From a virus (taxonomy: Duplodnaviria; Caudoviricetes): DNA of 64,000 nucleotides. Numbering within the stretch: the first letter of the stretch is position 1; every line of letters begins with the position of its first letter. The notes below the pieces were generated by a model. It saw only the letters and a program-made list of their open reading frames with translations. It made no database searches and was not told where the DNA came from. A program made the translations under genes and the position numbers. The stretch spans positions 128,001 to 192,000 of IMG/VR virus record IMGVR_UViG_3300001525_000584, one strand, 5' to 3'. Shown one piece after another: positions 1-64,000 of this stretch.

Positions 1-2
1 CA

Positions 3-761
3 CGTTCTAGTACCCTCTTTATGCAACAACTGGGTCGAATCGTGGTAACAACTAAAAATGAAGACCCTAATGGCATAGTCTTTGACTTTACTAATAATGC
101 TGAAACTCTTATTCATTCTAAAGATGTAAATGTTTCAGAGAGAAAAACAGTTAGAGTACTTAAAGAGCTTATGGCTGAGCTTAAAAGAATGAAGGAGGAA
201 CGAGACGGCAAAGAGATTATTTACAGAGACTATACAGAGGACTGTGTTGCTGTTTTGTCTGCTATAGATGCTTCTCAAAATGTAGAAACCTTTTCTCGAG
301 TCTTTTCTAATGCCTTAACAGCGCAAACTGAATCAGGAGATTTGTCAGAGATTTTTGATATAACTCTTTACAGCGAAGTTTCTAAGAAAAAACAAAAAAC
401 AAAAGTTTCTAAAGGAAAAGAAAAGGATTCTATTATCTCTGAAACAACAAAAGAAACAAATTCCGAGAATAGAGAAAAGGCAAATTCTGAAAATGCTTCT
501 GAAGAACAGCCAACTGCTTCTGCAGATATTAGAGTTAATGCCGCTAGAGCTCTTAAAGAAACAGTGAAGTGGGCCTATATGTGTAAAGCCATCTCTTTTG
601 AAGATAATGCAAAACATGATCTTATTCTTAATAAGGAAAATGTGTTTAATTCTATTTGTAGGAAAAATGGTTTCTCAGACCCCGAAGCTGTAAAAAGAGC
701 TATTCAAAGAAGTGCTATATCCTGTGTTATTCTAATTCTGAATGCTGAGATGGAAAAATAA
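3..761 (+). CDS. C-terminal part of an SF2 (restriction-type) helicase, truncated by the window edge
   Basis: Frame is open from position 3: RSSTLFMQQLGRI resembles helicase motif VI (QxxGR), followed by VFDFTNN. Confidence 0.55.
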   Translation, partial: RSSTLFMQQLGRIVVTTKNEDPNGIVFDFTNNAETLIHSKDVNVSERKTVRVLKELMAELKRMKEERDGKEIIYRDYTEDCVAVLSAIDASQNVETFSRVFSNALTAQTESGDLSEIFDITLYSEVSKKKQKTKVSKGKEKDSIISETTKETNSENREKANSENASEEQPTASADIRVNAARALKETVKWAYMCKAISFEDNAKHDLILNKENVFNSICRKNGFSDPEAVKRAIQRSAISCVILILNAEMEK

Positions 762-848
762 AAAAACTTTTTTCTAAAACTCCCTGGCTTTTATCAAAAG
801 AAAAGCGTATAATATATACAGAAAGAAAAAAGAGTGAGGTTAATAAAA

Positions 849-2615
849 ATGCTTTATCAGGATACAGTATTTACAAAGCTTAGAACTGAAGATGGTGTTT
901 GGACAAATAAAGCTCTTCAGTCTCTTTATAAGTTTATGCTTCTGGAAAATCCACATGTTACTAAAAGAGCTGTCGGAGGAGGGTTTCCAGAAGCTATCGT
1001 AAAAAATGATATTATCCCAAAGCTGGATACATCTAAAAAAGAAACAGCCAGAATTTTAATTTTTAATGATCTGCAACTTATTCTTTATAATGAATTGTTG
1101 AATGCAGGGTATAATCAAAATAACATCTATCTCTGTTATAATGACTGGCTTAGAAAAGAAACAAATATTGTATATACTGATATAATGAATGTCTACATCG
1201 AAAGCAACTTTAGAGATTATGAAACCATTCTTCACAATTATGTTTCTTTAGAGGAGGCCATTAATTTGTCACAGCAAACAAAGTTTGATTATATCATTGC
1301 AAATCCTCCTTTTCAAAAAGGAAACGACATAACTAGATTTGTTATGGAGAATGTTGCTTTTGATTCTTATATTAATCTGATGCCTGCTTCTAAATATAAA
1401 AAACAAAATCTCTTTGAAAAAGTTGTTTCTGTTAATAGTGCTCAGGACTGTTTTGAAGATGCTTTGGTTGGAGAATCCCTTATTCTTTGTGTTTTGAAAA
1501 ATCAGGCTTCTACTTTTACTTCTTATGAGACTTTTGAAGTTGAGAAGATGGATCCCAGATTTAGAAATTATTATTTGAAGAATCTGAGCTATCCCTGTAA
1601 GTATCCTTATACACCTCTTAAGCAGTTTTCTGGAGATGAAGCTGAGGCAAGGGCAACTGCTGAGAATTATCTTAGAGACATTTTTAACAGTGGTTACTCA
1701 TTCTATGTTCCTATGCGCACCGTTCTGGACGGTGCGCATAGGACCGCAAATTGTTTTGATTATCAATGGAACGTTTCCAGAACCTTTGATTTTTCCGCTC
1801 CGGTATCTTATATTGAATCTTTGCATTGTTCGCAGATTGCTGCTGGCTTCATCACAGGACTAACTGAGATTTGCCAAAAACATCTTTGTGACTTTTGGTA
1901 TAAGAATCCTCTGTGGAGTGAATTGCTTTGGGGTCTGCACAAGACCGGCGGTACCGCATCAACAGCTATACCTAATATCGATTTTTCAAAAAATAGAGAT
2001 TATGAACATTGCACTGTTAATGATCTTATGAGATGGCTGGATGAAGATAATGATAAACATTTTTCTTCTTATGAGGAATTTTCTAATGAGTTTAGAGATC
2101 CTAGATTTGTTGACTTTTATGCTTTGAATGCTTCTTGCGAAAATCGGTATCCTTACGCTTGTGCGGCTAATTTCTTTAAGGGCTGTGATGAGGCTGCATA
2201 TCAAATGGCTTTGCGCAAGATGCAGGAGTATCAGCGCAACATCGCCACGTCTTTTTGTATCACTTGGCGCACCGTTCTGGACGGTGCGCATCGAACAGCC
2301 AATTGTTATGACTATAAATGGAACGTGCTGGAAACAGCTTCCCTAGAATCTCCTATTCACGTTGTAGAGTCACAGGATAAGACTTGCATCACGGTAGATT
2401 TTATTACCGGTTTGACACCTCTTATTAAAAAGAATCTTTGCAGGTTCTGGTATAATAATCCTTTGTGCTGTGAACTCATCTGGGGGTTAAATAAATCTTC
2501 TGGAACAGCTTCTCCAGCAATTCCAAATGTAGACTTTTCAAAAGATAGAGACTGGGAACACTGTACTTTAGAAGATCTTATGAATTGGTTAAGAGAAGAT
2601 AATGAGCTTGCATAA
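849..2615 (+). CDS. N6-adenine DNA methyltransferase-like protein with two tandem C-terminal target-recognition-like repeats
   Basis: FDYIIANPPF (motif IV); two ~170-aa repeats sharing DPRF, RTVLDGAHRTANC and AIPNxDFSKxRD; ATG 849 follows GAGGT; no canonical FxGxG motif I seen. Confidence 0.6.
   Translation: MLYQDTVFTKLRTEDGVWTNKALQSLYKFMLLENPHVTKRAVGGGFPEAIVKNDIIPKLDTSKKETARILIFNDLQLILYNELLNAGYNQNNIYLCYNDWLRKETNIVYTDIMNVYIESNFRDYETILHNYVSLEEAINLSQQTKFDYIIANPPFQKGNDITRFVMENVAFDSYINLMPASKYKKQNLFEKVVSVNSAQDCFEDALVGESLILCVLKNQASTFTSYETFEVEKMDPRFRNYYLKNLSYPCKYPYTPLKQFSGDEAEARATAENYLRDIFNSGYSFYVPMRTVLDGAHRTANCFDYQWNVSRTFDFSAPVSYIESLHCSQIAAGFITGLTEICQKHLCDFWYKNPLWSELLWGLHKTGGTASTAIPNIDFSKNRDYEHCTVNDLMRWLDEDNDKHFSSYEEFSNEFRDPRFVDFYALNASCENRYPYACAANFFKGCDEAAYQMALRKMQEYQRNIATSFCITWRTVLDGAHRTANCYDYKWNVLETASLESPIHVVESQDKTCITVDFITGLTPLIKKNLCRFWYNNPLCCELIWGLNKSSGTASPAIPNVDFSKDRDWEHCTLEDLMNWLREDNELA
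1709..1743. repeat. Perfect 15-bp inverted repeat with 5-nt spacer; its 25-nt core recurs at 2267-2291
   Basis: tcctatgcgcaccgt-tctgg-acggtgcgcatagga. Confidence 0.9.
2267..2291. repeat. Second identical copy of the palindromic 25-mer
   Basis: gcgcaccgttctggacggtgcgcat, identical to 1715-1739. Confidence 0.9.
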
Positions 2616-2633
2616 AAGCTCATTATCTTTTTT
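2597..2633 (+). terminator. Intrinsic terminator
   Basis: agataatgagctt-gcataa-aagctcattatct followed by a T run. Confidence 0.8.
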
Positions 2634-2656
2634 ATAATAAAAATAAAGGAGGACTT

Positions 2657-3382
2657 ATGTATTTACTTAAAATTTTTGATGAAGTTGATTATGCTAAGGA
2701 TTTTGTAAACGGTCATATAAGGGTGATGCCTGTATCTACTTATAAAAAAGATACTGTAGATAAAGCCCGTAGAGACGTCAAAGAGAGCACTATAACACCT
2801 GCCGTTATAAAACCCGATTTAAATGTGCCTATACAGCCTCTCGATTATCCTGGGGCCGCCATGTGTTTGGGGATTAAAGCTCTGCAAGAAGATTTGGAGG
2901 CATCTGGTAATAAATTATCTGCGGATGATCTATTGATCGCCGCGCTACCTTTAGATCCATATGTTCTATGTATGTCCTCCATAGGGCAGGAGCAAAATGA
3001 AGCGGCAGCTTTTCAGGCCAATTTAACCGATATATTTTCTAATGAACAAAAAGGTTCTTTCGGTGTATTAGTGCATGAAGAAGACCTGGTGAATCACATT
3101 AGATGCGCACAGAAGAATCATCCGGTACTTCGAGATATGCTTAGCGGGTCGATTTCTTATATAGAAGAAGATATGCAACCTAATAATGTATTTGAGAAGC
3201 CTCAGAGTTTTGCATATGAACATGAATATAGATTCGTGTTTCCACACATCATTAAAGGCTCTGAAGAGAAACCTGATTATTTTATTGATATAGAGCCTCT
3301 GCCTGGCATAGTCTTTTCTATAGTAAATAATGATTTGCATATAATACATAATACTTTTGAGAGGAAACCCAAAAAATGCTAA
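2657..3382 (+). CDS. Hypothetical protein, DUF2971-like
   Basis: Strong SD; C-terminal FEKPQSFAYEHEYRF motif. Confidence 0.4.
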   Translation: MYLLKIFDEVDYAKDFVNGHIRVMPVSTYKKDTVDKARRDVKESTITPAVIKPDLNVPIQPLDYPGAAMCLGIKALQEDLEASGNKLSADDLLIAALPLDPYVLCMSSIGQEQNEAAAFQANLTDIFSNEQKGSFGVLVHEEDLVNHIRCAQKNHPVLRDMLSGSISYIEEDMQPNNVFEKPQSFAYEHEYRFVFPHIIKGSEEKPDYFIDIEPLPGIVFSIVNNDLHIIHNTFERKPKKC

Positions 3383-3512
3383 TACCAACCCTAATAGCTT
3401 TTTCTATATTCACCTGCTTTAATATTTTTCTTTTTCTCTTAACAACGGGCAAAATCTAATTCTCTAAAAATGTATTTTTTTATAGTAAAGGAAAAGAAGG
3501 AGAATAATTTTT

Positions 3513-3866
3513 ATGGAAGCAATTCAGCAAGAAATTATTTGGCATATTTGTGAACATGATGGACTACCGTCTATTGATAAAAAAGTTCTTGTTTGTTGTG
3601 TGAATGAAAAGGGCAAGCCTTTTGTTCGCGTCGGAAGAAGAAATAAGTATGGATGGCAAATCGCAGGAACTATAGAAGGAGTGTATGCATGGGCAGATTT
3701 ACCTTCTCCTCCACCAACTTCGTATGAAGCTGCCACGTGTCGTAAATGTCGATATAGAAAATATAATAGAGATGCCTATGAATATTTCTGCGGTATCACT
3801 TCTGAAAATATTAAGGACTGGCAAGAAGCTTTTGTCTGTGAACATTTTAAAGATGTACGAGGATAA
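3513..3866 (+). CDS. DUF551-like phage protein with C-terminal Cys cluster
   Basis: W..LP..VL ... AWADLPSPP, then CRKC...C...CEHF. Confidence 0.55.
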   Translation: MEAIQQEIIWHICEHDGLPSIDKKVLVCCVNEKGKPFVRVGRRNKYGWQIAGTIEGVYAWADLPSPPPTSYEAATCRKCRYRKYNRDAYEYFCGITSENIKDWQEAFVCEHFKDVRG

Positions 3867-3885
3867 TATATAGGAGGATATAATA

Positions 3886-4341
3886 ATGAGACTTTGGCAT
3901 TATAAACTTTTTCCCTATTTACCTGATTTACAGTTCAAAGGTCAGCTAAGAGAAGTATATGCTATTATGCATAACTGGAGGGATATGGGAACAACAAATT
4001 CTCTTATTATTAATCCTATTATGCGTTTTGATAAATCTGAATTAACCTCTTATTTTCTTCTCTATAAAAAAGAGTATGAGAAAAGATATAATAAGAAAAT
4101 TAAAACTTCTATTAAAAATGAATTTTTAGATTTTCCAGAAAATAAACCCGGAACTGATTATTATACTATAACAAAAGAACCCTTTACTGGTGTTCATAAT
4201 AAAGACTATTTAAGAGTCTGCATGGCTAATCTATATGAGAAACATTTTTGTGCAGAAGGAAAAACAGTTATCTCTGATGAAGACTGGAAAAGATTAACAG
4301 ATGGATATAAAGATATAACAGGAGAAGAATATAGATTATGA
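3886..4341 (+). CDS. Pyrimidine-dimer DNA glycosylase / endonuclease V-like protein
   Basis: N-terminal MRLWHYKLFPYLPDLQFKGQLRE signature. Confidence 0.7.
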   Translation: MRLWHYKLFPYLPDLQFKGQLREVYAIMHNWRDMGTTNSLIINPIMRFDKSELTSYFLLYKKEYEKRYNKKIKTSIKNEFLDFPENKPGTDYYTITKEPFTGVHNKDYLRVCMANLYEKHFCAEGKTVISDEDWKRLTDGYKDITGEEYRL

Positions 4342-4895
4342 AACAAAGAGATGCGCATGATATTATTCGGGACTGGCAAACCTTATACTGTGCAGGGAGT
4401 AAAATGCCAAAAGAGTTTAGGGAACAGGCTAGTATGGGCTTTTTTAATGTATATTTAAGTAACTTACCTGAAGCACGGAGACTTAGATATACAGAGAAGT
4501 CTATTTATAGAGTGATTATTCCCGATGAAGGACCTCTTTTATATTTTGATGATTTGTATTATTCTTTTTCCGCCGATGTGTCAGGAGTCACACATTTCGC
4601 TACAAAGGATAAGAATACTCGTGAAGATATTTTCTTAATAGTTGCAAGGCCTAAAGAAGCTCTTGATTTTAATAAAATATGTGCTGATCTTTTTTGGGAC
4701 GCACCTACAAAGTTTTCCTGCGAAAATGAAGTGGTGTCTAAACTAAGCCCTGATAATATAATGGCTATTTGGTATCTGAAACATGCCGAAGATATTCAGG
4801 ACTATGCACAAAAGGGTACTTCTATAGATCCTGCAGACGCTGGCCTCGATATAAAGGCACTTGTGAATAAATATAAGTTACCTATAGAACTTTAA
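4338..4895 (+). CDS. Putative ADP-ribosyltransferase-fold protein (R-S-E type)
   Basis: IYR, YYSFS and ENEVV motifs in canonical order. Confidence 0.45.
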   Translation: MKQRDAHDIIRDWQTLYCAGSKMPKEFREQASMGFFNVYLSNLPEARRLRYTEKSIYRVIIPDEGPLLYFDDLYYSFSADVSGVTHFATKDKNTREDIFLIVARPKEALDFNKICADLFWDAPTKFSCENEVVSKLSPDNIMAIWYLKHAEDIQDYAQKGTSIDPADAGLDIKALVNKYKLPIEL

Positions 4896-4906
4896 GGAGA
4901 TAATCT

Positions 4907-5368
4907 ATGAAAACAGTTATTGATGCAGATTCTTCTAAAGGTAGAAAAATAAAAAATTTACCTAAAGTCTGTTTACTTTATCACTGTGTTGGATATGGTT
5001 GTTATGAGTTTCCTTTTGCAGGGACATGTGATGAAAAAGGTGTTCCTTTAGTTTGGGATTATCAGGACTATAATGGAGCTGCAAATGTATATGAATTAAA
5101 ACCTATAACTGAAACAACTATATATGCCACAGCTATTTATTCTTATAGTGAATCTCAAATAAAGAAAATAGCAAAACTGTTAAATGATTATTCTAATAGT
5201 CTTGCTACTGCAGAAAAAGAAAATATTTGTTTAAGTTGTGGAGAATGTATCTTTTATAATGAACGACCTCTAAATGAAACTTATGATGGCGTATGTACTT
5301 TTACTTATCCACATCATGCAGTTGATTCATATGAGTACTGTTCTCGTGGTGTGAAGAAGCCTAGATAA
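4907..5368 (+). CDS. Hypothetical protein with C-terminal Cys cluster
   Basis: ORF with SD; CGEC...C...CSRG. Confidence 0.6.
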   Translation: MKTVIDADSSKGRKIKNLPKVCLLYHCVGYGCYEFPFAGTCDEKGVPLVWDYQDYNGAANVYELKPITETTIYATAIYSYSESQIKKIAKLLNDYSNSLATAEKENICLSCGECIFYNERPLNETYDGVCTFTYPHHAVDSYEYCSRGVKKPR

Positions 5369-5382
5369 GGAGCTTTTTATAT

Positions 5383-6064
5383 ATGTTTGATTTTCATAGT
5401 GCACCTATTTGGATCGATGTAGATTATAATCGCATTTGTGATGATCCCGATGATACATATGGGAGAAGTTCTTATTTAGAAGATATCCACGTGGACTTAA
5501 GTGATACTTTGGTAGAGTTTTTGATAAATGCACTCTTTGATGCTTTAGAAAAGAATGAAAATGTTTCTATTATAGATAAGTACTGTTTTAATAGAATTTG
5601 CAGACATTATAAGATCTATGATTCTGATGTCTATTCTGTTTCTACACGCTCTGGTTATTATGGAGAAGAGATCGATGAAGTTACTTTTGATAATGAATGT
5701 CTTGTGAAAAAGTCTTATGAGGAGTGTAAAGCTTTATCTTCGGATGCAAAAAAGATATTATATGTTTTGAGACTTGAATATGGTTATTTGCTCGAAGAGT
5801 TAAAAGATATCACAAATGCATCTATTATAAAAACTCCTCTGTCGAGTATTCAAATTCCTAATAAAGAAGCTTTTACTAATGCAGAATCTTATATAGCAAA
5901 CTCTTACGAAGATTATGATTTGCCCTGGGGTATAATTATGAGAAAAGAAAATGGCCCCCGGCTATAGACTTATTGATGGGATACATAGACGCTGTTATTT
6001 AGATCAGGGTGAAGATCCTGATGCTGTGGATCCTATAAAGTTTTCTTATATTTGTTTAGAGTGA
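5383..6064 (+). pseudogene. ParB/Srx-like domain protein with a frameshift at a C5 run (5955-5959)
   Basis: ORF stops at 5967; removing one C gives GPGYRLIDGIHRR, a ParB-like motif, and reads on to TGA 6064. Confidence 0.6.
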
Positions 6065-6082
6065 AAAAAGGAGTTTCCATTC

Positions 6083-6358
6083 ATGATTAAAATCTCTCGA
6101 AGAAAACTTAAGAAGGTATATCCTAATCATAAAAATGCCTTGGGATTATCTTATTATATAGAAGAAAAATCAAATAATTATTTTTTAGTTGAAAAGTCAA
6201 ATTTCTTTGGAAAAGTTATCACTATTCTATTAGCACCTTATTATGTTATTAGAGATGGAGCTTCTGAATATAGAGATACAGTTAAATTTGTTTTTAATTT
6301 TCTCAGCGAAAATTATATCCCTGAAGAGTCTTATGAAAAGTTGCTTAAAGGAGAATGA
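6083..6358 (+). CDS. Hypothetical protein
   Basis: ORF with SD, coupled to the next gene. Confidence 0.65.
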   Translation: MIKISRRKLKKVYPNHKNALGLSYYIEEKSNNYFLVEKSNFFGKVITILLAPYYVIRDGASEYRDTVKFVFNFLSENYIPEESYEKLLKGE

Positions 6359-6921
6359 AAATGGATAAGTATGTTCATGCCATTATAGATCCAGGTACCG
6401 GCCAGGTTTATTATGTAGATAAGCCAAATGTAACATTAACTGTTTTAAATGATTCTCAGTTAAAAGAGATAAAGTCCCAAACTAATAAAAAAGAATTTTT
6501 TGAAAGACAACCCGAATATGACCTTTATTATTATATAGAAAATACTTCTGTAGTAACCAGTACTAGAGATAATGCTTCTATAGATGGGTCGAGATATAAT
6601 GTTGCAAATTATTTTGGAGATATGACTTTAGCTGAGCAGGTTAATTTACAACAACTCTTTTTTAGAGGCCTTCTGAGATATGCTTATCTAAATGATTTAG
6701 TGGATGATCATATTTGGGATGGATATGCTTCTCATTATTTTATCAGCTGTGAAAATTTAAATAAAGAAGATCCCCTAAGTTGTTTCACTGTAGGCAGAAC
6801 CTGTCATCATAAATTGCCTGGGGTTGTTTATTTTAAATCGGAAAAGGATGCTTCTAAAGCTGTAGATCATTTTGCAGAGCCTTTTCTAAAAATGCATCCT
6901 GATTTTAAGGAGTGCTTTTAA
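6355..6921 (+). CDS. Paralog family member 1 (QLLYRKLLKFAYDN family)
   Basis: NYF..LQQLFFRGLLRYAY..VYF..PF..HPDF. Confidence 0.75.
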   Translation: MKMDKYVHAIIDPGTGQVYYVDKPNVTLTVLNDSQLKEIKSQTNKKEFFERQPEYDLYYYIENTSVVTSTRDNASIDGSRYNVANYFGDMTLAEQVNLQQLFFRGLLRYAYLNDLVDDHIWDGYASHYFISCENLNKEDPLSCFTVGRTCHHKLPGVVYFKSEKDASKAVDHFAEPFLKMHPDFKECF

Positions 6922-7254
6922 ATGTATGTGTGGCTTGCTCTTATCTCTTTTATAGGCGTGGCTATTTTGATTCTATGCGCATTTATTATATCTTTGTGTA
7001 TAGATGACACGGGTAAAAACAAATCGCATTATAAAGCGAATAAGCGCGCTTATAAAAGAAAAGAAGAATATGCAAATTTATATGGTTTGAAAAAATGTCC
7101 TCTTTGCCTCGACAGCGCTTTTCTATATAAGCACGATGGACTTTATACGCCCTGTTGTATAGATCCACGTTGTCCTTTACATTTTACAACTATATCTTTT
7201 GCAACAGAAGAAGATGCCAGAATGCTTTGGAACTCTTTACATAGATCTGAATGA
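6922..7254 (+). CDS. Membrane-anchored Lar-like Zn-ribbon protein
   Basis: N-terminal hydrophobic helix; LKKCPLC...CxxxxC...EEDARMLWN. Confidence 0.5.
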   Translation: MYVWLALISFIGVAILILCAFIISLCIDDTGKNKSHYKANKRAYKRKEEYANLYGLKKCPLCLDSAFLYKHDGLYTPCCIDPRCPLHFTTISFATEEDARMLWNSLHRSE

Positions 7255-7364
7255 AAAGGGACTTCTATAAGACTCCAAAATGTATAATATAATAGAGTAA
7301 GAAAAAAGATCTGAGATGATATATACTCTGGTCTTTATTTTTTAGAAAAGAAGGAAGAGAAAAT

Positions 7365-7862
7365 ATGGTTTTATCAGAAGAGATCAAACAGGCTATTATA
7401 GATGAGTATAATGCTTTTTCAAAATATCAGTATGCAGGAAAAACTTTAGCAGAGAGAAAAGAAAAAGATCAGTTTTATACTCCAGCTGCTATTACGATTA
7501 AAATGATTGAAAAATTTGATTGCGAAGATTTATCTGAAAAGAAGATATTAGATCCTACATGTGGATCAGGAAACCTCTTAGCAGCTTGCATTATAGCCGG
7601 AGCAAAGCCTGAAAATGTTTATGGTAATGAATATGATGCTCTTATGGTAAATGCCTGTAAAAATAGATTAAATTCTTTATGTGATCAGTTACAGTTAAAT
7701 AGAGTTCCTGAAAAGAATATTCACCAGGGCAATGCTTTACAAAAATTATGTATCTCTGATTTTTCAGATAATTATTTAAAGCAGTATAGAGCTGATAAAA
7801 TAGATGATTTAAAATATGCTCAGCATTCTTTAATAGTAGAAGAATTAGAGGAGCTTTGGTGA
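7365..7862 (+). CDS. Truncated N-6 DNA methylase-like protein (SAM-binding half only)
   Basis: QFYTP, ILDPTCGSGNLL, YGNEYD, IHQGNAL; no NPPY/DPPY motif. Confidence 0.7.
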   Translation: MVLSEEIKQAIIDEYNAFSKYQYAGKTLAERKEKDQFYTPAAITIKMIEKFDCEDLSEKKILDPTCGSGNLLAACIIAGAKPENVYGNEYDALMVNACKNRLNSLCDQLQLNRVPEKNIHQGNALQKLCISDFSDNYLKQYRADKIDDLKYAQHSLIVEELEELW

Positions 7863-7868
7863 ATAAAT

Positions 7869-8495
7869 ATGTTTCTAACAGAAAAAGATGATTTAAGTAA
7901 AACTTTTCAAAATGATTATTTAGTAACAGACGTGGAGCAAAAAGAATTAACTTTAAAAGAGTTAAGTTTTGTAGATGCTATTTTCGATATTTTTGAAAAT
8001 ATTATAGAAGAGAATGATATAGATGAATCCTTTACTTCTTCTAATAGTGTTGCTACGCATTTTCATAAACATTGCTTAGCAGGCAGAAAAAGAAAATCTA
8101 AAGAATCTTTTATCTATTATGATTATAATCATTTGAAACATTATATGAATAGAGAAGCTTATTTAGATACTTTAATAGGACAAACTCCTTATAAGCTTCT
8201 GGATCTTTATGATGTTAATAAAACCACGAAGCTTCTTAGAAAAGTATTTGAAGGAAACAAATGCATCTCTATAGAGCCTAGTTGCGGATTATATAATAAT
8301 TTAGGTACAGTTTCTCTCGCTATTCACTCCTGGGCAAATGATGCAACAACTAATTATTTTCATAACACTATAGATTTTATTGTACGATCTGTAAATGGAC
8401 AAACTATAACTTTATATCCTATAGATGCTCGCCTATTATTAGATAAGTTGAATAGTGAATTTAAGAGATGTGGCTTTGCTCCTATTAAATTGTAA
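7869..8495 (+). CDS. HFxxHC-family protein, paralog of 15548-16195; possible RNase-type effector
   Basis: Acidic leader; ESF..HFHKHC..HSWANDATTNY. Confidence 0.6.
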   Translation: MFLTEKDDLSKTFQNDYLVTDVEQKELTLKELSFVDAIFDIFENIIEENDIDESFTSSNSVATHFHKHCLAGRKRKSKESFIYYDYNHLKHYMNREAYLDTLIGQTPYKLLDLYDVNKTTKLLRKVFEGNKCISIEPSCGLYNNLGTVSLAIHSWANDATTNYFHNTIDFIVRSVNGQTITLYPIDARLLLDKLNSEFKRCGFAPIKL

Positions 8496-8510
8496 AGAAG
8501 GAAAATAATA

Positions 8511-8894
8511 ATGCGTGAGATTTTTTCAAATGATATTTTTTCAGTTATTAAATTAGAAAATGCTGATGAGGCTATTCATTATGGTAAAGGTACTCCCTGG
8601 TGTATAAGTGGAGGAGTAAATATTAATGAAGCTTCTTTAGGAAAAGCCAGGCATTATTTTGATACATATCTAAAGTATGATTATTCAGCCTTTTATTTTG
8701 TCTGGGATAAGGTAAACTATAAGAGGTATATTATATGCACTAAAAAGAATGATCCTAAAAAGATTAAACATATCTGGGATGAAACAAATGAATTAATAGA
8801 GCATATACCTATGTTACCTTCTATACCAGAGATCGGATATTTTGAAGATTTTGAAACAACTCCGATTAATATCATGTTTGCAAATAGAGAATAA
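8511..8894 (+). CDS. Hypothetical protein with GTxWCI motif
   Basis: HYGKGTPWCIS, a motif recalled from large-phage proteins. Confidence 0.6.
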   Translation: MREIFSNDIFSVIKLENADEAIHYGKGTPWCISGGVNINEASLGKARHYFDTYLKYDYSAFYFVWDKVNYKRYIICTKKNDPKKIKHIWDETNELIEHIPMLPSIPEIGYFEDFETTPINIMFANRE

Positions 8895-8907
8895 GAGGAT
8901 TATAATA

Positions 8908-9393
8908 ATGAGTATAGATTTTGAAGAACGGTTAGCACAACTGGATGCTTTAATTGCAGAAACTGAAAAAGAAACTAAAGAGAAACTTGCTTCTTTAAAA
9001 GAGGAACGCATGTCGCTTAGAAAACAAAAACTCGCTGACAGTTATCAAAAATGGAAAATAGAAGAAGGTAATCATTATTTACTTTTTCTTGATAATACAT
9101 GCCCCGGACTTCTCTCAGGCTTTTATATATTAAAGAATGATAAGCAGGCAGATGAAATTGAATTAGTTACCTGGACATACTATTATTATAGTGAAACAGG
9201 ATATGCTTTTGAGATGAATCCTAGTTATTATTCTTCTAAAGATTTTGCTTATATGCTGGGAAAAGGAAACCTTTATTTAGTTTCTAAAGACATTTATGAT
9301 AATGTTGTTACGCAGTTAATGGAGCTTCCCGACTATGAAAAAATAGATTCTATAGAAGAGTTTATTATGGCCACTTCTCAAAAACTGAATTGA
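8908..9393 (+). CDS. Hypothetical protein with N-terminal coiled coil
   Basis: ATG after GAGGA. Confidence 0.65.
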   Translation: MSIDFEERLAQLDALIAETEKETKEKLASLKEERMSLRKQKLADSYQKWKIEEGNHYLLFLDNTCPGLLSGFYILKNDKQADEIELVTWTYYYYSETGYAFEMNPSYYSSKDFAYMLGKGNLYLVSKDIYDNVVTQLMELPDYEKIDSIEEFIMATSQKLN

Positions 9394-9420
9394 ATTATAT
9401 TATAGAGATGAGGTGATATA

Positions 9421-9711
9421 ATGAAGGGTTATATTAATAGAGATGAAGCCATAGAGTTAATTAGAAAAGATAATCCTGGCTGTGTTTTTTATAATAGAAG
9501 TGATGCTATCGATCTTTTAAACTGTATGCCCACAGTTGATGTTATGCCTGTACATAGATGTAAAGACTGTGAGTTTTGGGAAATTGCAAAATATGAAGAA
9601 GGTACTAAAGATGTATGTCGACTGCTAAAACATCAAATGCACGCGGATGACTTTTGTAGTTATTATCTGTCTAGAGAAGATGCTTCTATTGGTTTCCTGC
9701 CTTTTGAATAA
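9421..9711 (+). CDS. Small Cys-rich phage protein
   Basis: YINR..PTVDV..RCKDC..C..DDFCSY. Confidence 0.7.
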   Translation: MKGYINRDEAIELIRKDNPGCVFYNRSDAIDLLNCMPTVDVMPVHRCKDCEFWEIAKYEEGTKDVCRLLKHQMHADDFCSYYLSREDASIGFLPFE

Positions 9712-9716
9712 TAAAA

Positions 9717-9923
9717 ATGCTGAATAATAAAGAAGAATTAAAGGTGTGTCCGTTTTGTGGTGGAGAAGCAAAGTTGGTGAAGCGTAAGTTCAAAGTTGGC
9801 TTTTATCCGAGTGGTGGTACTTATTATGTGCATTGCAAAAAATGCCTTATCACCACACAACCGAGAACGAGTGCAGAAGCTGTAATTGAGATATGGAACA
9901 GGAGGACAAACGGCGATGGATGA
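9717..9923 (+). CDS. Lar-family restriction alleviation-like Zn-ribbon protein
   Basis: LKVCPFCGG...CKKC...WNRR. Confidence 0.7.
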   Translation: MLNNKEELKVCPFCGGEAKLVKRKFKVGFYPSGGTYYVHCKKCLITTQPRTSAEAVIEIWNRRTNGDG

Positions 9924-10134
9924 TTTGAAGCCATGCCCGTTTTGCGGAGAAAAGGATTTACTAGAAGTAGAGACTATCGACTTTGGAGAAGAAAAACGTC
10001 CTTTTGGATACACCTGGACCGCAAGAGTTGATTGCCTTAACTGCTCAGGTAGTTGTGGTACTCATGGCTTTGAGAAGACTGAAGAAGATGCAAGAAGAGC
10101 TGCTATAAAATCATGGAACAGGAGACGTGTCTAA
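9916..10134 (+). CDS. Lar-family restriction alleviation-like Zn-ribbon protein
   Basis: LKPCPFCG...CLNC...AIKSWNRR; ATG after GGAGG. Confidence 0.7.
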   Translation: MDDLKPCPFCGEKDLLEVETIDFGEEKRPFGYTWTARVDCLNCSGSCGTHGFEKTEEDARRAAIKSWNRRRV

Positions 10135-10454
10135 TGTCTAAGTATGTTGATGCAGAAGCTATGTTAAATCGTTGTAAAGAGTTAACAGATAATAGTACTA
10201 TAACTAGGGCACATTTAATTGTTGATGCATCTCGAAAATGGTTTGAAGCATTTATTAAAACCCAGCCTGCTGTAGATGTAGCAGAAGTAAAACATGGTAA
10301 ATGGGTTGAGCAGGCAAAGGTTAGAAAAGATGGAGAAGTTCGATTAGTTTACTGGCAATGTTCTTTATGCGGATGTTTCTTAGGTACTAATACTGCAAAC
10401 TATTGTCCGAACTGCGGAGCCAAAATGGATTTGGAGGAAAAAGAGAATGAATGA
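10134..10454 (+). CDS. Zn-ribbon phage protein
   Basis: VKHGKW...CSLCG...NYCPNCGAKMD. Confidence 0.7.
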   Translation: MSKYVDAEAMLNRCKELTDNSTITRAHLIVDASRKWFEAFIKTQPAVDVAEVKHGKWVEQAKVRKDGEVRLVYWQCSLCGCFLGTNTANYCPNCGAKMDLEEKENE

Positions 10455-10965
10455 TACTTATCTCGTTGTAAATGGCGTTAAAGTACAGTTAACTGAGGAA
10501 CAGAGAAAATGTTTGGGACTGTCTTCTGAAAATCCTTTTGAAGAACCTGACCTTAACGATCGTTATTATTATGTAACTGCTGAGAACGATGTTGGCAGCG
10601 CTTGGTATGCCAGGGATGCGGTAGACTACAAAAGAATAGATGTGGCCAATTGTTTTAAGAATCAGTCTTTTGCAAAAAAAGTTGCTAATGCACAGTTACT
10701 TTATAGAAGATTATTAAAGTTTTCTTTTGATAATGACGCTGCAGATAAACCCTGGGATGGATATAATTATCATTTTTTCATTCGCTATGAATATGATGTT
10801 GAAGCTGAAGAGTCAGGCTGGGATGTTTCCGCCACATGTATGAATAGATGCCTTAATGAAGTATATTTTTCAAAAGAGGCTGTTGCCAGAAGAGCCCTCG
10901 AAGAAGTAGTCGAACCTTTTCTTGAAGAATTTAATATAGTAAATGGAGATATGGAGAGTTTATAA
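10447..10965 (+). CDS. Paralog family member 2
   Basis: NGVKVQLTEEQ..NPF..QLLYRRLLKF..VYF. Confidence 0.8.
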   Translation: MNDTYLVVNGVKVQLTEEQRKCLGLSSENPFEEPDLNDRYYYVTAENDVGSAWYARDAVDYKRIDVANCFKNQSFAKKVANAQLLYRRLLKFSFDNDAADKPWDGYNYHFFIRYEYDVEAEESGWDVSATCMNRCLNEVYFSKEAVARRALEEVVEPFLEEFNIVNGDMESL

Positions 10966-10969
10966 GATT

Positions 10970-11467
10970 ATGGTCGAGAATTATATTTGGGTTAATGGTA
11001 AAAAAATTATTTTAACAGATGATATGTTGAAACATATCAGTCCTTATCTCGTATCGCAGACAAATCCTTTTGGTTATAATGACTATTTCTGTTATTATAC
11101 AGTGACAACCCCGGGAACTGTTGAGATAAATGGTTGGGACGCAGACCCCACGGACAGTCGCCTTGCAAAAAATCTTAATTGCTTTAAGACTAAAGAATTT
11201 GCAAATCAGATTGCTTTATCTCAATTACTTCGTAGAAAACTTTTAAAGTTCGGCTATGATAATAATTGCATAGCTCCTGATATCTGGGAGGATCCTGTGC
11301 GGCACTGGTGCATCTATTATGATTTTAAGGATAAGACTTTTAAAGTTGATTCTTTAGAAACTTGTAAATATAGCGATGTATATTTTTCTACTAAAGAGCG
11401 GGCTCAGCAGGCTATAGAAGACGTTGTGTTGCCCTTTATGTCTGAACATCCTGAATTTGAATGGTGA
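10970..11467 (+). CDS. Paralog family member 3
   Basis: QLLRRKLLKFGYDN...HPEFEW. Confidence 0.8.
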   Translation: MVENYIWVNGKKIILTDDMLKHISPYLVSQTNPFGYNDYFCYYTVTTPGTVEINGWDADPTDSRLAKNLNCFKTKEFANQIALSQLLRRKLLKFGYDNNCIAPDIWEDPVRHWCIYYDFKDKTFKVDSLETCKYSDVYFSTKERAQQAIEDVVLPFMSEHPEFEW

Positions 11468-11476
11468 AACGCTCGT

Positions 11477-12178
11477 ATGAAAAAACAAAAATGGGCCATG
11501 TGTAACTATTGCGGACGCATATATAAACTGGGTAAAAAGCAGGCCCTGTATAACAGCTGTAAATACTGCGCTCCTGTTTGTTGGTTAGAAGCAGTTTTAT
11601 CAAAAGGTCTGGATCCTGATATGTATAAAGAAGAAGGAGTTAAAGATATGCATGACATTAAACTAGTTATAGATGGCAACGAGATTCAGTTAACAGAAGA
11701 ACAGCTGGTAAAGGGGCGTATGAATACATCCGGACTGCTGCCTAGATCTGAAAACCCCTTTGTAAGAGTTGAAGCAAATAGAACTTATTATACTTTATCC
11801 GGTGATACATATATCGCCACTAAAAGAGAAGATAACACCATAGAAGATGATAAGAGATATGACACCTGCAATTATTTTAATGATATGTTCTTTGCTTCTA
11901 ATATCTCTTTGCAGCAACTGCTTTATCGTAAATTATTAAAATATGCGTATGATAATAATTGCCTGGCTTTGAAACCACCTGCTGGAGAATTTGTTTTTAA
12001 TTTTCCTCCTTCTTATGTTATTTTATATGATTATCCAGACAGCAAATTTGCTGTCGATGGTCCTGTATATAGTTATAAAGGTATGGGTGTACATTTTTCT
12101 ACTAGAGTAGCTGCTGAGGCTGCTATTAAAGAAGTCGTAGAACTTTTTATCGAAAAATATCCCGCATTTATTTGGTGA
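11477..12178 (+). CDS. Paralog family member 4, with N-terminal Cys finger
   Basis: CNYC..CAPVC, then QLLYRKLLKYAYDN. Confidence 0.8.
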   Translation: MKKQKWAMCNYCGRIYKLGKKQALYNSCKYCAPVCWLEAVLSKGLDPDMYKEEGVKDMHDIKLVIDGNEIQLTEEQLVKGRMNTSGLLPRSENPFVRVEANRTYYTLSGDTYIATKREDNTIEDDKRYDTCNYFNDMFFASNISLQQLLYRKLLKYAYDNNCLALKPPAGEFVFNFPPSYVILYDYPDSKFAVDGPVYSYKGMGVHFSTRVAAEAAIKEVVELFIEKYPAFIW

Positions 12179-12185
12179 GGTATAT

Positions 12186-12845
12186 ATGGAACATCGTCCA
12201 TTCATGTGTTATAATTGCGATAAAGTTTTCGTAATAAGCGGTAAGGAAAAATTGCTGCAGTGGCATGGTCATCCATTTTGTAGTGAAAAATGCGTTATTG
12301 ATTTTGCAAAGAAGGAACGGGAGAAACAGCTTATGTCAAATAGTTATATTATGTTGAATGGTGAAAAAGTTGAATTAACAGATACTCAGGTAGAAGAGTT
12401 GAAGGCAGCTTTGAAAGAACCTGAGAAGCCGAAGTCACCTTTTGATAAAGTTAAATCGCAGGAGATTTTTTATTCCTGCTGTGCTTTAGAAGTAGAACCC
12501 TATAAAAATGTCGAAGCAATTGGTAGCTTATCCGAAGCGTTGTATAACAAAGTAAACTACTTTAATGATGAAGCTTTTGCGCAGCAAGTGTTTTTGCATC
12601 AGTTGTTATACCGTAAATTGCTTAAATTCGCCTATGAAAAGGACTGTGTAGATAAAGCAAATTGGGATGGATTAACCAAACATTATTTTATCAGTTATCG
12701 CACAGAGCTCGATTCTTATGATGCCACATACTGTTTTGACATTAAACTGCCGACTGTTTATTTTTCTTCTATATGTGGAGCAAATCAAGCCATCGAAGAA
12801 GTGCTTAAACCTTTTATAAAAGAGCATCCAGAATTTAAATGGTAA
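12186..12845 (+). CDS. Paralog family member 5, with N-terminal Cys finger
   Basis: CYNC..FCSEKC, then QLLYRKLLKFAY...HPEFKW. Confidence 0.8.
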   Translation: MEHRPFMCYNCDKVFVISGKEKLLQWHGHPFCSEKCVIDFAKKEREKQLMSNSYIMLNGEKVELTDTQVEELKAALKEPEKPKSPFDKVKSQEIFYSCCALEVEPYKNVEAIGSLSEALYNKVNYFNDEAFAQQVFLHQLLYRKLLKFAYEKDCVDKANWDGLTKHYFISYRTELDSYDATYCFDIKLPTVYFSSICGANQAIEEVLKPFIKEHPEFKW

Positions 12846-12858
12846 AGGAGGGTTGATC

Positions 12859-13362
12859 ATGGCAGAGAATTATATTGTGATCAACGGTAAAAGAGCCGAG
12901 CTAACCAAAGAACAGTTGAAGGCACTTGGTATCGAATCAGAGCTGGAACGCCGGAATCCTTGCACAAAAGTTACTAAAGGTGATACATATTATTTTGCCA
13001 GTGAGTATGGAGGTGTAGAATCTTATACTCAAACAAATGATAATGCGGATGATGCGTTGTTGAAGTGCTATAATTATTTTAACGATGATTCTGTTGCGCA
13101 ACAAGTCGCGCTTCACCAACTGCTTTACCGCAAGCTGCTGAAGTTCGCCTACGACAATGAGTGCGAAGACACATCGGAGTGGGGCACTCACAATCAACAT
13201 TGGACTATTTATTACGATTGCGACGATGACAAGTTTGTGGCAGACAGTTGGGATACATTCAAATTTGCATCTGTCTATTTCAATTCTGAAGATGCTGCTG
13301 ATAGGGCGATCAAAGAAATCGTCCAACCTTTTGTAAAAGAACACCCGGACTTTAAGTGGTGA
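12859..13362 (+). CDS. Paralog family member 6
   Basis: QLLYRKLLKFAYDN...HPDFKW; strong SD. Confidence 0.8.
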   Translation: MAENYIVINGKRAELTKEQLKALGIESELERRNPCTKVTKGDTYYFASEYGGVESYTQTNDNADDALLKCYNYFNDDSVAQQVALHQLLYRKLLKFAYDNECEDTSEWGTHNQHWTIYYDCDDDKFVADSWDTFKFASVYFNSEDAADRAIKEIVQPFVKEHPDFKW

Positions 13363-13376
13363 ATAAAATGTATAAA

Positions 13377-13408
13377 ATAAACGTGAGTATATCACGTTTA
13401 TTTTTTTA
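13377..13408 (+). terminator. Intrinsic terminator
   Basis: ataaacgtga-gtata-tcacgtttat followed by a T run. Confidence 0.7.
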
Positions 13409-13422
13409 TATGTAAATATGCT

Positions 13423-13899
13423 GTGGAGGACAAAGTTGTGTATAAATTATATACCTGCGGTAACTGTGAAAACATTTTTCAAAGAAAAGAAGGTGAAGAG
13501 GTTCTATATGCTTTTGAAGAACCTATGTGTTGTCCTGAATGTAGAGAATCTTTTATTTTGAAAAAGACTTTTGGCAGAGAAGATAAATATATTAATGTAA
13601 AAGACTTTAATACTTTTGTTGTTTATAATCCGCGTGAACCGGATGCAAAAGTAAAAGATATCAGGGCATTTTTAAACACTGCTGATTATTATTTAGATAA
13701 AATGCCTGCTTCAGCAGTTAAATCGGACGAACAGGGGCGTTGGATTTTATCACCGGAATGGAACGTTGTATCATGCTCTAAATGCTCCTGGGTAGCGCCT
13801 TTTGTGGAACTTGTTACAAGAGATTTTAAATTTTGTCCTAATTGCGGGGCACATATGATTGAAAAGGAGGAAACAAATGATATCCTGGGAAACCAATGA
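13423..13899 (+). CDS. Double Zn-ribbon phage protein
   Basis: CGNC..CCPEC at the N-terminus; CSKC..FCPNCGAHM at the C-terminus. Confidence 0.65.
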   Translation: MEDKVVYKLYTCGNCENIFQRKEGEEVLYAFEEPMCCPECRESFILKKTFGREDKYINVKDFNTFVVYNPREPDAKVKDIRAFLNTADYYLDKMPASAVKSDEQGRWILSPEWNVVSCSKCSWVAPFVELVTRDFKFCPNCGAHMIEKEETNDILGNQ

Positions 13900-14575
13900 T
13901 CCCATGCAGTGGGCGGAGAATGAAGTAGCGCTACTTCTCGATTCTCGAAGGTCTTTGAATAATGATGAAGCGGATGACTGGGAAAATCAGTATTTTGAGG
14001 CTTGTTGCCTCAGCGCTTTAAAAGCCTATAAAGTTTTATTTGAGGATGATCACTCTGGTATGAGTTGGAACATCACTGCAAATATATTGAAGAGATTATT
14101 AGAGGATAAGCCTTTGTCACCAATTACTGGGGCAGACTTCGAAGACGCTTCAGATATTCTAGATTCTCCTGAATGGCTGCATCAAATGGGCCTCGTTTCT
14201 GCTACTCCCTGTACTCGCATGCGCGGACTATATAGATATACGTATAAAAATGACGTAGTAGAATATAAGGACATTAATCGCACAGTAATTTATGCCGAAG
14301 GCAGTGACGTCCCCTGGCGTAACTCATATATTAGTAACATCGTAGACGAACTTTATCCGATAAAAATGCCTTACGCCGGAGAAAAATATATTGCATATGT
14401 TAAAGAGGATAAATCAGTTTCTTGTCGAGAAGATTATGACTGTTTTATTTTTAAATCACTGAAGCATCCTGATGGTACCATGGAGACCATTAATCGATTT
14501 TTCATAGATGTGGGGAACGGTGGTTGGCTGGAGGTCAGTGAATCTGCATATAATAAATTTCTTGGAGGAAAATGA
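13877..14575 (+). CDS. Phage hypothetical protein
   Basis: ATG after GGAGG; WAENEV..SALKAY..HSGMS..PLSPI. Confidence 0.7.
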   Translation: MISWETNDPMQWAENEVALLLDSRRSLNNDEADDWENQYFEACCLSALKAYKVLFEDDHSGMSWNITANILKRLLEDKPLSPITGADFEDASDILDSPEWLHQMGLVSATPCTRMRGLYRYTYKNDVVEYKDINRTVIYAEGSDVPWRNSYISNIVDELYPIKMPYAGEKYIAYVKEDKSVSCREDYDCFIFKSLKHPDGTMETINRFFIDVGNGGWLEVSESAYNKFLGGK

Positions 14576-14793
14576 TAATGAGTCAGAGATGTAAACAAAA
14601 TAGTTGTCATAGAAACACGCTGAGTAAAAAAGATAAAGAACTCTGTACTGCTCTTATGATCGAAACATTAAAAGAGTATTATAATATGGATGAAGACTAT
14701 GCTACTTATGTTGCAAAGCAAATTATGCAGGGACCTACAAAAGAAGAAGTAGCAAAAGGTTATAAGGTCATTAATTATGTGCAGGAAACCTAA
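14572..14793 (+). CDS. Hypothetical protein
   Basis: ORF with SD GGAGG. Confidence 0.6.
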   Translation: MIMSQRCKQNSCHRNTLSKKDKELCTALMIETLKEYYNMDEDYATYVAKQIMQGPTKEEVAKGYKVINYVQET

Positions 14794-14795
14794 AA

Positions 14796-15332
14796 ATGTT
14801 TTTATTTGAAGATGCTATTAAAGAATTAAATGCATTAGAAGATTTTATCATCACTGATATCATTCTTTTTGATGATGTGTCGAATATAGATTTACGCAGT
14901 GAAGAAGATTTAGATGGAGCTTATCCTGCATTAATAGAAGACACTGTTAATAAATATGTTTTGCTGGAACTTGAAGCTCGGACTATTATAGACAAATTAA
15001 AGAAGTGCTCTATTATTCATTCGAACGATTATTATAAGGTAAACAACTTTTTGAAAAAGACTAATTTAACTTTGTCTGACTGCCTGGAGATCATTCATGG
15101 ATTAAATACTTCAGATTATTTTGCGTGTACTAAAAGTATCAATCCAGATCATTTAAATAATACTTTGATTATTTTCGAGCCTGAACTTATTAAACTAAAA
15201 GATGGCAGAACCTTTTCTAATCTTATTATTTATCTGAAAATAGATTTAGATGAGACAACAGAAGATGCCGTCGCATTAGTTTCTATTCATAAAGGTAGCA
15301 GAGGAGCTTTACCATATGCAACCAAAATTTAA
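14796..15332 (+). CDS. MqsR/RelE-fold toxin-like protein with acidic N-terminal extension
   Basis: FLKKTNL..D..II..L..DY ... IYLKID ... LVSIH pattern. Confidence 0.5.
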   Translation: MFLFEDAIKELNALEDFIITDIILFDDVSNIDLRSEEDLDGAYPALIEDTVNKYVLLELEARTIIDKLKKCSIIHSNDYYKVNNFLKKTNLTLSDCLEIIHGLNTSDYFACTKSINPDHLNNTLIIFEPELIKLKDGRTFSNLIIYLKIDLDETTEDAVALVSIHKGSRGALPYATKI

Positions 15333-15546
15333 AAATTTTACAAAAGATATAAAGGGCGTTTCCGAAGGCACTCGTATATCTGTGCAACAGTATTTACGAG
15401 AAAAAGGTCATTGGACTGAAGAAGAAGCCGAGGATTATATAGCGCGGATTTTAACTCAGGATCCCGGCGTATATGTACCTGAAATTGATAAAGAAACTGG
15501 GTTGCCTATTTTACCACGTTCAAAATATGGAGACTGGGAGTATTAA
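15316..15546 (+). CDS. Small protein, possible antitoxin partner
   Basis: 76-aa ORF overlapping the end of the toxin-like gene. Confidence 0.45.
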   Translation: MQPKFKNFTKDIKGVSEGTRISVQQYLREKGHWTEEEAEDYIARILTQDPGVYVPEIDKETGLPILPRSKYGDWEY

Positions 15547-15547
15547 T

Positions 15548-16195
15548 ATGCAACATGTAGATGATGAAGTAAAGTTTTTATATGAAGCAGCTTTTCAGGA
15601 TGATGATTCTGATATGTATCCTGACGAAGATGAATTAACAGACGCACAAAAAGATTTTGTTAAAATGTTTCAAAATTTTCTTAAGGATTTACTTAAAGAT
15701 ACTTTAGTAGAATCCTTCAGCACTGATAAAAGTTTGAAGAAGCATTTTCGCGATCATTGCAAAGCAAATGGCGCAGAAACTTCGCGCAAATCTTCTGTAT
15801 TTTATGATTTTAAAGATGTAAAGGATTATGCGGCGCGAGAAGATCTTTTATTTAATACAGATGCAGATTTTTTGGTACTATCGTTAACAGATACTGAATC
15901 TGTGATAAAAGCTTTTAAATTATTAGCAGAAGGTGATAAGACTATAGTATTTAATTATAGTTGTGGTTTTGTAACAACTCACACAAAAGCCCAGCCCGCA
16001 AAAGTCCTTTTTCATTCTTTTGCGAATGACGTCACTACTAATTATCCTCAGAATACTGTAGATTTTATGATTTATAATGATTTATATACCTGGTCTTTGT
16101 TTCCTTTGGACTTGTCTTATGTAGAAAATAAATTCAACAGCTTAGTTGTAAAATGGAACATTAAATATAATAAGCCCTTCAAAATCAACCATTAA
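15548..16195 (+). CDS. HFxxHC-family protein, paralog of 7869-8495
   Basis: Acidic leader; ESF..HFRDHC..HSFANDVTTNY. Confidence 0.6.
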   Translation: MQHVDDEVKFLYEAAFQDDDSDMYPDEDELTDAQKDFVKMFQNFLKDLLKDTLVESFSTDKSLKKHFRDHCKANGAETSRKSSVFYDFKDVKDYAAREDLLFNTDADFLVLSLTDTESVIKAFKLLAEGDKTIVFNYSCGFVTTHTKAQPAKVLFHSFANDVTTNYPQNTVDFMIYNDLYTWSLFPLDLSYVENKFNSLVVKWNIKYNKPFKINH

Positions 16196-16220
16196 GCCCC
16201 TACTAAAGGGGCTAATTTTT
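16195..16220 (+). terminator. Intrinsic terminator
   Basis: agcccc-tactaaa-ggggct followed by a T run. Confidence 0.6.
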
Positions 16221-16230
16221 TGCTAAATTA
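16221..16230 (+). promoter_or_regulatory. GCTAAATT late-promoter-like motif
   Basis: TGCTAAATTA 35 nt before ATG 16256; motif recurs nine times in intergenic DNA. Confidence 0.7.
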
Positions 16231-16255
16231 TAAAAAGAAAAAGGAAAAAAGAAAC

Positions 16256-16894
16256 ATGTTTCAGACACTATTAGAGGCTTTACATGAAGCAACTAATTTA
16301 ACAATTTCAGATATTTTAGAAAAATATCCAGATAAGATTTTTCACTGGAGTCCTTATAAATTTGATGCTTTTAATTCAGGCGCTCAGGGTGCACATGCTG
16401 CAAAAGATATAAGTGTATGTAGAGATCGTGCTACTATTATTAAAGGCGAATCTCCAGGTTATTTATATATACTTCAACCTAAAAAAGCTGATAAGAAAAT
16501 AATAGCTAATTTTGATCCTTTATACTGGTCAGCAAAAGAATTATGTAAAATAATGCTTGCAAAAATAAATAATGATTTTATTTCAGCTGTAACTGATTAT
16601 ACAAATCCTGAAGATCCTGATGATCACTGGAGTGATGAAGTAAGCCCTGATAAATGGTATATGGATGGATTAACTCCCGATGATAAAGATTTTCTAATGC
16701 GTACTATGGCTATGAAGGATGAAAAAGCCGCTTTTAGAAACGTAGCAAAGTTTATTAAATCAAAAGGATATGACTATATAGAATATACTAACTATGGAGA
16801 AGGTAAACCTGGAGATTTAAGTTATTTATTTTTTGAAGGGCAGGATATTCAAATTATAGAACGAATAGATCTGATAACTGTTTCCGACTGGTAA
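16256..16894 (+). CDS. ART-PolyVal-like ADP-ribosyltransferase-fold protein
   Basis: IFHWS..FDAF..G.H ... GYDYIEYTNYGEG..SYLFF; leader MFQTLLEALHEA. Confidence 0.5.
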   Translation: MFQTLLEALHEATNLTISDILEKYPDKIFHWSPYKFDAFNSGAQGAHAAKDISVCRDRATIIKGESPGYLYILQPKKADKKIIANFDPLYWSAKELCKIMLAKINNDFISAVTDYTNPEDPDDHWSDEVSPDKWYMDGLTPDDKDFLMRTMAMKDEKAAFRNVAKFIKSKGYDYIEYTNYGEGKPGDLSYLFFEGQDIQIIERIDLITVSDW

Positions 16895-16908
16895 AAAGGA
16901 GAAGATAT

Positions 16909-17448
16909 ATGAGCAAAGATGATTTTAATATAACTTTTCCCGAAACAGAAAAAACAGGACTTTTACTAAATCCCGCAAATATAAAAATACATAGATTATA
17001 TTTTACTCAGATGTGTCAGCTATTAGGTATTAAAGTTCTTTATAGAGCGCCTATAGATCCTTCAAAGCAGTATAATGGTTATGGTGAATTAGATACGCAT
17101 TATTTGCCTGCAACTTCTGTTAACTGTATATGGGACGAACATCCATCTGAAAAGACTATGAAAAAATTAGGTTGGAACACAGAATTATCAGATACAACAG
17201 CCGTGATACATGTGCCTTATGATTTAAAAGGTTTACAGGCAGGTTGTTTATTTATAATCCCATCAGGGTTAGATAATTCTATAGGTAGAGTTTTTAAAGT
17301 TATAAGAATGACAAATATAGCTATTTACCCTGCTTCTATAGCTTGTGAATTAGGACCTATGTTTAAAAATACAGATGAAAAATCTACTGTACATGATTTT
17401 AAACATACCAACTTTAATTTATTAGAAGGAGAAGAAGATGATATATAA
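16909..17448 (+). CDS. Probable virion structural protein (head completion/neck-like)
   Basis: In a GCTAAATT operon; beta-rich; TMKKLGWN..IHVPYDL; function tentative. Confidence 0.4.
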   Translation: MSKDDFNITFPETEKTGLLLNPANIKIHRLYFTQMCQLLGIKVLYRAPIDPSKQYNGYGELDTHYLPATSVNCIWDEHPSEKTMKKLGWNTELSDTTAVIHVPYDLKGLQAGCLFIIPSGLDNSIGRVFKVIRMTNIAIYPASIACELGPMFKNTDEKSTVHDFKHTNFNLLEGEEDDI

Positions 17449-18142
17449 GTTTTTGTTGGCTGCTTTAGAAAATCCTACTGATATAGAAGAAACTTATGCG
17501 CTGGATGAAGCCTATGACGGTAAATGGCCGAAGATCAGTTTTAAAAATATTGTGCGCTTATATGATTATTTATGTGCTAATGGCTATGCCATGGAGTTGC
17601 ATTCTTCACATAGTTCTAAAGTAGATACTACTACAGTACCTGATAGTACTGTTAAAGATGTGATTCAGGTAAATAAAAACGTGGATAAAAAAGAAACTGT
17701 AGAGAATGCTTTTTTCGCGCGTTTATCACCTGAAGAGGTGCAGCGTCGTAGTACTTTGTCCGCAGAAGAGCTCGCTTTAGATAATTACAGGCTTCTATAT
17801 CCTTATTCTACAGAAAAAGAATTAGAGAAGGGTGAAAATTATAGGCCCTCTGAAAGCACTTTTTATTATTTATCCTTTACAGGCAAGCAGGCTCAAATTT
17901 ATTTTCATAATATCCTGTTTCAGAAACTAGATGATATTAAACAGTTAATAAAAAAATTTTATTTAGAAGAATTGCACGAAAAGCCTGAATTAGTAGATGA
18001 ATATATGAATTTATGGACGCCTGCGACGGTTGCTCACGGCTATAAGTATGAAAAAGAGTATCAGGCAAATATACATTATATGATATTAAAATTTAATCTT
18101 AGTGATCCCGAAAATGTTCCTCACGGAGCACGCAACCGATAA
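17438..18142 (+). CDS. Hypothetical protein
   Basis: Coupled ORF; acidic leader with LDEA. Confidence 0.65.
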   Translation: MIYKFLLAALENPTDIEETYALDEAYDGKWPKISFKNIVRLYDYLCANGYAMELHSSHSSKVDTTTVPDSTVKDVIQVNKNVDKKETVENAFFARLSPEEVQRRSTLSAEELALDNYRLLYPYSTEKELEKGENYRPSESTFYYLSFTGKQAQIYFHNILFQKLDDIKQLIKKFYLEELHEKPELVDEYMNLWTPATVAHGYKYEKEYQANIHYMILKFNLSDPENVPHGARNR

Positions 18143-18172
18143 ATTTTTACATTCTTTATATTAAGGGCTTTT

Positions 18173-18181
18173 TGCTAAATT
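18173..18181 (+). promoter_or_regulatory. GCTAAATT late-promoter-like motif
   Basis: TGCTAAATT upstream of the holin-like genes. Confidence 0.65.
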
Positions 18182-18259
18182 TATCAATCGAATGTGAGTA
18201 GAGATATATCGAAAGGACAACCAGCTCGCAAAGGAAAAATTCAATAAGGAGACAAATGG

Positions 18260-18718
18260 ATGACAGATGAATTTTTACGCTGGTTGTTACCTATTGTAGC
18301 TGCTGCCGTAATTAGTGCTGTTGTTCCCTGGATCGTAAATAGTACGATTAAAAAAAGTTTAAAGAATCAGGAACTATTAAAGCAATTAGAAGCAAAAAAA
18401 GAAGAAGAAAAAAGAACAGCACAGTTAGAAAAACTTCTAAATGAAAAATTAGATCCCATTAAAGCAGAAGTAAACATCATCAAAGAAGAAGTGACAAAAA
18501 ACAAAGATGGAACTGTAACGCTTTTAAGAGAACGCATGGAACAGTCTCATGATCGTTTTGTCAGAAAAAAATGTATCTCCGCAAGTGAATTAGCCAACTG
18601 GCGACATTTGTATAATACATATGAATGGCTGGGCGGAAACCATTTTAGAGAATACGTCGATGAGTGGAAAACAGATATAGAAACTTTACCTCGCGACGTA
18701 GATAATAAAAAAGAATAA
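18260..18718 (+). CDS. Holin-associated membrane protein
   Basis: N-terminal TM helix, coiled coil, LY..Y..LGGN motif. Confidence 0.6.
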   Translation: MTDEFLRWLLPIVAAAVISAVVPWIVNSTIKKSLKNQELLKQLEAKKEEEKRTAQLEKLLNEKLDPIKAEVNIIKEEVTKNKDGTVTLLRERMEQSHDRFVRKKCISASELANWRHLYNTYEWLGGNHFREYVDEWKTDIETLPRDVDNKKE

Positions 18719-18744
18719 TTTCGAAAGGAGTCAGATTCTAATTT

Positions 18745-19086
18745 ATGAATTTTAGTCAAATTTGTGATCTAGTTATTGCGATTTGCGGCATTATCCCAAC
18801 AGTTGTTGCTGTAGTGATGTTAATTAGAAACATTATTAAAGAAAAGAACTGGAAACTAGTAGAAAAAATTATTTTATCTGCTATGTCTGCCGCAGAAGAA
18901 TATGCAAAAGAACATCCAGAGATGTCTAGTGAAGAAAAACTAGATTTTGCTTTAGCTGCTGTTACGGGCGGTGCTCATGCAGCAGGCATCACTATAGACG
19001 AAGAGCTATTAAAGAAAATCGTAGCGTATATAGAACAGATGTGTTCTTGGTCCAAAACTGTTAACGTAGAGCCGGAGAGCCAATAA
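18745..19086 (+). CDS. Phage holin, LL-H-like
   Basis: One N-terminal TM helix; AMSAAEE...EKLDFA...IE pattern. Confidence 0.6.
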   Translation: MNFSQICDLVIAICGIIPTVVAVVMLIRNIIKEKNWKLVEKIILSAMSAAEEYAKEHPEMSSEEKLDFALAAVTGGAHAAGITIDEELLKKIVAYIEQMCSWSKTVNVEPESQ

Positions 19087-19831
19087 ATGAAGATTTTAAT
19101 TGGAACTAATAAAGCTCTAAAAACTCCTTCAGGCAAGGTATTATCCATGGGGGGGGGGCGGTGAAACACCTCAGGGTTATCAGCTGATCGTAACCGAAGA
19201 ATTTGAGGGTGGAACTTTTTCCATTATCTATGCTGATGGTACTGCGGCTACAGTACCTGCAGGTACTTACCAAAACGTGGTTACCATCACAGATCACACT
19301 CCCAACAACTCTAATGAAAAGTGGAACATTAATGGCAGCATGCCTAAACTGCCTTTTACATTAACTGCTAATAGTACTGCATATATCTATAGTTCTTGTT
19401 TAACTGGAGATATGCTTATAACTCTTGCTGATGGTTCTCAAAAGCGTGTCGATCAACTGGCTTTAACTGATAAAGTTCTTTCTTGGAACCCTGATACGAT
19501 GCAGCTTGAAGCAGATGAGATCACCTATACTGACAGTGCAGAAAACAAAAAGCACACTGAGTATGACGTTTGGACATTTATTGATGGAACTGTTATTAAA
19601 ACGGTACATCGGCACAGACTGTATAATGTAGAACGCCAGGCCATGATCTATATGGATGAGTGGCAAATTGGTGAACATGCCCTTAATATCGATGGTGAAT
19701 ATGTAGAACTAATCACGCATGAAAATATTAAAGAAGTGATACAACACTATACTCTATTCACAGGGAACCAGAATTATTTCGTTAATGGACTGTTATCAGG
19801 AAACAGGTACACAAAGGAGATACACCTATAA
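19087..19831 (+). CDS. Tag cassette gene 1: N-terminal tag, beta domain, Hint domain; out of frame at G10
   Basis: MKILIGTNKALKTPSGKVLSMGGG then stop at 19164; G9 joins it to the open frame GETPQGY...CLTGDMLITLADG...NYFVNGLLSGN. Confidence 0.75.
19149..19158 (+). repeat. Poly-G tract (G10), candidate phase-variation switch
   Basis: atGGGGGGGGGGcgg. Confidence 0.85.
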
Positions 19832-20166
19832 TGGCTTATACATTAACCTTCACGGATGGCTTCGACTGTCGAATTAATGGGACGAGTGTTAGTAGTCCTT
19901 ATACTCTTAAAGATGATGACTATATACGTGTGTATTCTAGTTTTGCTAAGTTTACTGTTAATGGCACTGTGTATAACTACGCCGTTACAAATGAGATCAC
20001 TATTATTAATGAAGATATCATAATAGATAAAAGTGGTTTTGTTCCTTCTACATCAGAGACGGGTATTTATACGCGCATTCGTTTCGGCATTAAAGAAACA
20101 CTAAAGGTTTTATCAACAGGAGAAAAGCCCCTGAAAACGACCTCTGGAAAACTTCTGGTAAATTGA
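19831..20166 (+). CDS. Tag cassette gene 2 (C-terminal tag)
   Basis: Ends LKVLSTGEKPLKTTSGKLLVN; body resembles gene 3. Confidence 0.75.
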   Translation: MAYTLTFTDGFDCRINGTSVSSPYTLKDDDYIRVYSSFAKFTVNGTVYNYAVTNEITIINEDIIIDKSGFVPSTSETGIYTRIRFGIKETLKVLSTGEKPLKTTSGKLLVN

Positions 20167-20186
20167 TTGGAAACTTATTGAAAAGT

Positions 20187-20268
20187 CTCTCCTCCGTATA
20201 TCGGGGGGGGGACATAATTTTAAAAATAAACATTTTTCTCCCGATATTCAAAAATATTAAGAGGAGAG
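20187..20268 (+). promoter_or_regulatory. Intergenic RNA hairpin containing a G9 tract and pairing with GAGGAG
   Basis: ctctcctc pairs with gaggagag; atatcG9a pairs with tttttctcccgatat using five G-U pairs. Confidence 0.55.
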
Positions 20269-20284
20269 TGAAAACCAAATTTTT

Positions 20285-20665
20285 ATGAAACTTTTGGCAA
20301 CAAAGGAAAAAATTTTAAAAACAAATACGGGAAAAATTCTGTATAGAAAAGATTCTTCTAATAAGCAACATACTTTAACTTTTTCAGGAATTGGTACTGT
20401 AACAGTAAATGGAAAAACTGTTACTAGTGGCTATTTACTAGAAGCAGGAGATGTTATAGTTGCAACACCTCTTTTGGCAAGTGGAAAACCTGATAAAATA
20501 GGACCGAATAGTGTTTCAGTTAACGGAACATGGTATGACTGTCCTAATACAGTTTCTGTAAATGCAGGAGATGTAGAATTAATTTTATTAGCCGCTACTG
20601 CAGATCCTAATGATGGCGGCGGAGAATCATTAACAATAAACTATACGGGCTTTATGCCTGGCTAA
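20285..20665 (+). CDS. Tag cassette gene 3 (N-terminal tag)
   Basis: Starts MKLLATKEKILKTNTGKILY. Confidence 0.75.
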   Translation: MKLLATKEKILKTNTGKILYRKDSSNKQHTLTFSGIGTVTVNGKTVTSGYLLEAGDVIVATPLLASGKPDKIGPNSVSVNGTWYDCPNTVSVNAGDVELILLAATADPNDGGGESLTINYTGFMPG

Positions 20666-20679
20666 TGGAGATATTATAA

Positions 20680-21440
20680 ATGCCACCTATAACATCAACC
20701 CTGCGGGGGGGGAGTTTCATTTTTGTGCCCTGAATAATTTTTATAATAGTACATATTATGGGAGCCCCACTGCTGATTCTATAATATATTTATGTGTTTA
20801 TAATAATGAATGGACACAGTCCCTTAATTTCGTAAGCAACGGGGTGCAGTATGATGCTATTCATATTATTGCAAGCACAAGCACCCCTAGCAACCGCAAA
20901 ATGTGGTATGTAGCTAACGGGGTTGAAACTTTAGTGCATCATAACAATTTATGGGCGTTAGAGGCTTATAAAACAATAACTTATGAAACGCAAAATGTAC
21001 GCGAAGGCATAAGCGGCTTGCTGGACGTCACATCAAGTTACTGCAGTGGTGGCTTTCCTGCTCCGGCCGGCACTTATAAAGTTCTCGCACCTTTAGCTTC
21101 TGTAGGAGTTTTACATGCTTTTGTGTTTTCAAATTTCGAAAGTCACGGAGACGTCTTTAATTCTATAGACTGGAGCCTAGGTACAACAGCATCGCCCCAA
21201 GCTACTGTGCGTTACACAGGGCCTTCAGTAAACGATACTTATACTCATGTTACAGTATATGAAGAGGGTTGGCTCGATCCTAGATATCAAATTATAACGA
21301 TACCACAGGGTGTATACATGTCGCCGAACACCGAAGACTTCTTCAGTGAACGACTAATCCCTTTTCAACGTAACTTTATTGCCTTATCTTCGAATAACAA
21401 AATTTTAAAAACAAACTCAGGAAAAATTATAATTAAATGA
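20680..21440 (+). CDS. Tag cassette gene 4 (C-terminal tag); out of frame at G8
   Basis: SD GGAG and ATG 20680, MPPITSTLRGG; G9 joins it to the open frame EFHFCAL...VQYDAI...NKILKTNSGKIIIK. Confidence 0.75.
20705..20712 (+). repeat. Poly-G tract (G8), candidate phase-variation switch
   Basis: ctgcGGGGGGGGagt. Confidence 0.85.
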
Positions 21441-21784
21441 TAAAGTTATCTAAAAATCATTCAGGATTGCAATTCTTTGCGGGCGCTATTGGATACCCTA
21501 TACATATCACGCTTAACGGTGCTGCGGAGTCTTTTTATTGTGTTGCAGCCTCTTGGTTGGATAATTCTAAGGACATATCTCCGGATTATCCACTGCCATA
21601 TACCTGCACCATTAATAAGGTTATATGGTCAGATAATGCTATTCTCGTTTATAATGGTACGGATGTTTTACCCTCAGATAATATTATAGATGATGGTACT
21701 TATACTACACGCGCAGATACAAAAGTATTAAAACAGGGAAACAAGATCCTTCAAAGTAAAATTGGAAAACTTCTTATAAAGTAA
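21437..21784 (+). CDS. Tag cassette gene 5 (LQFFA leader, C-terminal tag)
   Basis: MIKLSKNHSGLQFFA...KVLKQGNKILQSKIGKLLIK. Confidence 0.8.
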   Translation: MIKLSKNHSGLQFFAGAIGYPIHITLNGAAESFYCVAASWLDNSKDISPDYPLPYTCTINKVIWSDNAILVYNGTDVLPSDNIIDDGTYTTRADTKVLKQGNKILQSKIGKLLIK

Positions 21785-21796
21785 AAAGGAGAATAT

Positions 21797-22150
21797 ATGC
21801 CAGAAAATATAATCACACATGCTCCTCCTATAGCTATTACTTTTATAATATATGTAAATGGCTCTAAAGTATCTTTTGGAGCTACAGGTACCTCGAGCGA
21901 TCGGACCTGGCAGACGAACTGGGATTATTTTGGTGACTACTGGGCTCCTTCACAAGTACCTTATACTTTAACCGATACGAATGTTGTCTGGGAAAATAAT
22001 TCTATATTAGTTTATAATGACATAGATGTGTTACCTACTGATTCTATGATTCATGAAGGTAACTATACAACACGGAAAATAGACCAAAAAATATTAACAA
22101 CAAACAACAAAATTCTAAAAGATAAATCAGGAAAAACACTTATTATATAA
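21797..22150 (+). CDS. Tag cassette gene 6 (C-terminal tag)
   Basis: Ends KILTTNNKILKDKSGKTLII. Confidence 0.8.
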   Translation: MPENIITHAPPIAITFIIYVNGSKVSFGATGTSSDRTWQTNWDYFGDYWAPSQVPYTLTDTNVVWENNSILVYNDIDVLPTDSMIHEGNYTTRKIDQKILTTNNKILKDKSGKTLII

Positions 22151-22168
22151 AAAAGAAAAGAGGGATTC

Positions 22169-23137
22169 ATGATAAGATTATCTAAAAAATATAGTGGTTT
22201 ACAGTTCTTTGCTCCTGAAGATCACTATATTAATGTAAATGGCTCTTCAGTGCAAATTTATTTAAGCACCTCTTATAATGCAACGTGGCTAGATAACGCA
22301 AACTATTTAACTAATCCTTCTCTTTATAAAATAGTAGATGATAAAGTCATGTGGTATAATAGTGTTATTCTTCAGTATAAAGGTGTAGACGTTTCTCCAA
22401 CAGATTTTATTCACGACTATGAAGATTATACAACCAGAGCTACTGATGAAACATGGGTTTTGAAGTCAAGTGGCATGACCGCTCCGGATAACGCAATTGA
22501 TACAGCAATAAATTTTAAAAATGCTGCCGGAGATGCTTTTACTCGGATTAATATTTATGCGGAGGGCAAAGGGCTTCATATCTCTTATTATAATGGAACA
22601 GAGGAAACCTTTGCATGCTCGGGAGGAGACGGCGTTACAGGTTCTAATGCAACTATAACATTTTTAACATCCCCTACGGGCGATTTATTAGAGTGGTTGC
22701 AGGCAAATGGAACAAAACAACAGGAAACGTTAACACCAGTGTTGAGTGCAGGAACTTATAAGTGGGCCGACATTTTGGGCAATATGCCTGCTAGTACTGA
22801 TTTTTTTGATATAAAAATTAATTTTACCAGCAATAATAACAACTATAGCGCATTAGGTGTTTACTCTGACGGTATCAAATTGCCTGTGGTTAAGCTTCGC
22901 TATGTCGCATCTGATGATTCTACTACGGCTTATAATGAAGGAGACTGGGTAGTCGATTCTTATCAGACCCTTATCATAGTAGAAGATCAGCAAGTATCAC
23001 AAGCGTTTTACAACTGGGCGATTACGGGTGGAAACTTAGTTAAACAAACAACTTCAAGTGCTCCAAAACTTATGTCTTTTGGTGGAAAATATTTCAAAAC
23101 GAGTTCAGGAAAATATTTAGCACCACCACAGAACTAA
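22169..23137 (+). CDS. Tag cassette gene 7 (LQFFA leader, three domains, C-terminal tag)
   Basis: MIRLSKKYSGLQFFA...KLMSFGGKYFKTSSGKYL. Confidence 0.8.
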   Translation: MIRLSKKYSGLQFFAPEDHYINVNGSSVQIYLSTSYNATWLDNANYLTNPSLYKIVDDKVMWYNSVILQYKGVDVSPTDFIHDYEDYTTRATDETWVLKSSGMTAPDNAIDTAINFKNAAGDAFTRINIYAEGKGLHISYYNGTEETFACSGGDGVTGSNATITFLTSPTGDLLEWLQANGTKQQETLTPVLSAGTYKWADILGNMPASTDFFDIKINFTSNNNNYSALGVYSDGIKLPVVKLRYVASDDSTTAYNEGDWVVDSYQTLIIVEDQQVSQAFYNWAITGGNLVKQTTSSAPKLMSFGGKYFKTSSGKYLAPPQN

Positions 23138-23186
23138 TTTTCATATATAGAAAAAGAACATTAAATTTTTAAAATGGAGGCAAAAA

Positions 23187-23810
23187 GTGGCAGGTTATAA
23201 AACAACTGTTTACTGGGACGAAGGTATTGAAAAAATGTTTTGGCATGATGATAATGAATCCGCCTGGTTGGAGATAGCCCAAAGTGGTACTACAGTTTCT
23301 TATGGTGCAGGATTAGCTCTTAAACCCCAGTTTAAAGATGGTTATGAACTGTCCGAAGTACCCAGTGGTGTTGTTGCTTCTGCAGATGAAGGCATTTATT
23401 ATGCAACAAATTTATCTTCAGTTTCTTTTTCCTCCACATTAATCTCAGTGACTTATACCCTAGCCGCAGGTACATATAAATGGGTAGATAATCCTTATGT
23501 TACTATCGATGCTGATGAAAATATAAGTTTCATCTCTGCTGAACAAACTTTTTCCCGCTTATTGATACGTTCGGGCGCCCGATATAGCATTAAATACGAT
23601 TCAGAAGGGGCTTATCAGGAACCCCTTTCCTCCTGGTTTGATCCCCGATATCAAATTATCACCTTAGAATCTGATCAAACTGTTTCAGAAGAATTTTATA
23701 CCTGGGCCATCACTGGAAAACAACTCATACCTCAAACAACCCAAATAAAGCTTATATCTACAGGCAATAAATATTTTAAAACAAAGTCTGGAAAATATTT
23801 ATCTCTATAA
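23187..23810 (+). CDS. Tag cassette gene 8 (C-terminal tag)
   Basis: GTG after GGAGG; ends KLISTGNKYFKTKSGKYLSL. Confidence 0.8.
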   Translation: MAGYKTTVYWDEGIEKMFWHDDNESAWLEIAQSGTTVSYGAGLALKPQFKDGYELSEVPSGVVASADEGIYYATNLSSVSFSSTLISVTYTLAAGTYKWVDNPYVTIDADENISFISAEQTFSRLLIRSGARYSIKYDSEGAYQEPLSSWFDPRYQIITLESDQTVSEEFYTWAITGKQLIPQTTQIKLISTGNKYFKTKSGKYLSL

Positions 23811-23816
23811 CATAGC

Positions 23817-23906
23817 AAATTTGCTTTATAAACGCTTTTATATATTTACCCTACACAAATATACATATTTATTTTAATCGCGTTATAATGCGTTTTTACA
23901 TGCTTA
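23817..23906. repeat. Dispersed quasi-palindromic intergenic element, copy 1
   Basis: Shares tataacgcgattaaa (inverted), atttgc and catgctta at the same spacing as 63781-63868. Confidence 0.65.
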
Positions 23907-23920
23907 TAAAAACCCTTTTC

Positions 23921-23952
23921 AAAGCCTCTAAAATATAGAGGCTTTTCTTTTT
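23921..23952 (+). terminator. Intrinsic terminator
   Basis: aaagcctcta-aaata-tagaggcttt followed by a T run. Confidence 0.8.
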
Positions 23953-24001
23953 ATAAAAATGTATTTATATAGTAGTAAAAGCATGGAGGAAAAAATATAA
24001 A

Positions 24002-25336
24002 ATGAAAACTCTAATTCACTTTTCAGAATTTATAGATTTATTAGCTCAAAATAATAGTTCTTTATATAAACAGGACATTCTAAAATCTTATAAAGATGAT
24101 GAAGTTGTTAAATATTATTTGAATTATATTTTTAATCCTTACTTAATCACAGGCATAGGTGCAAAGAAACTAAAAAAGGCAACAGATGAATTCTGCGGAC
24201 TCTTCGCTGGTACAGAACAAAACGGTACTGTAAAAGATTTATTAGAGTTTATTTTACAGAATAATACAGGCACAGATAAAGTTTTGCAAGAAGTGGCAGC
24301 TTTTAAAGAAACTTTATATACAAAATACTATGCATACGGGGCAGAATATTTAGGACATTTTTTAACGCTTTTAGACCGTATTATAACTAAAGATGTTAAA
24401 CTCGGAGTAAATGTAAAGACGATAAATAAATGTATGGATAATTTTCTCCCTGAATTTAATGTGCAACTAGCGAATAAATATTTTGACGATCCTTCTCGTA
24501 TAGAAGGAAAAGAATTTGTATTAACAACAAAAATAGATGGCTGTAGGATTATTGCATTAAAAGAAAATGGTAAAGTTTCTTTTTATAGTCGCCAGGGCCA
24601 GGTTTATGAAGGCTTAGTTGATCTTGAAGAAGAGATGCTGGAAAAAATGCCTGATAACATTTGTTTAGATGGAGAATTAACTCTTTTGGATGCTTCAGGC
24701 TTAGACAGTAAAAATCAGTATAAGCAAACCATTAAACTCTGCAGAAAAGATGGAGTGAAACATGGTCTGAGGATGTTGGTTTTTGACTGCATGGCTGTAA
24801 AACAGTTTAGAGATCAGAACTGTGAAACACCTTATACCTCACGCAGAGAAACTTTAGAACAAATTTTTAATTCAGCATTTTTCACTTATTTTAAACTGTT
24901 GCCTATTTTATATAAAGGAACAGATACTTCTTTAATCACATACTGGTTAAATAAAAATGTTTTCGCAGGAGAAGAAGGTGTTATGATTAATGTGTGTGAT
25001 GCACCTTATCATTTTGATCGAAGCTGGGATTTACAAAAAGTAAAGAAAATGAACTCTTATGATTTACAAATTATTGGCTTTGAAGAAGGCACAGGAAAAT
25101 TTGTAAATACTTTAGGTGCTATTCTTTGTAAATATAAAGATGGAAACGTCGTAAAATGTGGTTCTGGTTTTGATATCCCAACCAGAGATTTGATTTGGAA
25201 AAATAAAGAGAACTATATGAATAGAGTCGCAGAGATTCAGTATTTTGAAGAAACGGTAAATCAAAATGGAGGAGCTTCTTTACGTTTTCCTGTTTTCATC
25301 GATATTAGAGATGATAAAAATATTGCAGATTTTTAA
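24002..25336 (+). CDS. lig: ATP-dependent DNA ligase
   Basis: KIDG (motif I), LDGEL, VFD, EGVM, KVK, C-terminal OB fold with SLRFPVF..IR.DK. Confidence 0.95.
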   Translation: MKTLIHFSEFIDLLAQNNSSLYKQDILKSYKDDEVVKYYLNYIFNPYLITGIGAKKLKKATDEFCGLFAGTEQNGTVKDLLEFILQNNTGTDKVLQEVAAFKETLYTKYYAYGAEYLGHFLTLLDRIITKDVKLGVNVKTINKCMDNFLPEFNVQLANKYFDDPSRIEGKEFVLTTKIDGCRIIALKENGKVSFYSRQGQVYEGLVDLEEEMLEKMPDNICLDGELTLLDASGLDSKNQYKQTIKLCRKDGVKHGLRMLVFDCMAVKQFRDQNCETPYTSRRETLEQIFNSAFFTYFKLLPILYKGTDTSLITYWLNKNVFAGEEGVMINVCDAPYHFDRSWDLQKVKKMNSYDLQIIGFEEGTGKFVNTLGAILCKYKDGNVVKCGSGFDIPTRDLIWKNKENYMNRVAEIQYFEETVNQNGGASLRFPVFIDIRDDKNIADF

Positions 25337-25342
25337 TAATTG

Positions 25343-25365
25343 AGGGCCTTTATTTAGGCCCTTTT
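25343..25365 (+). terminator. Intrinsic terminator
   Basis: agggcct-ttattt-aggccct-ttt. Confidence 0.65.
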
Positions 25366-25389
25366 AGTGTATATTAAAATAAAGAGGTG

Positions 25390-25788
25390 ATGAAAATGTC
25401 AAATACGAGCGCAGAATTTTTTTCTGAAAAAGAAGCTAATGAACTTATGGCTTTTTACGCAGGCATGGATTATGCATATGATCAGCTAAGTTCCCTAATC
25501 TCTGATATAGACCCAGAAGTTGAAACGCATGAGATGCAAGTAGTTTCAAATTATCTAGATGCCTGGTGGGCTGAGATGAATTATAAAAGAGAACAGGTGG
25601 GACTATTCTTAGATGATGTAAAAAGAAAAAGAATGTCAAAACTGCTAAAGAATCTAGGAGCCTCTGAAAATATAGAATCCATAGAGTTTGCACCAGAGTT
25701 TATGGATGAGATTAATGAAAAGTGTAAAGTTGCAGTTAATGAAGTTTTTAACAAATATTTAGAAGAGGGTGAAGATGCCGCCTCGTAA
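25390..25788 (+). CDS. Acidic hypothetical protein
   Basis: ORF with GAGGTG SD; exact start uncertain. Confidence 0.65.
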   Translation: MKMSNTSAEFFSEKEANELMAFYAGMDYAYDQLSSLISDIDPEVETHEMQVVSNYLDAWWAEMNYKREQVGLFLDDVKRKRMSKLLKNLGASENIESIEFAPEFMDEINEKCKVAVNEVFNKYLEEGEDAAS

Positions 25789-25795
25789 AATTTTT

Positions 25796-25805
25796 TGCTA
25801 AATTA
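25796..25805 (+). promoter_or_regulatory. GCTAAATT late-promoter-like motif
   Basis: TGCTAAATTA 43 nt before ATG 25839. Confidence 0.7.
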
Positions 25806-25838
25806 TGCAAATTTTATGAGATGAGGATTTTATTGTAT

Positions 25839-26915
25839 ATGATGGATATTTTAGAAGAGATCATTTATTCAGATAAATCAGGCAACTCGTTAACACAGTA
25901 TGCGTTGCCTGGCGGAACTAAATTTTCTTATTCTGTATATGATGCGAATGATAATCTTTTAGGCTCCTGGCTCGGAGATGAAGACTTAGGACTTTTGTCT
26001 CTTAGAGATTTTAAAAATAGCATTTATTTTGATCGTTTTATAGATTTAGTCAGCGGTGATTTTATAGATGTTGAGCCCAGATCAAAAAAGATTACTGCAT
26101 CTACATCAAATGCCCGTAAGCCAAAGATTAATCTTTTTAATTTTAAAGATTATGCAAAGGATTATAAGCCACAGGTAAATCATCTTAATATAGAAGATTA
26201 TACTAGATCAAATACTTTAGTTTTTCATATGACTGATCCTTCTACTGTTATGTTAAAGCAGATTTATGAAGGCAAAGGCTTTGACGTCGTTACTCAGAGC
26301 TCTGTTGCAAAAGAAGATGTTCATAAATTAATGGAGGCTCATGATCGAATTATCTGTTTAGGACATGGAACTTCTTATGGTTTAATAGGTGGGAACATTG
26401 GACCAGAAGAAGGCCCCTATTTTAAGAATAAAAATCTTTTTGTTATTTGGTGTAACGCGGATAGTTACTTTAAGAAAAATTGCCCTGAAGCAAGAGGTAA
26501 ATTCATCACAGGTAACATGCCTTCTGAATCCTGGGAGTGTGCATCCGCAGGTTGCGGACATATCTCTGCAGAATTAATGTTGGAAAATATCACATACTGG
26601 TCTAAACTTTGTGCTGAAGCTTCTGAACAGGCTTTAGCAGGAGATGTAGAAGGCGCTGTAGATTATATTAGAAAAAATTATTTGGAACAGTATGGAAACC
26701 ATCCTGTAACTATTTATAATGCAGAACGCACCTCAGGGCTGGGCATGAATAAACCTTTGCCCGAATATGAATTTAAAGGAAAACCTTTAACGCCAAAAGA
26801 TTTTCCATATCCAGGATTTAATGAAGAAGAATTTTTGAAGAATCCTGTGCCTTATTCAAAGGGCGGTAAAATGAGCTATTATGAAGAGCTTAATAGTTGG
26901 TTGGAAACTTTATGA
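25839..26915 (+). CDS. Putative clan CD (caspase/gingipain-fold) peptidase-domain protein
   Basis: IICLGHG...LFVIWCNA His-Gly/Cys dyad pattern. Confidence 0.45.
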   Translation: MMDILEEIIYSDKSGNSLTQYALPGGTKFSYSVYDANDNLLGSWLGDEDLGLLSLRDFKNSIYFDRFIDLVSGDFIDVEPRSKKITASTSNARKPKINLFNFKDYAKDYKPQVNHLNIEDYTRSNTLVFHMTDPSTVMLKQIYEGKGFDVVTQSSVAKEDVHKLMEAHDRIICLGHGTSYGLIGGNIGPEEGPYFKNKNLFVIWCNADSYFKKNCPEARGKFITGNMPSESWECASAGCGHISAELMLENITYWSKLCAEASEQALAGDVEGAVDYIRKNYLEQYGNHPVTIYNAERTSGLGMNKPLPEYEFKGKPLTPKDFPYPGFNEEEFLKNPVPYSKGGKMSYYEELNSWLETL

Positions 26916-27163
26916 GTAGAAAATTGTATGTTGAGATGTCTGAAGAAGAGTTCTTCGAATACAAACAAAATAATGTACCTTTATTAAAAAGAAGCCCCGA
27001 AGAATTAGCTATAGCTTTATTTGATGTGTTGCGCAACTTAGGAGCTACTGAAACAGCGGGCGTAGAGACTTATTCTGGGCGTGAAGTAACAAAAGCACGT
27101 CTTAGAACAGCCCGAGGATATGATATAGATTTGTCTATTGTAAAACCAACAAAAGAGGCTTAA
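26912..27163 (+). CDS. Hypothetical protein
   Basis: ATGA-coupled ORF. Confidence 0.6.
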   Translation: MSRKLYVEMSEEEFFEYKQNNVPLLKRSPEELAIALFDVLRNLGATETAGVETYSGREVTKARLRTARGYDIDLSIVKPTKEA

Positions 27164-27224
27164 CAGGTACATTATTATTGTATTATATAGATGAAACGTT
27201 AAAACAGGGAGGAGGTGATAAAAA

Positions 27225-27440
27225 ATGGCTATCGTTTATAACAAAGATAAAAATGGTAACACCCTCTCCGTAGACGAGATGATTCGAAAGTTTAAGAAGA
27301 AGGTTCAGCAGGAGGGTATTCTGTTGGAACTGAAGAAGCGTGAATGTTTCGTTCCGAAGTCTGTAGAAAAGCGAGAAAAGAAGGCAGCAGCGCAGAGACG
27401 CACAAAGCTGCAGCAAAGTAAACAGAATAAGAATCGGTAA
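27225..27440 (+). CDS. rpsU: Ribosomal protein bS21
   Basis: SVDEMIRKFKKKVQQEGILLELKKRECFVPKSVEKREKK; 71 aa; strong SD. Confidence 0.9.
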   Translation: MAIVYNKDKNGNTLSVDEMIRKFKKKVQQEGILLELKKRECFVPKSVEKREKKAAAQRRTKLQQSKQNKNR

Positions 27441-27450
27441 AAGATTCACA

Positions 27451-27482
27451 GAGGTCGGTAGATAAAAATACCGACCTCCTTT
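27451..27482 (+). terminator. Intrinsic terminator / stem-loop
   Basis: gaggtcggta-gataaaaa-taccgacctc-cttt. Confidence 0.7.
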
Positions 27483-27510
27483 ACAGAAAATTTTCGAAAG
27501 GATTTTTTAT

Positions 27511-27897
27511 ATGACTGACGCAGAACTTTTTAAACAAATCGTCACGGATATGGCAGAGCTATATGCAAAGAAGAATGCAAATTACGGAAACAGCTTTACA
27601 AAGCTTTATGAAGATCTAGGTCCTGTAGCGGGACTAGTTCCTCTGCATAATAAACTCGATCGGGCAACAAATCTGGTAAAGGGTGGAAAAAATGATTTTG
27701 AATCATTAGAAGATACTTTTATCGATTTAGCAAATTATGCTATTATGAATGTTATCGAGTTGAAGCGTGCTGAGAAGGATACGGCAACGACAACACCTCC
27801 GAGGTCTTTTCCTTTTAATGATATGGACGTGCTTAAGATCAAAAATGGAAAAGTTATCATTAATGAAGATAAGATAACTCTTAAAGCAGAGGGGTGA
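27511..27897 (+). CDS. DUF1599 / nucleotide-modification-associated domain protein
   Basis: LYAKKNANYGNSF...KLDR...ESLEDTFIDLANYAIM. Confidence 0.8.
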   Translation: MTDAELFKQIVTDMAELYAKKNANYGNSFTKLYEDLGPVAGLVPLHNKLDRATNLVKGGKNDFESLEDTFIDLANYAIMNVIELKRAEKDTATTTPPRSFPFNDMDVLKIKNGKVIINEDKITLKAEG

Positions 27898-27900
27898 TTT

Positions 27901-28428
27901 ATGAACGTTTATTTAGCTGGACCTATTTTTACTGAACGTGATCGGATGTATTTAGATTATCTCTATGAGCATCTGGTCTCTATTCTCCCCGAAGACACTT
28001 CTATTTATGTACCGCATCGTAATAAATCTATTAATGATAAGACGAAGTGCGCAACTTCATACGACGTATACTGGGGTGATTATAATAGATTAAAGGAAAC
28101 AGATCTTTTAATCGCAGTAGTCAGTGGTGACATGCCTCCGATCGGAACAACTTGCGAAATTGGGATCTTTACCCAGATGATTGATGCAGATCCGCATAAA
28201 AAACTTTTCTGCCTTTATGATGATTGCAGAGAAGGTTATATGACATGTCAGGGCGATGTGGGGCAACAGAAACTTGCAGCTATGCAAAAAGAACCTGGAG
28301 AAAATCAGATGAGTTATATCAACATTTTCTTAACAGGAGCTATTAAGACACATGGCAAACTGGCCTGCACCAGTGAAGAACTCTTTAAGATGTTGGCAGA
28401 AGAATATAGGAGTAACTATGGCAAATAA
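27901..28428 (+). CDS. Nucleoside 2-deoxyribosyltransferase family protein
   Basis: VYLAGPIF, YVPH, D...D.LIA, GTTCEIG. Confidence 0.85.
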   Translation: MNVYLAGPIFTERDRMYLDYLYEHLVSILPEDTSIYVPHRNKSINDKTKCATSYDVYWGDYNRLKETDLLIAVVSGDMPPIGTTCEIGIFTQMIDADPHKKLFCLYDDCREGYMTCQGDVGQQKLAAMQKEPGENQMSYINIFLTGAIKTHGKLACTSEELFKMLAEEYRSNYGK

Positions 28429-29692
28429 TAAGTTACTCTATGATATTAATGATAAGCCTAAAAAGTGGTATGAATGGATTATTTATCCGCTGCAACAGGT
28501 TTTTGCAGTATTCGTAGCAACTGTATTAATCTCTAATATTTGTGGTACGCCAGTCAGTTCTTGTTTATTTGGAGCAGGTTTAGGAACCATTATTTATCAG
28601 ATTATCACCGGCTTTAAATCACCTATGTTCATCAGTTCGTGTGGAGCTACGGTGAGCGCTGTTTGCGGTGCTTTGGCTTTAAATGAAACAGGTGATAATT
28701 ATTTAATGGTGTGCTGCGGCGGACTTATTATTTTACTTATCTATGCTATTTTCGCTTTTGTCGTAAAGAAGCTGGGCATGGAGGCTCTTAATAAGATTTT
28801 CCCTCCTTCGATCGTTGGTGCTGTGACGATGGTCATCGGATTAAATCTAGCCACTTTTATTTTCAGTTATGTAAACGGCGATTCAGCATCGGGCACTGTT
28901 CCTGTAGTACCAACTTTAATAGCTATTTTCACCATGTTAATAGCAGCGTTAACTGCACATTATGGAAAAGGCTTTTTGAAGAATATCCCTTTTCTTATTG
29001 CTTTAATTGCAGGATATATTTTGGCTCTATGTTGCGGTAAAGTTTCTTTTGATGCTTTTTCTAATTTACAGTGGTATCCTGACTTTACTTTTCTAAAGTG
29101 GTCCACTGAGGACTGGTCTTTAGTTAACTTAGGTAAAACAACACTATATTTTGTTCCGGTAGCTGTTTGTGCTTTATTAGAGCATTATAGTGATCATAAA
29201 GTTTTATCTAATATTATTGGAACAGATTTAACAAAAACACCTGGGCTGCATAAAACGCTTTTAGGTGATGGTGTGGCTTCAGCTGTAGGCGCTGCAGTAT
29301 GTGGTTTGCCAAACACTTCTTATGGCGAAAGCATTGCAACAACAGGATTTTCTAGAGTGGCTTCAACAGCTGTTATCACAGTAGCTGCTTTAATTATTAT
29401 GGCATTATCTTTTATAGCACCTGTTGGAGCTTTTATTCAAACCATCCCGTCCTGTGTCTTTGGTGGATGTGCTATGATTTTATATGGTTATATCGCATCA
29501 TCGGGACTGAAGACATTAGTAAATAATAAAATCGATTTAGAGAACACAAAAAATCTAATTATCGTATCTGTAGTATTAACTGTAGGCGTTAGTGGTATTT
29601 ATTTATTTGATGCAGCTTTTGCTGGAGTTTCTTTAGCCATGGTATTAGGCATGATTCTAAATCTGATTCTAAGAGATAAAAAGACTGTATAA
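28418..29692 (+). CDS. NCS2-family nucleobase permease (UraA/PyrP-like)
   Basis: Many TM helices; LEHYSDH, LLGDG and PNTSYGES..SRVAS signatures. Confidence 0.9.
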   Translation: MANNKLLYDINDKPKKWYEWIIYPLQQVFAVFVATVLISNICGTPVSSCLFGAGLGTIIYQIITGFKSPMFISSCGATVSAVCGALALNETGDNYLMVCCGGLIILLIYAIFAFVVKKLGMEALNKIFPPSIVGAVTMVIGLNLATFIFSYVNGDSASGTVPVVPTLIAIFTMLIAALTAHYGKGFLKNIPFLIALIAGYILALCCGKVSFDAFSNLQWYPDFTFLKWSTEDWSLVNLGKTTLYFVPVAVCALLEHYSDHKVLSNIIGTDLTKTPGLHKTLLGDGVASAVGAAVCGLPNTSYGESIATTGFSRVASTAVITVAALIIMALSFIAPVGAFIQTIPSCVFGGCAMILYGYIASSGLKTLVNNKIDLENTKNLIIVSVVLTVGVSGIYLFDAAFAGVSLAMVLGMILNLILRDKKTV

Positions 29693-29706
29693 AATTTTAT
29701 AAAAAT

Positions 29707-29744
29707 AGACCGGCTCTGATAATAGGAGCGGGTCTTTTTTGTTT
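29707..29744 (+). terminator. Intrinsic terminator
   Basis: agaccggctc...gagcgggtct followed by a T run. Confidence 0.7.
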
Positions 29745-29753
29745 GCTAAATTA
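29744..29753 (+). promoter_or_regulatory. GCTAAATT late-promoter-like motif
   Basis: TGCTAAATTA 40 nt before ATG 29784. Confidence 0.7.
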
Positions 29754-29783
29754 GTCATATTAAAGGGTTACGAGGTGTAAAAA

Positions 29784-30269
29784 ATGTCAAAAGACATGTT
29801 TTATAATTATGACAACGAATATCTCAGAAACAAAAAAGAATACCCTGAAGCTCCTACCATAAATACACCCTACACCTTAAATAGCCCGAGCAGCGCTGCT
29901 ATTATAAAGGATGTCAGAGGAGATGAAACAGGTATTAGAGCTTATGCCGGACAAAATATAGATTTATATTTTCATATAATGGGAACTATAATAGATGAAG
30001 ACGGAGATGTATTAAGTCCTGCAGATTATTTTCAACAGGGCACTTTTCTTTTCAAACTTTTAGATTCATCTAATAGAGTGATGTATACTTTAGAAGTTCC
30101 TGGCGATGCTATAGATGATTGCGGAGTGCTATGTATTAGTTTGTCTGGAAAAGATTTAATAGAAAAAGAGATTAAAAAAGATATATATAGAATTAGAGTT
30201 GAGGCTGTATCCGATGAAGAGTCCTGCCCTATTTTTTATGAAAATGATTCTTTTATCAACTTCATCTAA
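29784..30269 (+). CDS. Probable virion (baseplate/tail) protein
   Basis: Beta-rich, first gene of a late-type operon. Confidence 0.5.
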   Translation: MSKDMFYNYDNEYLRNKKEYPEAPTINTPYTLNSPSSAAIIKDVRGDETGIRAYAGQNIDLYFHIMGTIIDEDGDVLSPADYFQQGTFLFKLLDSSNRVMYTLEVPGDAIDDCGVLCISLSGKDLIEKEIKKDIYRIRVEAVSDEESCPIFYENDSFINFI

Positions 30270-30287
30270 AAGGAGAAAAAATAGTAT

Positions 30288-30788
30288 ATGGCAAAACAGT
30301 TTAAATTAAATACAGCTTTATCTTTAGAATATCCTGATAATATAATCCCTATAGGATCCTGTATTAAAAGAGGGGAAACTTTTGAATACTCTTTATCTGA
30401 TTTTGATTTTGATAAATTAACGCAGTTATCGATCTCTGTGGGACAAAATGGTATCGTTAATAGATATGATTTATATAATGCAGAAGGCGCTTTGGATAAT
30501 GTGCATTTTTATCAAAAAGGAGATGAATGGTATTTTTATCTAAAAGCTTCTGAAACGTCTTCTTTTATAGCTTCTGAAGGTTATGAAGAGATGGTAACTT
30601 TAGAGATCGCAGAAACATCTAATAATGAATATGGAAAAGAACAGGTAAATATTTTTGATCCTATAGCTTTTTGGATCTTCGACAGTTTATATAGTAGCAA
30701 AGCCTCTGCTGGTGGTGGAACTGTAACACAGAATGCTATAGTTTCTGAAGTATTATACTGTTCTGATAATTTGGTTTGTCAGGAGTAA
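30288..30788 (+). CDS. Probable virion (baseplate/tail) protein
   Basis: SD, beta-rich, genomic context. Confidence 0.5.
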   Translation: MAKQFKLNTALSLEYPDNIIPIGSCIKRGETFEYSLSDFDFDKLTQLSISVGQNGIVNRYDLYNAEGALDNVHFYQKGDEWYFYLKASETSSFIASEGYEEMVTLEIAETSNNEYGKEQVNIFDPIAFWIFDSLYSSKASAGGGTVTQNAIVSEVLYCSDNLVCQE

Positions 30789-30812
30789 AGAGAAAAAGGG
30801 GAGGAGTTTTTC

Positions 30813-32669
30813 ATGGCCTATACAAAGACAACGTGGAAAAATAATACAACAAAATTAAATGCCACTAACATGAATCACATAGAACAGGGCATTGCAGATG
30901 CTTTTGCAGAGATAAATAAAAATACAGCTGCTATAGAGAAGAAACAGGATTTAACAACCTTTAAAACTATTAATGGAGAAGTCGTCACGGGCACAGGAGA
31001 TATAAAGACTTTAGATGCAGATGCTTTATCAAATTATTATGATAAAGAAGAAGTAAATAGTCTTTTAAAGTCTGAAGAACCTTTTACTGTTAATGGCGAA
31101 GAAGTTGTAGGACCTGAGGTTAGATTAAATGCAAACGCAGCTTATGAATTATCCGGAGTGCTGCATGGGCATATTATTATAACAGGCGCAGACAAAGAAA
31201 ACACACAGATTATTTTTAATAATGTAACTATTAAATCTGATGTTGCTCAGGCTTTTTATTGTGATCAGGCAAAATCACGAACTGTTATCACTTTATTTGA
31301 AAACACTAAAAACTATATAGAAACGCCTGCTATAGAATGTTCTGCAGATAATTCCGAAGGTGCTTTACAGGCTGAAGATAAACTGATTATAGTTTCTGGA
31401 GAAAATTCTGAGTTGCATGTAAAAGCTCCGGGTCTAAATCAACATGCTATTAAGGGCAGTAAACTTTTGTTAAATGGTGTCGGCAGTATTTTTGTAGAAG
31501 CAGGGCATGACGGTTTTCATGGTGGAAAATTATTAAGAATCGATTCAGGTAATTATTTTGTCATTAGTGCTGCAGTAGATGCTATAGAAGCAAAGCTGGT
31601 TCAGATTTTAGGTGGAAACATTCGTGTATATAAATATGGAAAAACAGGCAACGCGATTAGCTCAAAAGAATCTGAAGGTTTAATAGCCGGCAGTCCTATT
31701 TTTGATTTAGTAGGAGATGAAGTACAGGCTATGCAGCATTTTAATAACATGAAGTGCTTAGACATAGTAGAAAATGCTCCTGAGAACTGTCCTAAAGTTA
31801 CCTGTGAAGAATATTTTGGTGTTGCAGAAGTTTATGAATCCGCACAAAAAGTTAATAAAGATACAGAGTACGGCGACTCTGATGGTTTCCCTACGCAGGG
31901 TTGGTTTGACAGCTCTAAAACTGCAAAATTAGAACCTGACGCAAGCGGTAACTACACGTGCACAAAACAGTATATATATACAAAAGGATATGTACCTGGG
32001 TGTATTATAGCAACTGTGGCAAAAACTAAATATTATTTAGATAACACTTATATTAAAGGTGGTAGCGTCGAGTTGCCTGAAACTTCTGAAATTGTTAACG
32101 TAGGTGTTTGGTATCATCCTGATTCTTTATCTGGTAAATTAGAAGTAAAGGGTAAAGAAAATTCTGTTAACTATTTTGAAGGTTCTGATTATGGTATGTT
32201 ATCTGATCGAGCTATAGGAGTGCAGGAGGATGCGAATTATATCTTCAGCAGTCCTGCAACAGCTGTAAAGACGAGCCGTTTAACAAATAGCTATATCTTT
32301 ACAAAAGGTGATGGTTGTAAAATCTTTAATGGTAAAGTTGCTATAGATTCTGCAGAGATTTTCTTTAGTACAGATGGATTAGATGATGAAGATTTACCTA
32401 ATGTATTTGAGATCGATCCTATTATAGCTAAAGGCACTTTAAAAGCAAATAAGGCCATTTATATACCCTATTCGCAAATAGGTGCATGCATTTTAGATAC
32501 TTATGATACACGGGATTTGATTAAATTTGATTTACCTGGCTTTATAACAACACAGCCTGAAAAAGCACAGGTTATTATAGAAAATAAAAAAGAATTATTA
32601 AATAGTCTTAGAGAAAAAATCTATGAATTATCTGATACTTTAGATAAATTTATGGCAAATAAATCATAA
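30813..32669 (+). CDS. Tail-associated protein with Cthe_2159 (DUF4353)-like carbohydrate-binding beta-helix
   Basis: Fibre-type start MAYTKTTW..LNATNMNHIEQGI; NNVTI..VITL..HAI..DGFHG..DAIEA..I.GG.I. Confidence 0.6.
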   Translation: MAYTKTTWKNNTTKLNATNMNHIEQGIADAFAEINKNTAAIEKKQDLTTFKTINGEVVTGTGDIKTLDADALSNYYDKEEVNSLLKSEEPFTVNGEEVVGPEVRLNANAAYELSGVLHGHIIITGADKENTQIIFNNVTIKSDVAQAFYCDQAKSRTVITLFENTKNYIETPAIECSADNSEGALQAEDKLIIVSGENSELHVKAPGLNQHAIKGSKLLLNGVGSIFVEAGHDGFHGGKLLRIDSGNYFVISAAVDAIEAKLVQILGGNIRVYKYGKTGNAISSKESEGLIAGSPIFDLVGDEVQAMQHFNNMKCLDIVENAPENCPKVTCEEYFGVAEVYESAQKVNKDTEYGDSDGFPTQGWFDSSKTAKLEPDASGNYTCTKQYIYTKGYVPGCIIATVAKTKYYLDNTYIKGGSVELPETSEIVNVGVWYHPDSLSGKLEVKGKENSVNYFEGSDYGMLSDRAIGVQEDANYIFSSPATAVKTSRLTNSYIFTKGDGCKIFNGKVAIDSAEIFFSTDGLDDEDLPNVFEIDPIIAKGTLKANKAIYIPYSQIGACILDTYDTRDLIKFDLPGFITTQPEKAQVIIENKKELLNSLREKIYELSDTLDKFMANKS

Positions 32670-32693
32670 TTTATAAATACTGTTTTCCTTTAA

Positions 32694-32727
32694 AGCTGGG
32701 GTCTTTTGCAACCCCAGCGATTTTTTT
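32694..32727 (+). terminator. Intrinsic terminator
   Basis: gctgggg-tcttttgcaa-ccccagc followed by a T run. Confidence 0.75.
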
Positions 32728-32743
32728 ACCTATAAAATCCCTT

Positions 32744-32753
32744 TGCTAAATTA
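32744..32753 (+). promoter_or_regulatory. GCTAAATT late-promoter-like motif
   Basis: TGCTAAATTA 40 nt before ATG 32784. Confidence 0.7.
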
Positions 32754-32783
32754 GAAAAATTAACGATGTAGGAGGCAGAATAA

Positions 32784-33152
32784 ATGCCTGCAAATATAAT
32801 CGCGATAAATAGAGGTGATACATACGCCTTTAATTTGACCATTAATGATGACAGCGCAGAGGACGGTATTTATAGATTAGTGGAGAATGATGCAGTTTAT
32901 TTTGGCTTAATGGACCCTGGTCAACCCTTTGAAGAGGCATTAGTTAAAAAGAAGTTAACTGCAGAATCTCCTGAAGTAGATGAATCTGGAAACATTATCT
33001 TTATGATAAATCCTGAAGATACTTTAGATCTACTGCCTGGGCGATATTTTTATATGATAAAGTTAAAAATGGATCACTATGATGAAGATTCAAATCCAGT
33101 AAAGGAGGTTAGAACGATCGTAAATAAAACAAAATTTGTTATTTATGATTAA
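32784..33152 (+). CDS. BppU-like baseplate/tail adaptor
   Basis: I.RGDT..F ... I.PEDT..L.PG.Y.Y.IKL. Confidence 0.55.
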   Translation: MPANIIAINRGDTYAFNLTINDDSAEDGIYRLVENDAVYFGLMDPGQPFEEALVKKKLTAESPEVDESGNIIFMINPEDTLDLLPGRYFYMIKLKMDHYDEDSNPVKEVRTIVNKTKFVIYD

Positions 33153-33160
33153 AGAAGTTT

Positions 33161-36100
33161 ATGGCGAATATACCAAATAAATTTCCTAATATATCCGGCA
33201 GTATTTCGAGCCACGGCAGTGTTACTGGGTCTATATCTTCAGGTGGGGGCACTAGTGACCACAACAGGCTAAAAAATAGAGATTTAGCCGATCAGCACCC
33301 TATAGAAGCTATAACAGGCTTACAGGATTTATTAGACAGTAAAGTATCTGAAGATGAGATTTTACCTCTTATTAACGATGCAGCAAAAAGTAAAGCGCGG
33401 GGCTTATACTATGATGCGCGTGGAGAATTATCCAGAGATAAAAAATCATACTGGTATTTAACTTCTGATATAGATGCTATTACGAAGCAGGGAACTAAAG
33501 AATCTGTTATCTCAGGCCCTTATAACTTAGGAGCAGGCGGTGGTGGATCGAGCCCGAGCATCACAACAGTTACTTTAACTAAAGTTACCTGGCCTACTAA
33601 TGTATCTGTAGGCGGAGAATGTATCGTTACTATAAACTGGACTTCTATTAGAGATGATCAGCCTACAGGTCGTGGTACTATTCAGTGTTTTAATAATGGA
33701 AAACTTATTGAAACAAAAACCGCAGCTCAGGGAAACGTTTCTTTTGATTTAACCTCTTCTATTATATCTGGTGAAAATAAAATCGAATTCAAAGTAACGG
33801 ATGCTTATGGCAGCTCTAAAAACTTAATAGATATCATTACAGGCATCTCTTTACTTTTAACATCTTATTTTGATGCTAATGCAGAGTTTTCAGGCCCTAT
33901 AGCCTATATCTATACACCTTTTGGTGATATAGCAAAAACGATGCATTTTATTTTAGACGGCGCAGAGTTACCGGGTTCAGAGATTATCACAGCTTCTGGT
34001 GAACAGCAAACAAAAATTATATCTGCACAAGCACATGGCAGTCACACTTTACAGGTATATTTTACAGTAACTATAGAAGGTGAAGAGATTAAATCTAATG
34101 AGCTATATTATGATTTAATTTGCTTTGAAGAAGGTGATTTAACACCTATAATCGCATCTACTTTTATTAACGACTCTGAACATGAACAGTATATACCCTT
34201 TAACGTAGTGTATAGAGTTTATACGCCAGGACAAAATAATTCTAATGTTTATTTGTATGTAGATGGTGTTCCTGTTTATACAGATGAATATGGAAACCCC
34301 TCTTATATCAACGTAGATAAAAATGAGCAGAGCTGGGAGGTTTCTTCAGATGTTATAGGAAACCACACTCTGCAAATAGTTTCAGGCAGTGCTGAAAAAT
34401 CATTTACTTTTCATATTTATAAAAGTACCGTAGATGTAACCCCGGTAACGGATTCTTTGGAACTTTATTTAGGAACAGAAAATCGTAACAACCAGGAGCC
34501 CTTAGAAAAAAGAAAACAGTGGAACTATACAGGAACTAGTGGTACCATAGAAGGCTCTTTAGAGAATTTTAACTGGCAGTCAAATGGCTGGGTTCTAGAT
34601 GATGAAAATAAAACTGTTTTGAGATTATCCGGGGATGCTCGGGCAACTATTCATTTTAAACCTTTTTCAAAAGATTTTACAAACACAGGTAAAACTATAG
34701 AATTTGAGATTGCAACACGCGATGTAAAAGATTATGAAGAACGAATCATCAGTTGTTTGGATGGTGCAGATTCTATAAGTCATTCTATAAACTATGCAGG
34801 AGAAGATACACGTACTAAAAAGTTTATAGTAACAAATATATCTTTAGATTCTTTTGCAGAAGCTGTTCAAAGCACTAAAGGCACTTATGCGTTTATTTAT
34901 AATAATGGTCAGTGGAACCTAAATGATGATTATTATAGTACAGAAGATTTAACATCTGTTTTTGGCATCTCTATAGAAACGCAGGACTTAGACCCCGATA
35001 ATACAACTGAAACAGAATACTTTTTAGATAATGATCGTATTTTAATTTATTATGTTGTTTCAGGACGTGGTTTTTATATCACGCCACAAATAGCACGTTT
35101 ACAGTCTCAGGCAGCTTCTTTATCGACGCAGTATAAAGAAGATGATAAAGTGCGTATCTCTTATGTTGTTGAAAAGTCAACTTATGGGACACGCCTGATG
35201 TTCATGTATATTAACGGCATTTTATCTGGTGTCAGTAGATACAGTGAAACAGATTCATTTGCACAAACACCTGCACAGGAGATCGTATTAGGATCAAACA
35301 AAGCGACTTTAGATGTATATAATATCAGAATTTATAATAACGATTTAACGCGTAGACAAATAGTTAATAACTGGATCGCAGATACAAAAGATGCAGCTCT
35401 AAAAGCTCAGAGATATAGGCATAACGATGTTTATAATAATGAAACAGGACAAATCACTAAAGAGAAAATTTTAGCTATAGGTAACATCCCTTATTTAACT
35501 TTAGAAGGTGATGATTTACCGAAGCAGAAAAAAGATCGTAAATGGATGAGTATCTCTTATGTGGATCCAGTATATTCAGATCGAAGCTTTACAGCAGATG
35601 ATGCACGTGTAGATGTGCAAGGAACTTCTTCACAGTATTATTATAAAAAGAATTTTAAAATTAAATATGAAAATGGTTTCTATGATAATAATCTGAACTG
35701 GTCTGAACATTATAAGCTCAGAGGTGAGGATTCTAAAAAAGAGAAAACATTTACCTATAAAGCCGATGTTGCTTCTTCAGAAGGTGCTAATAACGTTGTA
35801 CTGGTTCGTTATTTTGAAGATTCTAAAAACTGGTTTTCACCGCCAGAGATGGAACCCGATGAAGATTTAGGTACTTCTGATTCTAAAAAGAGAATTAGAG
35901 TTGGTATAGACGGTTTACCTATAGTTGCGTTCCACCAGGATAAGTTCTATGGTAAAATGAACTTTAACAACGATAAAGGAAACAGTCGTACTTATGGCTT
36001 TACAGACGGAGATGAGTGCTGGGAGTTTTTGCATAACTCTTCAAACTTAGTATTATTTAAAACGGATGATTTAGAGTCTATAAATCCTGCAACAGGTAAA

Positions 36101-39100
36101 AAGATGTGGGAGGAGTCCTTCGAATCTCGTTATCCTGAAGAAGCAGGTTCTGATGATCACCCCTATGGACAAAATCCTGGAGAGTTAGATCGACTGAAAA
36201 AAGTATTAACTTATGTTTCTTCTACGTATAGAAACGATACAGACTCTGCAGAATTAAAACAGGCAAAGTTAAATAAATTCAGAGCTCTATTCATGGATGA
36301 TCCTTCAGTGGATGCCGATATTCATTTTGATTTAACTTCAACACTTTTCTATTATCTTTATACAGAGTTATTCTTAATGGTTGACTCCCGAGCTAAAAAT
36401 GCTATGTTATGTTGGTATACAGAGCGTACAGGCGGAGACGGTAGAAAATATGGAAACAAATGGTACTGGATCCCCTACGATATGGATACAGCGCTAGGCA
36501 TTAATAACGAAGGCTTATTAGTATATAACTATGATAAAGAAGATACAGACCTTCAGGAGGGCATGTATATCTTCAACGGTCAGGATTCAGCATTCTGGCA
36601 AAACGTCAGAGATGCCTTCACTACTGAGTTATTTGCTATGTATAGTGATTTACGTAGTAACAACGTAGGTCGTGAGATTTGGAGCTTTGATGTTGCAGAA
36701 AAGTATTTTGAAGATCATCAGGCTATTTGGAGTGAAAATATTTTCAACGAAGATGCTTATACAAAATACTTAGAGCCTTATGTGTTAAATAAAGACGCAA
36801 CTTATTTAGGTATGGCTCAGGGCTCTAAAATGCAACAACGTAGATGGTGGATGTATAACAGATTTAAATATCTGGATTCTAAATATCGTTCAGGCGATGT
36901 AAAGAATAATGCGATCACCATTCGCGCATATAATACAGTAGGACAAAAATTTGAGATAGTACCTTATACAAACTGTTATATGACGGGTAACTTCTGGGAG
37001 ATACCTGTTACTAAAAAAGCCGAAAAGGGTAAAGTCGTAGAGATCGAGTCACCCAGTGCTGCAACAGGTACAGATGCTGTTATTAACGTATATCCTGCTG
37101 ACTGGATTCAGGATTTAGGTGATATATCATCTTTTATGCCGGGCTATGCAGATTTTTCAAAAGCTACAAAGTTGCAGAGACTGATTATAGGTAACGCTTC
37201 ACCCACGTTTCAAAATGGTAACTTAAAAGGTTTGAATGTCGGTGCAAATAAATTATTAACCTATTTAGATGCTAGAAACTGCCAAAACCTAGGTACCACA
37301 GAAGGATCCGAGGCAACACCTACTATAGACTTAAAAGAATGTTTAAGCATCGAAGAAGTTTATTTTGAAGGTACACAGATAAAGGGTGTAACGTTTCCGA
37401 ATGGTGGTAACTTAAAAGTAGTACATTTACCCAACACTATAACACAGTTAACTATTCGAAACCATCCCAACCTAAAAGAAGTTAGTATAGCAGGAACTCA
37501 GAATTTAACGAGTTTGTGGCTAGAAGATATACCTTCTTCTGTAGTTAATCCTTATAAATATATTATGAACATGCCTGATGGATCTCGTATTCGTTTGATA
37601 AATGTTCAGGATACTTTTAAGAGTATAGACGGAAAAACTGCAGCAGACCAAATCAGTGAATTTTATGATAAGCTCGATAAAATGGTTGGTTATGATGCCA
37701 GAGGCGCTAGTGTTGATAAAGCTCAGATCACAGGTACTTTATATGTAGATTTTATGAACTATAAAGACTGGTCTATATTATCTGTACGTTATCCTGAGGT
37801 TGTTATTAAATCTATTAGTGGTAAAGATATTATATGCACTGTTAAGTTTTATAATTATGTGTCGGGTGAAACAGATGATTTTACTCTTTATACATCCCGT
37901 CAGTGTTCTTTAGATACTATTTTGTCTGGAGAACCTGTTGAAGATCCTGCAAGAAAATCTTCTATAGCTTTAGATTATCATTTTGAACGTTGGTATGTTA
38001 TAGAAGATGGCCGCCAGGTTACTTTCGATCCTAGGGCAACTGTTATAACAAAAGATTTTGATGTATATCCTGAATATTCAACCACAGCACGCCAGTACAC
38101 AGTTAAATTTGAAAAGCAAACTGATATAGCTTCTATAGTAGTAACGCCTGAAGAAGAAGTTGTAGATTATAATACTTTAATCACAGAACCTGCTGTAACA
38201 GGCGTTCCAGAAGATTTGAAGTTCCATGGTTGGCATACAGTTGAAGGTACGCACTGGTATTTTGATAAAGACAAAATCCTTAAAGATATGGTTTTATATG
38301 CATACTGGGAGGAAACAAACGTTCCTACAGTAGACCTTAGTACTATAATTAATTGCAACACTTTTGAAGCGCACTGTACGGATAATGTAGGTATAACAGG
38401 ATGGGCTGTAACACATTCTGAAGAAGAACCTACATCATGGAACTTAATAGTACCGGCGCAAAGAGTATTTGTAAAACAGTATAGTATCACAACACCTGAA
38501 TTATATTATTTTTGGGTCAGAGATAATGCATCACCTGAGTATAAAAAAGCTTTTGCCCATGTTCAGGGATTATCACTTACGAAGCAACCAGGCACAGGAG
38601 TAGATAATATAACACTGTATTATAAGAATCCCGATGATACTTTTGAGCCTGTTGATACTACCGCAGTATTCTTTAATTCAACAGTTAAGATAAAATCCAC
38701 TTTAGATTCACATTATGAAAACTTAACTCTATATTTAAATGATCGTGTTATAGAAAATGATTCTGAACAGGTTATTATAGAGAATACTGTTATTAAAGCT
38801 GTTTGCACACCTAAAAATTATACCGTAAAATTTGATTTAGGTGAGTTCTGGGAAAAGAACATACCTGATCAAATTCGACCTTATAAAACATTAGTTGAAG
38901 AACCTGAAAAGCAAATAGTAGGTGGATTTGTTGTAGAAGGTTGGTATAAAGTTAAAGATGGAGATACTTATACAGGTAAATGGGATTTTGCAAAAGATGT
39001 AGTTGAAGGTGATACTATTCTTTATGCAAGATGGACTGATACTGTAGGGTCAACCACTTTGGATATAGACGTTGCAGAAGATTCTACAGAAGTTACTCTG

Positions 39101-40453
39101 AGTTATTATCAGAGTGTTTCAAATGGCATCACTGTTAACTGGGGCGATGGAGCAAGAGAAACTTCTGAAGAAAAAGGCAATTTATCTTTAACACATACTT
39201 ATTCAGCAGCAGGCAGTTATATTATATCTTTTGAATATAGTAGCGGACTTTACTGGCTGGGTATAGATAATGCAAATATACCTGTATTACAACCTATAAC
39301 ATTATTAAAGAATGTAACTTTTGCTAACAACACAACGGCTACGGGTGCTTATGCATTTAAAGGTGCGACGGGATTAACGCAGGTTACTTTATCCCCTTAT
39401 ATGAGAAGAGTTGCTGCAGGAGCCTTTTTCGACTGTATAAATTTACAAAAGATCACTATGTACTATGGTATCACTTCTATAGAAGTTGGTTCTTTTGCTG
39501 GATGTACTTCTTTAAGAGATGTGGCTTTACCTGAAGGTTTATATAGTATAGGCAACGAAGCATTTTCAGGATGTTTGAACCTTAATATAACTTCATGGCC
39601 AAAGAGCTTGAGGCGTATAGAGGGAAAAGCATTTTTGTCATGTGATCGTATAGAAGAACTAACTTTAGATGATTTTGATAACTTAGGTCCTTCTGCTTTT
39701 GCAGGATGCGACGCTCTAAAGAAGGTTACTTTAAGCAACATCAGATCTATGGAGGAAAAAGTTTTTGTTAACTGCTCCGCCTTAGAAAAAGTCATTATAT
39801 TAGACGATACAGTACAACCTAAGTTTGCTTTTGAGGACTGTCCTAAGTTAATAACTGCGGGACCTTTAAATAGTGGTTGTAACATAGAGTTTAATTGGTT
39901 CAAGAAAATCCCTGCAGATGCCTTTGCATGTTCTTATGGAGCTTTGAGTGCGGTAACAACAGTTACTTTACCTGATAATATAACAGAATTAGACTCTGGA
40001 GTATTTTCAAATAGTAACATTCAAAATGTAAATTTGGATAATATTATCACATGGGGCGTTGGAGTATTTTCAGGCTGTAAAAAGTTTAATCTTAATAGTT
40101 TCCCAAAGAAAATGACTTATATACCTACTAATACTTTTAGTAGATGTACAGCTTTAAGAGGCTGGGATCTAAATGATGGATTAGGCTATAGAATAGTTAT
40201 ACCTGCAACAGTTAGTTCCATAGGTAACAACGCATTTTCACACTGCGGTTCTTTAGTAACTTTACATGTACGTACACAAAACAGCGATAATAAAATTAAC
40301 TCTTTTGATAATGCATGGGCATATATGGGCAACCCTGATATGACTATTCACGTACACAGTAACTTAGAAGATGTCACAGAAGCTTACGGACCCTATTTTA
40401 ACTACTGGAACGCAGAAGATTCACGTCAACTAAAAGTTATAAAAGATTTATAA
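33161..40453 (+). CDS. Giant tail/adhesin protein: Ig-like, LamG-like, CotH-kinase-like, LRR, InlB B-repeats, PKD-like, BspA-type LRR
   Basis: VQGTSSQYY.KKNFKI, MVDSRAKN, YDMDTALG; W.F....V..D..LYA.W repeats; I...AF.GC..L repeats. Confidence 0.75.
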   Translation: MANIPNKFPNISGSISSHGSVTGSISSGGGTSDHNRLKNRDLADQHPIEAITGLQDLLDSKVSEDEILPLINDAAKSKARGLYYDARGELSRDKKSYWYLTSDIDAITKQGTKESVISGPYNLGAGGGGSSPSITTVTLTKVTWPTNVSVGGECIVTINWTSIRDDQPTGRGTIQCFNNGKLIETKTAAQGNVSFDLTSSIISGENKIEFKVTDAYGSSKNLIDIITGISLLLTSYFDANAEFSGPIAYIYTPFGDIAKTMHFILDGAELPGSEIITASGEQQTKIISAQAHGSHTLQVYFTVTIEGEEIKSNELYYDLICFEEGDLTPIIASTFINDSEHEQYIPFNVVYRVYTPGQNNSNVYLYVDGVPVYTDEYGNPSYINVDKNEQSWEVSSDVIGNHTLQIVSGSAEKSFTFHIYKSTVDVTPVTDSLELYLGTENRNNQEPLEKRKQWNYTGTSGTIEGSLENFNWQSNGWVLDDENKTVLRLSGDARATIHFKPFSKDFTNTGKTIEFEIATRDVKDYEERIISCLDGADSISHSINYAGEDTRTKKFIVTNISLDSFAEAVQSTKGTYAFIYNNGQWNLNDDYYSTEDLTSVFGISIETQDLDPDNTTETEYFLDNDRILIYYVVSGRGFYITPQIARLQSQAASLSTQYKEDDKVRISYVVEKSTYGTRLMFMYINGILSGVSRYSETDSFAQTPAQEIVLGSNKATLDVYNIRIYNNDLTRRQIVNNWIADTKDAALKAQRYRHNDVYNNETGQITKEKILAIGNIPYLTLEGDDLPKQKKDRKWMSISYVDPVYSDRSFTADDARVDVQGTSSQYYYKKNFKIKYENGFYDNNLNWSEHYKLRGEDSKKEKTFTYKADVASSEGANNVVLVRYFEDSKNWFSPPEMEPDEDLGTSDSKKRIRVGIDGLPIVAFHQDKFYGKMNFNNDKGNSRTYGFTDGDECWEFLHNSSNLVLFKTDDLESINPATGKKMWEESFESRYPEEAGSDDHPYGQNPGELDRLKKVLTYVSSTYRNDTDSAELKQAKLNKFRALFMDDPSVDADIHFDLTSTLFYYLYTELFLMVDSRAKNAMLCWYTERTGGDGRKYGNKWYWIPYDMDTALGINNEGLLVYNYDKEDTDLQEGMYIFNGQDSAFWQNVRDAFTTELFAMYSDLRSNNVGREIWSFDVAEKYFEDHQAIWSENIFNEDAYTKYLEPYVLNKDATYLGMAQGSKMQQRRWWMYNRFKYLDSKYRSGDVKNNAITIRAYNTVGQKFEIVPYTNCYMTGNFWEIPVTKKAEKGKVVEIESPSAATGTDAVINVYPADWIQDLGDISSFMPGYADFSKATKLQRLIIGNASPTFQNGNLKGLNVGANKLLTYLDARNCQNLGTTEGSEATPTIDLKECLSIEEVYFEGTQIKGVTFPNGGNLKVVHLPNTITQLTIRNHPNLKEVSIAGTQNLTSLWLEDIPSSVVNPYKYIMNMPDGSRIRLINVQDTFKSIDGKTAADQISEFYDKLDKMVGYDARGASVDKAQITGTLYVDFMNYKDWSILSVRYPEVVIKSISGKDIICTVKFYNYVSGETDDFTLYTSRQCSLDTILSGEPVEDPARKSSIALDYHFERWYVIEDGRQVTFDPRATVITKDFDVYPEYSTTARQYTVKFEKQTDIASIVVTPEEEVVDYNTLITEPAVTGVPEDLKFHGWHTVEGTHWYFDKDKILKDMVLYAYWEETNVPTVDLSTIINCNTFEAHCTDNVGITGWAVTHSEEEPTSWNLIVPAQRVFVKQYSITTPELYYFWVRDNASPEYKKAFAHVQGLSLTKQPGTGVDNITLYYKNPDDTFEPVDTTAVFFNSTVKIKSTLDSHYENLTLYLNDRVIENDSEQVIIENTVIKAVCTPKNYTVKFDLGEFWEKNIPDQIRPYKTLVEEPEKQIVGGFVVEGWYKVKDGDTYTGKWDFAKDVVEGDTILYARWTDTVGSTTLDIDVAEDSTEVTLSYYQSVSNGITVNWGDGARETSEEKGNLSLTHTYSAAGSYIISFEYSSGLYWLGIDNANIPVLQPITLLKNVTFANNTTATGAYAFKGATGLTQVTLSPYMRRVAAGAFFDCINLQKITMYYGITSIEVGSFAGCTSLRDVALPEGLYSIGNEAFSGCLNLNITSWPKSLRRIEGKAFLSCDRIEELTLDDFDNLGPSAFAGCDALKKVTLSNIRSMEEKVFVNCSALEKVIILDDTVQPKFAFEDCPKLITAGPLNSGCNIEFNWFKKIPADAFACSYGALSAVTTVTLPDNITELDSGVFSNSNIQNVNLDNIITWGVGVFSGCKKFNLNSFPKKMTYIPTNTFSRCTALRGWDLNDGLGYRIVIPATVSSIGNNAFSHCGSLVTLHVRTQNSDNKINSFDNAWAYMGNPDMTIHVHSNLEDVTEAYGPYFNYWNAEDSRQLKVIKDL

Positions 40454-40461
40454 ATATTTTT

Positions 40462-40500
40462 AATAGAGATGGTTGAGGCGACTTAATCATCTCTATTCTT
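40462..40500 (+). terminator. Intrinsic terminator
   Basis: aatagagatggttgag-gcga-cttaatcatctctatt. Confidence 0.75.
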
Positions 40501-40509
40501 TGCTAAATT
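40501..40509 (+). promoter_or_regulatory. GCTAAATT late-promoter-like motif
   Basis: TGCTAAATT 44 nt before TTG 40545. Confidence 0.7.
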
Positions 40510-40544
40510 CAGTATAAAAATGCAAAGCAAAGGAGGTCGAACTT

Positions 40545-41225
40545 TTGACTATTAATCTTATTCAGTTCAAAAGGGGTTCGAAGGCTGCCCTAGAGCGGGA
40601 GCTTCAGGGAGTTAATAATAAGCGTCCTGCTTCTGGCGAACCTATTTTTGAGATCGACTCTGGTAGCTTAAAAATAGGTGATGGGGTTCATGATTATAAA
40701 GATCTGAAGTATATCGGCGGTAACGGAGGTTCTTCTGGCGGCGATGATAACAGATTTATTATTCAGGATCCTGTAGCAGGGCAAATTTTAATATATGATG
40801 ATAATAGTGGTAAATGGATAAATAAATCTTTAGCAGATGAAACTACTATAACGTATTTATCTGAAAAGGGTATAACTCTAAAGAATTATGAAAATGCCAC
40901 TAATGGTCAGATGCTGGTAAAAGATTCTGTACAGGGTTTGAGATGGTTGGATCCGGTATCAACAGAACTTTTAGATGCTAAAGTGCTTCAGGCAGAGCAG
41001 GCACGTACAGATGCACAAACATATGCTAATACAGCCAGTAACAAAGCCGTAGAAGCTTCTATGGCAGCGTCTGATGCAAATACAGCAGCTTATAATGCCC
41101 AACATATAATAGATTATGAATTACCTGAAGCTATAGATAAAAAAATGCAGTTCATGCCTATATCCGAATATAATGCTATGACTACTATAGTTAAAGACTG
41201 CTTTTATTTTCTCACTTTAGAGTGA
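40545..41225 (+). CDS. Tail fibre-like protein with Mtd-N/hyaluronidase-N-like domain
   Basis: IQFKRG..GEP.FE.D..LKIGDG..Y..L.Y. Confidence 0.65.
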   Translation: MTINLIQFKRGSKAALERELQGVNNKRPASGEPIFEIDSGSLKIGDGVHDYKDLKYIGGNGGSSGGDDNRFIIQDPVAGQILIYDDNSGKWINKSLADETTITYLSEKGITLKNYENATNGQMLVKDSVQGLRWLDPVSTELLDAKVLQAEQARTDAQTYANTASNKAVEASMAASDANTAAYNAQHIIDYELPEAIDKKMQFMPISEYNAMTTIVKDCFYFLTLE

Positions 41226-41238
41226 AGAGGAGCTTTTT

Positions 41239-41451
41239 ATGTCAAACACTCCTAAAAATGAGATTATGATAAATGGAAAAAAAGTAGTTTCAGTGATTAA
41301 TTTACAAAAGATCACCAAAGGTGTTCAAACAGAATCTGGAGAAGTTCAGGGAGAAACTATTTGGGATGCTTCACAAATGAAACATTCTGCGTGGTTCATT
41401 TTGGATTTAGAAACAGGTTCTCGAGGATGGTACCCAGGTAAAAAAGAATGA
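41239..41451 (+). CDS. Small tail-module protein
   Basis: SD and genomic context. Confidence 0.55.
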   Translation: MSNTPKNEIMINGKKVVSVINLQKITKGVQTESGEVQGETIWDASQMKHSAWFILDLETGSRGWYPGKKE

Positions 41452-41487
41452 TTTATAAATTAAAAAATAAAATAAGGAGATTATATA

Positions 41488-44358
41488 ATGGCCGCAAATA
41501 ATAACCATTTTGGGTTGACTCTAGATACAGTTGCCCCTAAAGGCGGTATATCTGCACAGGCTTCATATAATGCACAGGGTAAAGTTACTATAACTTATGA
41601 CGCTGATGCAAGCCAGATGAAGGTTTGGTATACCTCCACTCAGGCAGGTTCAAAGAGCGATTCAAATTATCCAACCGAATGGGAGGCTGTAGCAAAAGAA
41701 AAGAATACGGCCTTTACCTCCGATGGAACATATTATTATCATGTAGTGTTTAAAGATTCTGTAGCGAATGAGTCTGAAGTATTTAACTCAGATGCTATAG
41801 TTTATGAAACTAAAGGTGTTACAATAAATACTGTAGCTATTAATGACGATGCTGCATACACCACAAATCTAGAAAATAATAAAATCGTATTTACTTTTAC
41901 TAATAATACCGTATCTGCCATTTCTTCTGGTACTATAACCGGTAACATCGTAGGCAGCCCCATAGCTATTAATTTAAATTCTGAAGAACTTGCAGCAGGT
42001 TCTGCAGAACGCACCTTTAGTTTTAATACAGGAGTTCAGGGGAAACAGGAGGTCACTGTTACTTTAACTACAGCTGCTGGAAACTCTTCATCTGCAAGTG
42101 ATACCATCACAGTTGATACTACACCGGCTGCAGGCGTTTTAACACTTCGCAACAGTGCTAATACAGCTAACCTCCCGCTATATATTAATTATGTAGATGT
42201 GGGTGTACGCATCGACTGCTCCGCCACGGACTGGGCATCCTGTTCGATCTCAGGCCCCTTTGCCAACAGCCCGCTTAATATCACTGTATCTGCTGACGAT
42301 CGCAAAAATGGTTATGTCTTTAGTCAGATTAAATTAAATACTGGCGATGGCCTTAAAAACATCACTGCAAAGATTTATGATACTGCAGGCAACGTAAATA
42401 CTGAAACGATGGCTGCATCTGTTACTTTAGACCAGACTGCACCTGTAATTAGTATCACGCCGAATAGAACTACTATTAGTAGACAAACAGGTTATAATTC
42501 AGCGACGCTAACTTTAGCCGTTACTGAAGACGCAAAAGCTTCTGGTCAGGACGCTTATCGTATTTATTTAGATGATAATACTTCTCAGTCCTTTACTTCA
42601 GGTACTTTACCCGCATCTTATGTTGTGAATGCAGATGTTTTTACAGACACTTTAGACGCTGAGCATGTAGTGCATGTAGAAGTGCGCGATAAAGCCGGCA
42701 ACACAGGTACTAAAACCATTGCCATTAAATTAGATATTACTGCACCCGCAGTTACAAAGCCTACGATCACTAATTATAAAGGCTATGTTGGCGGTAACTT
42801 AGTGGACACTGCTGCCGGGTTTGTACGATTTAATCAAATCTCAGTAACTTCTGGTGCTGAAGATGCATCTGCTATAGCATACAGCTATTGTTGGATTAAT
42901 AATAAAGTTACAGATACTTCTTTACCTGAAGCCGCTAAAAAAACTGGTCTCAAAGCCACTTTTGCATACGGGGATCTTTTAGCTACAAGCATTAGCGAAG
43001 GCGATACCAACTACGTGCATGTAGCTTATGTAGATGAAGTTGGTAACACTGCTTTTGGCCATAGTGCTGGAGTTATTTTCGATTCAACAGCCCCTGAGGC
43101 AGGCGCTATTGATGGGCTACCTGATATTTGCCATAAAATAACTAATGTTGTTTCTCTTGTGCCGAAGGATACAAACATCAGTGAGAACCATGGCTGGTAT
43201 AAACTTTGGGGAGATATAAAAGTTGGTGAAAATGCCGTAAGTACTGAAGCCATGGCGGTTTGGACTACTTATGAAAATCCCGTTATATCTATTACGTTTA
43301 CTGGGGCTGATTCGGTTGCAAGCGTCACAAAAACGGTTTACTTAAAGTGGCGGGATGCCGCGGGTAACGTACAGACTGCCGATGCATTCTCCAAAACTGT
43401 GCAGCTCGACACCTCTAAGCCTCAGGCATCCTTAACACTTGTAGATACTAATAACGCCACTAATATAGGCAACAGTAAACGCGCGCTTAATACTTTTAAG
43501 GCCCGCATTTCTGGCGGTGATGACGGGCTTACTGGAACAGCTTCTGCATATGTTCTTTATGGTAACATTAAAATAGGTAGCACAACATACCCTACATCTT
43601 TAAAGACATATAATGCTTCTACGGCTTATGCAGCAGGTGATTTTGTAACCTATACACCACCAAAGGATTCTGAAGGTCAGGCGGAGCCTGAACAGATTCG
43701 TAAAATAACAACCGCAGGTACTTATGCGACCTGGACAGCTTTAACGGCTGCTTCTGGTGATGCCTTCACACCTTTAACTTATAATACACCTAGTGGCTCG
43801 CCTACATATTATTTAACTGATACCATCACAGGTACTGTTACTCAGGGCGCTAACCCTGTATATTTAAAAGTTAGAGATGATGCAGGAAACGTTTCTGATG
43901 TAGTTACACAGTCCTTCATTTATGATACTACCGCTCCTGTAGCAACTGTAGGAAACGTGGATCGAGCTATTATCAGTAAAGTTCACGAAAAATTAGAAAC
44001 AAAAACTTCTTATATCTCTAATGATGCAACAGCTAAAGATAAAGAAGGATATGCAGATTATGTTGCATTTAACTTTACCGCCAGCGAAAAGGTCATTGCG
44101 TGGAAAGTTTGTGCATATTTAACCGAAGAGGCTGCAGGAAACGGCAGTGCAAGTGATGCAGCTATACCCACAACTAATGGTTCTATTAACACTTCTGGTG
44201 CAGGCATCGAAGCAGATGCATCTATAGCAGTTCTTATTAATGGTGCTGACTATGAAGCAGCTTTAGGAGAAGTCGGAAAAGTAGATGGAGCTCATGTCGT
44301 TGTTGTATATGTGCAGGACGAAGCAGGAACCTGGTCTGGAAAAGCTGTATTTGCATAA
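41488..44358 (+). CDS. Ig-like repeat virion protein
   Basis: Repeated D.AGN...D.T.P bacterial Ig-like units. Confidence 0.75.
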   Translation: MAANNNHFGLTLDTVAPKGGISAQASYNAQGKVTITYDADASQMKVWYTSTQAGSKSDSNYPTEWEAVAKEKNTAFTSDGTYYYHVVFKDSVANESEVFNSDAIVYETKGVTINTVAINDDAAYTTNLENNKIVFTFTNNTVSAISSGTITGNIVGSPIAINLNSEELAAGSAERTFSFNTGVQGKQEVTVTLTTAAGNSSSASDTITVDTTPAAGVLTLRNSANTANLPLYINYVDVGVRIDCSATDWASCSISGPFANSPLNITVSADDRKNGYVFSQIKLNTGDGLKNITAKIYDTAGNVNTETMAASVTLDQTAPVISITPNRTTISRQTGYNSATLTLAVTEDAKASGQDAYRIYLDDNTSQSFTSGTLPASYVVNADVFTDTLDAEHVVHVEVRDKAGNTGTKTIAIKLDITAPAVTKPTITNYKGYVGGNLVDTAAGFVRFNQISVTSGAEDASAIAYSYCWINNKVTDTSLPEAAKKTGLKATFAYGDLLATSISEGDTNYVHVAYVDEVGNTAFGHSAGVIFDSTAPEAGAIDGLPDICHKITNVVSLVPKDTNISENHGWYKLWGDIKVGENAVSTEAMAVWTTYENPVISITFTGADSVASVTKTVYLKWRDAAGNVQTADAFSKTVQLDTSKPQASLTLVDTNNATNIGNSKRALNTFKARISGGDDGLTGTASAYVLYGNIKIGSTTYPTSLKTYNASTAYAAGDFVTYTPPKDSEGQAEPEQIRKITTAGTYATWTALTAASGDAFTPLTYNTPSGSPTYYLTDTITGTVTQGANPVYLKVRDDAGNVSDVVTQSFIYDTTAPVATVGNVDRAIISKVHEKLETKTSYISNDATAKDKEGYADYVAFNFTASEKVIAWKVCAYLTEEAAGNGSASDAAIPTTNGSINTSGAGIEADASIAVLINGADYEAALGEVGKVDGAHVVVVYVQDEAGTWSGKAVFA

Positions 44359-44395
44359 ATAAAAAGAAAAAAGTTTTATTTAATGGAGGTATAAA

Positions 44396-44863
44396 ATGTC
44401 TCGTAACGTTACAGGATATAATCCGCCTCAGGTAGATTATAAAGCTTTAACTGTAAATGGGGTAAATTATTTAACTTCAAATGCTGTAAAAGTTTCTTTT
44501 GTACCTCCTTATAATACTGTTTCTATAACGTTTAGACCTAATGTTCTTTTAAATAGATATATAGTAAATGCAACTTATGGAGATGCTGCATATGATATAG
44601 ATGTAGGTAAAAGATTAGTTGCAGCACCCGGAGGTTCTATAACGAGTATACCATCGACTCAGGATACTACAGTTTCTTTTGAAGTAAATTCAACTAATTT
44701 TGATCAGGGTGATGGATTATATAGAATTAGTTTATATGCGCAGTCCGCAGTAGATTATTCATGGGATGTATCTTATATTTTATTAACAGTATCAAATGAT
44801 ACTTTTGTACCTTCTGATGGAGGAACTTTTGAAGTATTAACCACCAAAATTATTAATTCGTAG
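44396..44863 (+). CDS. Ig-like virion protein
   Basis: Beta-rich; GDGLYRISLYAQ resembles the last domain of the upstream gene. Confidence 0.55.
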   Translation: MSRNVTGYNPPQVDYKALTVNGVNYLTSNAVKVSFVPPYNTVSITFRPNVLLNRYIVNATYGDAAYDIDVGKRLVAAPGGSITSIPSTQDTTVSFEVNSTNFDQGDGLYRISLYAQSAVDYSWDVSYILLTVSNDTFVPSDGGTFEVLTTKIINS

Positions 44864-44879
44864 GAGGAAAAAATAATTT

Positions 44880-45182
44880 ATGGCATTTACGTCCAGTCAT
44901 ACTGGGGCTCAAATAGAGCAGTCAGTCACTAATGCCTTAGCTTTGGCCAGCACTTTAACTACAGTAGTGATAAGTGGTCAAACATATAATGTGCTCTGGG
45001 AGATCGCTCCTACGTCTTCTAATCAGGTGTATGGGCTCTCTGTAAATCCCAGCACAGGAAAATTATATAGGATTTACAACAACAAAGGTACTTATTCAGC
45101 AGAAGCATATTCACCAAACAGTTATATACCTAGTGTTTCTGATACAACTTTACAGTTTACTTTAGGTAACACTAATAGCTAA
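44880..45182 (+). CDS. Small tail fibre-like protein
   Basis: MAFTSSHTGAQIE fibre-type start. Confidence 0.55.
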   Translation: MAFTSSHTGAQIEQSVTNALALASTLTTVVISGQTYNVLWEIAPTSSNQVYGLSVNPSTGKLYRIYNNKGTYSAEAYSPNSYIPSVSDTTLQFTLGNTNS

Positions 45183-45191
45183 ATATATTTT

Positions 45192-45228
45192 GAAGGGTTA
45201 ACTTTTTATTTTAGAGTTGACTCTTTTT
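45192..45228 (+). terminator. Intrinsic terminator
   Basis: agggttaact...agttgactct followed by a T run. Confidence 0.6.
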
Positions 45229-45253
45229 GCGTGCTGTTCTAAAGACAAATTTA

Positions 45254-45263
45254 GGCTAAATTA
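45254..45263 (+). promoter_or_regulatory. GCTAAATT late-promoter-like motif
   Basis: GGCTAAATTA 42 nt before ATG 45296. Confidence 0.65.
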
Positions 45264-45295
45264 TCATGTAAAAAAGAAACAGAGGAGGTAAATAT

Positions 45296-45811
45296 ATGCC
45301 GAGAATGCCAAAACAGAACTGCGGCACAACTGTTATTTGTTATAGTAACAAAAGCAGTACAAAAGACCTCGAAAATAGACTTAAAAAATTAGAAGATGCT
45401 TTATTAGATAAAGACCCTTCTGAAAATCCTGATTTACCTAATGTTCCTGACACTCCTGAACAGCCAGAACCTGAAGTAGAGATGGTTGATATTTATTTTT
45501 ATGATGGTTTTCTTTTGCCAAATGCTAACAGTGCACAGGGCTGGATTAAAGAAACGGTGCTTGCATCTATTAGAAAAGAAGGCATAACTCATACATATGA
45601 TCCTGCAGAAGAATTTTATCCTGCTATAGCATATCCTGAATCCTGGGGCGAATTAGCACATATTTATCAGGGTGGTTCTACTGCTTTTGATCTAATAACT
45701 GTATTCGAAAAAGAGATCATCACTAAAGATGGTAAAAAGTACTGGCATTATTATTTTCCAGACAGCGTTGTCGCTTCAAAAACTGTGCTCACTTTTCTTT
45801 GGGCAGCTTAA
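45296..45811 (+). CDS. Tail-module protein with Pro/Glu linker
   Basis: SD GGAGG, genomic context. Confidence 0.6.
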   Translation: MPRMPKQNCGTTVICYSNKSSTKDLENRLKKLEDALLDKDPSENPDLPNVPDTPEQPEPEVEMVDIYFYDGFLLPNANSAQGWIKETVLASIRKEGITHTYDPAEEFYPAIAYPESWGELAHIYQGGSTAFDLITVFEKEIITKDGKKYWHYYFPDSVVASKTVLTFLWAA

Positions 45812-45836
45812 ATAGATTAAAGGAGATTTTATATAA

Positions 45837-46295
45837 ATGGCTCGTTATACATCGTTCTTAGCCGGGATGGAGATCACTTCAGCCTCTGCCATAGATAAGC
45901 GCCTTATTCTGACTAAAGAAGAGATGCGTACTCTGGTGTTTGAAGATTCTAAAAAAGCTTTTAAAATACCTACGCACACACTTCATACCACAGAAGCCGA
46001 TAAAACTTATCTAGCTATTTGTGCAGAAGATAAAATGATTTACATCTATGATGAATCTGTAGGATATGATGAAACAACAGGACATTTTCATCCTTTAGCT
46101 TCTTTATTAGATTTTACAGAAGGTGGCGCAGGTTTATCAGAAAATTTGGAAAATGCCATTAAAGCATCTACAACAGTTTCAGATATAGAGAAGATTTTAT
46201 CAGGTACAGAAGAAGAACCCGGATTAACTAAACAGGTAGAAGATATTCAAAAACAAATAGATGAGATCACCATGAATGGTGGCGAAATCGTTTAA
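45837..46295 (+). CDS. Tail-module protein
   Basis: AIDKRL start; C-terminal MNGGE. Confidence 0.6.
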   Translation: MARYTSFLAGMEITSASAIDKRLILTKEEMRTLVFEDSKKAFKIPTHTLHTTEADKTYLAICAEDKMIYIYDESVGYDETTGHFHPLASLLDFTEGGAGLSENLENAIKASTTVSDIEKILSGTEEEPGLTKQVEDIQKQIDEITMNGGEIV

Positions 46296-46306
46296 GGAGG
46301 CTTTTC

Positions 46307-46672
46307 GTGGCTGTTATAACTAGTATTCAGTTTAAAAGAGGCCGTGAAGAGGCTCTTGATAAATGGACCGCAATACCATTGGCTGGGGAACCTATTTTCG
46401 ATTTAGATAACTCTATATTAAAAATAGGAGATGGCATTCACACTTATAGAGAATTAAAAGCTATAGGCGGTGAGGGTGGTGGCGGTTTACAGCAAATAGT
46501 TTTTGATACTTATTTTAATTTTCCTAGTGTGGGAAAAATAAATATTCTATATATAGCTAAAGACAAACAAATGGCTTATATATGGGATGATTCAGACAGC
46601 TCTAATGCTAAATATGTAGAGATCGGTTTTGCCGGTGATTCTATAGATGGCGGCGGAGCAGCTTCATTTTAA
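46307..46672 (+). CDS. Mtd-N-like tail protein
   Basis: IQFKRG..AGEP..LKIGDG. Confidence 0.65.
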   Translation: MAVITSIQFKRGREEALDKWTAIPLAGEPIFDLDNSILKIGDGIHTYRELKAIGGEGGGGLQQIVFDTYFNFPSVGKINILYIAKDKQMAYIWDDSDSSNAKYVEIGFAGDSIDGGGAASF

Positions 46673-46742
46673 CGCGTGTTGATTCTTATAAAAAAGAATT
46701 AATACATATACGCAATGCATTTTTTATAAAAGGAGATCTATA

Positions 46743-47999
46743 ATGGCAGAGTCAAAAAAGACGAGAATAATTCTGCGAAATGATTCTACCGGTGCATGGG
46801 CTGCAGTAGCAGATAGTGCTATTTTATTAAAGGGTGAAATTGGTATTGAATTTGATCCTAATGCAGACAGCGCCCATAAAGTTCGAATGAAAATAGGTGA
46901 TGGTAAATCCGCCTGGGGTGCACTAGAATATTTCGGTGAATCCGCAGATCAGAGATTTGCTAAGACATATCAGGTTGATATCGAAGCGGGTGCTGATAAG
47001 GTAGCTGCCATCACAACTGCTGTAGGTTCTGATGAACTTAAGGCAGGCGACATCGCTGTAGTTAGAGAAGCTATTCACGGCGATGACAAAAAGCAATATA
47101 CAGCATTTGTATATAACGGCACTGCATGGGCTGCCATGGATGGCAACTATAATGCAGAGAATGTATATTTTGCAAATGACTTTACATACACAGCTGCAAT
47201 CGGTGTTTTAGATAAGCCTGCTAGCGGTAATGCAACTTTAGCAGCAGCCGGTAAAAATATTAAAGAAGTTTTAGCAAGTATTTTAGCAAAGCAACAGAAT
47301 CCTTCTGTTACTCAGCCTTCTGCTTCTATTACTTTAAATCAGGCGACAGCTTATGAAGTTGGTGCAAAAGTAACTCCTACTTATACAGCTAAACTGAATG
47401 CAGGCTCATATACATATGGTCCGGCAACTGGTATCGTTGCATCAACTTATAGTGTTACTGATGGTGTTGAGGGTCACGATGCACAAACAGGCGCTACGGG
47501 CTCGTTCCCTGAGATGCAGGTCGTTGATGGAACAAATTATAAGTTAACTGCAACCATCTCCTACGAGCAAGGTGCCATCCCGAAGGATAACTTAGGTTCT
47601 GAAGTTCCTGCTCTAAGAATTGCAGCAGGTAGTAAATCTGCAACCTCCGGAGCCATCACAGGTTATCGTTCTATCTTCGCAGGTGCTTCTGTAACGCCTA
47701 TTGCAATCGACAGTACAAATATTCGTGCACTAACTGGTAAAAAGGGTGCATATACAGCATCATTTAATCTCGCGATCCCGGATGGTTGTACTCAGGTTGT
47801 TATTGCGCTGCCTAATGGCCATACTGTAAAGACTGTCGAGGATACAGGTGCTTTTGGTACAGATATTTTCTCTGTATTTACTTCTCAAAAAGCTCAGGTT
47901 GAAGGTCTGAATGGTTATACTGCAGCTGAATATAATGTGTATGTTTACACTCCTGCATCTGCGCTCGGCTCTAATACCTATAAAATCACTTGTGCATAA
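46743..47999 (+). CDS. Mtd-N-like tail protein with Ig-like C-terminus
   Basis: IILRND..W..LLKGEIG..MKIGDG..W..L.Y. Confidence 0.7.
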   Translation: MAESKKTRIILRNDSTGAWAAVADSAILLKGEIGIEFDPNADSAHKVRMKIGDGKSAWGALEYFGESADQRFAKTYQVDIEAGADKVAAITTAVGSDELKAGDIAVVREAIHGDDKKQYTAFVYNGTAWAAMDGNYNAENVYFANDFTYTAAIGVLDKPASGNATLAAAGKNIKEVLASILAKQQNPSVTQPSASITLNQATAYEVGAKVTPTYTAKLNAGSYTYGPATGIVASTYSVTDGVEGHDAQTGATGSFPEMQVVDGTNYKLTATISYEQGAIPKDNLGSEVPALRIAAGSKSATSGAITGYRSIFAGASVTPIAIDSTNIRALTGKKGAYTASFNLAIPDGCTQVVIALPNGHTVKTVEDTGAFGTDIFSVFTSQKAQVEGLNGYTAAEYNVYVYTPASALGSNTYKITCA

Positions 48000-48013
48000 G
48001 GAGAAAATAAATA

Positions 48014-49825
48014 ATGGCATACATAGATAATTTTAGTAAACTAGACTGGGCGTTAGAGTTTAATAGAACAGGTAAGTTCCCCCTCGACCGCTCATCCATG
48101 TTTGGATCCTATGCTGATGCATTAGCTTATGCAAAGCAGGATGGTTCCGACTCTAGAAAAATCGGTGGTACTTCTTATGTCGGTCAAATAGTTTCTGTAT
48201 TTGGTCCTGGTGCTGATGGTGCTACTGATGAGATCGCAGCATATATTATCACGGCAGTTGGTGCTGGTGCAAGCTTAATGAAGTTTGCTCAGAGTTCTGC
48301 AAGTGGTGACGTCGAAGAAGAGATTCAGGCATTAGGTGCGCGAATCACTACTATAGAGGACAAATTAAAGGTTGCTACAACAGAAGCTGATGGTTTTCTT
48401 AGTAAAGAAGATTTTGCAAAGTTAGCAGCTATTGAAGAGAATGCCCAGGTCAACAAAATTGAAGTTATTCAGGTTGACGGTACTGCACTGCCTATTGGCA
48501 ATAACAAAAATGTTAACATCGACTTAGCAGGTGCTCTTGAGCCTTATGCAAAGTCTGCAGATGTTACTACGGAGCTGGGTAAAAAGGCTGATGCATCCAC
48601 TGTTACAGCCCTCGAAGGCAAAGTAACAAAGAACACTGAAGACATCAGTACCATTAACACTAAGTTAACTGGCCTGACGGGTGCTATGCACTTTGTCGGC
48701 ACCTCCACTACAGATCCTATGGGTGAGAGTGGTGCTACTGTTGAAGGTCATGAGACTTTTGAGTCTGGCGATGTTTGTCTCTTCGGTAACAAAGAGTTTG
48801 TATATAATGGCGCAGCATGGGTTGAGCTCGGCGACGAGGGTTCCCATTTAACTAAGACCGAAGCTGCTGAAACATATCTAAAGAAGACCGATGCAGCTAA
48901 TACCTATATCACAGCAGATAAAGCTGCTGAAGATATTGCAGCTGCAAAGCAGGAGGCCATCACAGAGGCTGGTACTGCAGCAGATGGTAAAATCACTGAA
49001 GCATTAAAAGATTATACTAAGACAACTGATCTGAATACTGCGCTCGATGCTAAGGCTGCAAAGTCTGACCTCGAAACAACTGAAGCGAAAGCTACGGCAA
49101 ACGCTGCGGCAATTAAGGTGCTACAGGATGTAGGTGCAGAGAAGAATGTTGTTCAAACAGTTTCTGAAGAGTTTGAACTCAGTGCTGAGCGCGAGTTATC
49201 TGTTAAAGCTATTGATAAGTCCAAAGTTACGGGCTTAGAGACCGCTTTAGATAATAAAGTTGATAAAGCTAATGGCCAGCGTTTAATCACTGCTGATGAA
49301 GCCACTAAGCTCGGTAAGTTAACTCTTAAAGATGATGGCAGCATGGAGGTCGATGGCACCATCTCTTCTGATAATGTTGAAGAGATCGATACATGGATCG
49401 AACAGAACCGTGATACCGTTGCAGGTCTTTATAAAGCTGCTGATGAAACAAAGTTAGCAGGTATCGCTGCAGGTGCTCAGGTCAACGTCATCGAAAAGAT
49501 TAAGGTTAATGGCGCTGACTTAACTCCTGATGCGGAGAAGCGTGTTGACCTCGGTAGCCTGGCTACTACTACTGCTGTTGAAGCAGCTAAGCAGGCTGCG
49601 GATGATGCTGCTACCGCTGCTGCTGAAGCTAAGGCCGCTGTTGAAACAGAACGTGAGCGGGCAACTGGTGTTGAAGCTACTCTGGCTGTGAAGGCAGATG
49701 TTGATGAAGCTTTAGCAAAGAAGCAGGATACGCTTACTAAAGGCGCAGGCATTAACATCGCAGAGAATGTGATTAGCATCGATCTGTCTGAGATTATTCT
49801 CGACGGTGGTTCCGCAAGCATTTAA
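48014..49825 (+). CDS. Coiled-coil tail fibre protein
   Basis: FPLDRS start; two KLA.I...AQVN.IE.I.V.G repeats; Ala-rich helices; ends ILDGG. Confidence 0.7.
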   Translation: MAYIDNFSKLDWALEFNRTGKFPLDRSSMFGSYADALAYAKQDGSDSRKIGGTSYVGQIVSVFGPGADGATDEIAAYIITAVGAGASLMKFAQSSASGDVEEEIQALGARITTIEDKLKVATTEADGFLSKEDFAKLAAIEENAQVNKIEVIQVDGTALPIGNNKNVNIDLAGALEPYAKSADVTTELGKKADASTVTALEGKVTKNTEDISTINTKLTGLTGAMHFVGTSTTDPMGESGATVEGHETFESGDVCLFGNKEFVYNGAAWVELGDEGSHLTKTEAAETYLKKTDAANTYITADKAAEDIAAAKQEAITEAGTAADGKITEALKDYTKTTDLNTALDAKAAKSDLETTEAKATANAAAIKVLQDVGAEKNVVQTVSEEFELSAERELSVKAIDKSKVTGLETALDNKVDKANGQRLITADEATKLGKLTLKDDGSMEVDGTISSDNVEEIDTWIEQNRDTVAGLYKAADETKLAGIAAGAQVNVIEKIKVNGADLTPDAEKRVDLGSLATTTAVEAAKQAADDAATAAAEAKAAVETERERATGVEATLAVKADVDEALAKKQDTLTKGAGINIAENVISIDLSEIILDGGSASI

Positions 49826-49852
49826 AAAATTTATTAACTTAGAGGATATAGT

Positions 49853-50383
49853 ATGAGTACAACAGTCTTAACTACGATAAAGCTTCGTAAAGACAGCGAA
49901 GTTAATTATGATAAAATTGCAAGTACTTTTGTACCTCGGAACGGCGAAGTTTGCCTCGTCGATACTACATCCACTGGTCTAAGAGCAAAAGTGGGGGATG
50001 GCAAAACATTTTTTGCCTCCCTCCCCTACAGCGATAATGATAACAGTTTTAAGTTGCCGGTTGTATTAGGTTATTATAAAGAAAATGCTTTTTATTCAGA
50101 TGCAACCTTTACTACGACTGTTAATTTATATACACATCAGCTCTACGCAGATAAGACATCTCATAGTTTATATTATTATGATGGGGCTGACCTAATTTGC
50201 ACCACAGCAGATATCCCGAATGCTTCAAGTACTACAGCAGGGCTTATGAAACTGTATAGTACAAAGGGTGATAACACAGATGGCACTGTTACTCAACAGT
50301 TTTTCACATCGAGCATAGACGACATCACTTTTGGCATAGATGTAGATGATGATGAATGCTTAGTTCTAAATAAACCCTGGTAA
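49853..50383 (+). CDS. Mtd-N-like tail protein
   Basis: IKLRKD..P.NGEVCLVD..KVGDG..F..LPY; ASSTTAGLMKL. Confidence 0.65.
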   Translation: MSTTVLTTIKLRKDSEVNYDKIASTFVPRNGEVCLVDTTSTGLRAKVGDGKTFFASLPYSDNDNSFKLPVVLGYYKENAFYSDATFTTTVNLYTHQLYADKTSHSLYYYDGADLICTTADIPNASSTTAGLMKLYSTKGDNTDGTVTQQFFTSSIDDITFGIDVDDDECLVLNKPW

Positions 50384-50414
50384 AATACATATTTACTAGG
50401 AGATGGGATTTATA

Positions 50415-50747
50415 ATGGCCAACAATAGAATTAAAAAAATAAAATTAAGTAACGGTACAGTCTATTCGATTTTTGATGATGGTGCTCTACGATTAAATGA
50501 TGAAGGCATTTTAATTACTGGTAACGCCGTTGTAGATCAGGTCATCCTGCAGGGTGGCTTAACCATAGCAGAAGTGGATGATGTAGACGTTAATAAATTA
50601 GAATATACAAAAGTATTAGTACAGGATTCTACAACAGGCAAAGTTGTAGGAAAAGCTAAAAATAAATTATTAGAAGATATCGGAGGTATATCCTATAGTA
50701 TGGATGAATCTGATGGTATCTTATCTTTTAAGTTTGGCGCACAATAA
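50415..50747 (+). CDS. Small tail-module protein
   Basis: IKKIKL.NG.VY.I.D fibre-type start. Confidence 0.6.
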   Translation: MANNRIKKIKLSNGTVYSIFDDGALRLNDEGILITGNAVVDQVILQGGLTIAEVDDVDVNKLEYTKVLVQDSTTGKVVGKAKNKLLEDIGGISYSMDESDGILSFKFGAQ

Positions 50748-50767
50748 AAAAGAAAAGGGTAAAATTT

Positions 50768-52756
50768 ATGGCAAAGATTATTAAGCAAATTAACCTGGGT
50801 ACAGCTTCTAATCCCGATCTTTATGATATTTATGACGCTTATGCACGTAGGCGTTTAGAGGGTGCTGGTACTGTATATAGTATCAGTCATGCTGCTCGGT
50901 TTAATTCTGCCCACACTTATTTTGATGTCACTACACAGGCTGTTGTTACATTAACAGCTGATCTCGTGGCAAACGCTTCTTTTAATAGCTATAATACAGA
51001 TGTCAGTGTTGCAGCTACAAAATATTTAATCACATTAAATCAAACCGCTACAGCAAATCAGTATTATGTTATTAAGGTTGCTAATTTAACCATCGGTGAT
51101 TCTGTATTCGTAAAAGAGTCTGGTGTTTCTGACCGTTGGATCTCTGCATTAACTGCAGATAATGGTACATTTAGTAAGTTAGAGGAAAAGATCGATCTTA
51201 GTTCCTATGCCACTAAGTCTGTTGCAGGTAAAGCAGGTACTTATGCTACTGCTGCAGCTACAGGCTCCACGGGTTCTGCAGGCGAACAAACCGCAACAGG
51301 TTCTGCGTCTGTAACTTATTCAAAGGCAGCTACTGCAACTGGTTCTGCAGGCGGCGCTACAGTAACCACGACCGCTGTTACCGGCTCTACAGCAGCTAAT
51401 ACAGGAACTGCGGGCGGAGCAACTGTTAATGGTTCTAACTTCACATTTACCGGTACTGCAGCTACGTTGACTATGGAGGCTGAAGCCGCTACTATTGATG
51501 ATCACACCTTCACACCCGCCGGTACTGTGTCTACGGTTTCCGCAGCTTCTCATACACATACAGTCACATTAAACACAGGTACTTTAACAGTTGTTACAGG
51601 TGTTGATGCTGCTACAGGCAACACAGGCGCACACACGCACAGCGTAACAGGTAAAGTTACTGCTGCAGGCTCTATTAGTGCAGGTACTGTTACTGCAGAT
51701 GCGCCGGCTAACTATACCCCCGCAGGTAGCATCTCTGCTGTTACTGCTTCTGCACACAGTCACACTGTTAATGCTGCTACCTCTTCTCAGACTGTTGTAA
51801 CTGGTGTTAATAATGCAGCTTCTGCAGGTGCACACAGTCACACTGTTGCATCCCATAATCACGGAACGAATGTAACTGCTGTCACAGGTTATTCAAAGTT
51901 CAGTGGTGGTTCATTAACCGGTACAAAGACATTCGTCACAGGATATGCGAACTTTAGTGGTGGTTCTTTAACAGGTACAAAAACCTTCGTCACTGCTGCT
52001 ACTGTATCTTCTGATGGCGTATTATCCTGGAACACAGGCACAGTTGGATTTACTGCAGCTTCTTTAGGAACTGCTTCTACTGGAACTGTTGGATTTACTG
52101 CTGCCTCTTTGGGTGCTGCTGATACGGCTACTGTTGCTGCTGCTCCTGCTGCTGCTACGCTTACGACCGCTTCTGCTGGTGCACATACACACACCGTTGG
52201 TGCTTCTGGAACTGCTACGATCACTTATATGACTGGTGCAACTCTCAGTACTGCAGGCGCTATTAATGTAACTCCTACATTTACTGGTACTGCAGCTCGT
52301 CTGAACTTCACAGGTTCCGAAGTTTCTCTGGCAAGTGGCACTGCGGCTTCTGCTGGATCACACACCCACAGCGTCGGCAAAACCACAGCTACTCTGACCT
52401 ATGCAACAGGCGTTAAGAGTGTATCTTCTAACGGTGCATTCTCTGTAACTCCTACGTTCTTAGGTACGGCAGCTACTCTGGCACACGCATTTACAGATGC
52501 CGATGATGGACTATCTCTGACAACCAACTTCACTCCTGCAGGTTCTATCGGCGGTTCTCAGACCATCGCGGCGCACAGCCACTCCTACAACGCTCCTGCA
52601 TCCCACAGCCACTCTGTTACGATTAGCGGCCACACTCACAGCATTACGCTTACGGATGCAACTGCTACTGGTACTGCTTCTGTTGCTGTCAGTGCACACA
52701 CCCACAGCCTGGGCAACCATACGCACAACGTTACTATTCCGAACTGTGCAGCCTAA
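50768..52756 (+). CDS. Ala/Thr/Gly/Ser-rich needle-type tail fibre with 12 HxH motifs
   Basis: Repeated HTH/HSH motifs and nested repeats. Confidence 0.75.
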   Translation: MAKIIKQINLGTASNPDLYDIYDAYARRRLEGAGTVYSISHAARFNSAHTYFDVTTQAVVTLTADLVANASFNSYNTDVSVAATKYLITLNQTATANQYYVIKVANLTIGDSVFVKESGVSDRWISALTADNGTFSKLEEKIDLSSYATKSVAGKAGTYATAAATGSTGSAGEQTATGSASVTYSKAATATGSAGGATVTTTAVTGSTAANTGTAGGATVNGSNFTFTGTAATLTMEAEAATIDDHTFTPAGTVSTVSAASHTHTVTLNTGTLTVVTGVDAATGNTGAHTHSVTGKVTAAGSISAGTVTADAPANYTPAGSISAVTASAHSHTVNAATSSQTVVTGVNNAASAGAHSHTVASHNHGTNVTAVTGYSKFSGGSLTGTKTFVTGYANFSGGSLTGTKTFVTAATVSSDGVLSWNTGTVGFTAASLGTASTGTVGFTAASLGAADTATVAAAPAAATLTTASAGAHTHTVGASGTATITYMTGATLSTAGAINVTPTFTGTAARLNFTGSEVSLASGTAASAGSHTHSVGKTTATLTYATGVKSVSSNGAFSVTPTFLGTAATLAHAFTDADDGLSLTTNFTPAGSIGGSQTIAAHSHSYNAPASHSHSVTISGHTHSITLTDATATGTASVAVSAHTHSLGNHTHNVTIPNCAA

Positions 52757-52773
52757 GTTAATAGAGGTGATTT

Positions 52774-52851
52774 ATGAGTAAAGTGATTATTACGGATAAG
52801 GGTAAAAATGTTAAAGGTGGAACTAAACCATTAACCATTAAAACCAAATAA
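52774..52851 (+). CDS. 25-aa basic peptide, below the ORF-track cutoff
   Basis: GAGGTG SD; MSKVIITDKGKNVKGGTKPLTIKTK; followed by a terminator. Confidence 0.5.
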   Translation: MSKVIITDKGKNVKGGTKPLTIKTK

Positions 52852-52877
52852 GGTATTTAGTCCTTTTGAATAAAACG

Positions 52878-52908
52878 GAAAAGACGGCGGTAAAATGCCG
52901 TCTTTTCT
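52878..52908 (+). terminator. Intrinsic terminator
   Basis: gaaaagacggc-ggtaaaat-gccgtcttttc. Confidence 0.8.
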
Positions 52909-52959
52909 AATTGTATATATTTATGATGAAGAATAGATCTATGGCAAAGGAGATTATAC

Positions 52960-54138
52960 ATGAAGTTTACCTACGCAACCCTATTAACGTCAGATAATTA
53001 TTTACCTGGCGTAGCCTTATTAAAAGCTTCTTTAGAGCGTGTAGAAGCGCAGTATCCTCTATTAGTTTTAACTACGGGTAACTTATCTGAAAAGACTATG
53101 GAGGAACTGGAAAAGTTAAATGTTGAAGTAAGAGAAGTTCCACAAATTCATATACAGAAAATAGAAGAGCATAATAATAAAATAAATCCTACTATGGCAG
53201 CAGTTTGGGCAGATGTGCTAGCAAAGTTTAATGTATGGACGCTAATAGATTATAAAAAAATTATTATGTGCGACTGTGATTTAATGTTTATCAAAAATGT
53301 AGATCACTGTATTGATTTACCTAATATGACTGCAGCCTTAGATGGAGAATACTTTAATCTTTGGGCTAACTGGCCTCATTTTAATTCAGGATTTTTTGTT
53401 CTCGAACCAAACATGGATACTTTTAATGATATTATGACTTTTGCAAATGAATTAGATCCTACAGTGTTAAGAGATCATTTAGGTCGTCCTTATGTCGTAG
53501 CAGACCAGGAGATTTTAAATCTTTATTATAAAGACTGGATAAATAAACCTGAGTTACATCTAAATAAATATTATAATGTTTTTGCCCCACATATTCACAA
53601 AGCAACATTAAAAGATCTTTTAGATAATGCCTACTTTTTCCATTATACCGGCAGTAAGCCCTGGACCACTTTAACAGATGCGGTTCCTGCATGCGATGAA
53701 TGGATCCCTGAATATCCTTATGCGTTAGCTCGGGCACTTCTCGTTCTGTATAGTGAAAACGATCACAAACTGACAAATATACAGGACTGGATGATCGAAG
53801 CAGAAGCTCTTAGACAACTAATAACTTATTATTCTAACTTTGAAGAAGCTTATGATATTTTACATTTACTACCTAATGAAAATATCTCAGAGTATCTAAA
53901 AAAAGATATAGAAGAGTTACATTATAAAGAACATTTATTTAAATTAATGCTACCTGTTCTTAAAAAGACTTATGAAGATAAAGCTTTAGAAGGGGATATC
54001 ACTGTAGAAAATTATTCAAAGATGTACTACTGGGAAAATTATAAAAAGCTTTTCTATGAAGAACGGGTAAATGTTTTAAATGACATATTAAACATGTATA
54101 ATACTTTATCCAACTATATTTATGATGAAGGACGGTGA
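52960..54138 (+). CDS. Glycosyltransferase family 8 (glycogenin-like)
   Basis: YATLL..YLPG, DCD (DxD), FNSGFFV, DQEILN, HYTGSKPW. Confidence 0.9.
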   Translation: MKFTYATLLTSDNYLPGVALLKASLERVEAQYPLLVLTTGNLSEKTMEELEKLNVEVREVPQIHIQKIEEHNNKINPTMAAVWADVLAKFNVWTLIDYKKIIMCDCDLMFIKNVDHCIDLPNMTAALDGEYFNLWANWPHFNSGFFVLEPNMDTFNDIMTFANELDPTVLRDHLGRPYVVADQEILNLYYKDWINKPELHLNKYYNVFAPHIHKATLKDLLDNAYFFHYTGSKPWTTLTDAVPACDEWIPEYPYALARALLVLYSENDHKLTNIQDWMIEAEALRQLITYYSNFEEAYDILHLLPNENISEYLKKDIEELHYKEHLFKLMLPVLKKTYEDKALEGDITVENYSKMYYWENYKKLFYEERVNVLNDILNMYNTLSNYIYDEGR

Positions 54139-54140
54139 AC

Positions 54141-55259
54141 ATGTCTGTAAAAATTTGTGTATATGCGATTTGTAAAAATGAAGCGAAGTTTGTGCAGAAG
54201 TGGCTCGATAATATGTCTGAGGCTGATTATATCACAGTTTTAGATACAGGGTCAACAGATAACACAGTAGAACTTTTAAAGGCAGATCCTCGGGTAACTC
54301 GTGTTGAGGTAAAAGAGATAAGCCCCTGGAGATTTGACGTGGCTCGAAACGAATCTATGAAACTAGTGCCCGATGATGCGGATGTATTAGTGTGTACAGA
54401 TTTGGATGAATTATTTGTTCCCGGTTGGGCTCAGGTGATTAGAGATAACTGGAACGGAGACTTTAATAGATTCTTTTATACCTATGCCTGGAGTCATTCA
54501 GAAACAGGGGAACCTACAGATGTATTTAAATATGATAAAATTCATAATCGGGAGTTTCACTGGCATTTTCCTGTACATGAAGTATTATGGCCGAATGATG
54601 ATAATGTACAGTTAAAATTCTTCGATGCTGAAGATGCTATTTATTTGCATCATTATCCGGATAAAGAAAAGTCACGTTCTTATTATTTTGATCTGTTAAA
54701 ATTAGCCGTAGAAGAAAATCCTGATGATTCACATGAACAGATGCTATTAGCTCGTGAATATCTATTAGCAGATGATCATAAAAATGCTTTGGAAAATTAT
54801 CTTAAAGTTCTGCATATGCCTGATGTAGATACAGAAGAAAAAAGATTAGTTCTTTTAGAGAGTCTAGGCAGAGTTGCAGACTGCTATAGATTTTTAAGAA
54901 ACTATGATGAAGCTATTTGGTATTATCAGGAGTGGATAAAAGAAGATCGTACTTATAGAGAACCATATTTAGGCTTAGCAGAGATTTATAATGATATGCA
55001 CATGTATAGTCTTGCAGAAGCTATGGCTTTAGCCGCTGTTAAAAATGGTACTAGAAAATATACCTGGGTGGAGCGTGCTGATTCATGGGTTTCACAACCT
55101 GAAGATGTTTTAGCAGTTGCTTTATTTAACTTAGGTGATTATGAACAGGCTTTATCTTATGCAGATATTTGTCTGACACATCATCCGGATGATCCGCGAC
55201 TCTTAAAAAATTATCATCTTATATCGCAGGCCTGTAAAGCTCAAAAAGCTGGGGGCTGA
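54141..55259 (+). CDS. Glycosyltransferase family 2 with TPR repeats
   Basis: VYAICKNE, VLDTGSTD, RFDVARN, DLDE, VHE; helical TPR-like C-terminus. Confidence 0.9.
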   Translation: MSVKICVYAICKNEAKFVQKWLDNMSEADYITVLDTGSTDNTVELLKADPRVTRVEVKEISPWRFDVARNESMKLVPDDADVLVCTDLDELFVPGWAQVIRDNWNGDFNRFFYTYAWSHSETGEPTDVFKYDKIHNREFHWHFPVHEVLWPNDDNVQLKFFDAEDAIYLHHYPDKEKSRSYYFDLLKLAVEENPDDSHEQMLLAREYLLADDHKNALENYLKVLHMPDVDTEEKRLVLLESLGRVADCYRFLRNYDEAIWYYQEWIKEDRTYREPYLGLAEIYNDMHMYSLAEAMALAAVKNGTRKYTWVERADSWVSQPEDVLAVALFNLGDYEQALSYADICLTHHPDDPRLLKNYHLISQACKAQKAGG

Positions 55260-55280
55260 AAAATGTAGAAAAATGTAGAA

Positions 55281-55312
55281 AAAGGGGCTGAGATATTAAA
55301 TCAGCCTCTTTT
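55281..55312 (+). terminator. Intrinsic terminator
   Basis: aaaggggctga-gatattaaa-tcagcctctttt. Confidence 0.75.
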
Positions 55313-55360
55313 AAAATTTTTTATGACGTGTCTCTTCATCGCTATATCATACAAAGGGGA

Positions 55361-55512
55361 TAAATAAATTCGTTTGGGACTTATCGACGGATATGTTTGG
55401 CCGATGTATCATGTTGTATAAGCCGCCAAAAACGCGTTTATTTGAATGTTCTGTGTTAAGGCGGGCATAAACACAGCCGGCGTGCAAATGTTTGTTAAAA
55501 CGCAAAATATTC
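55361..55512 (+). ncRNA. Candidate structured RNA / leader
   Basis: Long imperfect hairpin plus a multibranch stem, with several G-U pairs. Confidence 0.3.
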
Positions 55513-55548
55513 GCTCTATAACTAAATTTAATAAAGGAGAATCACGGT

Positions 55549-56067
55549 ATGATTATTGATGGTCACAACGTAGCAAGTACTGGCACAACTGCTTTAGGTA
55601 TCATTGGTACTACTTTAGGCGGCGCAGCCCTGGCGTTCAACAACGGCGCTCTTGGCAACATCCTCGGCGCACGGCAGACAGCAGCATCCACTCCTTATTA
55701 TGAGGCCAGCACTGTTTGCATGCATGACTTAGACATGGCAAAACAGCTTTATGAAAAGGACAGTGAGCTTTCCCAGTTAAAATCCGAACAGTATACCAAC
55801 GGTGTAGCCAACGATCTGCGTAACTATGTAGATCGGCTTTTCTATAATGGCTACAAAGAAGTAAAATCTGATCTCAGCGGAGTTAATGATAAGATTAACG
55901 AAGCGGCTACCGCACAGGCAGTTATTAATGCTACTGTAAATAGTGGTTTGTCTGCGCTCACAGCTCAGGCGGCTCAAACAGCTGCTGTGGTTGCTAACAT
56001 CACTAAGACAGCAGTTCCCAGAACCGCGATTTGTAACTTTGGTTGCAACTGCTCAAGCGATGATTAA
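55549..56067 (+). CDS. Phage protein with Gly-rich hydrophobic N-terminus and coiled coil
   Basis: TALGIIGTTLGG; strong SD. Confidence 0.7.
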   Translation: MIIDGHNVASTGTTALGIIGTTLGGAALAFNNGALGNILGARQTAASTPYYEASTVCMHDLDMAKQLYEKDSELSQLKSEQYTNGVANDLRNYVDRLFYNGYKEVKSDLSGVNDKINEAATAQAVINATVNSGLSALTAQAAQTAAVVANITKTAVPRTAICNFGCNCSSDD

Positions 56068-56099
56068 TTAACATCTCAACTTTATAGGAGGTGTTGATT

Positions 56100-56534
56100 A
56101 TGAAGTTTGTTCAGTACACGAATAGTAGCATAGGGGCTGTAGCAGCCTCTACTGCGATGCCGCTAGGTATAGTAACGCAAAAGACCATGTGTGATGGTTG
56201 TGCTAAACCTACATTTAGTGGCACTACTACGAATATCGACGTAGTAAATCTGAATGAAACAGGAAAATATAGAATCACCTATAGCGCTTCTGTACAGGCT
56301 GCCGCGGCTGGCAACGCAGTCTTTTCACTAATAGTGAATAATGTAGTAGTTGATTCTACTACGATCACTACTACAGCGAGCGGCTATTCAGATGTGTCTT
56401 TAGATTATGTAGTTAGAGTTTGCAACAACTGCTCTTCTATAACTACGAATTTCCCTGCAACAGTTCAGGTTAAGTTGGACACGGTAGCTTTGACGGGCGG
56501 AAATTCTAATTTAATAATTAAGAAAATCGCATAA
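56100..56534 (+). CDS. BclA-C/C1q-like beta-sandwich protein
   Basis: L.ETGKYRITYSAS...NLIIKKIA pattern. Confidence 0.5.
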   Translation: MKFVQYTNSSIGAVAASTAMPLGIVTQKTMCDGCAKPTFSGTTTNIDVVNLNETGKYRITYSASVQAAAAGNAVFSLIVNNVVVDSTTITTTASGYSDVSLDYVVRVCNNCSSITTNFPATVQVKLDTVALTGGNSNLIIKKIA

Positions 56535-56552
56535 TATAGCTAAGTAGAGTGT

Positions 56553-56591
56553 CGGGGGTGATTAGTAGTAAATATATTAGTCACCCCTTTT
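56553..56591 (+). terminator. Stem-loop / terminator
   Basis: ggggtgatta...tagtcacccc-tttt. Confidence 0.65.
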
Positions 56592-56619
56592 CTAATACTA
56601 TTTTATAGGGGGTTTTCCT

Positions 56620-56955
56620 TTGGATATGGTTGTTACAAAAGATCAGTTTATAAAAGGTGTTGTAAACTTTGTTGATTGCGAAATAGGCAAAAAAGTTTCC
56701 GGACTAAAAAAATTTGAAATTTATTTTATGTTACCTTCACTTAATAAAATATTATCAGAAAAAATAGATATGCTGGCTGCAAGGTCAGAGTTATGTGAAT
56801 TTTTTGATGAAGCGGGTAACATACGTTTAGATACAGTTGCAAATAGAGCAAAAGAGGCTATGCAGAAAACTATAAGATTAGACATACCTTTAATTGCAGT
56901 AACATTAGAAGAAGCAGATGTAGATGTTATAAAGAATTATATTCAAAAAGCTTAA
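56620..56955 (+). CDS. Hypothetical protein
   Basis: 111-aa ORF ending before a terminator; start may be ATG 56626. Confidence 0.6.
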   Translation: MDMVVTKDQFIKGVVNFVDCEIGKKVSGLKKFEIYFMLPSLNKILSEKIDMLAARSELCEFFDEAGNIRLDTVANRAKEAMQKTIRLDIPLIAVTLEEADVDVIKNYIQKA

Positions 56956-56979
56956 TAATCTTAAATATATTTTTTATTT

Positions 56980-57014
56980 AAAAGTCATTCATATCTGGAT
57001 GGCTTTTCTTTTTT
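56980..57014 (+). terminator. Intrinsic terminator
   Basis: aaaagtcattc-atatct-ggatggctttt followed by a T run. Confidence 0.65.
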
Positions 57015-57080
57015 GTTGCAAAATTTTTTATGGGTAAATTGTATAAAATAGCGTAAACTTTTAGAAGGAGGCATATAATT

Positions 57081-57323
57081 TTGGCAGAACATTCTCCGAT
57101 AAGGCATGATACTGAAGAGAACTGGGCAAAGGCTAAAAACTTTGTTCCACCTGCAGGTGTTATGATTATCTACGATGGCGTTTTAGAGAACGGTGTGTAT
57201 AAAAAGTTGCCTAAAATAAAATTAGGCGATGGAACTACTTTAGTGAATGATTTACCGTTTTTTGGTTTACAACCACTACAACCAAAGTTCACTACTGAAG
57301 AGAGCACACTCATTATCAATTAA
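57081..57323 (+). CDS. Stand-alone Mtd-N-like domain protein
   Basis: RHDTEENW.KA.NFVP..G..IIYD..KLGDG....DLPF. Confidence 0.65.
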   Translation: MAEHSPIRHDTEENWAKAKNFVPPAGVMIIYDGVLENGVYKKLPKIKLGDGTTLVNDLPFFGLQPLQPKFTTEESTLIIN

Positions 57324-57340
57324 ATGTACCACAAATATTT

Positions 57341-57349
57341 GGCTAAATT
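57341..57349 (+). promoter_or_regulatory. GCTAAATT late-promoter-like motif
   Basis: GGCTAAATT upstream of the 57506 operon. Confidence 0.55.
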
Positions 57350-57505
57350 CTTTATAAAAAGGAGCTGAAAAGGATGCTCTTTATATGCTAATTCATCTCT
57401 ATTTGAAAATGATAATAGAGGAGCTAGCCTTTATAAATCATGGTGGAGATGTTATTAGCTAAAAGTGTTTTTAGCTAATTTTTTATTTTATAGAAGGAGG
57501 CGACG

Positions 57506-58117
57506 ATGCCCGAGATCACAAAAATTCGAGTAGCTTCGACTGATTATGACGTTCGAGATACTAGTAAATTAGAAAAGATAACCTATGAATATAATAAAGA
57601 AGTAACTGTTGGTACTTCTGCGAGTACTATTTGTATAGGCAAGTTTCCGTGTGCTACAACTAATATCGCTGTAGATATAGATATGGTCGGTGGTAGTACT
57701 GTTTATCAGGGAACTTTAGTTGTTGCTGCAAATGGTGTTAATACTTCAGCAGGCGGTAGTGTTACAGCACAGCTGGAGGGTGACGCTAAAAATAATTTAA
57801 CATCAAACATTTATTATCATTATGTTTCAGGCAGCAACGTTATCCCGATTTATTTAACAGCTCCTGCAAATGCCAGAGTAATTTTACATATTAAATGTGT
57901 GTCTCCAGCTTCTGCACCTACTGCGATCGCAACAACAGAAACTAAGCCCTCTACTGCGACTAAGAATCCAACCAGAGCTTTATCTTCCGCCAGTGTGAGT
58001 TATGCTAATTCTGCAGGTACTGCCACTAAGATTCAAAGCAAAACGATCACATTTAAAGATCTAGTCATCACAGACGGATCTACTACAACTACATACAGCG
58101 TTGCATGTGCTAGCTAA
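57506..58117 (+). CDS. Tail fibre-like protein
   Basis: ITKI....YDVRD start; YANSAGTATK repeat. Confidence 0.6.
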   Translation: MPEITKIRVASTDYDVRDTSKLEKITYEYNKEVTVGTSASTICIGKFPCATTNIAVDIDMVGGSTVYQGTLVVAANGVNTSAGGSVTAQLEGDAKNNLTSNIYYHYVSGSNVIPIYLTAPANARVILHIKCVSPASAPTAIATTETKPSTATKNPTRALSSASVSYANSAGTATKIQSKTITFKDLVITDGSTTTTYSVACAS

Positions 58118-58137
58118 AGAAGGGAAAAGAATAGTAT

Positions 58138-61100
58138 ATGGCAATTAAAAAAATAGAATTTGATGGAAAAACTTTAATAGATTTAACCTCAGATACTGTT
58201 ACTGCAGAAAAAATGCGCAAAGATACAACTGCGCATGATGCCAACGGTAACATAATCACAGGTACTATGGCTGATGGTACTATTTCAGCTTCTGATTCAT
58301 CTATATCTGGAGGTTCATTTACCCCTACATTAACTTATAATTCTTCTACGGGAAAATATGATTTTAGTGGTAGTAAAACTGTTTCAGGTACAGCTCATGC
58401 AAAAGTTACTACCGGTGGTTATATCGACAGCAGTAAAAATACTTCTAAAGCTTTGTCTGCAACTGTTTCCGCAACAGGTTCAGTAAATGCCACTACATGC
58501 AGCCATAGTGGTGGCGGATTAACTGCAAGTACGCCCACTGGCGGAGGATTATCTCAGGGTACAGCCTCTGGCGGAGGATTATCTGGCGGTGATGTCACTG
58601 GAGGCTCTTTAGGTGGCGGTGGACTAACGGCAGGAGCCGGCGTAGCCGCAGCCACTTCAAAAAACATGTCCTTAACAGCTACTACAGCAGGCTATACAGG
58701 TTACTTATTAACTGCGACAGGGTCAGGATCTGTTACTAAGGCTACAATTACTCGTTCGGCTATTACGCGCGCAGCAGTGACACGAGCTACATTTACAAGA
58801 CCTGTAACAAAAGCTGCATATTCTCGTACAGTTACAAAAGCTACTATAACCTGTACTCATACTAAAGGGTATACTGAAGGTGGTACAGATTATATTCAGG
58901 GTGCTTCTACAACCATCTCTGAGTCTGCAGCTTCTTCTACTGTAACATTAGCAGCAGGATCTTTAGCAGCAAAAACCTATGATGCAGAAGCTTCTGCAGG
59001 AGAAACCAAATCTTCTAATACAGCAACTAAATATTATGCAGTTCCTGCAGCAAGTTGTACAGTCGCAGGAGGTGGATTAACTCAGGGTGCTGCAAGCGGT
59101 GGGGGCGTTTCAGGAGGTGATATCTCCGGAGGCACTTTAACAGCTAGTACAGGTTTTGCTACGCTTACTGTACAACCTCAGGTAACGCCTAGCATCGGAG
59201 GTACAGGTGTTGCTAGTGCTGCACAAACCAGCTATGGTCTTACTACAACAAAACCTTCAGGAACAGACGGAACCGATTATTTAACTTTTGATCCGGGTGC
59301 TACTTTTACACAACAGGCTAAGGCAAAGGGCAGAGGCTATGTATCTAGAGGTACTCTAACTCGTACAGCTATCAGTACAGCTGATGTCAGTAAAAATGTC
59401 AGCCGAGCAGCAGTAACAGATACACATACAGAAGGATATTTACCTGCAAAGGCCGCTTCGGCAGTTATTAATGCTGCTACTATAACCGTTACTTTAAATG
59501 CAGGTTCAAAAGCTGCAGAAGTTAGTGCATCCGCTGTAGCATCTTCTAACTGGTCTGCTGAGGTCACTTCTTCTGGCACCGTGAATTCCGGAACAAATTA
59601 TTATGTACCTGTAGCAAAAGCTTCTGCAACAAATGGTACAGCTTCTATTAAAACTCAGCCTACTGCAACAGCTACAACCACGGCAAGTTCTGCTTCTATA
59701 TCTTCAACAGGTATTAAAACAGCAACTAGTGATACAGGATATTCTGTAACAGCTTCTGCTACTTCTGGTTCAGCAAGTGCTTCGGCTAATTCAGGTAACT
59801 CTACTGCAACGGGAGGTTCTGCTTCTGTTGGTAAAGGTATCACTGCAGGTGCTTCCGCTTCTGGTACTACAGCGACTTCAACAGCAGTAACTAAAGAAGC
59901 CTCTTCTGCAGCTAAAACAGCCTCTACTGTTATCTATATCCAAAAAGCAACTTTAAATAAAACAAATGGTACAGCTTCTGCAACAGCAAATGCAGGAACA
60001 GCTTCTATAGCTAAAACACCTACAGCTTCTGCTTCTGCTTCTCAGAGTGGTATGACAGCAGGTGTATCAGAAACAACAACTTCTTATTATTTTAAGAGTA
60101 GTGCTTCTGCAGCATCAGGTTATTCAACGGCAACTGGAGGTTCTGCAAGAGCTTATGTAACAGCTTCTTCTATAACGGTAACAGAAGGTTATACGGCAGC
60201 AGGATCTGTCTCGACAACAGCTTCTGATACAGGAACAAAAACAGGCAGCAGTGCCACTTCAACAGAAAAAACAGCTTCTGATTCTTCTACTATTTATTTA
60301 AAAGCTTCGTCCTGTTCTCATACCGGTGGAGGTTTGACACAAGGAACTGCATCAGGAGGAACTTTATCGCAGGGAACTGCTGATGGAGGCGGATTATCTG
60401 GCGGAGACATCTCAGGTGGATCCATATCAGGAGGTGGATTAACTGTTTCTAGTTCTGCTTCTATGACATCTTCTAAAGTCTCTGTAGCAGAAACCACATC
60501 TGGTTATACAGGTTACTTATTAACTGTAACAGGATCAGGATCTGCAACCAGAGCAACCATCACGAGAAGTGCTATTACGAGGGCTGCTGTTACTAGAGCA
60601 ACATTTACACGCCCAGTAAATATGTCTGCATTTTCTCAAACTGTTACAAAAGCCACAGTAACATGTACGCACACTGCTGGATATAGACCGGCTGGATCTG
60701 ATTATATGACTAGCGGTACTTCTACTGTATCTCATTCTGCAGCTTCTTCTACTGTAACATTAGCTGCAGGATCTTTAGCTTCCTCAACAGGTTCTGCAGC
60801 ATATTCAAACAGTACTTCTGATTCATCTACTTCTACAAAGTATTATAAAATAGATAGCGCGTCACATGCTTATAAAGGCGGTGATTTATCACAAGGACCT
60901 ATATCCGGCGGTACGTTGACCATAAGCTGTACTGGCGGTGGCATAAGTGGTTCAGGCGGTGGTGGTGGCGCCCTGGCTGGAGGTACTTTAACAGCAGGTT
61001 CAGGATATGCTTCCGCCACAGCAGCTAATGGTATATCTATTTCTGCAACTACCGCGGGATATACAGGGTATAGATTAACAGTGCAAGGATATGGTTCGGT

Positions 61101-62436
61101 CACCCGGAGTACTATTACGAGAAGTGCTATAACGGCACCTGATGTAACATATGCTACACTGAATATAACGGCCAATTCTTCGGCTTTTTCTCAAACTGTT
61201 ACGAAGAGCACTTTAACACGTACAGGCTATGCCGGTTATGCTTCAGGTGGTTCTGAATATCGCGTAAGTGAGTCATCTACAGTTAGCAAGGTCGCAGAAA
61301 CTAAAACTCTTATAGTTCCTGCGGAAACATCCGCAGGAGGCACAATAGAATCCGCAGCATATATAAAATCAGAGTCCAAAACTTCTAGCACCGCCACGGC
61401 GTATTATGCGGTAACAGTTCCGAGTGCAACATGGGCTTCTACTGTGGTCACAACTACTACGTCTGGATATGTTCCTTTAGTTACATCTGCTGGGTACACT
61501 GCTGCAGTATCTTTGCAAACTCTTGAAGTGCCTAACTCAAAGATGCTTTCTGAGCTTAATATTTATGGCAGCATCACCTCGGCTTCTATTGAGGGCAGTA
61601 GTTCTTCGGCTGGCTATATAAGTATTTTCACAAATGGTAACACTACTACAACTAGTTACCCTGCGAGAATAGGTACTTTTAATAACCATGGAGGTTATTA
61701 TGGCTTAGGCGTCATAGATACCCTGGAGAATGGCCAGGCTACACATACTGTAGGCAACTCTGGAAACATAACAACTCTTAATAATCATAACTGCGGAAAA
61801 ATTGCCACTTTAAATAATGGCGATACAACCACGGGAACGTATTATGGTACTATTTCGCAACTAAATAATCAGGCAGGCGGAAAAATTACTGCGCTTTCGA
61901 ATAGTGGCACCATTTCTACGCTTTCGAATAGTGGTACTATAACCAGCTTATCTAATACTTCTGGTACAGTGCACATAACAAGTGCATCGGCTTCCAGCTC
62001 GGCCCAAGTCTATGTAACTGCCAAGCTTGCTGGGTATGCGCTGCCAGAGAAATTAGTAGTTTCCGGGGCTACCTGGTCGCGTTCGCCTACATCTACCTGT
62101 TCAAACGCGACATCTAGCGCTGATGTTATTAAAGGGGGACAATATGTATTCATAAAATACGGGGGTAATGTAGCACCTTATTATTGGTCATCTAGTTCAT
62201 GGTCTCGTATGAGTACCAGCGGCACTTATGTACAATACATGTCCGTAGGCTCCTCATATAGTATACCTATATATGTTACGGATTCTGCGTCCTCGATTTA
62301 CTTAGGCGGTGGTGTAAGTAGCTCGTATACACCTAGTACCTGGACATCTTCGATAACCCCCAGCATCGGAGTATTCTTTTTAAATGTACATGTCCTAAGT
62401 ACCTCTAATAGTGTTATATGGCTATCTCAAGGTTAA
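58138..62436 (+). CDS. 1432-aa Gly/Ser/Thr/Ala-rich repetitive fibre/adhesin
   Basis: LIDLTSDTVT..AHDANG..ITGT fibre start; four GGGL/TRA modules; GTI..L.N beta-helix repeats. Confidence 0.75.
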   Translation: MAIKKIEFDGKTLIDLTSDTVTAEKMRKDTTAHDANGNIITGTMADGTISASDSSISGGSFTPTLTYNSSTGKYDFSGSKTVSGTAHAKVTTGGYIDSSKNTSKALSATVSATGSVNATTCSHSGGGLTASTPTGGGLSQGTASGGGLSGGDVTGGSLGGGGLTAGAGVAAATSKNMSLTATTAGYTGYLLTATGSGSVTKATITRSAITRAAVTRATFTRPVTKAAYSRTVTKATITCTHTKGYTEGGTDYIQGASTTISESAASSTVTLAAGSLAAKTYDAEASAGETKSSNTATKYYAVPAASCTVAGGGLTQGAASGGGVSGGDISGGTLTASTGFATLTVQPQVTPSIGGTGVASAAQTSYGLTTTKPSGTDGTDYLTFDPGATFTQQAKAKGRGYVSRGTLTRTAISTADVSKNVSRAAVTDTHTEGYLPAKAASAVINAATITVTLNAGSKAAEVSASAVASSNWSAEVTSSGTVNSGTNYYVPVAKASATNGTASIKTQPTATATTTASSASISSTGIKTATSDTGYSVTASATSGSASASANSGNSTATGGSASVGKGITAGASASGTTATSTAVTKEASSAAKTASTVIYIQKATLNKTNGTASATANAGTASIAKTPTASASASQSGMTAGVSETTTSYYFKSSASAASGYSTATGGSARAYVTASSITVTEGYTAAGSVSTTASDTGTKTGSSATSTEKTASDSSTIYLKASSCSHTGGGLTQGTASGGTLSQGTADGGGLSGGDISGGSISGGGLTVSSSASMTSSKVSVAETTSGYTGYLLTVTGSGSATRATITRSAITRAAVTRATFTRPVNMSAFSQTVTKATVTCTHTAGYRPAGSDYMTSGTSTVSHSAASSTVTLAAGSLASSTGSAAYSNSTSDSSTSTKYYKIDSASHAYKGGDLSQGPISGGTLTISCTGGGISGSGGGGGALAGGTLTAGSGYASATAANGISISATTAGYTGYRLTVQGYGSVTRSTITRSAITAPDVTYATLNITANSSAFSQTVTKSTLTRTGYAGYASGGSEYRVSESSTVSKVAETKTLIVPAETSAGGTIESAAYIKSESKTSSTATAYYAVTVPSATWASTVVTTTTSGYVPLVTSAGYTAAVSLQTLEVPNSKMLSELNIYGSITSASIEGSSSSAGYISIFTNGNTTTTSYPARIGTFNNHGGYYGLGVIDTLENGQATHTVGNSGNITTLNNHNCGKIATLNNGDTTTGTYYGTISQLNNQAGGKITALSNSGTISTLSNSGTITSLSNTSGTVHITSASASSSAQVYVTAKLAGYALPEKLVVSGATWSRSPTSTCSNATSSADVIKGGQYVFIKYGGNVAPYYWSSSSWSRMSTSGTYVQYMSVGSSYSIPIYVTDSASSIYLGGGVSSSYTPSTWTSSITPSIGVFFLNVHVLSTSNSVIWLSQG

Positions 62437-62458
62437 ACAACATAAATTTAACTAAAAT

Positions 62459-62497
62459 AAAAAATACCTGATCTTCTCCTCGATCAGGTATTTTTTT
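62459..62497. terminator. Bidirectional intrinsic terminator between convergent genes
   Basis: A run-tacctgatc-ttctcctc-gatcaggta-T run. Confidence 0.85.
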
Positions 62498-62512
62498 ATT
62501 CAAAACTTTAAA

Positions 62513-63652
62513 TTATTCAACAACTTTACAGTCTATAACAGTAGTTTGCATTTCGCCTTTATAATCAGCAATTTTCTTAATAGTACCTTCGAGCTTTAAA
62601 CCTTCTTCTAATTCAAATCCTGTAGAACACGACCAAATAAAAACTTTACCATCCATACCTATTATTTTATAAACAGGATATGCAGGAGAATAATAACTAT
62701 TTATATTTTTTAAATATAAAACTCTAAAATCTTTAATAGTAAAAGTAACTTTATCTCCAACTGTTCCTAAAGAAGTTTGATTTACATTATTTTGAAGAGC
62801 CTGCTCTTTAGTTCTTTGTTGTACCAACCGCTGTTCATTTTTAAAATAAGAATAAATAGCAGATGTGATTAATCCTCCATCACGGGCTTCAAAAGATCTT
62901 TTACTCCATGCGGCCCATGCATTTGATATATAAGCAGAATTTTCAGCGTTTTCCAAATAATTAGTAACTTGTGCTACTTCTTCATCAGTTGCTTCAGGTA
63001 AATCAGCACCTCTAAAAACAGCCATGCTAAAAGCTAAGCCTGTAACACTGGACTGATAGCCATTATCTTTAACATATAGATAAGCTTTTCTTTTTACAAC
63101 ATCCATGGGCTCTACATAAGAATCAACAGGAACTTTTTCTAAGTTAAATATACCGTGATTTACATCATTATTTAACTTCTCTACTTCATTCATAACAGAA
63201 ACTAAAGAAGTACATGCTTCTGCATTTAATCCCTGTGTATATCCCTGAAGACATGTTTTTCCAACCTGTTCCCATTCATGCGTTGTTTCATTATAAATTA
63301 AATAAGTATCGTTTCGGTCTCTTTTAATATGACAGTGTTCACATTCTTTATCCGCAGTTCTATAAATAATAGGGATATTATTTTCTAAAGTTTTATTAGC
63401 AACTCTGATAATATTTTGTTCAGGGCCATGTTCTATGGTTGCAACAAATATCCATCCATTAATTTTATATTCACCCGAAACTTCTATTTTATCACATTTA
63501 ATGTATTGAGTTGTATGAGCATTATCCTGATATTTAACAGGTATGCCCTGCTCTAAAACATCGAAGATGACATGAGCTCCCTTATTTGTTATCCGCTTTA
63601 CTTTTTTACGTAAATCCGAGACATAATACTCAGGGATTAAATACTCAGCCAT
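62513..63652 (-). CDS. Phage protein with Zn-finger and C-terminal OB-fold-like domain
   Basis: ATG after AAGGAG; CEHC..QVGKTCL; GTVGDK..GTIK..YKG..QT. Confidence 0.65.
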   Translation of the reverse strand: MAEYLIPEYYVSDLRKKVKRITNKGAHVIFDVLEQGIPVKYQDNAHTTQYIKCDKIEVSGEYKINGWIFVATIEHGPEQNIIRVANKTLENNIPIIYRTADKECEHCHIKRDRNDTYLIYNETTHEWEQVGKTCLQGYTQGLNAEACTSLVSVMNEVEKLNNDVNHGIFNLEKVPVDSYVEPMDVVKRKAYLYVKDNGYQSSVTGLAFSMAVFRGADLPEATDEEVAQVTNYLENAENSAYISNAWAAWSKRSFEARDGGLITSAIYSYFKNEQRLVQQRTKEQALQNNVNQTSLGTVGDKVTFTIKDFRVLYLKNINSYYSPAYPVYKIIGMDGKVFIWSCSTGFELEEGLKLEGTIKKIADYKGEMQTTVIDCKVVE

Positions 63653-63689
63653 TATTTTGTGAAACTCCTTTGCAAATATTTTATTCGCA

Positions 63690-63699
63690 TAATTTAGCA
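63690..63699 (-). promoter_or_regulatory. GCTAAATT late-promoter-like motif (minus strand)
   Basis: TGCTAAATTA on the minus strand, 47 nt before ATG 63652. Confidence 0.7.
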
Positions 63700-63780
63700 A
63701 GGATTTTTAAGAACTTGCCCTTTACAACCTTTTATACAGCTTTAAGTAAAGAAAAAGGCCTATATTTTTAAGACCTTCAT

Positions 63781-63868
63781 ATTTGCTCTATAACGCGATT
63801 AAATTTGGGGGTATATATTTACTCGCCGGTACAAACAAAATCGCATAGAACTCAAATTTGCATGCTTA
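63781..63868. repeat. Dispersed quasi-palindromic intergenic element, copy 2
   Basis: atttgctctataacgcgatt...aatcgcatagaactcaaat-ttg-catgctta. Confidence 0.65.
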
Positions 63869-63883
63869 GAAACAAAAATAAAC

Positions 63884-63918
63884 AAAAGGATGACCTTTTA
63901 TGATCATCCTTTTCTTTT
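63884..63918. terminator. Intrinsic terminator-like stem-loop
   Basis: aaaaggatga-ccttttatga-tcatcctttt. Confidence 0.6.
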
Positions 63919-64000
63919 TAAACTATATAACGTTGCAGATTATTCACAGGATCTTTTCTAAAAGCATCTGTTATATTAATCAGGTTATCCCCAACTCTTT

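Follow-up and report, generated by a model that had tools for sequence, protein, structure and literature searches.

Short conserved docking peptides are known from the secondary receptor-binding proteins of K1-5/SP6, G7C and Klebsiella phages (PMC6872550, PMC13352976). The branched systems that carry them include those with the gp37 adaptor in K1E/K1-5/SP6, the gp63.1-gp66 pair of G7C, and the KP32, KP34, Menlow and PhiK64-1 groups of Klebsiella phages (PMC6872550), and their docking peptides have been validated experimentally (PMC13352976). The array of eight genes that we describe here resembles them in several respects: a short peptide (7-11 residues or longer in the branched systems) is attached to otherwise different proteins, host-binding there and putatively so here, and serves, or here would serve, a common structural site, the genes for these proteins are arrayed (up to 11 in PhiK64-1), and their bodies are exchanged horizontally. 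However, the peptides of the branched systems are strictly N-terminal, belong to large trimeric and mostly enzymatic tailspikes of phages with Gram-negative hosts, and dock on a domain like the branching domain of T4 gp10, whereas the terminal peptide of our array (hereinafter the tag) has 18 residues, is lysine-rich and mostly C-terminal, and is borne by non-enzymatic beta modules of 85-300 aa in a phage with Bacillota-type signals. With six of the eight tags at the C-terminus, we reject membership in the N-terminal docking-peptide systems; the resemblance is one of working principle. The first-pass annotation of this DNA had seen in the array a candidate for an undescribed system. That proposal has to yield in so far as docking peptides of secondary receptor-binding proteins are already established, and it stands for the tag and the module family. 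We found no described family that matches the tag, its use at either terminus or the modules in Pfam, PHROGs, PDB sequences or the literature; a match to a family with another function is what the annotation had named as overturning its reading.

The window, by which we mean the whole stretch of 64,000 nucleotides analysed, comes from a 217,629-bp genome; the source is an uncultured, gut-type phage of 218 kb. As claimed earlier from the letters of the sequence, eight consecutive genes on the plus strand (19087-23810) share one terminal peptide of 18 aa, K-h-L-x4-K-x-L-K-T-x-S-G-K-x-L, which stands at the N-terminus in genes 1 and 3 and at the C-terminus in genes 2 and 4-8; all eight copies were found in place. 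A regular-expression scan, run on the window and on the complete genome, returned seven of them and no other stop-free match, and the eighth, the gene 4 tag IALSSNNKILKTNSGKII (21378-21431), was read directly. The profile search of the genome that had been suggested likewise singled out the array: the seven host ORFs of testable length score 32-37 bits, and no other ORF in six frames exceeds 6.7 bits, so that neither regular expression nor profile places a copy outside the array in the 217,629 bp. With leave-one-out profiles, the omitted copy was every time the top match beyond the training set (8-30 bits). Residues K10, G17 and K18 are invariant (numbering of alignment A6), and the tags have a net charge of +3 to +5 on bodies that are acidic or neutral. 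Per column, DNA identity among the copies is only 65% and third positions vary freely, so the conservation is at the level of the protein. This bears on the alternative that the repeat is a DNA or RNA element, such as a recombination site, a ribosome-binding region or a regulatory sequence, translated by chance. The S-G-K codons (TCAGGAAAA) are indeed Shine-Dalgarno-like and lie 17 nt ahead of the gene 5 start, and the edges of a segment replaced between the window and a near-identical sister contig, L004, fall at or near tags. Nonetheless, this alternative is close to refuted: the peptide is conserved where its DNA is not, two copies are N-terminal, most of the downstream genes have a Shine-Dalgarno site of their own, and the cassette of gene 1 in L004 differs from that in the window in tag DNA and body alike.

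Other terminal or repetitive elements bear comparison with the tag. In the clostridial cellulosomes of Bacillota, varied enzymes are loaded on a scaffoldin by cohesin-dockerin pairing, with a dockerin that is usually C-terminal and sometimes N-terminal; here, too, one small docking unit serves many different cargo modules. However, the dockerin folds into a domain of approximately 70 residues that binds Ca, whereas the tag has 18 and lacks acidic Ca-binding loops, and no cohesin-like repeat protein was found among the window ORFs scanned. In T4, proteins that are packed in the head carry a capsid targeting sequence, an N-terminal leader of some 10 residues that precedes a prohead-protease site; a sequence of this type is ruled out by the mostly C-terminal position of the tag and by eight junctions without a common motif. 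The triple beta-spiral of the adenovirus fibre, reovirus sigma1 and PRD1 P5 is a trimeric shaft built from 15-residue repeats in tandem, each with a conserved hydrophobic pattern and a turn at Gly/Pro. The residue spacing of the tag looks similar to that of such a repeat, of which only about one is present; a search of all PDB sequences with the tag profile returned no fibre protein, the best matches being to unrelated proteins (E about 1).

We posit that the tag is a position-independent docking or assembly peptide, presented at a free end of fibre-associated modules, a reading which we favour tentatively and hold at somewhat below an even chance. The array would be a repertoire of small beta-sandwich modules, with each module or short string of modules encoded by a separate late gene and furnished with the tag. 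Unstructured when alone, the tag would probably fold into a short beta-meander of three K-h-L strands and two tight turns, and would insert into or rest against a single acceptor on the virion, common to all and probably acidic, for which the most plausible candidate is the tail-fibre apparatus encoded at 46.3-49.8 kb of the window; different binding heads would share one attachment chemistry. We infer the binding itself, the acceptor, the location on the virion and the adhesin function of the bodies. In G7C, gp63.1 docks on gp66 electrostatically via a positively charged surface (PMC6872550), to which the cationic tag may be comparable. Counting against this reading, a lysine-rich peptide would be just as suitable for nucleic acid or for the anionic polymers of cell walls. 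A docking role would make the tag a compact handle of 18 residues, usable at either protein terminus, by which arbitrary small binding modules are attached to a phage whose hosts are of Gram-positive type. It would then bear on how large gut phages diversify host recognition, and offer a natural template for plug-in engineering of receptor binding, which has so far drawn on the N-terminal peptides of Klebsiella and coliphage systems.

The bodies had been described as beta-rich and otherwise variable. The former was borne out; the latter was not, as they are mosaics of recurrent modules (A, M, B, C, D and Hint). Gene 1 is split as assembled: its first frame (19087..19164) runs from ATG 19087 through the N-terminal tag MKILIGTNKALKTPSGKVL (19090-19143) to a stop past a G10 tract (19149-19158), and its body, a beta domain with a putative C-terminal Hint domain, lies in the +1 frame (19166..19831, within the stop-to-stop frame 19121-19831); G9 or G12 would join the two. 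The Hint candidate has a Cys-Leu-Thr-Gly start and a Pfam score of 28.2 bits, slightly below the 29.7 cut-off, and this C-terminus is similar to the Hint ends of P0052, P0075, P0096 and a 983-aa tail-locus protein in L006. Gene 2 (19831..20166) consists of module C and a C-terminal tag (20104-20157), and gene 3 (20285..20665) of an N-terminal tag (20288-20341) and module C; thus, homologous bodies are tagged at opposite ends, which supports docking. Gene 4 (20680..21440) starts with MPPIT, and after a G8 tract (20705-20712) come one N-terminal and two B-like modules and the C-terminal tag given above; its true start is ATG 20680, and the homologues P0014, P0022 and P0125 begin MPP[IV]T. Module A, which is N-terminal throughout the family, is followed by the tag in gene 5 (21437..21784; leader 21437-21481, tag 21722-21775) and in gene 6 (21797..22150; a degenerate leader, tag 22088-22141), and by modules M and B and then the tag in gene 7 (22169..23137; leader 22169-22213, tag 23066-23119). 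In gene 8 (23187..23810), which starts with GTG, module D at the N-terminus precedes module B, and the tag (23748-23801) is C-terminal.

The family to which these modules belong is large (328 matches in a library of 1.84 billion proteins); neither Pfam nor PHROG gives it a function, and it lacks a PDB relative. Tail-fibre loci of other phages encode the same modules as parts of longer fusion proteins; the members in L005, L006 and L007 adjoin tail-fibre or distal-tail genes. Most members elsewhere are without such a tag; accordingly, the modules do not need it, which counts against docking. The AlphaFold2 models predict the bodies to be small beta-sandwich proteins, with pLDDT above 90 both in gene 2 and in the module B of gene 7, and the tags to be low-confidence tails (42-53 and 56-65, respectively) that are not packed on the well-folded bodies. 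Together with its protein-level conservation, this lends weight to the docking inference of the first-pass annotation in describing a conserved, position-independent and structurally free terminal element on differing bodies. A disordered terminal peptide would also suit a handling signal, which some processing enzyme, a chaperone or a protease would recognise, for instance for folding, trimerisation or removal, and which the mature protein would lack. The same genes hold other processing elements, namely the Prp-type leaders of genes 5 and 7 and the putative Hint domain, of self-cleaving type, of gene 1. We consider such a signal very unlikely, as the body-tag junctions differ in all eight genes and share no cleavage motif, no chaperone-like or protease gene is adjacent, and signals for proteases or chaperones do not usually occur at the N-terminus of some proteins and the C-terminus of others.

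The leaders of genes 5 and 7 (MIKLSKNHSGLQFFA and MIRLSKKYSGLQFFA, respectively) are of the type seen in L27 and in the 80alpha CP and SP proteins, an N-terminal extension of 9-15 residues ending in hydrophobic-Q-F-F|A. They conform to this type in sequence, and their cleavage between F and A is predicted; an LQFFA-type leader also opens many relatives. In Firmicutes, leaders that Prp cleaves from the N-terminus are known on ribosomal protein L27 and on structural proteins of phages (PMC5744158; PMC9405229), and among virion proteins from those that self-assemble, namely capsid, scaffold and tail (PMC5744158). The leader is thus a second short terminal signal common to unlike proteins (genes 5 and 7 and relatives), but an element separate from the tag: it is N-terminal only, hydrophobic, of a type removed by a protease, and present in only two of the eight genes.

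The setting of the array is that of a late gene unit. As had been claimed, it lies 3' of the promoter-like motif GCTAAATT, here at 18174..18181 on the plus strand, which heads a unit of a 152-aa membrane protein (18260-18718), a holin (18745-19086; phrog_608) and the array itself. The motif has 25 forward copies in the genome, nearly all intergenic with T-rich sequence upstream, which stand 25-80 nt ahead of a Shine-Dalgarno site and start codon; among them are copies ahead of structural genes at 29745, 32745, 40502 and 45255. The co-orientation of the array with the holin behind this recurrent motif supports docking. The terminator that was said to end the array is indeed present, as an intrinsic-terminator-like hairpin followed by a T run (23921..23945, plus strand), but it is not the only one: another terminator-like hairpin (20185..20213, plus strand) lies between genes 2 and 3, with a G9 tract (20203-20211) as its 3' arm. 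The array lies between the holin and a DNA ligase gene (24002-25336), outside the structural block, with the nearest Mtd_N fibre gene about 17 kb away, which counts against docking. This location, directly after the holin and ahead of the replication genes, and the lysine-rich tags with their invariant residues would also fit products whose action is inside or at the surface of the cell during infection or lysis, for instance in superinfection exclusion, in lysis timing or as debris-binding decoys, with the tag as a cationic anchor for a host factor or an anionic host structure (teichoic acids, membrane or nucleic acid). We regard such a role off the virion as quite improbable: in five further phage loci the body modules are found at tail-fibre or distal-tail positions, Prp-type leaders are a known feature of structural proteins that assemble, a reading by eye of the eight translations revealed neither a signal peptide nor a transmembrane segment, and the array has no match to a defence or anti-defence family in Pfam or PHROGs.

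The docking reading receives further support from a second lineage, in which proteins of the module family bear an equivalent C-terminal peptide. Its 11 alleles are 45-96% identical overall, but their last 22 residues are constant except for two substitutions. Two loci of this lineage, L008 and L010, have two adjacent tag genes directly upstream of Mtd_N fibre genes, and the latter are homologous to the candidate acceptor genes of the window, three tail-fibre genes at 46307..49825 on the plus strand (121 aa with Mtd_N, matched at 46325, 418 aa and 603 aa). The proteins of this segment are 36-53% identical to the products of the genes directly 3' of the tag genes in those loci, and they are the only non-module proteins common to the window genome and the two loci. 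A near-constant peptide on bodies diverged to 45% identity, relatives at tail-fibre loci and Prp-type leaders all favour the earlier inference that the tag loads its cargo onto a common site on the virion. However, no match to the gp10-like (T4) branching domain was found in the fibre-region proteins by Pfam, PHROGs and PDB sequence searches, and the apparent lack of such a recognisable domain may count against docking on these candidates.

Alternatively, the tags might bind each other, by a shared beta-sheet or a small oligomeric bundle, such that the modules assemble into hetero-oligomeric fibres or bouquets mimicking covalent A-M-B-C strings; no separate acceptor would be needed, and attachment to the virion would be via the module A of genes 5-7. 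Relatives indeed fuse in one chain the modules that are split here with a tag on each piece, genes 5 and 6 consist of only the N-terminal-type module A and the tag with nothing distal, tags occur at both N- and C-termini as end-to-end joining needs, and the material of gene 7 is found in L004 as two separately tagged genes (223 and 351 aa), which shows that fused and split states interconvert. Yet with six of the eight tags C-terminal, simple N-to-C pairing cannot serve all of them; their uniform charge of +3 to +5 disfavours self-association without an acidic partner, and L008 and L010 show only two tag genes side by side. We therefore judge tag-tag binding to be possible but unlikely.

Comparison with L004 reveals the array in flux: it differs from the window by whole-module swaps, one gene fusion and other poly-G lengths. 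The L004 gene-1 body is unrelated to that of the window, yet begins with its own version of the tag, with different tag DNA, and this renewed tagging also supports docking. Around the gene 4 tract the two are 99.5% identical, but the frame broken by G8 in the window is intact with G9 in L004, as a 253-aa gene; gene 4 thus holds an internal frame-setting poly-G tract of differing length, the lengths being those assembled. Under the docking reading, the tracts of genes 1 and 4 and the frequent module exchange would vary the heads that are made; on the other side, two of the eight genes (1 and 4) being out of frame as assembled counts against it. More speculatively, the tag might be a universal connector by which host-binding fibres are built non-covalently from separately encoded, individually switchable modules that relatives make as one long polypeptide. 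Tags at either end would link the pieces mutually or to one hub, and the set would be reshuffled as poly-G tracts slip and cassettes are exchanged. Such a split and combinatorial way of making tail fibres, with a peptide joint whose position is free, we deem distinctly unlikely. Whatever the mechanism, these comparisons define a sizeable, previously unannotated module family at gut phage tail-fibre loci that shuffles between near-identical genomes. Sorensen and colleagues reportedly described, in 2021, hypermutable poly-G tracts in the receptor-binding protein genes of Campylobacter phages. There, G tracts inside host-recognition genes toggle the frame, as those of gene 4 (G8/G9) and gene 1 (G10) would do in putative host-recognition genes; the phages differ, as do the protein family and the phylum of the host, and the lengths given here are compared between sister contigs. 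Three of the four genomic G runs of at least 8 fall within the array, and its intergenic tract at 20203-20211 is G9 in the window and G8 in L004.

All eight terminal peptides singled out by the first-pass annotation are present where it had placed them on direct reading of the genes. Each gene of the array (genes 1-8, plus strand, 19087-23810) carries one 18-residue, lysine-rich tag, N-terminal in genes 1 and 3 (19090-19143 and 20288-20341, plus strand) and C-terminal in genes 2 and 4-8 (20104-20157, 21378-21431, 21722-21775, 22088-22141, 23066-23119 and 23748-23801, same strand). Its consensus is K-h-L-x4-K-x-L-K-T-x-S-G-K-x-L, with no variation at a single Lys and at the Gly-Lys pair; its net charge is +3 to +5, and the bodies are acidic or neutral. 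When a profile of the eight copies was run against six frames of the whole genome, a check that annotation had proposed, the seven testable ORFs scored 32-37 bits and the best other match at most 6.7 bits; in leave-one-out profiles the omitted copy was the top match outside the training set. At the DNA level only 65% of columns are shared among the copies and third positions vary freely, which argues that selection acts on the peptide and that no nucleic-acid site is its target. A nucleic-acid element is a very improbable reading of the tag and fits the data more poorly than readings in which it docks on a partner, connects modules or acts away from the virion. A translated Shine-Dalgarno or a recombination site, specifically, was rejected in view of the DNA divergence and the N-terminal copies. 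A degenerate DNA pattern of the tag gave three matches in IMG/VR, all with in-frame stops and hence due to chance. As to a likeness to the triple beta-spiral of the adenovirus shaft, searching PDB sequences with a profile did not bring it out.

The attached bodies had been described as beta-rich and otherwise variable. AlphaFold2 models built with family alignments bear out the first part for two modules of the bodies, B (pLDDT 86-98) and C (92-97), both of beta-sandwich type. The second part needs revision: the bodies are mosaics of recurrent modules, defined here by alignment, domain mapping and an exhaustive phmmer search that used gene 7 as query (328 matches at E <=0.001, 84 at <=1e-10). 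Module A occurs in genes 5 and 6 and at the N-terminus of gene 7, and family-wide is always N-terminal, often behind an LQFFA-type leader; module M ends in PTGDLL.WLQANGTKQ; module B (genes 4, 7 and 8) ends in FY.WAITGGNLVKQ and module C (genes 2 and 3) in TINYT; genes 4 and 8 each have a further N-terminal module of their own. Within this genome, modules A and B are confined to the array. Neither Pfam nor PHROGs assigned a function to any body, blastn and tblastn detected no relative among GenBank phage records, a related-locus search of viral contigs with gene 7 and with the neighbouring ligase gave no match, and a word-index search with gene 8 returned its own cluster only. Structural comparisons of the module models were likewise uninformative: Foldseek against the PDB gave nothing convincing for B and C (E >=0.2), the ESM Atlas shape search did not exceed a TM of 0.40 and its feature search gave no usable match, and the best VIA-align hit, to SH3b-like wall-binding domains of endolysins (Z 4.2 over 51 residues), is not strong enough to rely on. 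In BFVD, the matches were to uncharacterised proteins from human-metagenome viruses.

The module family has several further elements. A Hint-type autoprocessing domain is C-terminal in gene 1 (19400-19831; Pfam 28.2 bits, just under the cut-off), in the multi-module relatives P0052, P0075 and P0096, and in a 983-aa tail-locus protein (7034-9985 of contig L006); by analogy with the C-terminal chaperone domains of tailspikes, it may self-cleave or activate the C-terminus of a module string. Another peptide of ~33 aa (NKLKFG..TPSKLY.G..EV.KAY.GD.LVYEK) is N-terminal in P0008, C-terminal in P0093 and P0110 and internal in P0084, and may act as a further small connector-like element within the same system of module shuffling. 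Module A is preceded by an N-terminal domain of ~55 aa (DGH..TKE.CET.TLL; ..IIDGHA.TKEECETITLLC..) in P0026, P0042, P0043, P0056, P0064, P0073, P0106, P0135 and P0144, and at 9305-9988 of contig L008; its resemblance to the GHA...C signature of the Prp protease was not substantiated by Pfam.

Variation in the array takes two forms. First, three of the genome's four G runs of at least 8 fall within it. Gene 1 is split as assembled, reading from ATG 19087 through the tag to a stop past a G10 tract, with the body in the +1 frame; gene 4 begins at ATG 20680, shares its opening MPPIT with its homologues and has its frame broken by a G8 tract. In the sister contig L004 (7 kb, from another sample, 93-99.5% identical in shared segments) gene 4 has G9 and is intact at 253 aa. 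Second, comparison with this contig indicates that modules are gained, lost, fused and split: one 256-aa gene replaces genes 1 and 2, opening with its own tag version MKILANSKKILKSTAGKIL, after which come a C9 tract and an unrelated body; in gene 3 an additional B module sits between tag and C module; and gene 7 of the window corresponds to two genes, A-M'-tag and X-M-B-tag. Despite these rearrangements, every product retains exactly one terminal tag. Poly-G slippage and cassette exchange would together generate a varied set of binding modules. In Campylobacter phages, host-recognition genes are reportedly subject to poly-G switching, a precedent for the tracts of the array. The C9 tract (448-456 of L004), encoding Pro-Pro-Pro, directly follows the tag. 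In many relatives (P0014, P0023, P0035, P0088, P0094, P0118, P0125 and P0129) GGG or GGGG comes directly after the module end WLQANGTKQ, and the family in general may have homopolymer tracts where modules join.

The virus record (217,629 bp, with direct terminal repeats) is rated complete, and the G+C content of the window is 35.5%. The co-oriented genes are flanked on one side by a holin (18745-19086, phrog_608) and on the other by an ATP-dependent DNA ligase (24002-25336, phrog_114). The promoter-like motif said to lie upstream, tttGCTAAATT, has 25 plus-strand copies genome-wide, nearly all of them intergenic and followed some tens of bases on by strong Shine-Dalgarno sites, some of which belong to large structural genes. 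One copy (18174-18181, plus strand) precedes a small membrane protein, the holin and the array, and mapping of all copies found none within the array. The single terminator claimed for the array corresponds to a clean terminator-like hairpin with a T run at the array's end (23921-23945), but a weaker terminator-like hairpin follows gene 2 (20185-20213), with a weak T run behind it. The 3' arm of the latter, paired with a CT-rich arm, is a G9 tract (G8 in L004), so that tract length could tune read-through into genes 3-8 and not the reading frame. A role away from the virion, directed at the envelope or the host, would account for the odd site beside the holin and for the cationic tag; we consider it distinctly unlikely. 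A late role in association with the virion is suggested by the fibre-locus context of the family, the Prp-type leaders and co-transcription with the holin.

The fibre-locus context is seen in a second tag-bearing lineage and in untagged relatives. A profile of the tagged C-termini found additional proteins of 213-242 aa (P0159-P0168), which, like P0046 from the phmmer search with gene 7, end in PTAIKLFYHNNKLVSSKGKLLH. The eleven alleles fall to 45% overall identity, and their last 22 residues are invariant save for two substitutions. In L008, a 116-kb Hadza-gut contig, and in locus L010 the second-lineage gene adjoins a small gene ending in a sister peptide, ..KLYSKNGKLISYKGK[MI]IK; in L010 the product of this gene, just 77 aa long, consists of a Prp-type leader, a single small module and the tag. 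Both genes lie directly upstream of tail-fibre genes with an Mtd_N domain, which are 36-53% identical to the region of the window with its own Mtd_N matches (46307-49825). Apart from the modules, these fibre proteins are the only ones common to the compared loci of the two lineages, which makes the products of 46307-49825 the best candidates for a putative acceptor of the tag. Tail-fibre or distal-tail genes also adjoin module genes on the longer contigs of untagged relatives: in L005 the neighbours are a Phage_tail_C protein and, downstream, a gp13-like neck gene, and in L006 and L007 the family member lies at the end of the tail block. In L008 (10829-11956) and L010 (4288-5415) a 375-aa gene call of the source covers two table-11 ORFs (123 and 150 aa) split by stops, which could reflect a frameshift, read-through, an intron or an alternative code in that lineage.

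The tag is the only element common to all array products and is tolerated at either terminus, even on homologous bodies. In the AlphaFold2 models it has a pLDDT of 56-65 on B and 42-53 on C and is not packed against the bodies. Such features would be expected if the peptide mediates protein-protein interaction and is recognised by a conserved partner. A shared peptide that is conserved as protein, free of its body, usable at either end, retained through rearrangement and invariant in a second lineage favours a docking tag, and we tentatively regard it as a putative one for fibre-associated binding modules, giving this somewhat less than an even chance. The main alternative, that tags join modules to one another with the biology otherwise unchanged, appears unlikely. 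A complex prediction for three copies of gene 5, run with an alignment and without controls, scored 0.00 and is neutral on binding. A handling signal fits less well than docking, a connector or a non-virion role, and is improbable.

The docking tag favoured here lends partial support to the earlier proposal, a position-independent peptide loading varied adhesin or decoration domains onto a common virion site, albeit by a logic already known. The closest described mechanism comes from K1E/K1-5/SP6, G7C and several groups of Klebsiella phages, where conserved N-terminal docking peptides attach secondary receptor-binding proteins to a T4 gp10-like branching domain (PMC6872550); it has been validated experimentally (PMC13352976). 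The array tag differs in position, composition, cargo type and host group, and a gp10-like acceptor is apparently absent, placing it outside that family. What stands of the "undescribed system" is therefore the sequence of the tag, its occurrence at either terminus and the family of modules, all of them new within the databases searched; the docking principle is not.

From the strong AGGAGG-type ribosome sites and Prp-type F|A leaders we infer that the host is a member of the Bacillota. Scanning GTDB genomes with module motifs turned up a single locus, in an uncultured Bacilli MAG. Prp-type leaders have been described on L27 and, in staphylococcal phages, on capsid, scaffold and tail proteins (PMC5744158; PMC9405229). 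Elsewhere in the window, a 2430-aa protein with BspA-type leucine-rich and Listeria-Bacteroides repeats (33161-40453), with its own GCTAAATT motif upstream, probably functions as a giant adhesin or fibre; in L005, related LRR_5 genes adjoin the module gene. The phage also encodes a xanthine/uracil-type permease (28352-29692; Xan_ur_permease, E 8e-67) and a homologue of the Thoeris inhibitor Tad3 (13859-14575; E 2e-12).

Follow-up and report, generated by a model that had tools for sequence, protein, structure and literature searches.

The long poly-G runs in the genome of an uncultured gut phage are, with a probability of about 0.7, contingency tracts: prone to slippage, they would turn cassette genes with accessory and probably virion-associated products ON and OFF. 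They look like mutable on/off switches of the kind already known from Campylobacter phages. The genome, of about 218 kb (217,629 bp), has a GC content of 35%, and the host of the phage is probably a member of the Bacillota. We analyzed a 64-kb stretch of this genome, called the window here. Positions are those of the window unless they are marked as genome positions, and all features of the window described below lie on the plus strand.

We first set out how rare and how clustered these runs are. Three runs of at least 6 G or C occur in the window: G10 (19149 to 19158), G9 (20203 to 20211), and G8 (20705 to 20712). All remaining G or C runs have a maximum length of 5, as the first-pass annotation stated for G runs; its coordinates for G10, G8, and the ATG codons at 19087 and 20680 were all correct on re-reading. 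The heptamer GGGGGGG has 9 matches in the window against 1.2 expected, a count that was reached in 0 of 100 shuffles. Across the whole genome, 4 G or C runs of at least 8 were observed versus about 0.39 expected (Poisson P of about 7e-4), with three of the four packed into 1.6 kb. The other is a G10 at genome positions 87292 to 87301, outside the window; the three clustered tracts are the only G runs of 8 or more in the 64-kb window, as the first-pass annotation had it, but not in the genome. The tracts are derived: they are composed of the genome's rarest codons (GGG makes up 6.5% of Gly codons and CGG 5.6% of Arg codons), and distant homologues are tract-free or have a shorter run (G5). Here, as at contingency loci, slippable homopolymers (about 7 or longer) occupy 5' portions of ORFs or regulatory sites.

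The tracts belong to an array of cassette genes that begins after a holin gene of the Holin_LLH type (18745 to 19086), identified by Pfam PF09682 (5.7e-6) and PHROG holin families. This is the last conserved gene ahead of the variable cassette region, with DNA identities of about 89% to L013 and L026 and 96% to L025. The array has 8 cassette genes here versus 2 to 3 in relatives. Besides genes A and D, which carry the intragenic tracts, it includes gene B (19831 to 20166), whose start overlaps the gene A stop and whose product has the C-terminal tag EKPLKTTSGKLLVN; gene C' (20285 to 20665), a shortened form of a 219-aa L025 gene, with the N-terminal tag MKLLATKEKILKTNTGKIL; and genes E, F, G, and H (21437 to 23810), each ending with the common tag, with E and G starting with a ...SGLQFFA leader. 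Relatives carry the B-type module as a fusion with other modules. The tag, K-ILKT-SGK-L, has eight copies in the genome, all within 19108 to 23766. Searches of the cassette proteins by Pfam and PHROG gave weak matches at most, with a weak Hint match as the sole Pfam family, and structure comparison gave no clear match. Databases hold just fragments of two of these proteins, 179 aa for D and 163 aa for A. We considered the tag as a form of Pfam Mtd_N, an idea that came from the neighbours of the gene A homologue P0004 in L005, and rejected it because tag-bearing proteins had no Mtd_N match even at E of 10 and the Mtd_N genes of L005 bear a different motif. The eight-gene array is a set of shuffled modules with a common tag, and these are most likely dispensable accessories of the virion or for binding the host surface.

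Gene A is OFF as assembled. Translation from the ATG at 19087 reads MKILIGTNKALKTPSGKVLSMGGGR and then reaches TGA at 19162 to 19164, so that the 5' piece (19087 to 19164) comprises the 20-aa tag MKILIGTNKALKTPSGKVLS, the tract, and the stop codon. G10 begins with the last base of a Met codon, the tract spans codons 21 to 24, and the product ends after 25 residues. G10 is the in-frame length of 9 plus one G; with G9, the gene is open to 19831 (247 aa). The downstream frame (19151 to 19831; 226 codons, stop-free) encodes a variable body and then a Hint domain, based on a Pfam match of 2.2e-6 that falls under the Pfam curated cut-off (27.8 versus 29.7 bits). Homology searches with this frame found 162 homologues, including P0004, which is 84% identical along the entire length. 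Intact homologues begin with MKILIGTDKVLKTSTGKILSTGAQVPQGY, and the A-type proteins in 15 syntenic contigs share the N terminus MKIL.G...LKTS.GK.LSTG.Q.PQGY, uninterrupted across the tract site. Both the 247-aa frame and this reading through the tract site in homologues agree with the first-pass claim that G9 restores gene A. Just one further contig contains the cassette body of gene A, where it has G5 and another N terminus, and there is no direct alternative-length allele among the relatives for an OFF/ON comparison of this gene.

Gene D is also OFF as assembled, with a tract that is the in-frame length of 9 minus one G. Its ATG at 20680 has GGAG 9 nt upstream, and the 5' piece (20680 to 20733) reads MPPITSTLRGGSFIFVP before a stop at 20731 to 20733. 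G8 occupies codons 9 to 11, and the product ends after 17 residues. With G9, gene D is open to 21440 (253 aa); the downstream frame (20682 to 21440) is stop-free for 252 codons and ends in the C-terminal tag NNKILKTNSGKIIIK. Homologues include P0002 (54% identical, 100% coverage) and P0003, and the family N terminus is MPP[IV]T..[IL].GG, in which P2, P3, T5, and G10 are invariant. The pattern MPP.T....GG occurs in D-type proteins of 12 clusters, mostly at the N terminus and internally in two. Homologues are collinear with gene D over the tract site, as they are with gene A, which confirms that each of the two broken genes used to be one gene. The tract codons of gene D are CGG GGG GGG GAG, in contrast to AAT GGT GGA GAA or AAG in homologues. 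This corresponds to at least four G-ward changes on a conserved Gly-Gly, at a site away from homology breakpoints. The peptides spanning the tracts of genes A and D would be SMGGGGETPQGY and TLRGGEFHF, respectively. An AF2 model of the gene D protein (pLDDT of 86) had no Foldseek match in the PDB at E of 0.001 or below. VIA-align gave SH3b-like matches only, all weak (Z of 3.0 to 4.8 over 49 to 55 residues), BFVD returned uncharacterised phage proteins only, and the protein atlas held no usable match.

The third tract belongs to a terminator-like hairpin and lies outside any gene. This G9 lies 37 nt past the gene B stop and forms the 3' arm of a hairpin (20185 to 20213; arms GTCTCTCCTCCG and CGGGGGGGGGAC, followed by ATAATTTT) that begins 19 nt past the same stop. 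The hairpin has 12 pairs and a folding energy of -21.8 kcal/mol (z of -5.7), and its counterpart in L025, with G8, folds at -17.7 kcal/mol. When checked as an intrinsic terminator, it was found to have a U run, AUAAUUUU, of just 4 U that starts 4 nt past the stem. In a second hairpin (20233 to 20269), UUUUUCUCC pairs with the stretch GAGGAGAG ahead of gene C', and the fold of the entire region from 20167 to 20284 reaches -35.7 kcal/mol (z of -4.6). A promoter at the intergenic G9 was also considered and rejected, as a scan and inspection found no sigma-70-like pair with a workable spacer.

The ON form of gene D occurs in a near-identical phage. L025, which comes from another sample, is 99.5% identical over 20362 to 22464, with 9 substitutions and one indel. 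That sole indel in 2,104 aligned columns is the gene D tract, which is G9 in L025 with identical flanks. This natural allele encodes an intact 253-aa protein, in line with the first-pass claim that G9 restores gene D. Gene D is carried by two genomes only, so this ON/OFF comparison consists of one pair. The intergenic tract differs as well, with G8 in L025 versus G9 here. The fourth tract, at genome positions 87292 to 87301, lies at a ribosome-binding site, in place of another gene's Shine-Dalgarno region; it is G10 here, G12 in L038 (from the same sample as L025, SRR19415682), and G7 in L039 to L041, and in a more distant lineage this position is taken by an ordinary AAAGGAGG site. In a sister lineage, another gene has G5 (frameshifted, 130 aa) or G6 and G9 (both in frame) among seven contigs, and its homologue here (genome positions 122334 to 123188) is tract-free. 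The comparison of tract lengths in related genomes that the first-pass annotation had proposed therefore gave differences (G8 versus G9, G9 versus G8, and G10/G12/G7): every tract with a comparator varies among close relatives, where contigs report the majority allele only and the comparison is between assemblies rather than within one population. Length differs even between near-identical genomes, and one length class is complete while others truncate the product and leave the downstream frame intact. Assembly consensus errors at homopolymers could contribute to between-assembly differences. Wider searches added little to this set: blastn of 17000 to 24000 against 50,697 phage records gave zero matches, in IMG/VR the queries gene D, ligase, gene A, and Hint alignment brought up either no relatives or distant tract-free ones, and neither JGI metagenome scans with gene D and the intergenic element nor a scan of viral contigs for the same pattern returned anything.

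Frameshifts of this kind could also be plain inactivation rather than a selected switch, with neutral hypermutable G runs arising as by-products at the recombination joints of modules during ongoing gene loss. The location of G10 fits this idea, as DNA homology to L021, L013, and L026 stops at 19145 to 19153, exactly at the G10 site, where relatives have G4 (ACA GGG GCT) and the nearest homologue of the gene A body, a donor-type module, has G5 (AAA GGGGG C GGT GAA). Further, the intergenic tract sits near a homology breakpoint, relatives manage with their smaller number of cassette genes, and both intragenic tracts are OFF in one genome. The gene D tract, however, is off any breakpoint and places its G-ward changes, in the rarest codons, on the conserved Gly-Gly. 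Loss is also difficult to reconcile with downstream frames that are without any decay, with an ON allele in nature, and with the recurrence of a homopolymer at the same tag-body junction of a different cassette: the first cassette gene of L025 has an in-frame C9 immediately behind its tag, at the junction that corresponds to the gene A tract. The first-pass annotation had named invariant lengths with decayed downstream frames as evidence against its reading, but the lengths vary and the 226- and 252-codon frames have no stop. We consider this explanation unlikely.

Miscalled homopolymers would remove the frameshifts altogether, with true lengths of G9 and G9 and both genes intact. Both tracts are exactly one base off the in-frame length, and every platform has its greatest difficulty with homopolymers of 8 to 10. 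Such errors would nevertheless need opposite signs (+1 and -1) within 1.6 kb of an assembly that otherwise shows no homopolymer problems: of its 93 A7 or T7 runs, 36 lie well inside long frames and leave them unbroken, and two very long ORFs (2430 and 1432 aa) are uninterrupted. A 32-nt terminal overlap suggests short-read graph assembly. Independent assemblies show G7/G10/G12 at the fourth tract and G5/G6/G9 in the sister lineage, spreads too large and too consistent for single-base miscalls. On this comparison of assemblies, the uniform G9 that the first-pass annotation had named as a sign of assembly error is not borne out either, and we consider miscalls an unlikely explanation. Programmed recoding appears very unlikely. 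It would yield full proteins from G10 and G8 either through transcriptional slippage or through ribosomal frameshifting, with a +1 shift at GGG CGG TGA for gene A and a -1 shift at G GGG GGA for gene D. The sites are slippery-like, with a rare CGG followed by a stop in gene A and an X XXY YYZ-type heptamer in gene D. Against recoding, the 100 nt that follow each tract fold no more stably than shuffled sequence (z of +0.98 and +0.26), opposite shift directions are required in A and D, the out-of-frame length is unconserved, the closest relative has an in-frame G9, and other homologues are without a slippery site. Low-level leakiness at the tracts may occur.

The contingency-tract reading suggests the following mechanism. 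During DNA replication, the polymerase would slip on 8 to 10 G and gain or lose a G. Because the tracts of genes A and D fall within the first 25 codons, their length would decide whether a full protein is made: lengths of 9 (or 6 or 12) would give the full protein, and 8 or 10 an early stop. In the phage analyzed here, A (G10) and D (G8) are each one step from ON, and D is ON (G9) in the near-identical phage. The length of the intergenic G9 would alter stem stability and so probably tune read-through into genes C' to H. As the switched genes are most likely virion or surface-binding accessories, progeny would differ in the modules they display, a form of bet-hedging. The first-pass annotation had proposed stochastic ON/OFF control of accessory virion modules. 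Of this, slippage-prone tracts, G9 as the ON length, an ON allele in L025, and intact frames are borne out by our analysis. That the switching takes place inside one phage population is our inference, as are an influence on termination, a place of the products on the virion, a Bacillota host, and a contribution to host range. A broader version is possible, but we regard it as doubtful. A multi-layer stochastic switchboard might arise from the frameshift switches of A and D together with a terminator whose stem varies and a ribosome-binding site that varies, and it might serve combinatorial display of tagged, interchangeable virion modules in a gut Bacillota jumbo phage. G/C homopolymers after the docking tag (G10 here, C9 in L025) might then be a recurrent, selected design, and poly-G bet-hedging might be general in gut phages.

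To our knowledge, experimental proof of phase-variable receptor-binding genes in phages comes mainly from Campylobacter phages, and contingency loci in coliphages have been proposed recently. Our analysis carries this concept over to a jumbo gut phage that is uncultured and probably infects Bacillota, with natural ON/OFF alleles in public assemblies. If the reading is true, one genome sequence under-describes the phenotypes of a population, and host-range prediction for gut phages should weigh tract states. Gene callers split or truncate poly-G genes. The locus lends itself readily to amplicon sequencing of gut samples.

In Campylobacter Fletchervirus phages, G runs reportedly yield ON/OFF host-recognition proteins, with several tracts per genome. 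The phage described here is similar in having G runs in phage genes and several tracts per genome. Sorensen et al. (2021, Cell Rep 35:109214), as cited in PMC12823448 and PMC10877375, describe hypermutable polyG tracts in receptor-binding-protein genes of these phages. In contrast to that system, the tag-plus-Hint and MPPxT proteins here match no named family but Hint, the tracts are at a module junction after the tag, in a terminator-like hairpin, and at a ribosome-binding site, and the phage, 218 kb in size, uncultured, and from the gut, probably infects Bacillota rather than Campylobacter and is represented here by sequences only. In T2 and T4, Gomez, Barrick, and Waters (bioRxiv 10.1101/2025.10.21.683753) found slippage-driven reversible frameshifts at simple repeats, which they read as bet-hedging; agt and rIIA are among the genes with these repeats, which comprise at least 6 bases and are under-represented in tail-fibre-type genes. 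Unlike those repeats, the tracts described here consist of many consecutive G in a genome of 35% GC and cluster in a single array of accessory cassettes.

Bacterial contingency loci, such as surface genes of Campylobacter, Haemophilus, and Neisseria, have poly-G/C tracts of 8 to 12 that lie either early in the ORF or in regulatory regions. Tract length modulo 3 sets ON or OFF, and lengths vary between close strains. These loci are reviewed in PMC11868660 and PMC8355987. The tracts described here differ in being on a virus. Among phages, Gin-mediated inversion of the Mu G segment and the diversity-generating retroelement of Bordetella phage BPP-1 are tropism switches. They share with our tracts a likely purpose, progeny varied in host-recognition parts, but they work by site-specific inversion and mutagenic retrohoming, and no invertase or reverse transcriptase is involved here. 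In programmed frameshifting of the lambda G/GT type, a slippery run near a stop joins two frames at a conserved site and at a fixed product ratio. Unlike that arrangement, the run length here varies among relatives, and an in-frame allele exists.

The three G tracts claimed in the first-pass annotation were confirmed by direct reading of the window: G10 in gene A (19149-19158), G9 between genes B and C' (20203-20211), and G8 in gene D (20705-20712). The claim that no comparable G run occurs elsewhere in the 64 kb also held, as a run scan of the window found no other G or C run of at least 6. GGGGGGG has nine overlapping matches in the window; shuffling predicts 1.2, and not one of 100 shuffled versions reached nine. 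The source contig is a single sequence of 217,629 bp (35.5% GC; window, 128001-192000), phage-like throughout. The first and final 32 positions of the contig form a direct terminal overlap, which suggests a short-read graph assembly of a genome that is circular or circularly permuted. This genome has only one further long run, G10 at 87292-87301. Its four G or C runs of at least 8 compare with ~0.39 expected for its composition (Poisson P ~7e-4), and three of the four long G runs fall within 1.6 kb.

As it stands, gene A starts at ATG 19087, reads MKILIGTNKALKTPSGKVLSMGGGR and stops at 19162-19164; past the tract, its +1 frame stays open as far as 19831. Gene D starts at ATG 20680, 9 nt downstream of a GGAG, and stops after 17 codons at 20731-20733; with a ninth G, the joined frame is open to 21440. 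At G9 the products would be 247 aa for gene A and 253 aa for gene D, as had been proposed.

Homologues indicate that each interrupted frame is one gene. Gene A has 162 homologues, with a strongly conserved C-terminal Hint domain and variable N-terminal bodies. In 15 contigs syntenic with the phage, the post-holin gene is uninterrupted (263-267 aa) and starts with MKIL(I/V)G(T/A)(N/D)K(I/V)LKTSTGK(I/V)LSTG(A/T)Q(V/A)PQGY. Because these homologues read through unbroken, the 20 residues before G10 and the PQGY after it belong to one protein. At this site, the closest body relative (P0004, 84% identical) has AAA GGGGG C GGT GAA, a G5, and the syntenic relatives have ACA GGA ACT or ACA GGG GCT. The Hint domain itself (19397-19831) is 65-83% identical across well over 100 gut-phage proteins with unrelated N-terminal bodies. 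It ends ...NGLLSGNR(Y/H)TKE.HL and has no downstream nucleophile, and so is probably self-cleaving rather than splicing.

Among 1.8 billion representative proteins searched, 12 clusters were related to gene D. The motif MPP(I/V)T..(I/L).GG stands at residue 1 in 10 of these and behind a 62-residue extension in the other 2; Pro2, Pro3, Thr5, and Gly10 are invariant. The eight codons before G8 and the EFHF after it match PPVTYTLNGGEFHF of P0002, a D-type homologue. Gene D spells R-G-G-E as CGG GGG GG(G) GAG, using codons that in this genome account for 6.5% of Gly (GGG), 5.6% of Arg (CGG), and 27% of Glu (GAG), whereas its homologues have N-G-G-E or N-G-G-K, spelled AAT GGT GGA GAA or AAG. The chance of the gene D spelling under average codon use is ~6e-5. 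The tracts are derived and made of rare codons. An AF2 model of intact gene D was confident (pLDDT 86), and structure searches with it found no clear structural relative: the SH3b-like matches were weak (Z 3.0-4.8), and the others were phage proteins that are uncharacterised.

We regard natural length variants as the decisive evidence. Relatives from other samples were reached via cluster look-ups of neighbouring proteins. The near-identical relative L025 (7,011 bp, run SRR19415682) carries the holin, cassette genes, and ligase in matching order. Window positions 20362-22464 are 99.5% identical to it, with nine substitutions and a single indel. The indel is in the gene D tract: with G9, L025 encodes an intact 253-aa gene D, in agreement with the earlier proposal that G9 is the ON (full-frame) length. 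Its intergenic tract is G8 rather than G9, in a 120-nt element that is otherwise conserved. L025 differs in the body of its first cassette gene, where an in-frame C9 (KIL-CPPP-EAS) stands directly behind the N-terminal tag, just as G10 does in gene A.

The fourth tract (genome 87292-87301; L027 2293-2302), which falls outside the window, has a DUF5662 gene on one side and a 244-aa ORF on the other. It ends 5 nt before the ATG of that ORF, replacing the Shine-Dalgarno site. Its length is G10 here, G12 in L038 (from the sample of L025), and G7 in three contigs (L039-L041); a more distant lineage (L033-L037) has no tract at this site, only a plain AAAGGAGG ribosome-binding site. In a sister lineage (L010-L016; seven contigs from different gut samples), a 184-aa gene ~6 kb upstream of the holin has a G tract near position 1334, with lengths of G5 (frameshifted, 130 aa), G6, and G9 (the latter two in frame). 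The homologue of this gene here is tandem-duplicated (genome 122334-123188) and carries no such tract. Based on these comparisons, every tract with a comparator varies in length between nearly identical flanks.

The intergenic G9 lies outside any gene, as the 3' arm of a hairpin (20185-20213), GUCUCUCCUCCG-UAUAU-CGGGGGGGGGAC, with 12 pairs and a folding energy of -21.8 kcal/mol (z -5.7). The hairpin begins 19 nt past the gene B stop and is followed by AUAAUUUU. With G8, as in L025, the folding energy is -17.7 kcal/mol; since G can pair with either C or U, the stem would tolerate slippage while changing in strength. We read this as a terminator-like element with a short U run at some distance from the stem; its efficiency could depend on tract length. 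A second hairpin (20233-20269) is formed by UUUUUCUCC and a strong GAGGAGAG stretch, the latter 15 nt ahead of the start codon of gene C'.

The cassette genes occupy a variable region. Homology with syntenic relatives runs from at least 14562 (~88%), breaks off at 19145-19153 within the G10 tract, is weak over the Hint domain, and is full again at ~23804 before the DNA ligase, leaving 4.65 kb with eight genes in this phage. All eight carry the K-ILKT-SGK-L tag (19108-23766), N-terminal in A and C' and C-terminal in B, D, E, F, G, and H, and the genome has no further copy of this motif. The tag may resemble a single fibre-shaft repeat of the adenovirus type. An assignment to Pfam Mtd_N was rejected, as tag-bearing proteins gave no Mtd_N match even at E 10. 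In relatives, the tag is internal to longer fusion proteins, between modules (L013 8134-8973, L021 8146-9258, L026 5008-5391); thus, the genes here appear to be split just behind it. The modules ETWVL...LLxWLQANGTKQ and TYKWVD...AITGGNLVKQ reappear in varied combinations. Gene C' (20285-20665) is 126 aa versus 219 aa in L025 (1279-1938) and lacks an internal TYKWVD...AITGGNLVKQ module that genes G and H also have, which points to shortening by deletion or recombination between repeated modules.

We estimate a probability of about 0.7 that the tracts are hypermutable ON/OFF switches, a mechanism supported by the length variants, intact frames, and collinear homologues. Assembly error at homopolymers is unlikely: two tracts would have to carry errors in opposite directions although the assembly is otherwise clean at homopolymers, and G7/G10/G12 and G5/G6/G9 in independent assemblies would be left unexplained. 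Programmed frameshifting is more improbable still; the sequences look slippery, but folds downstream of the tracts found no significant structure, and the out-of-frame length is not conserved, L025 having an in-frame G9. Plain pseudogene decay, for which invariant lengths and decayed downstream frames had been anticipated, is contradicted by varying lengths, intact frames, and an existing ON allele. It is possible that the tracts are neutral by-products of recombination at G-rich joints, with frameshifts as the first step of gene loss, as the G10 tract sits exactly on the homology breakpoint. Selection is favoured by the codon evidence at gene D and by a homopolymer recurring directly behind the tag.

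A virion role for the switched genes is supported circumstantially. Among D-family members, P0003 directly follows a tape-measure gene and P0002 ends a podovirus structural block; the closest A-type protein sits in a cluster of Mtd_N tail-fibre-like genes. The ENA contig with P0004 (L005), a tail-fibre-rich related phage contig, has 12 in-frame TAG codons in fifteen called genes (including 2388-2654, 2883-3161, and 3193-4386), all ending in TAA or TGA; TAG is apparently a sense codon there. The leader MI(K/R)LSK..SGLQFFA opens cassette genes E and G (21437-21481 and 22169-22213). The Firmicutes protease Prp cuts at FF/A in L27 and in staphylococcal phage capsid, scaffold, and possibly tail proteins, including the capsid and scaffold proteins of phage 80alpha (PMC5744158). 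The resemblance of the leader to this site hints at a Bacillota host and at proteins joining large assemblies. The phage has an LLH-type holin and strong GGAG-type ribosome-binding sites, and Hint-family relatives are found in Eubacteriales, Clostridium, and Bacilli MAGs; on this circumstantial evidence, a Bacillota host is probable.

The locus has the sequence-level features of a contingency locus: a tract, the place where it lies, a length that varies between near-identical genomes, and a product that depends on the reading frame. Hypermutable polyG tracts are an established feature of receptor-binding genes of Campylobacter Fletchervirus phages (Sorensen et al. 2021). A 2025 preprint describes contingency loci in T2, T4, and other phages (bioRxiv 10.1101/2025.10.21.683753). 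Judged from sequence, our locus is alike in its mode of working and would join this already known class of contingency loci. PHROG and Pfam scans, which gave weak matches or none, showed no relation of the switched proteins to those of the Campylobacter phages. The locus departs from the Fletchervirus precedent in its setting, a jumbo gut phage with a probable Bacillota host, in having a tract where tag and body join in a family of shuffled modules, and in its companion tracts, of which one is part of a terminator-like stem and another stands at a ribosome-binding site.
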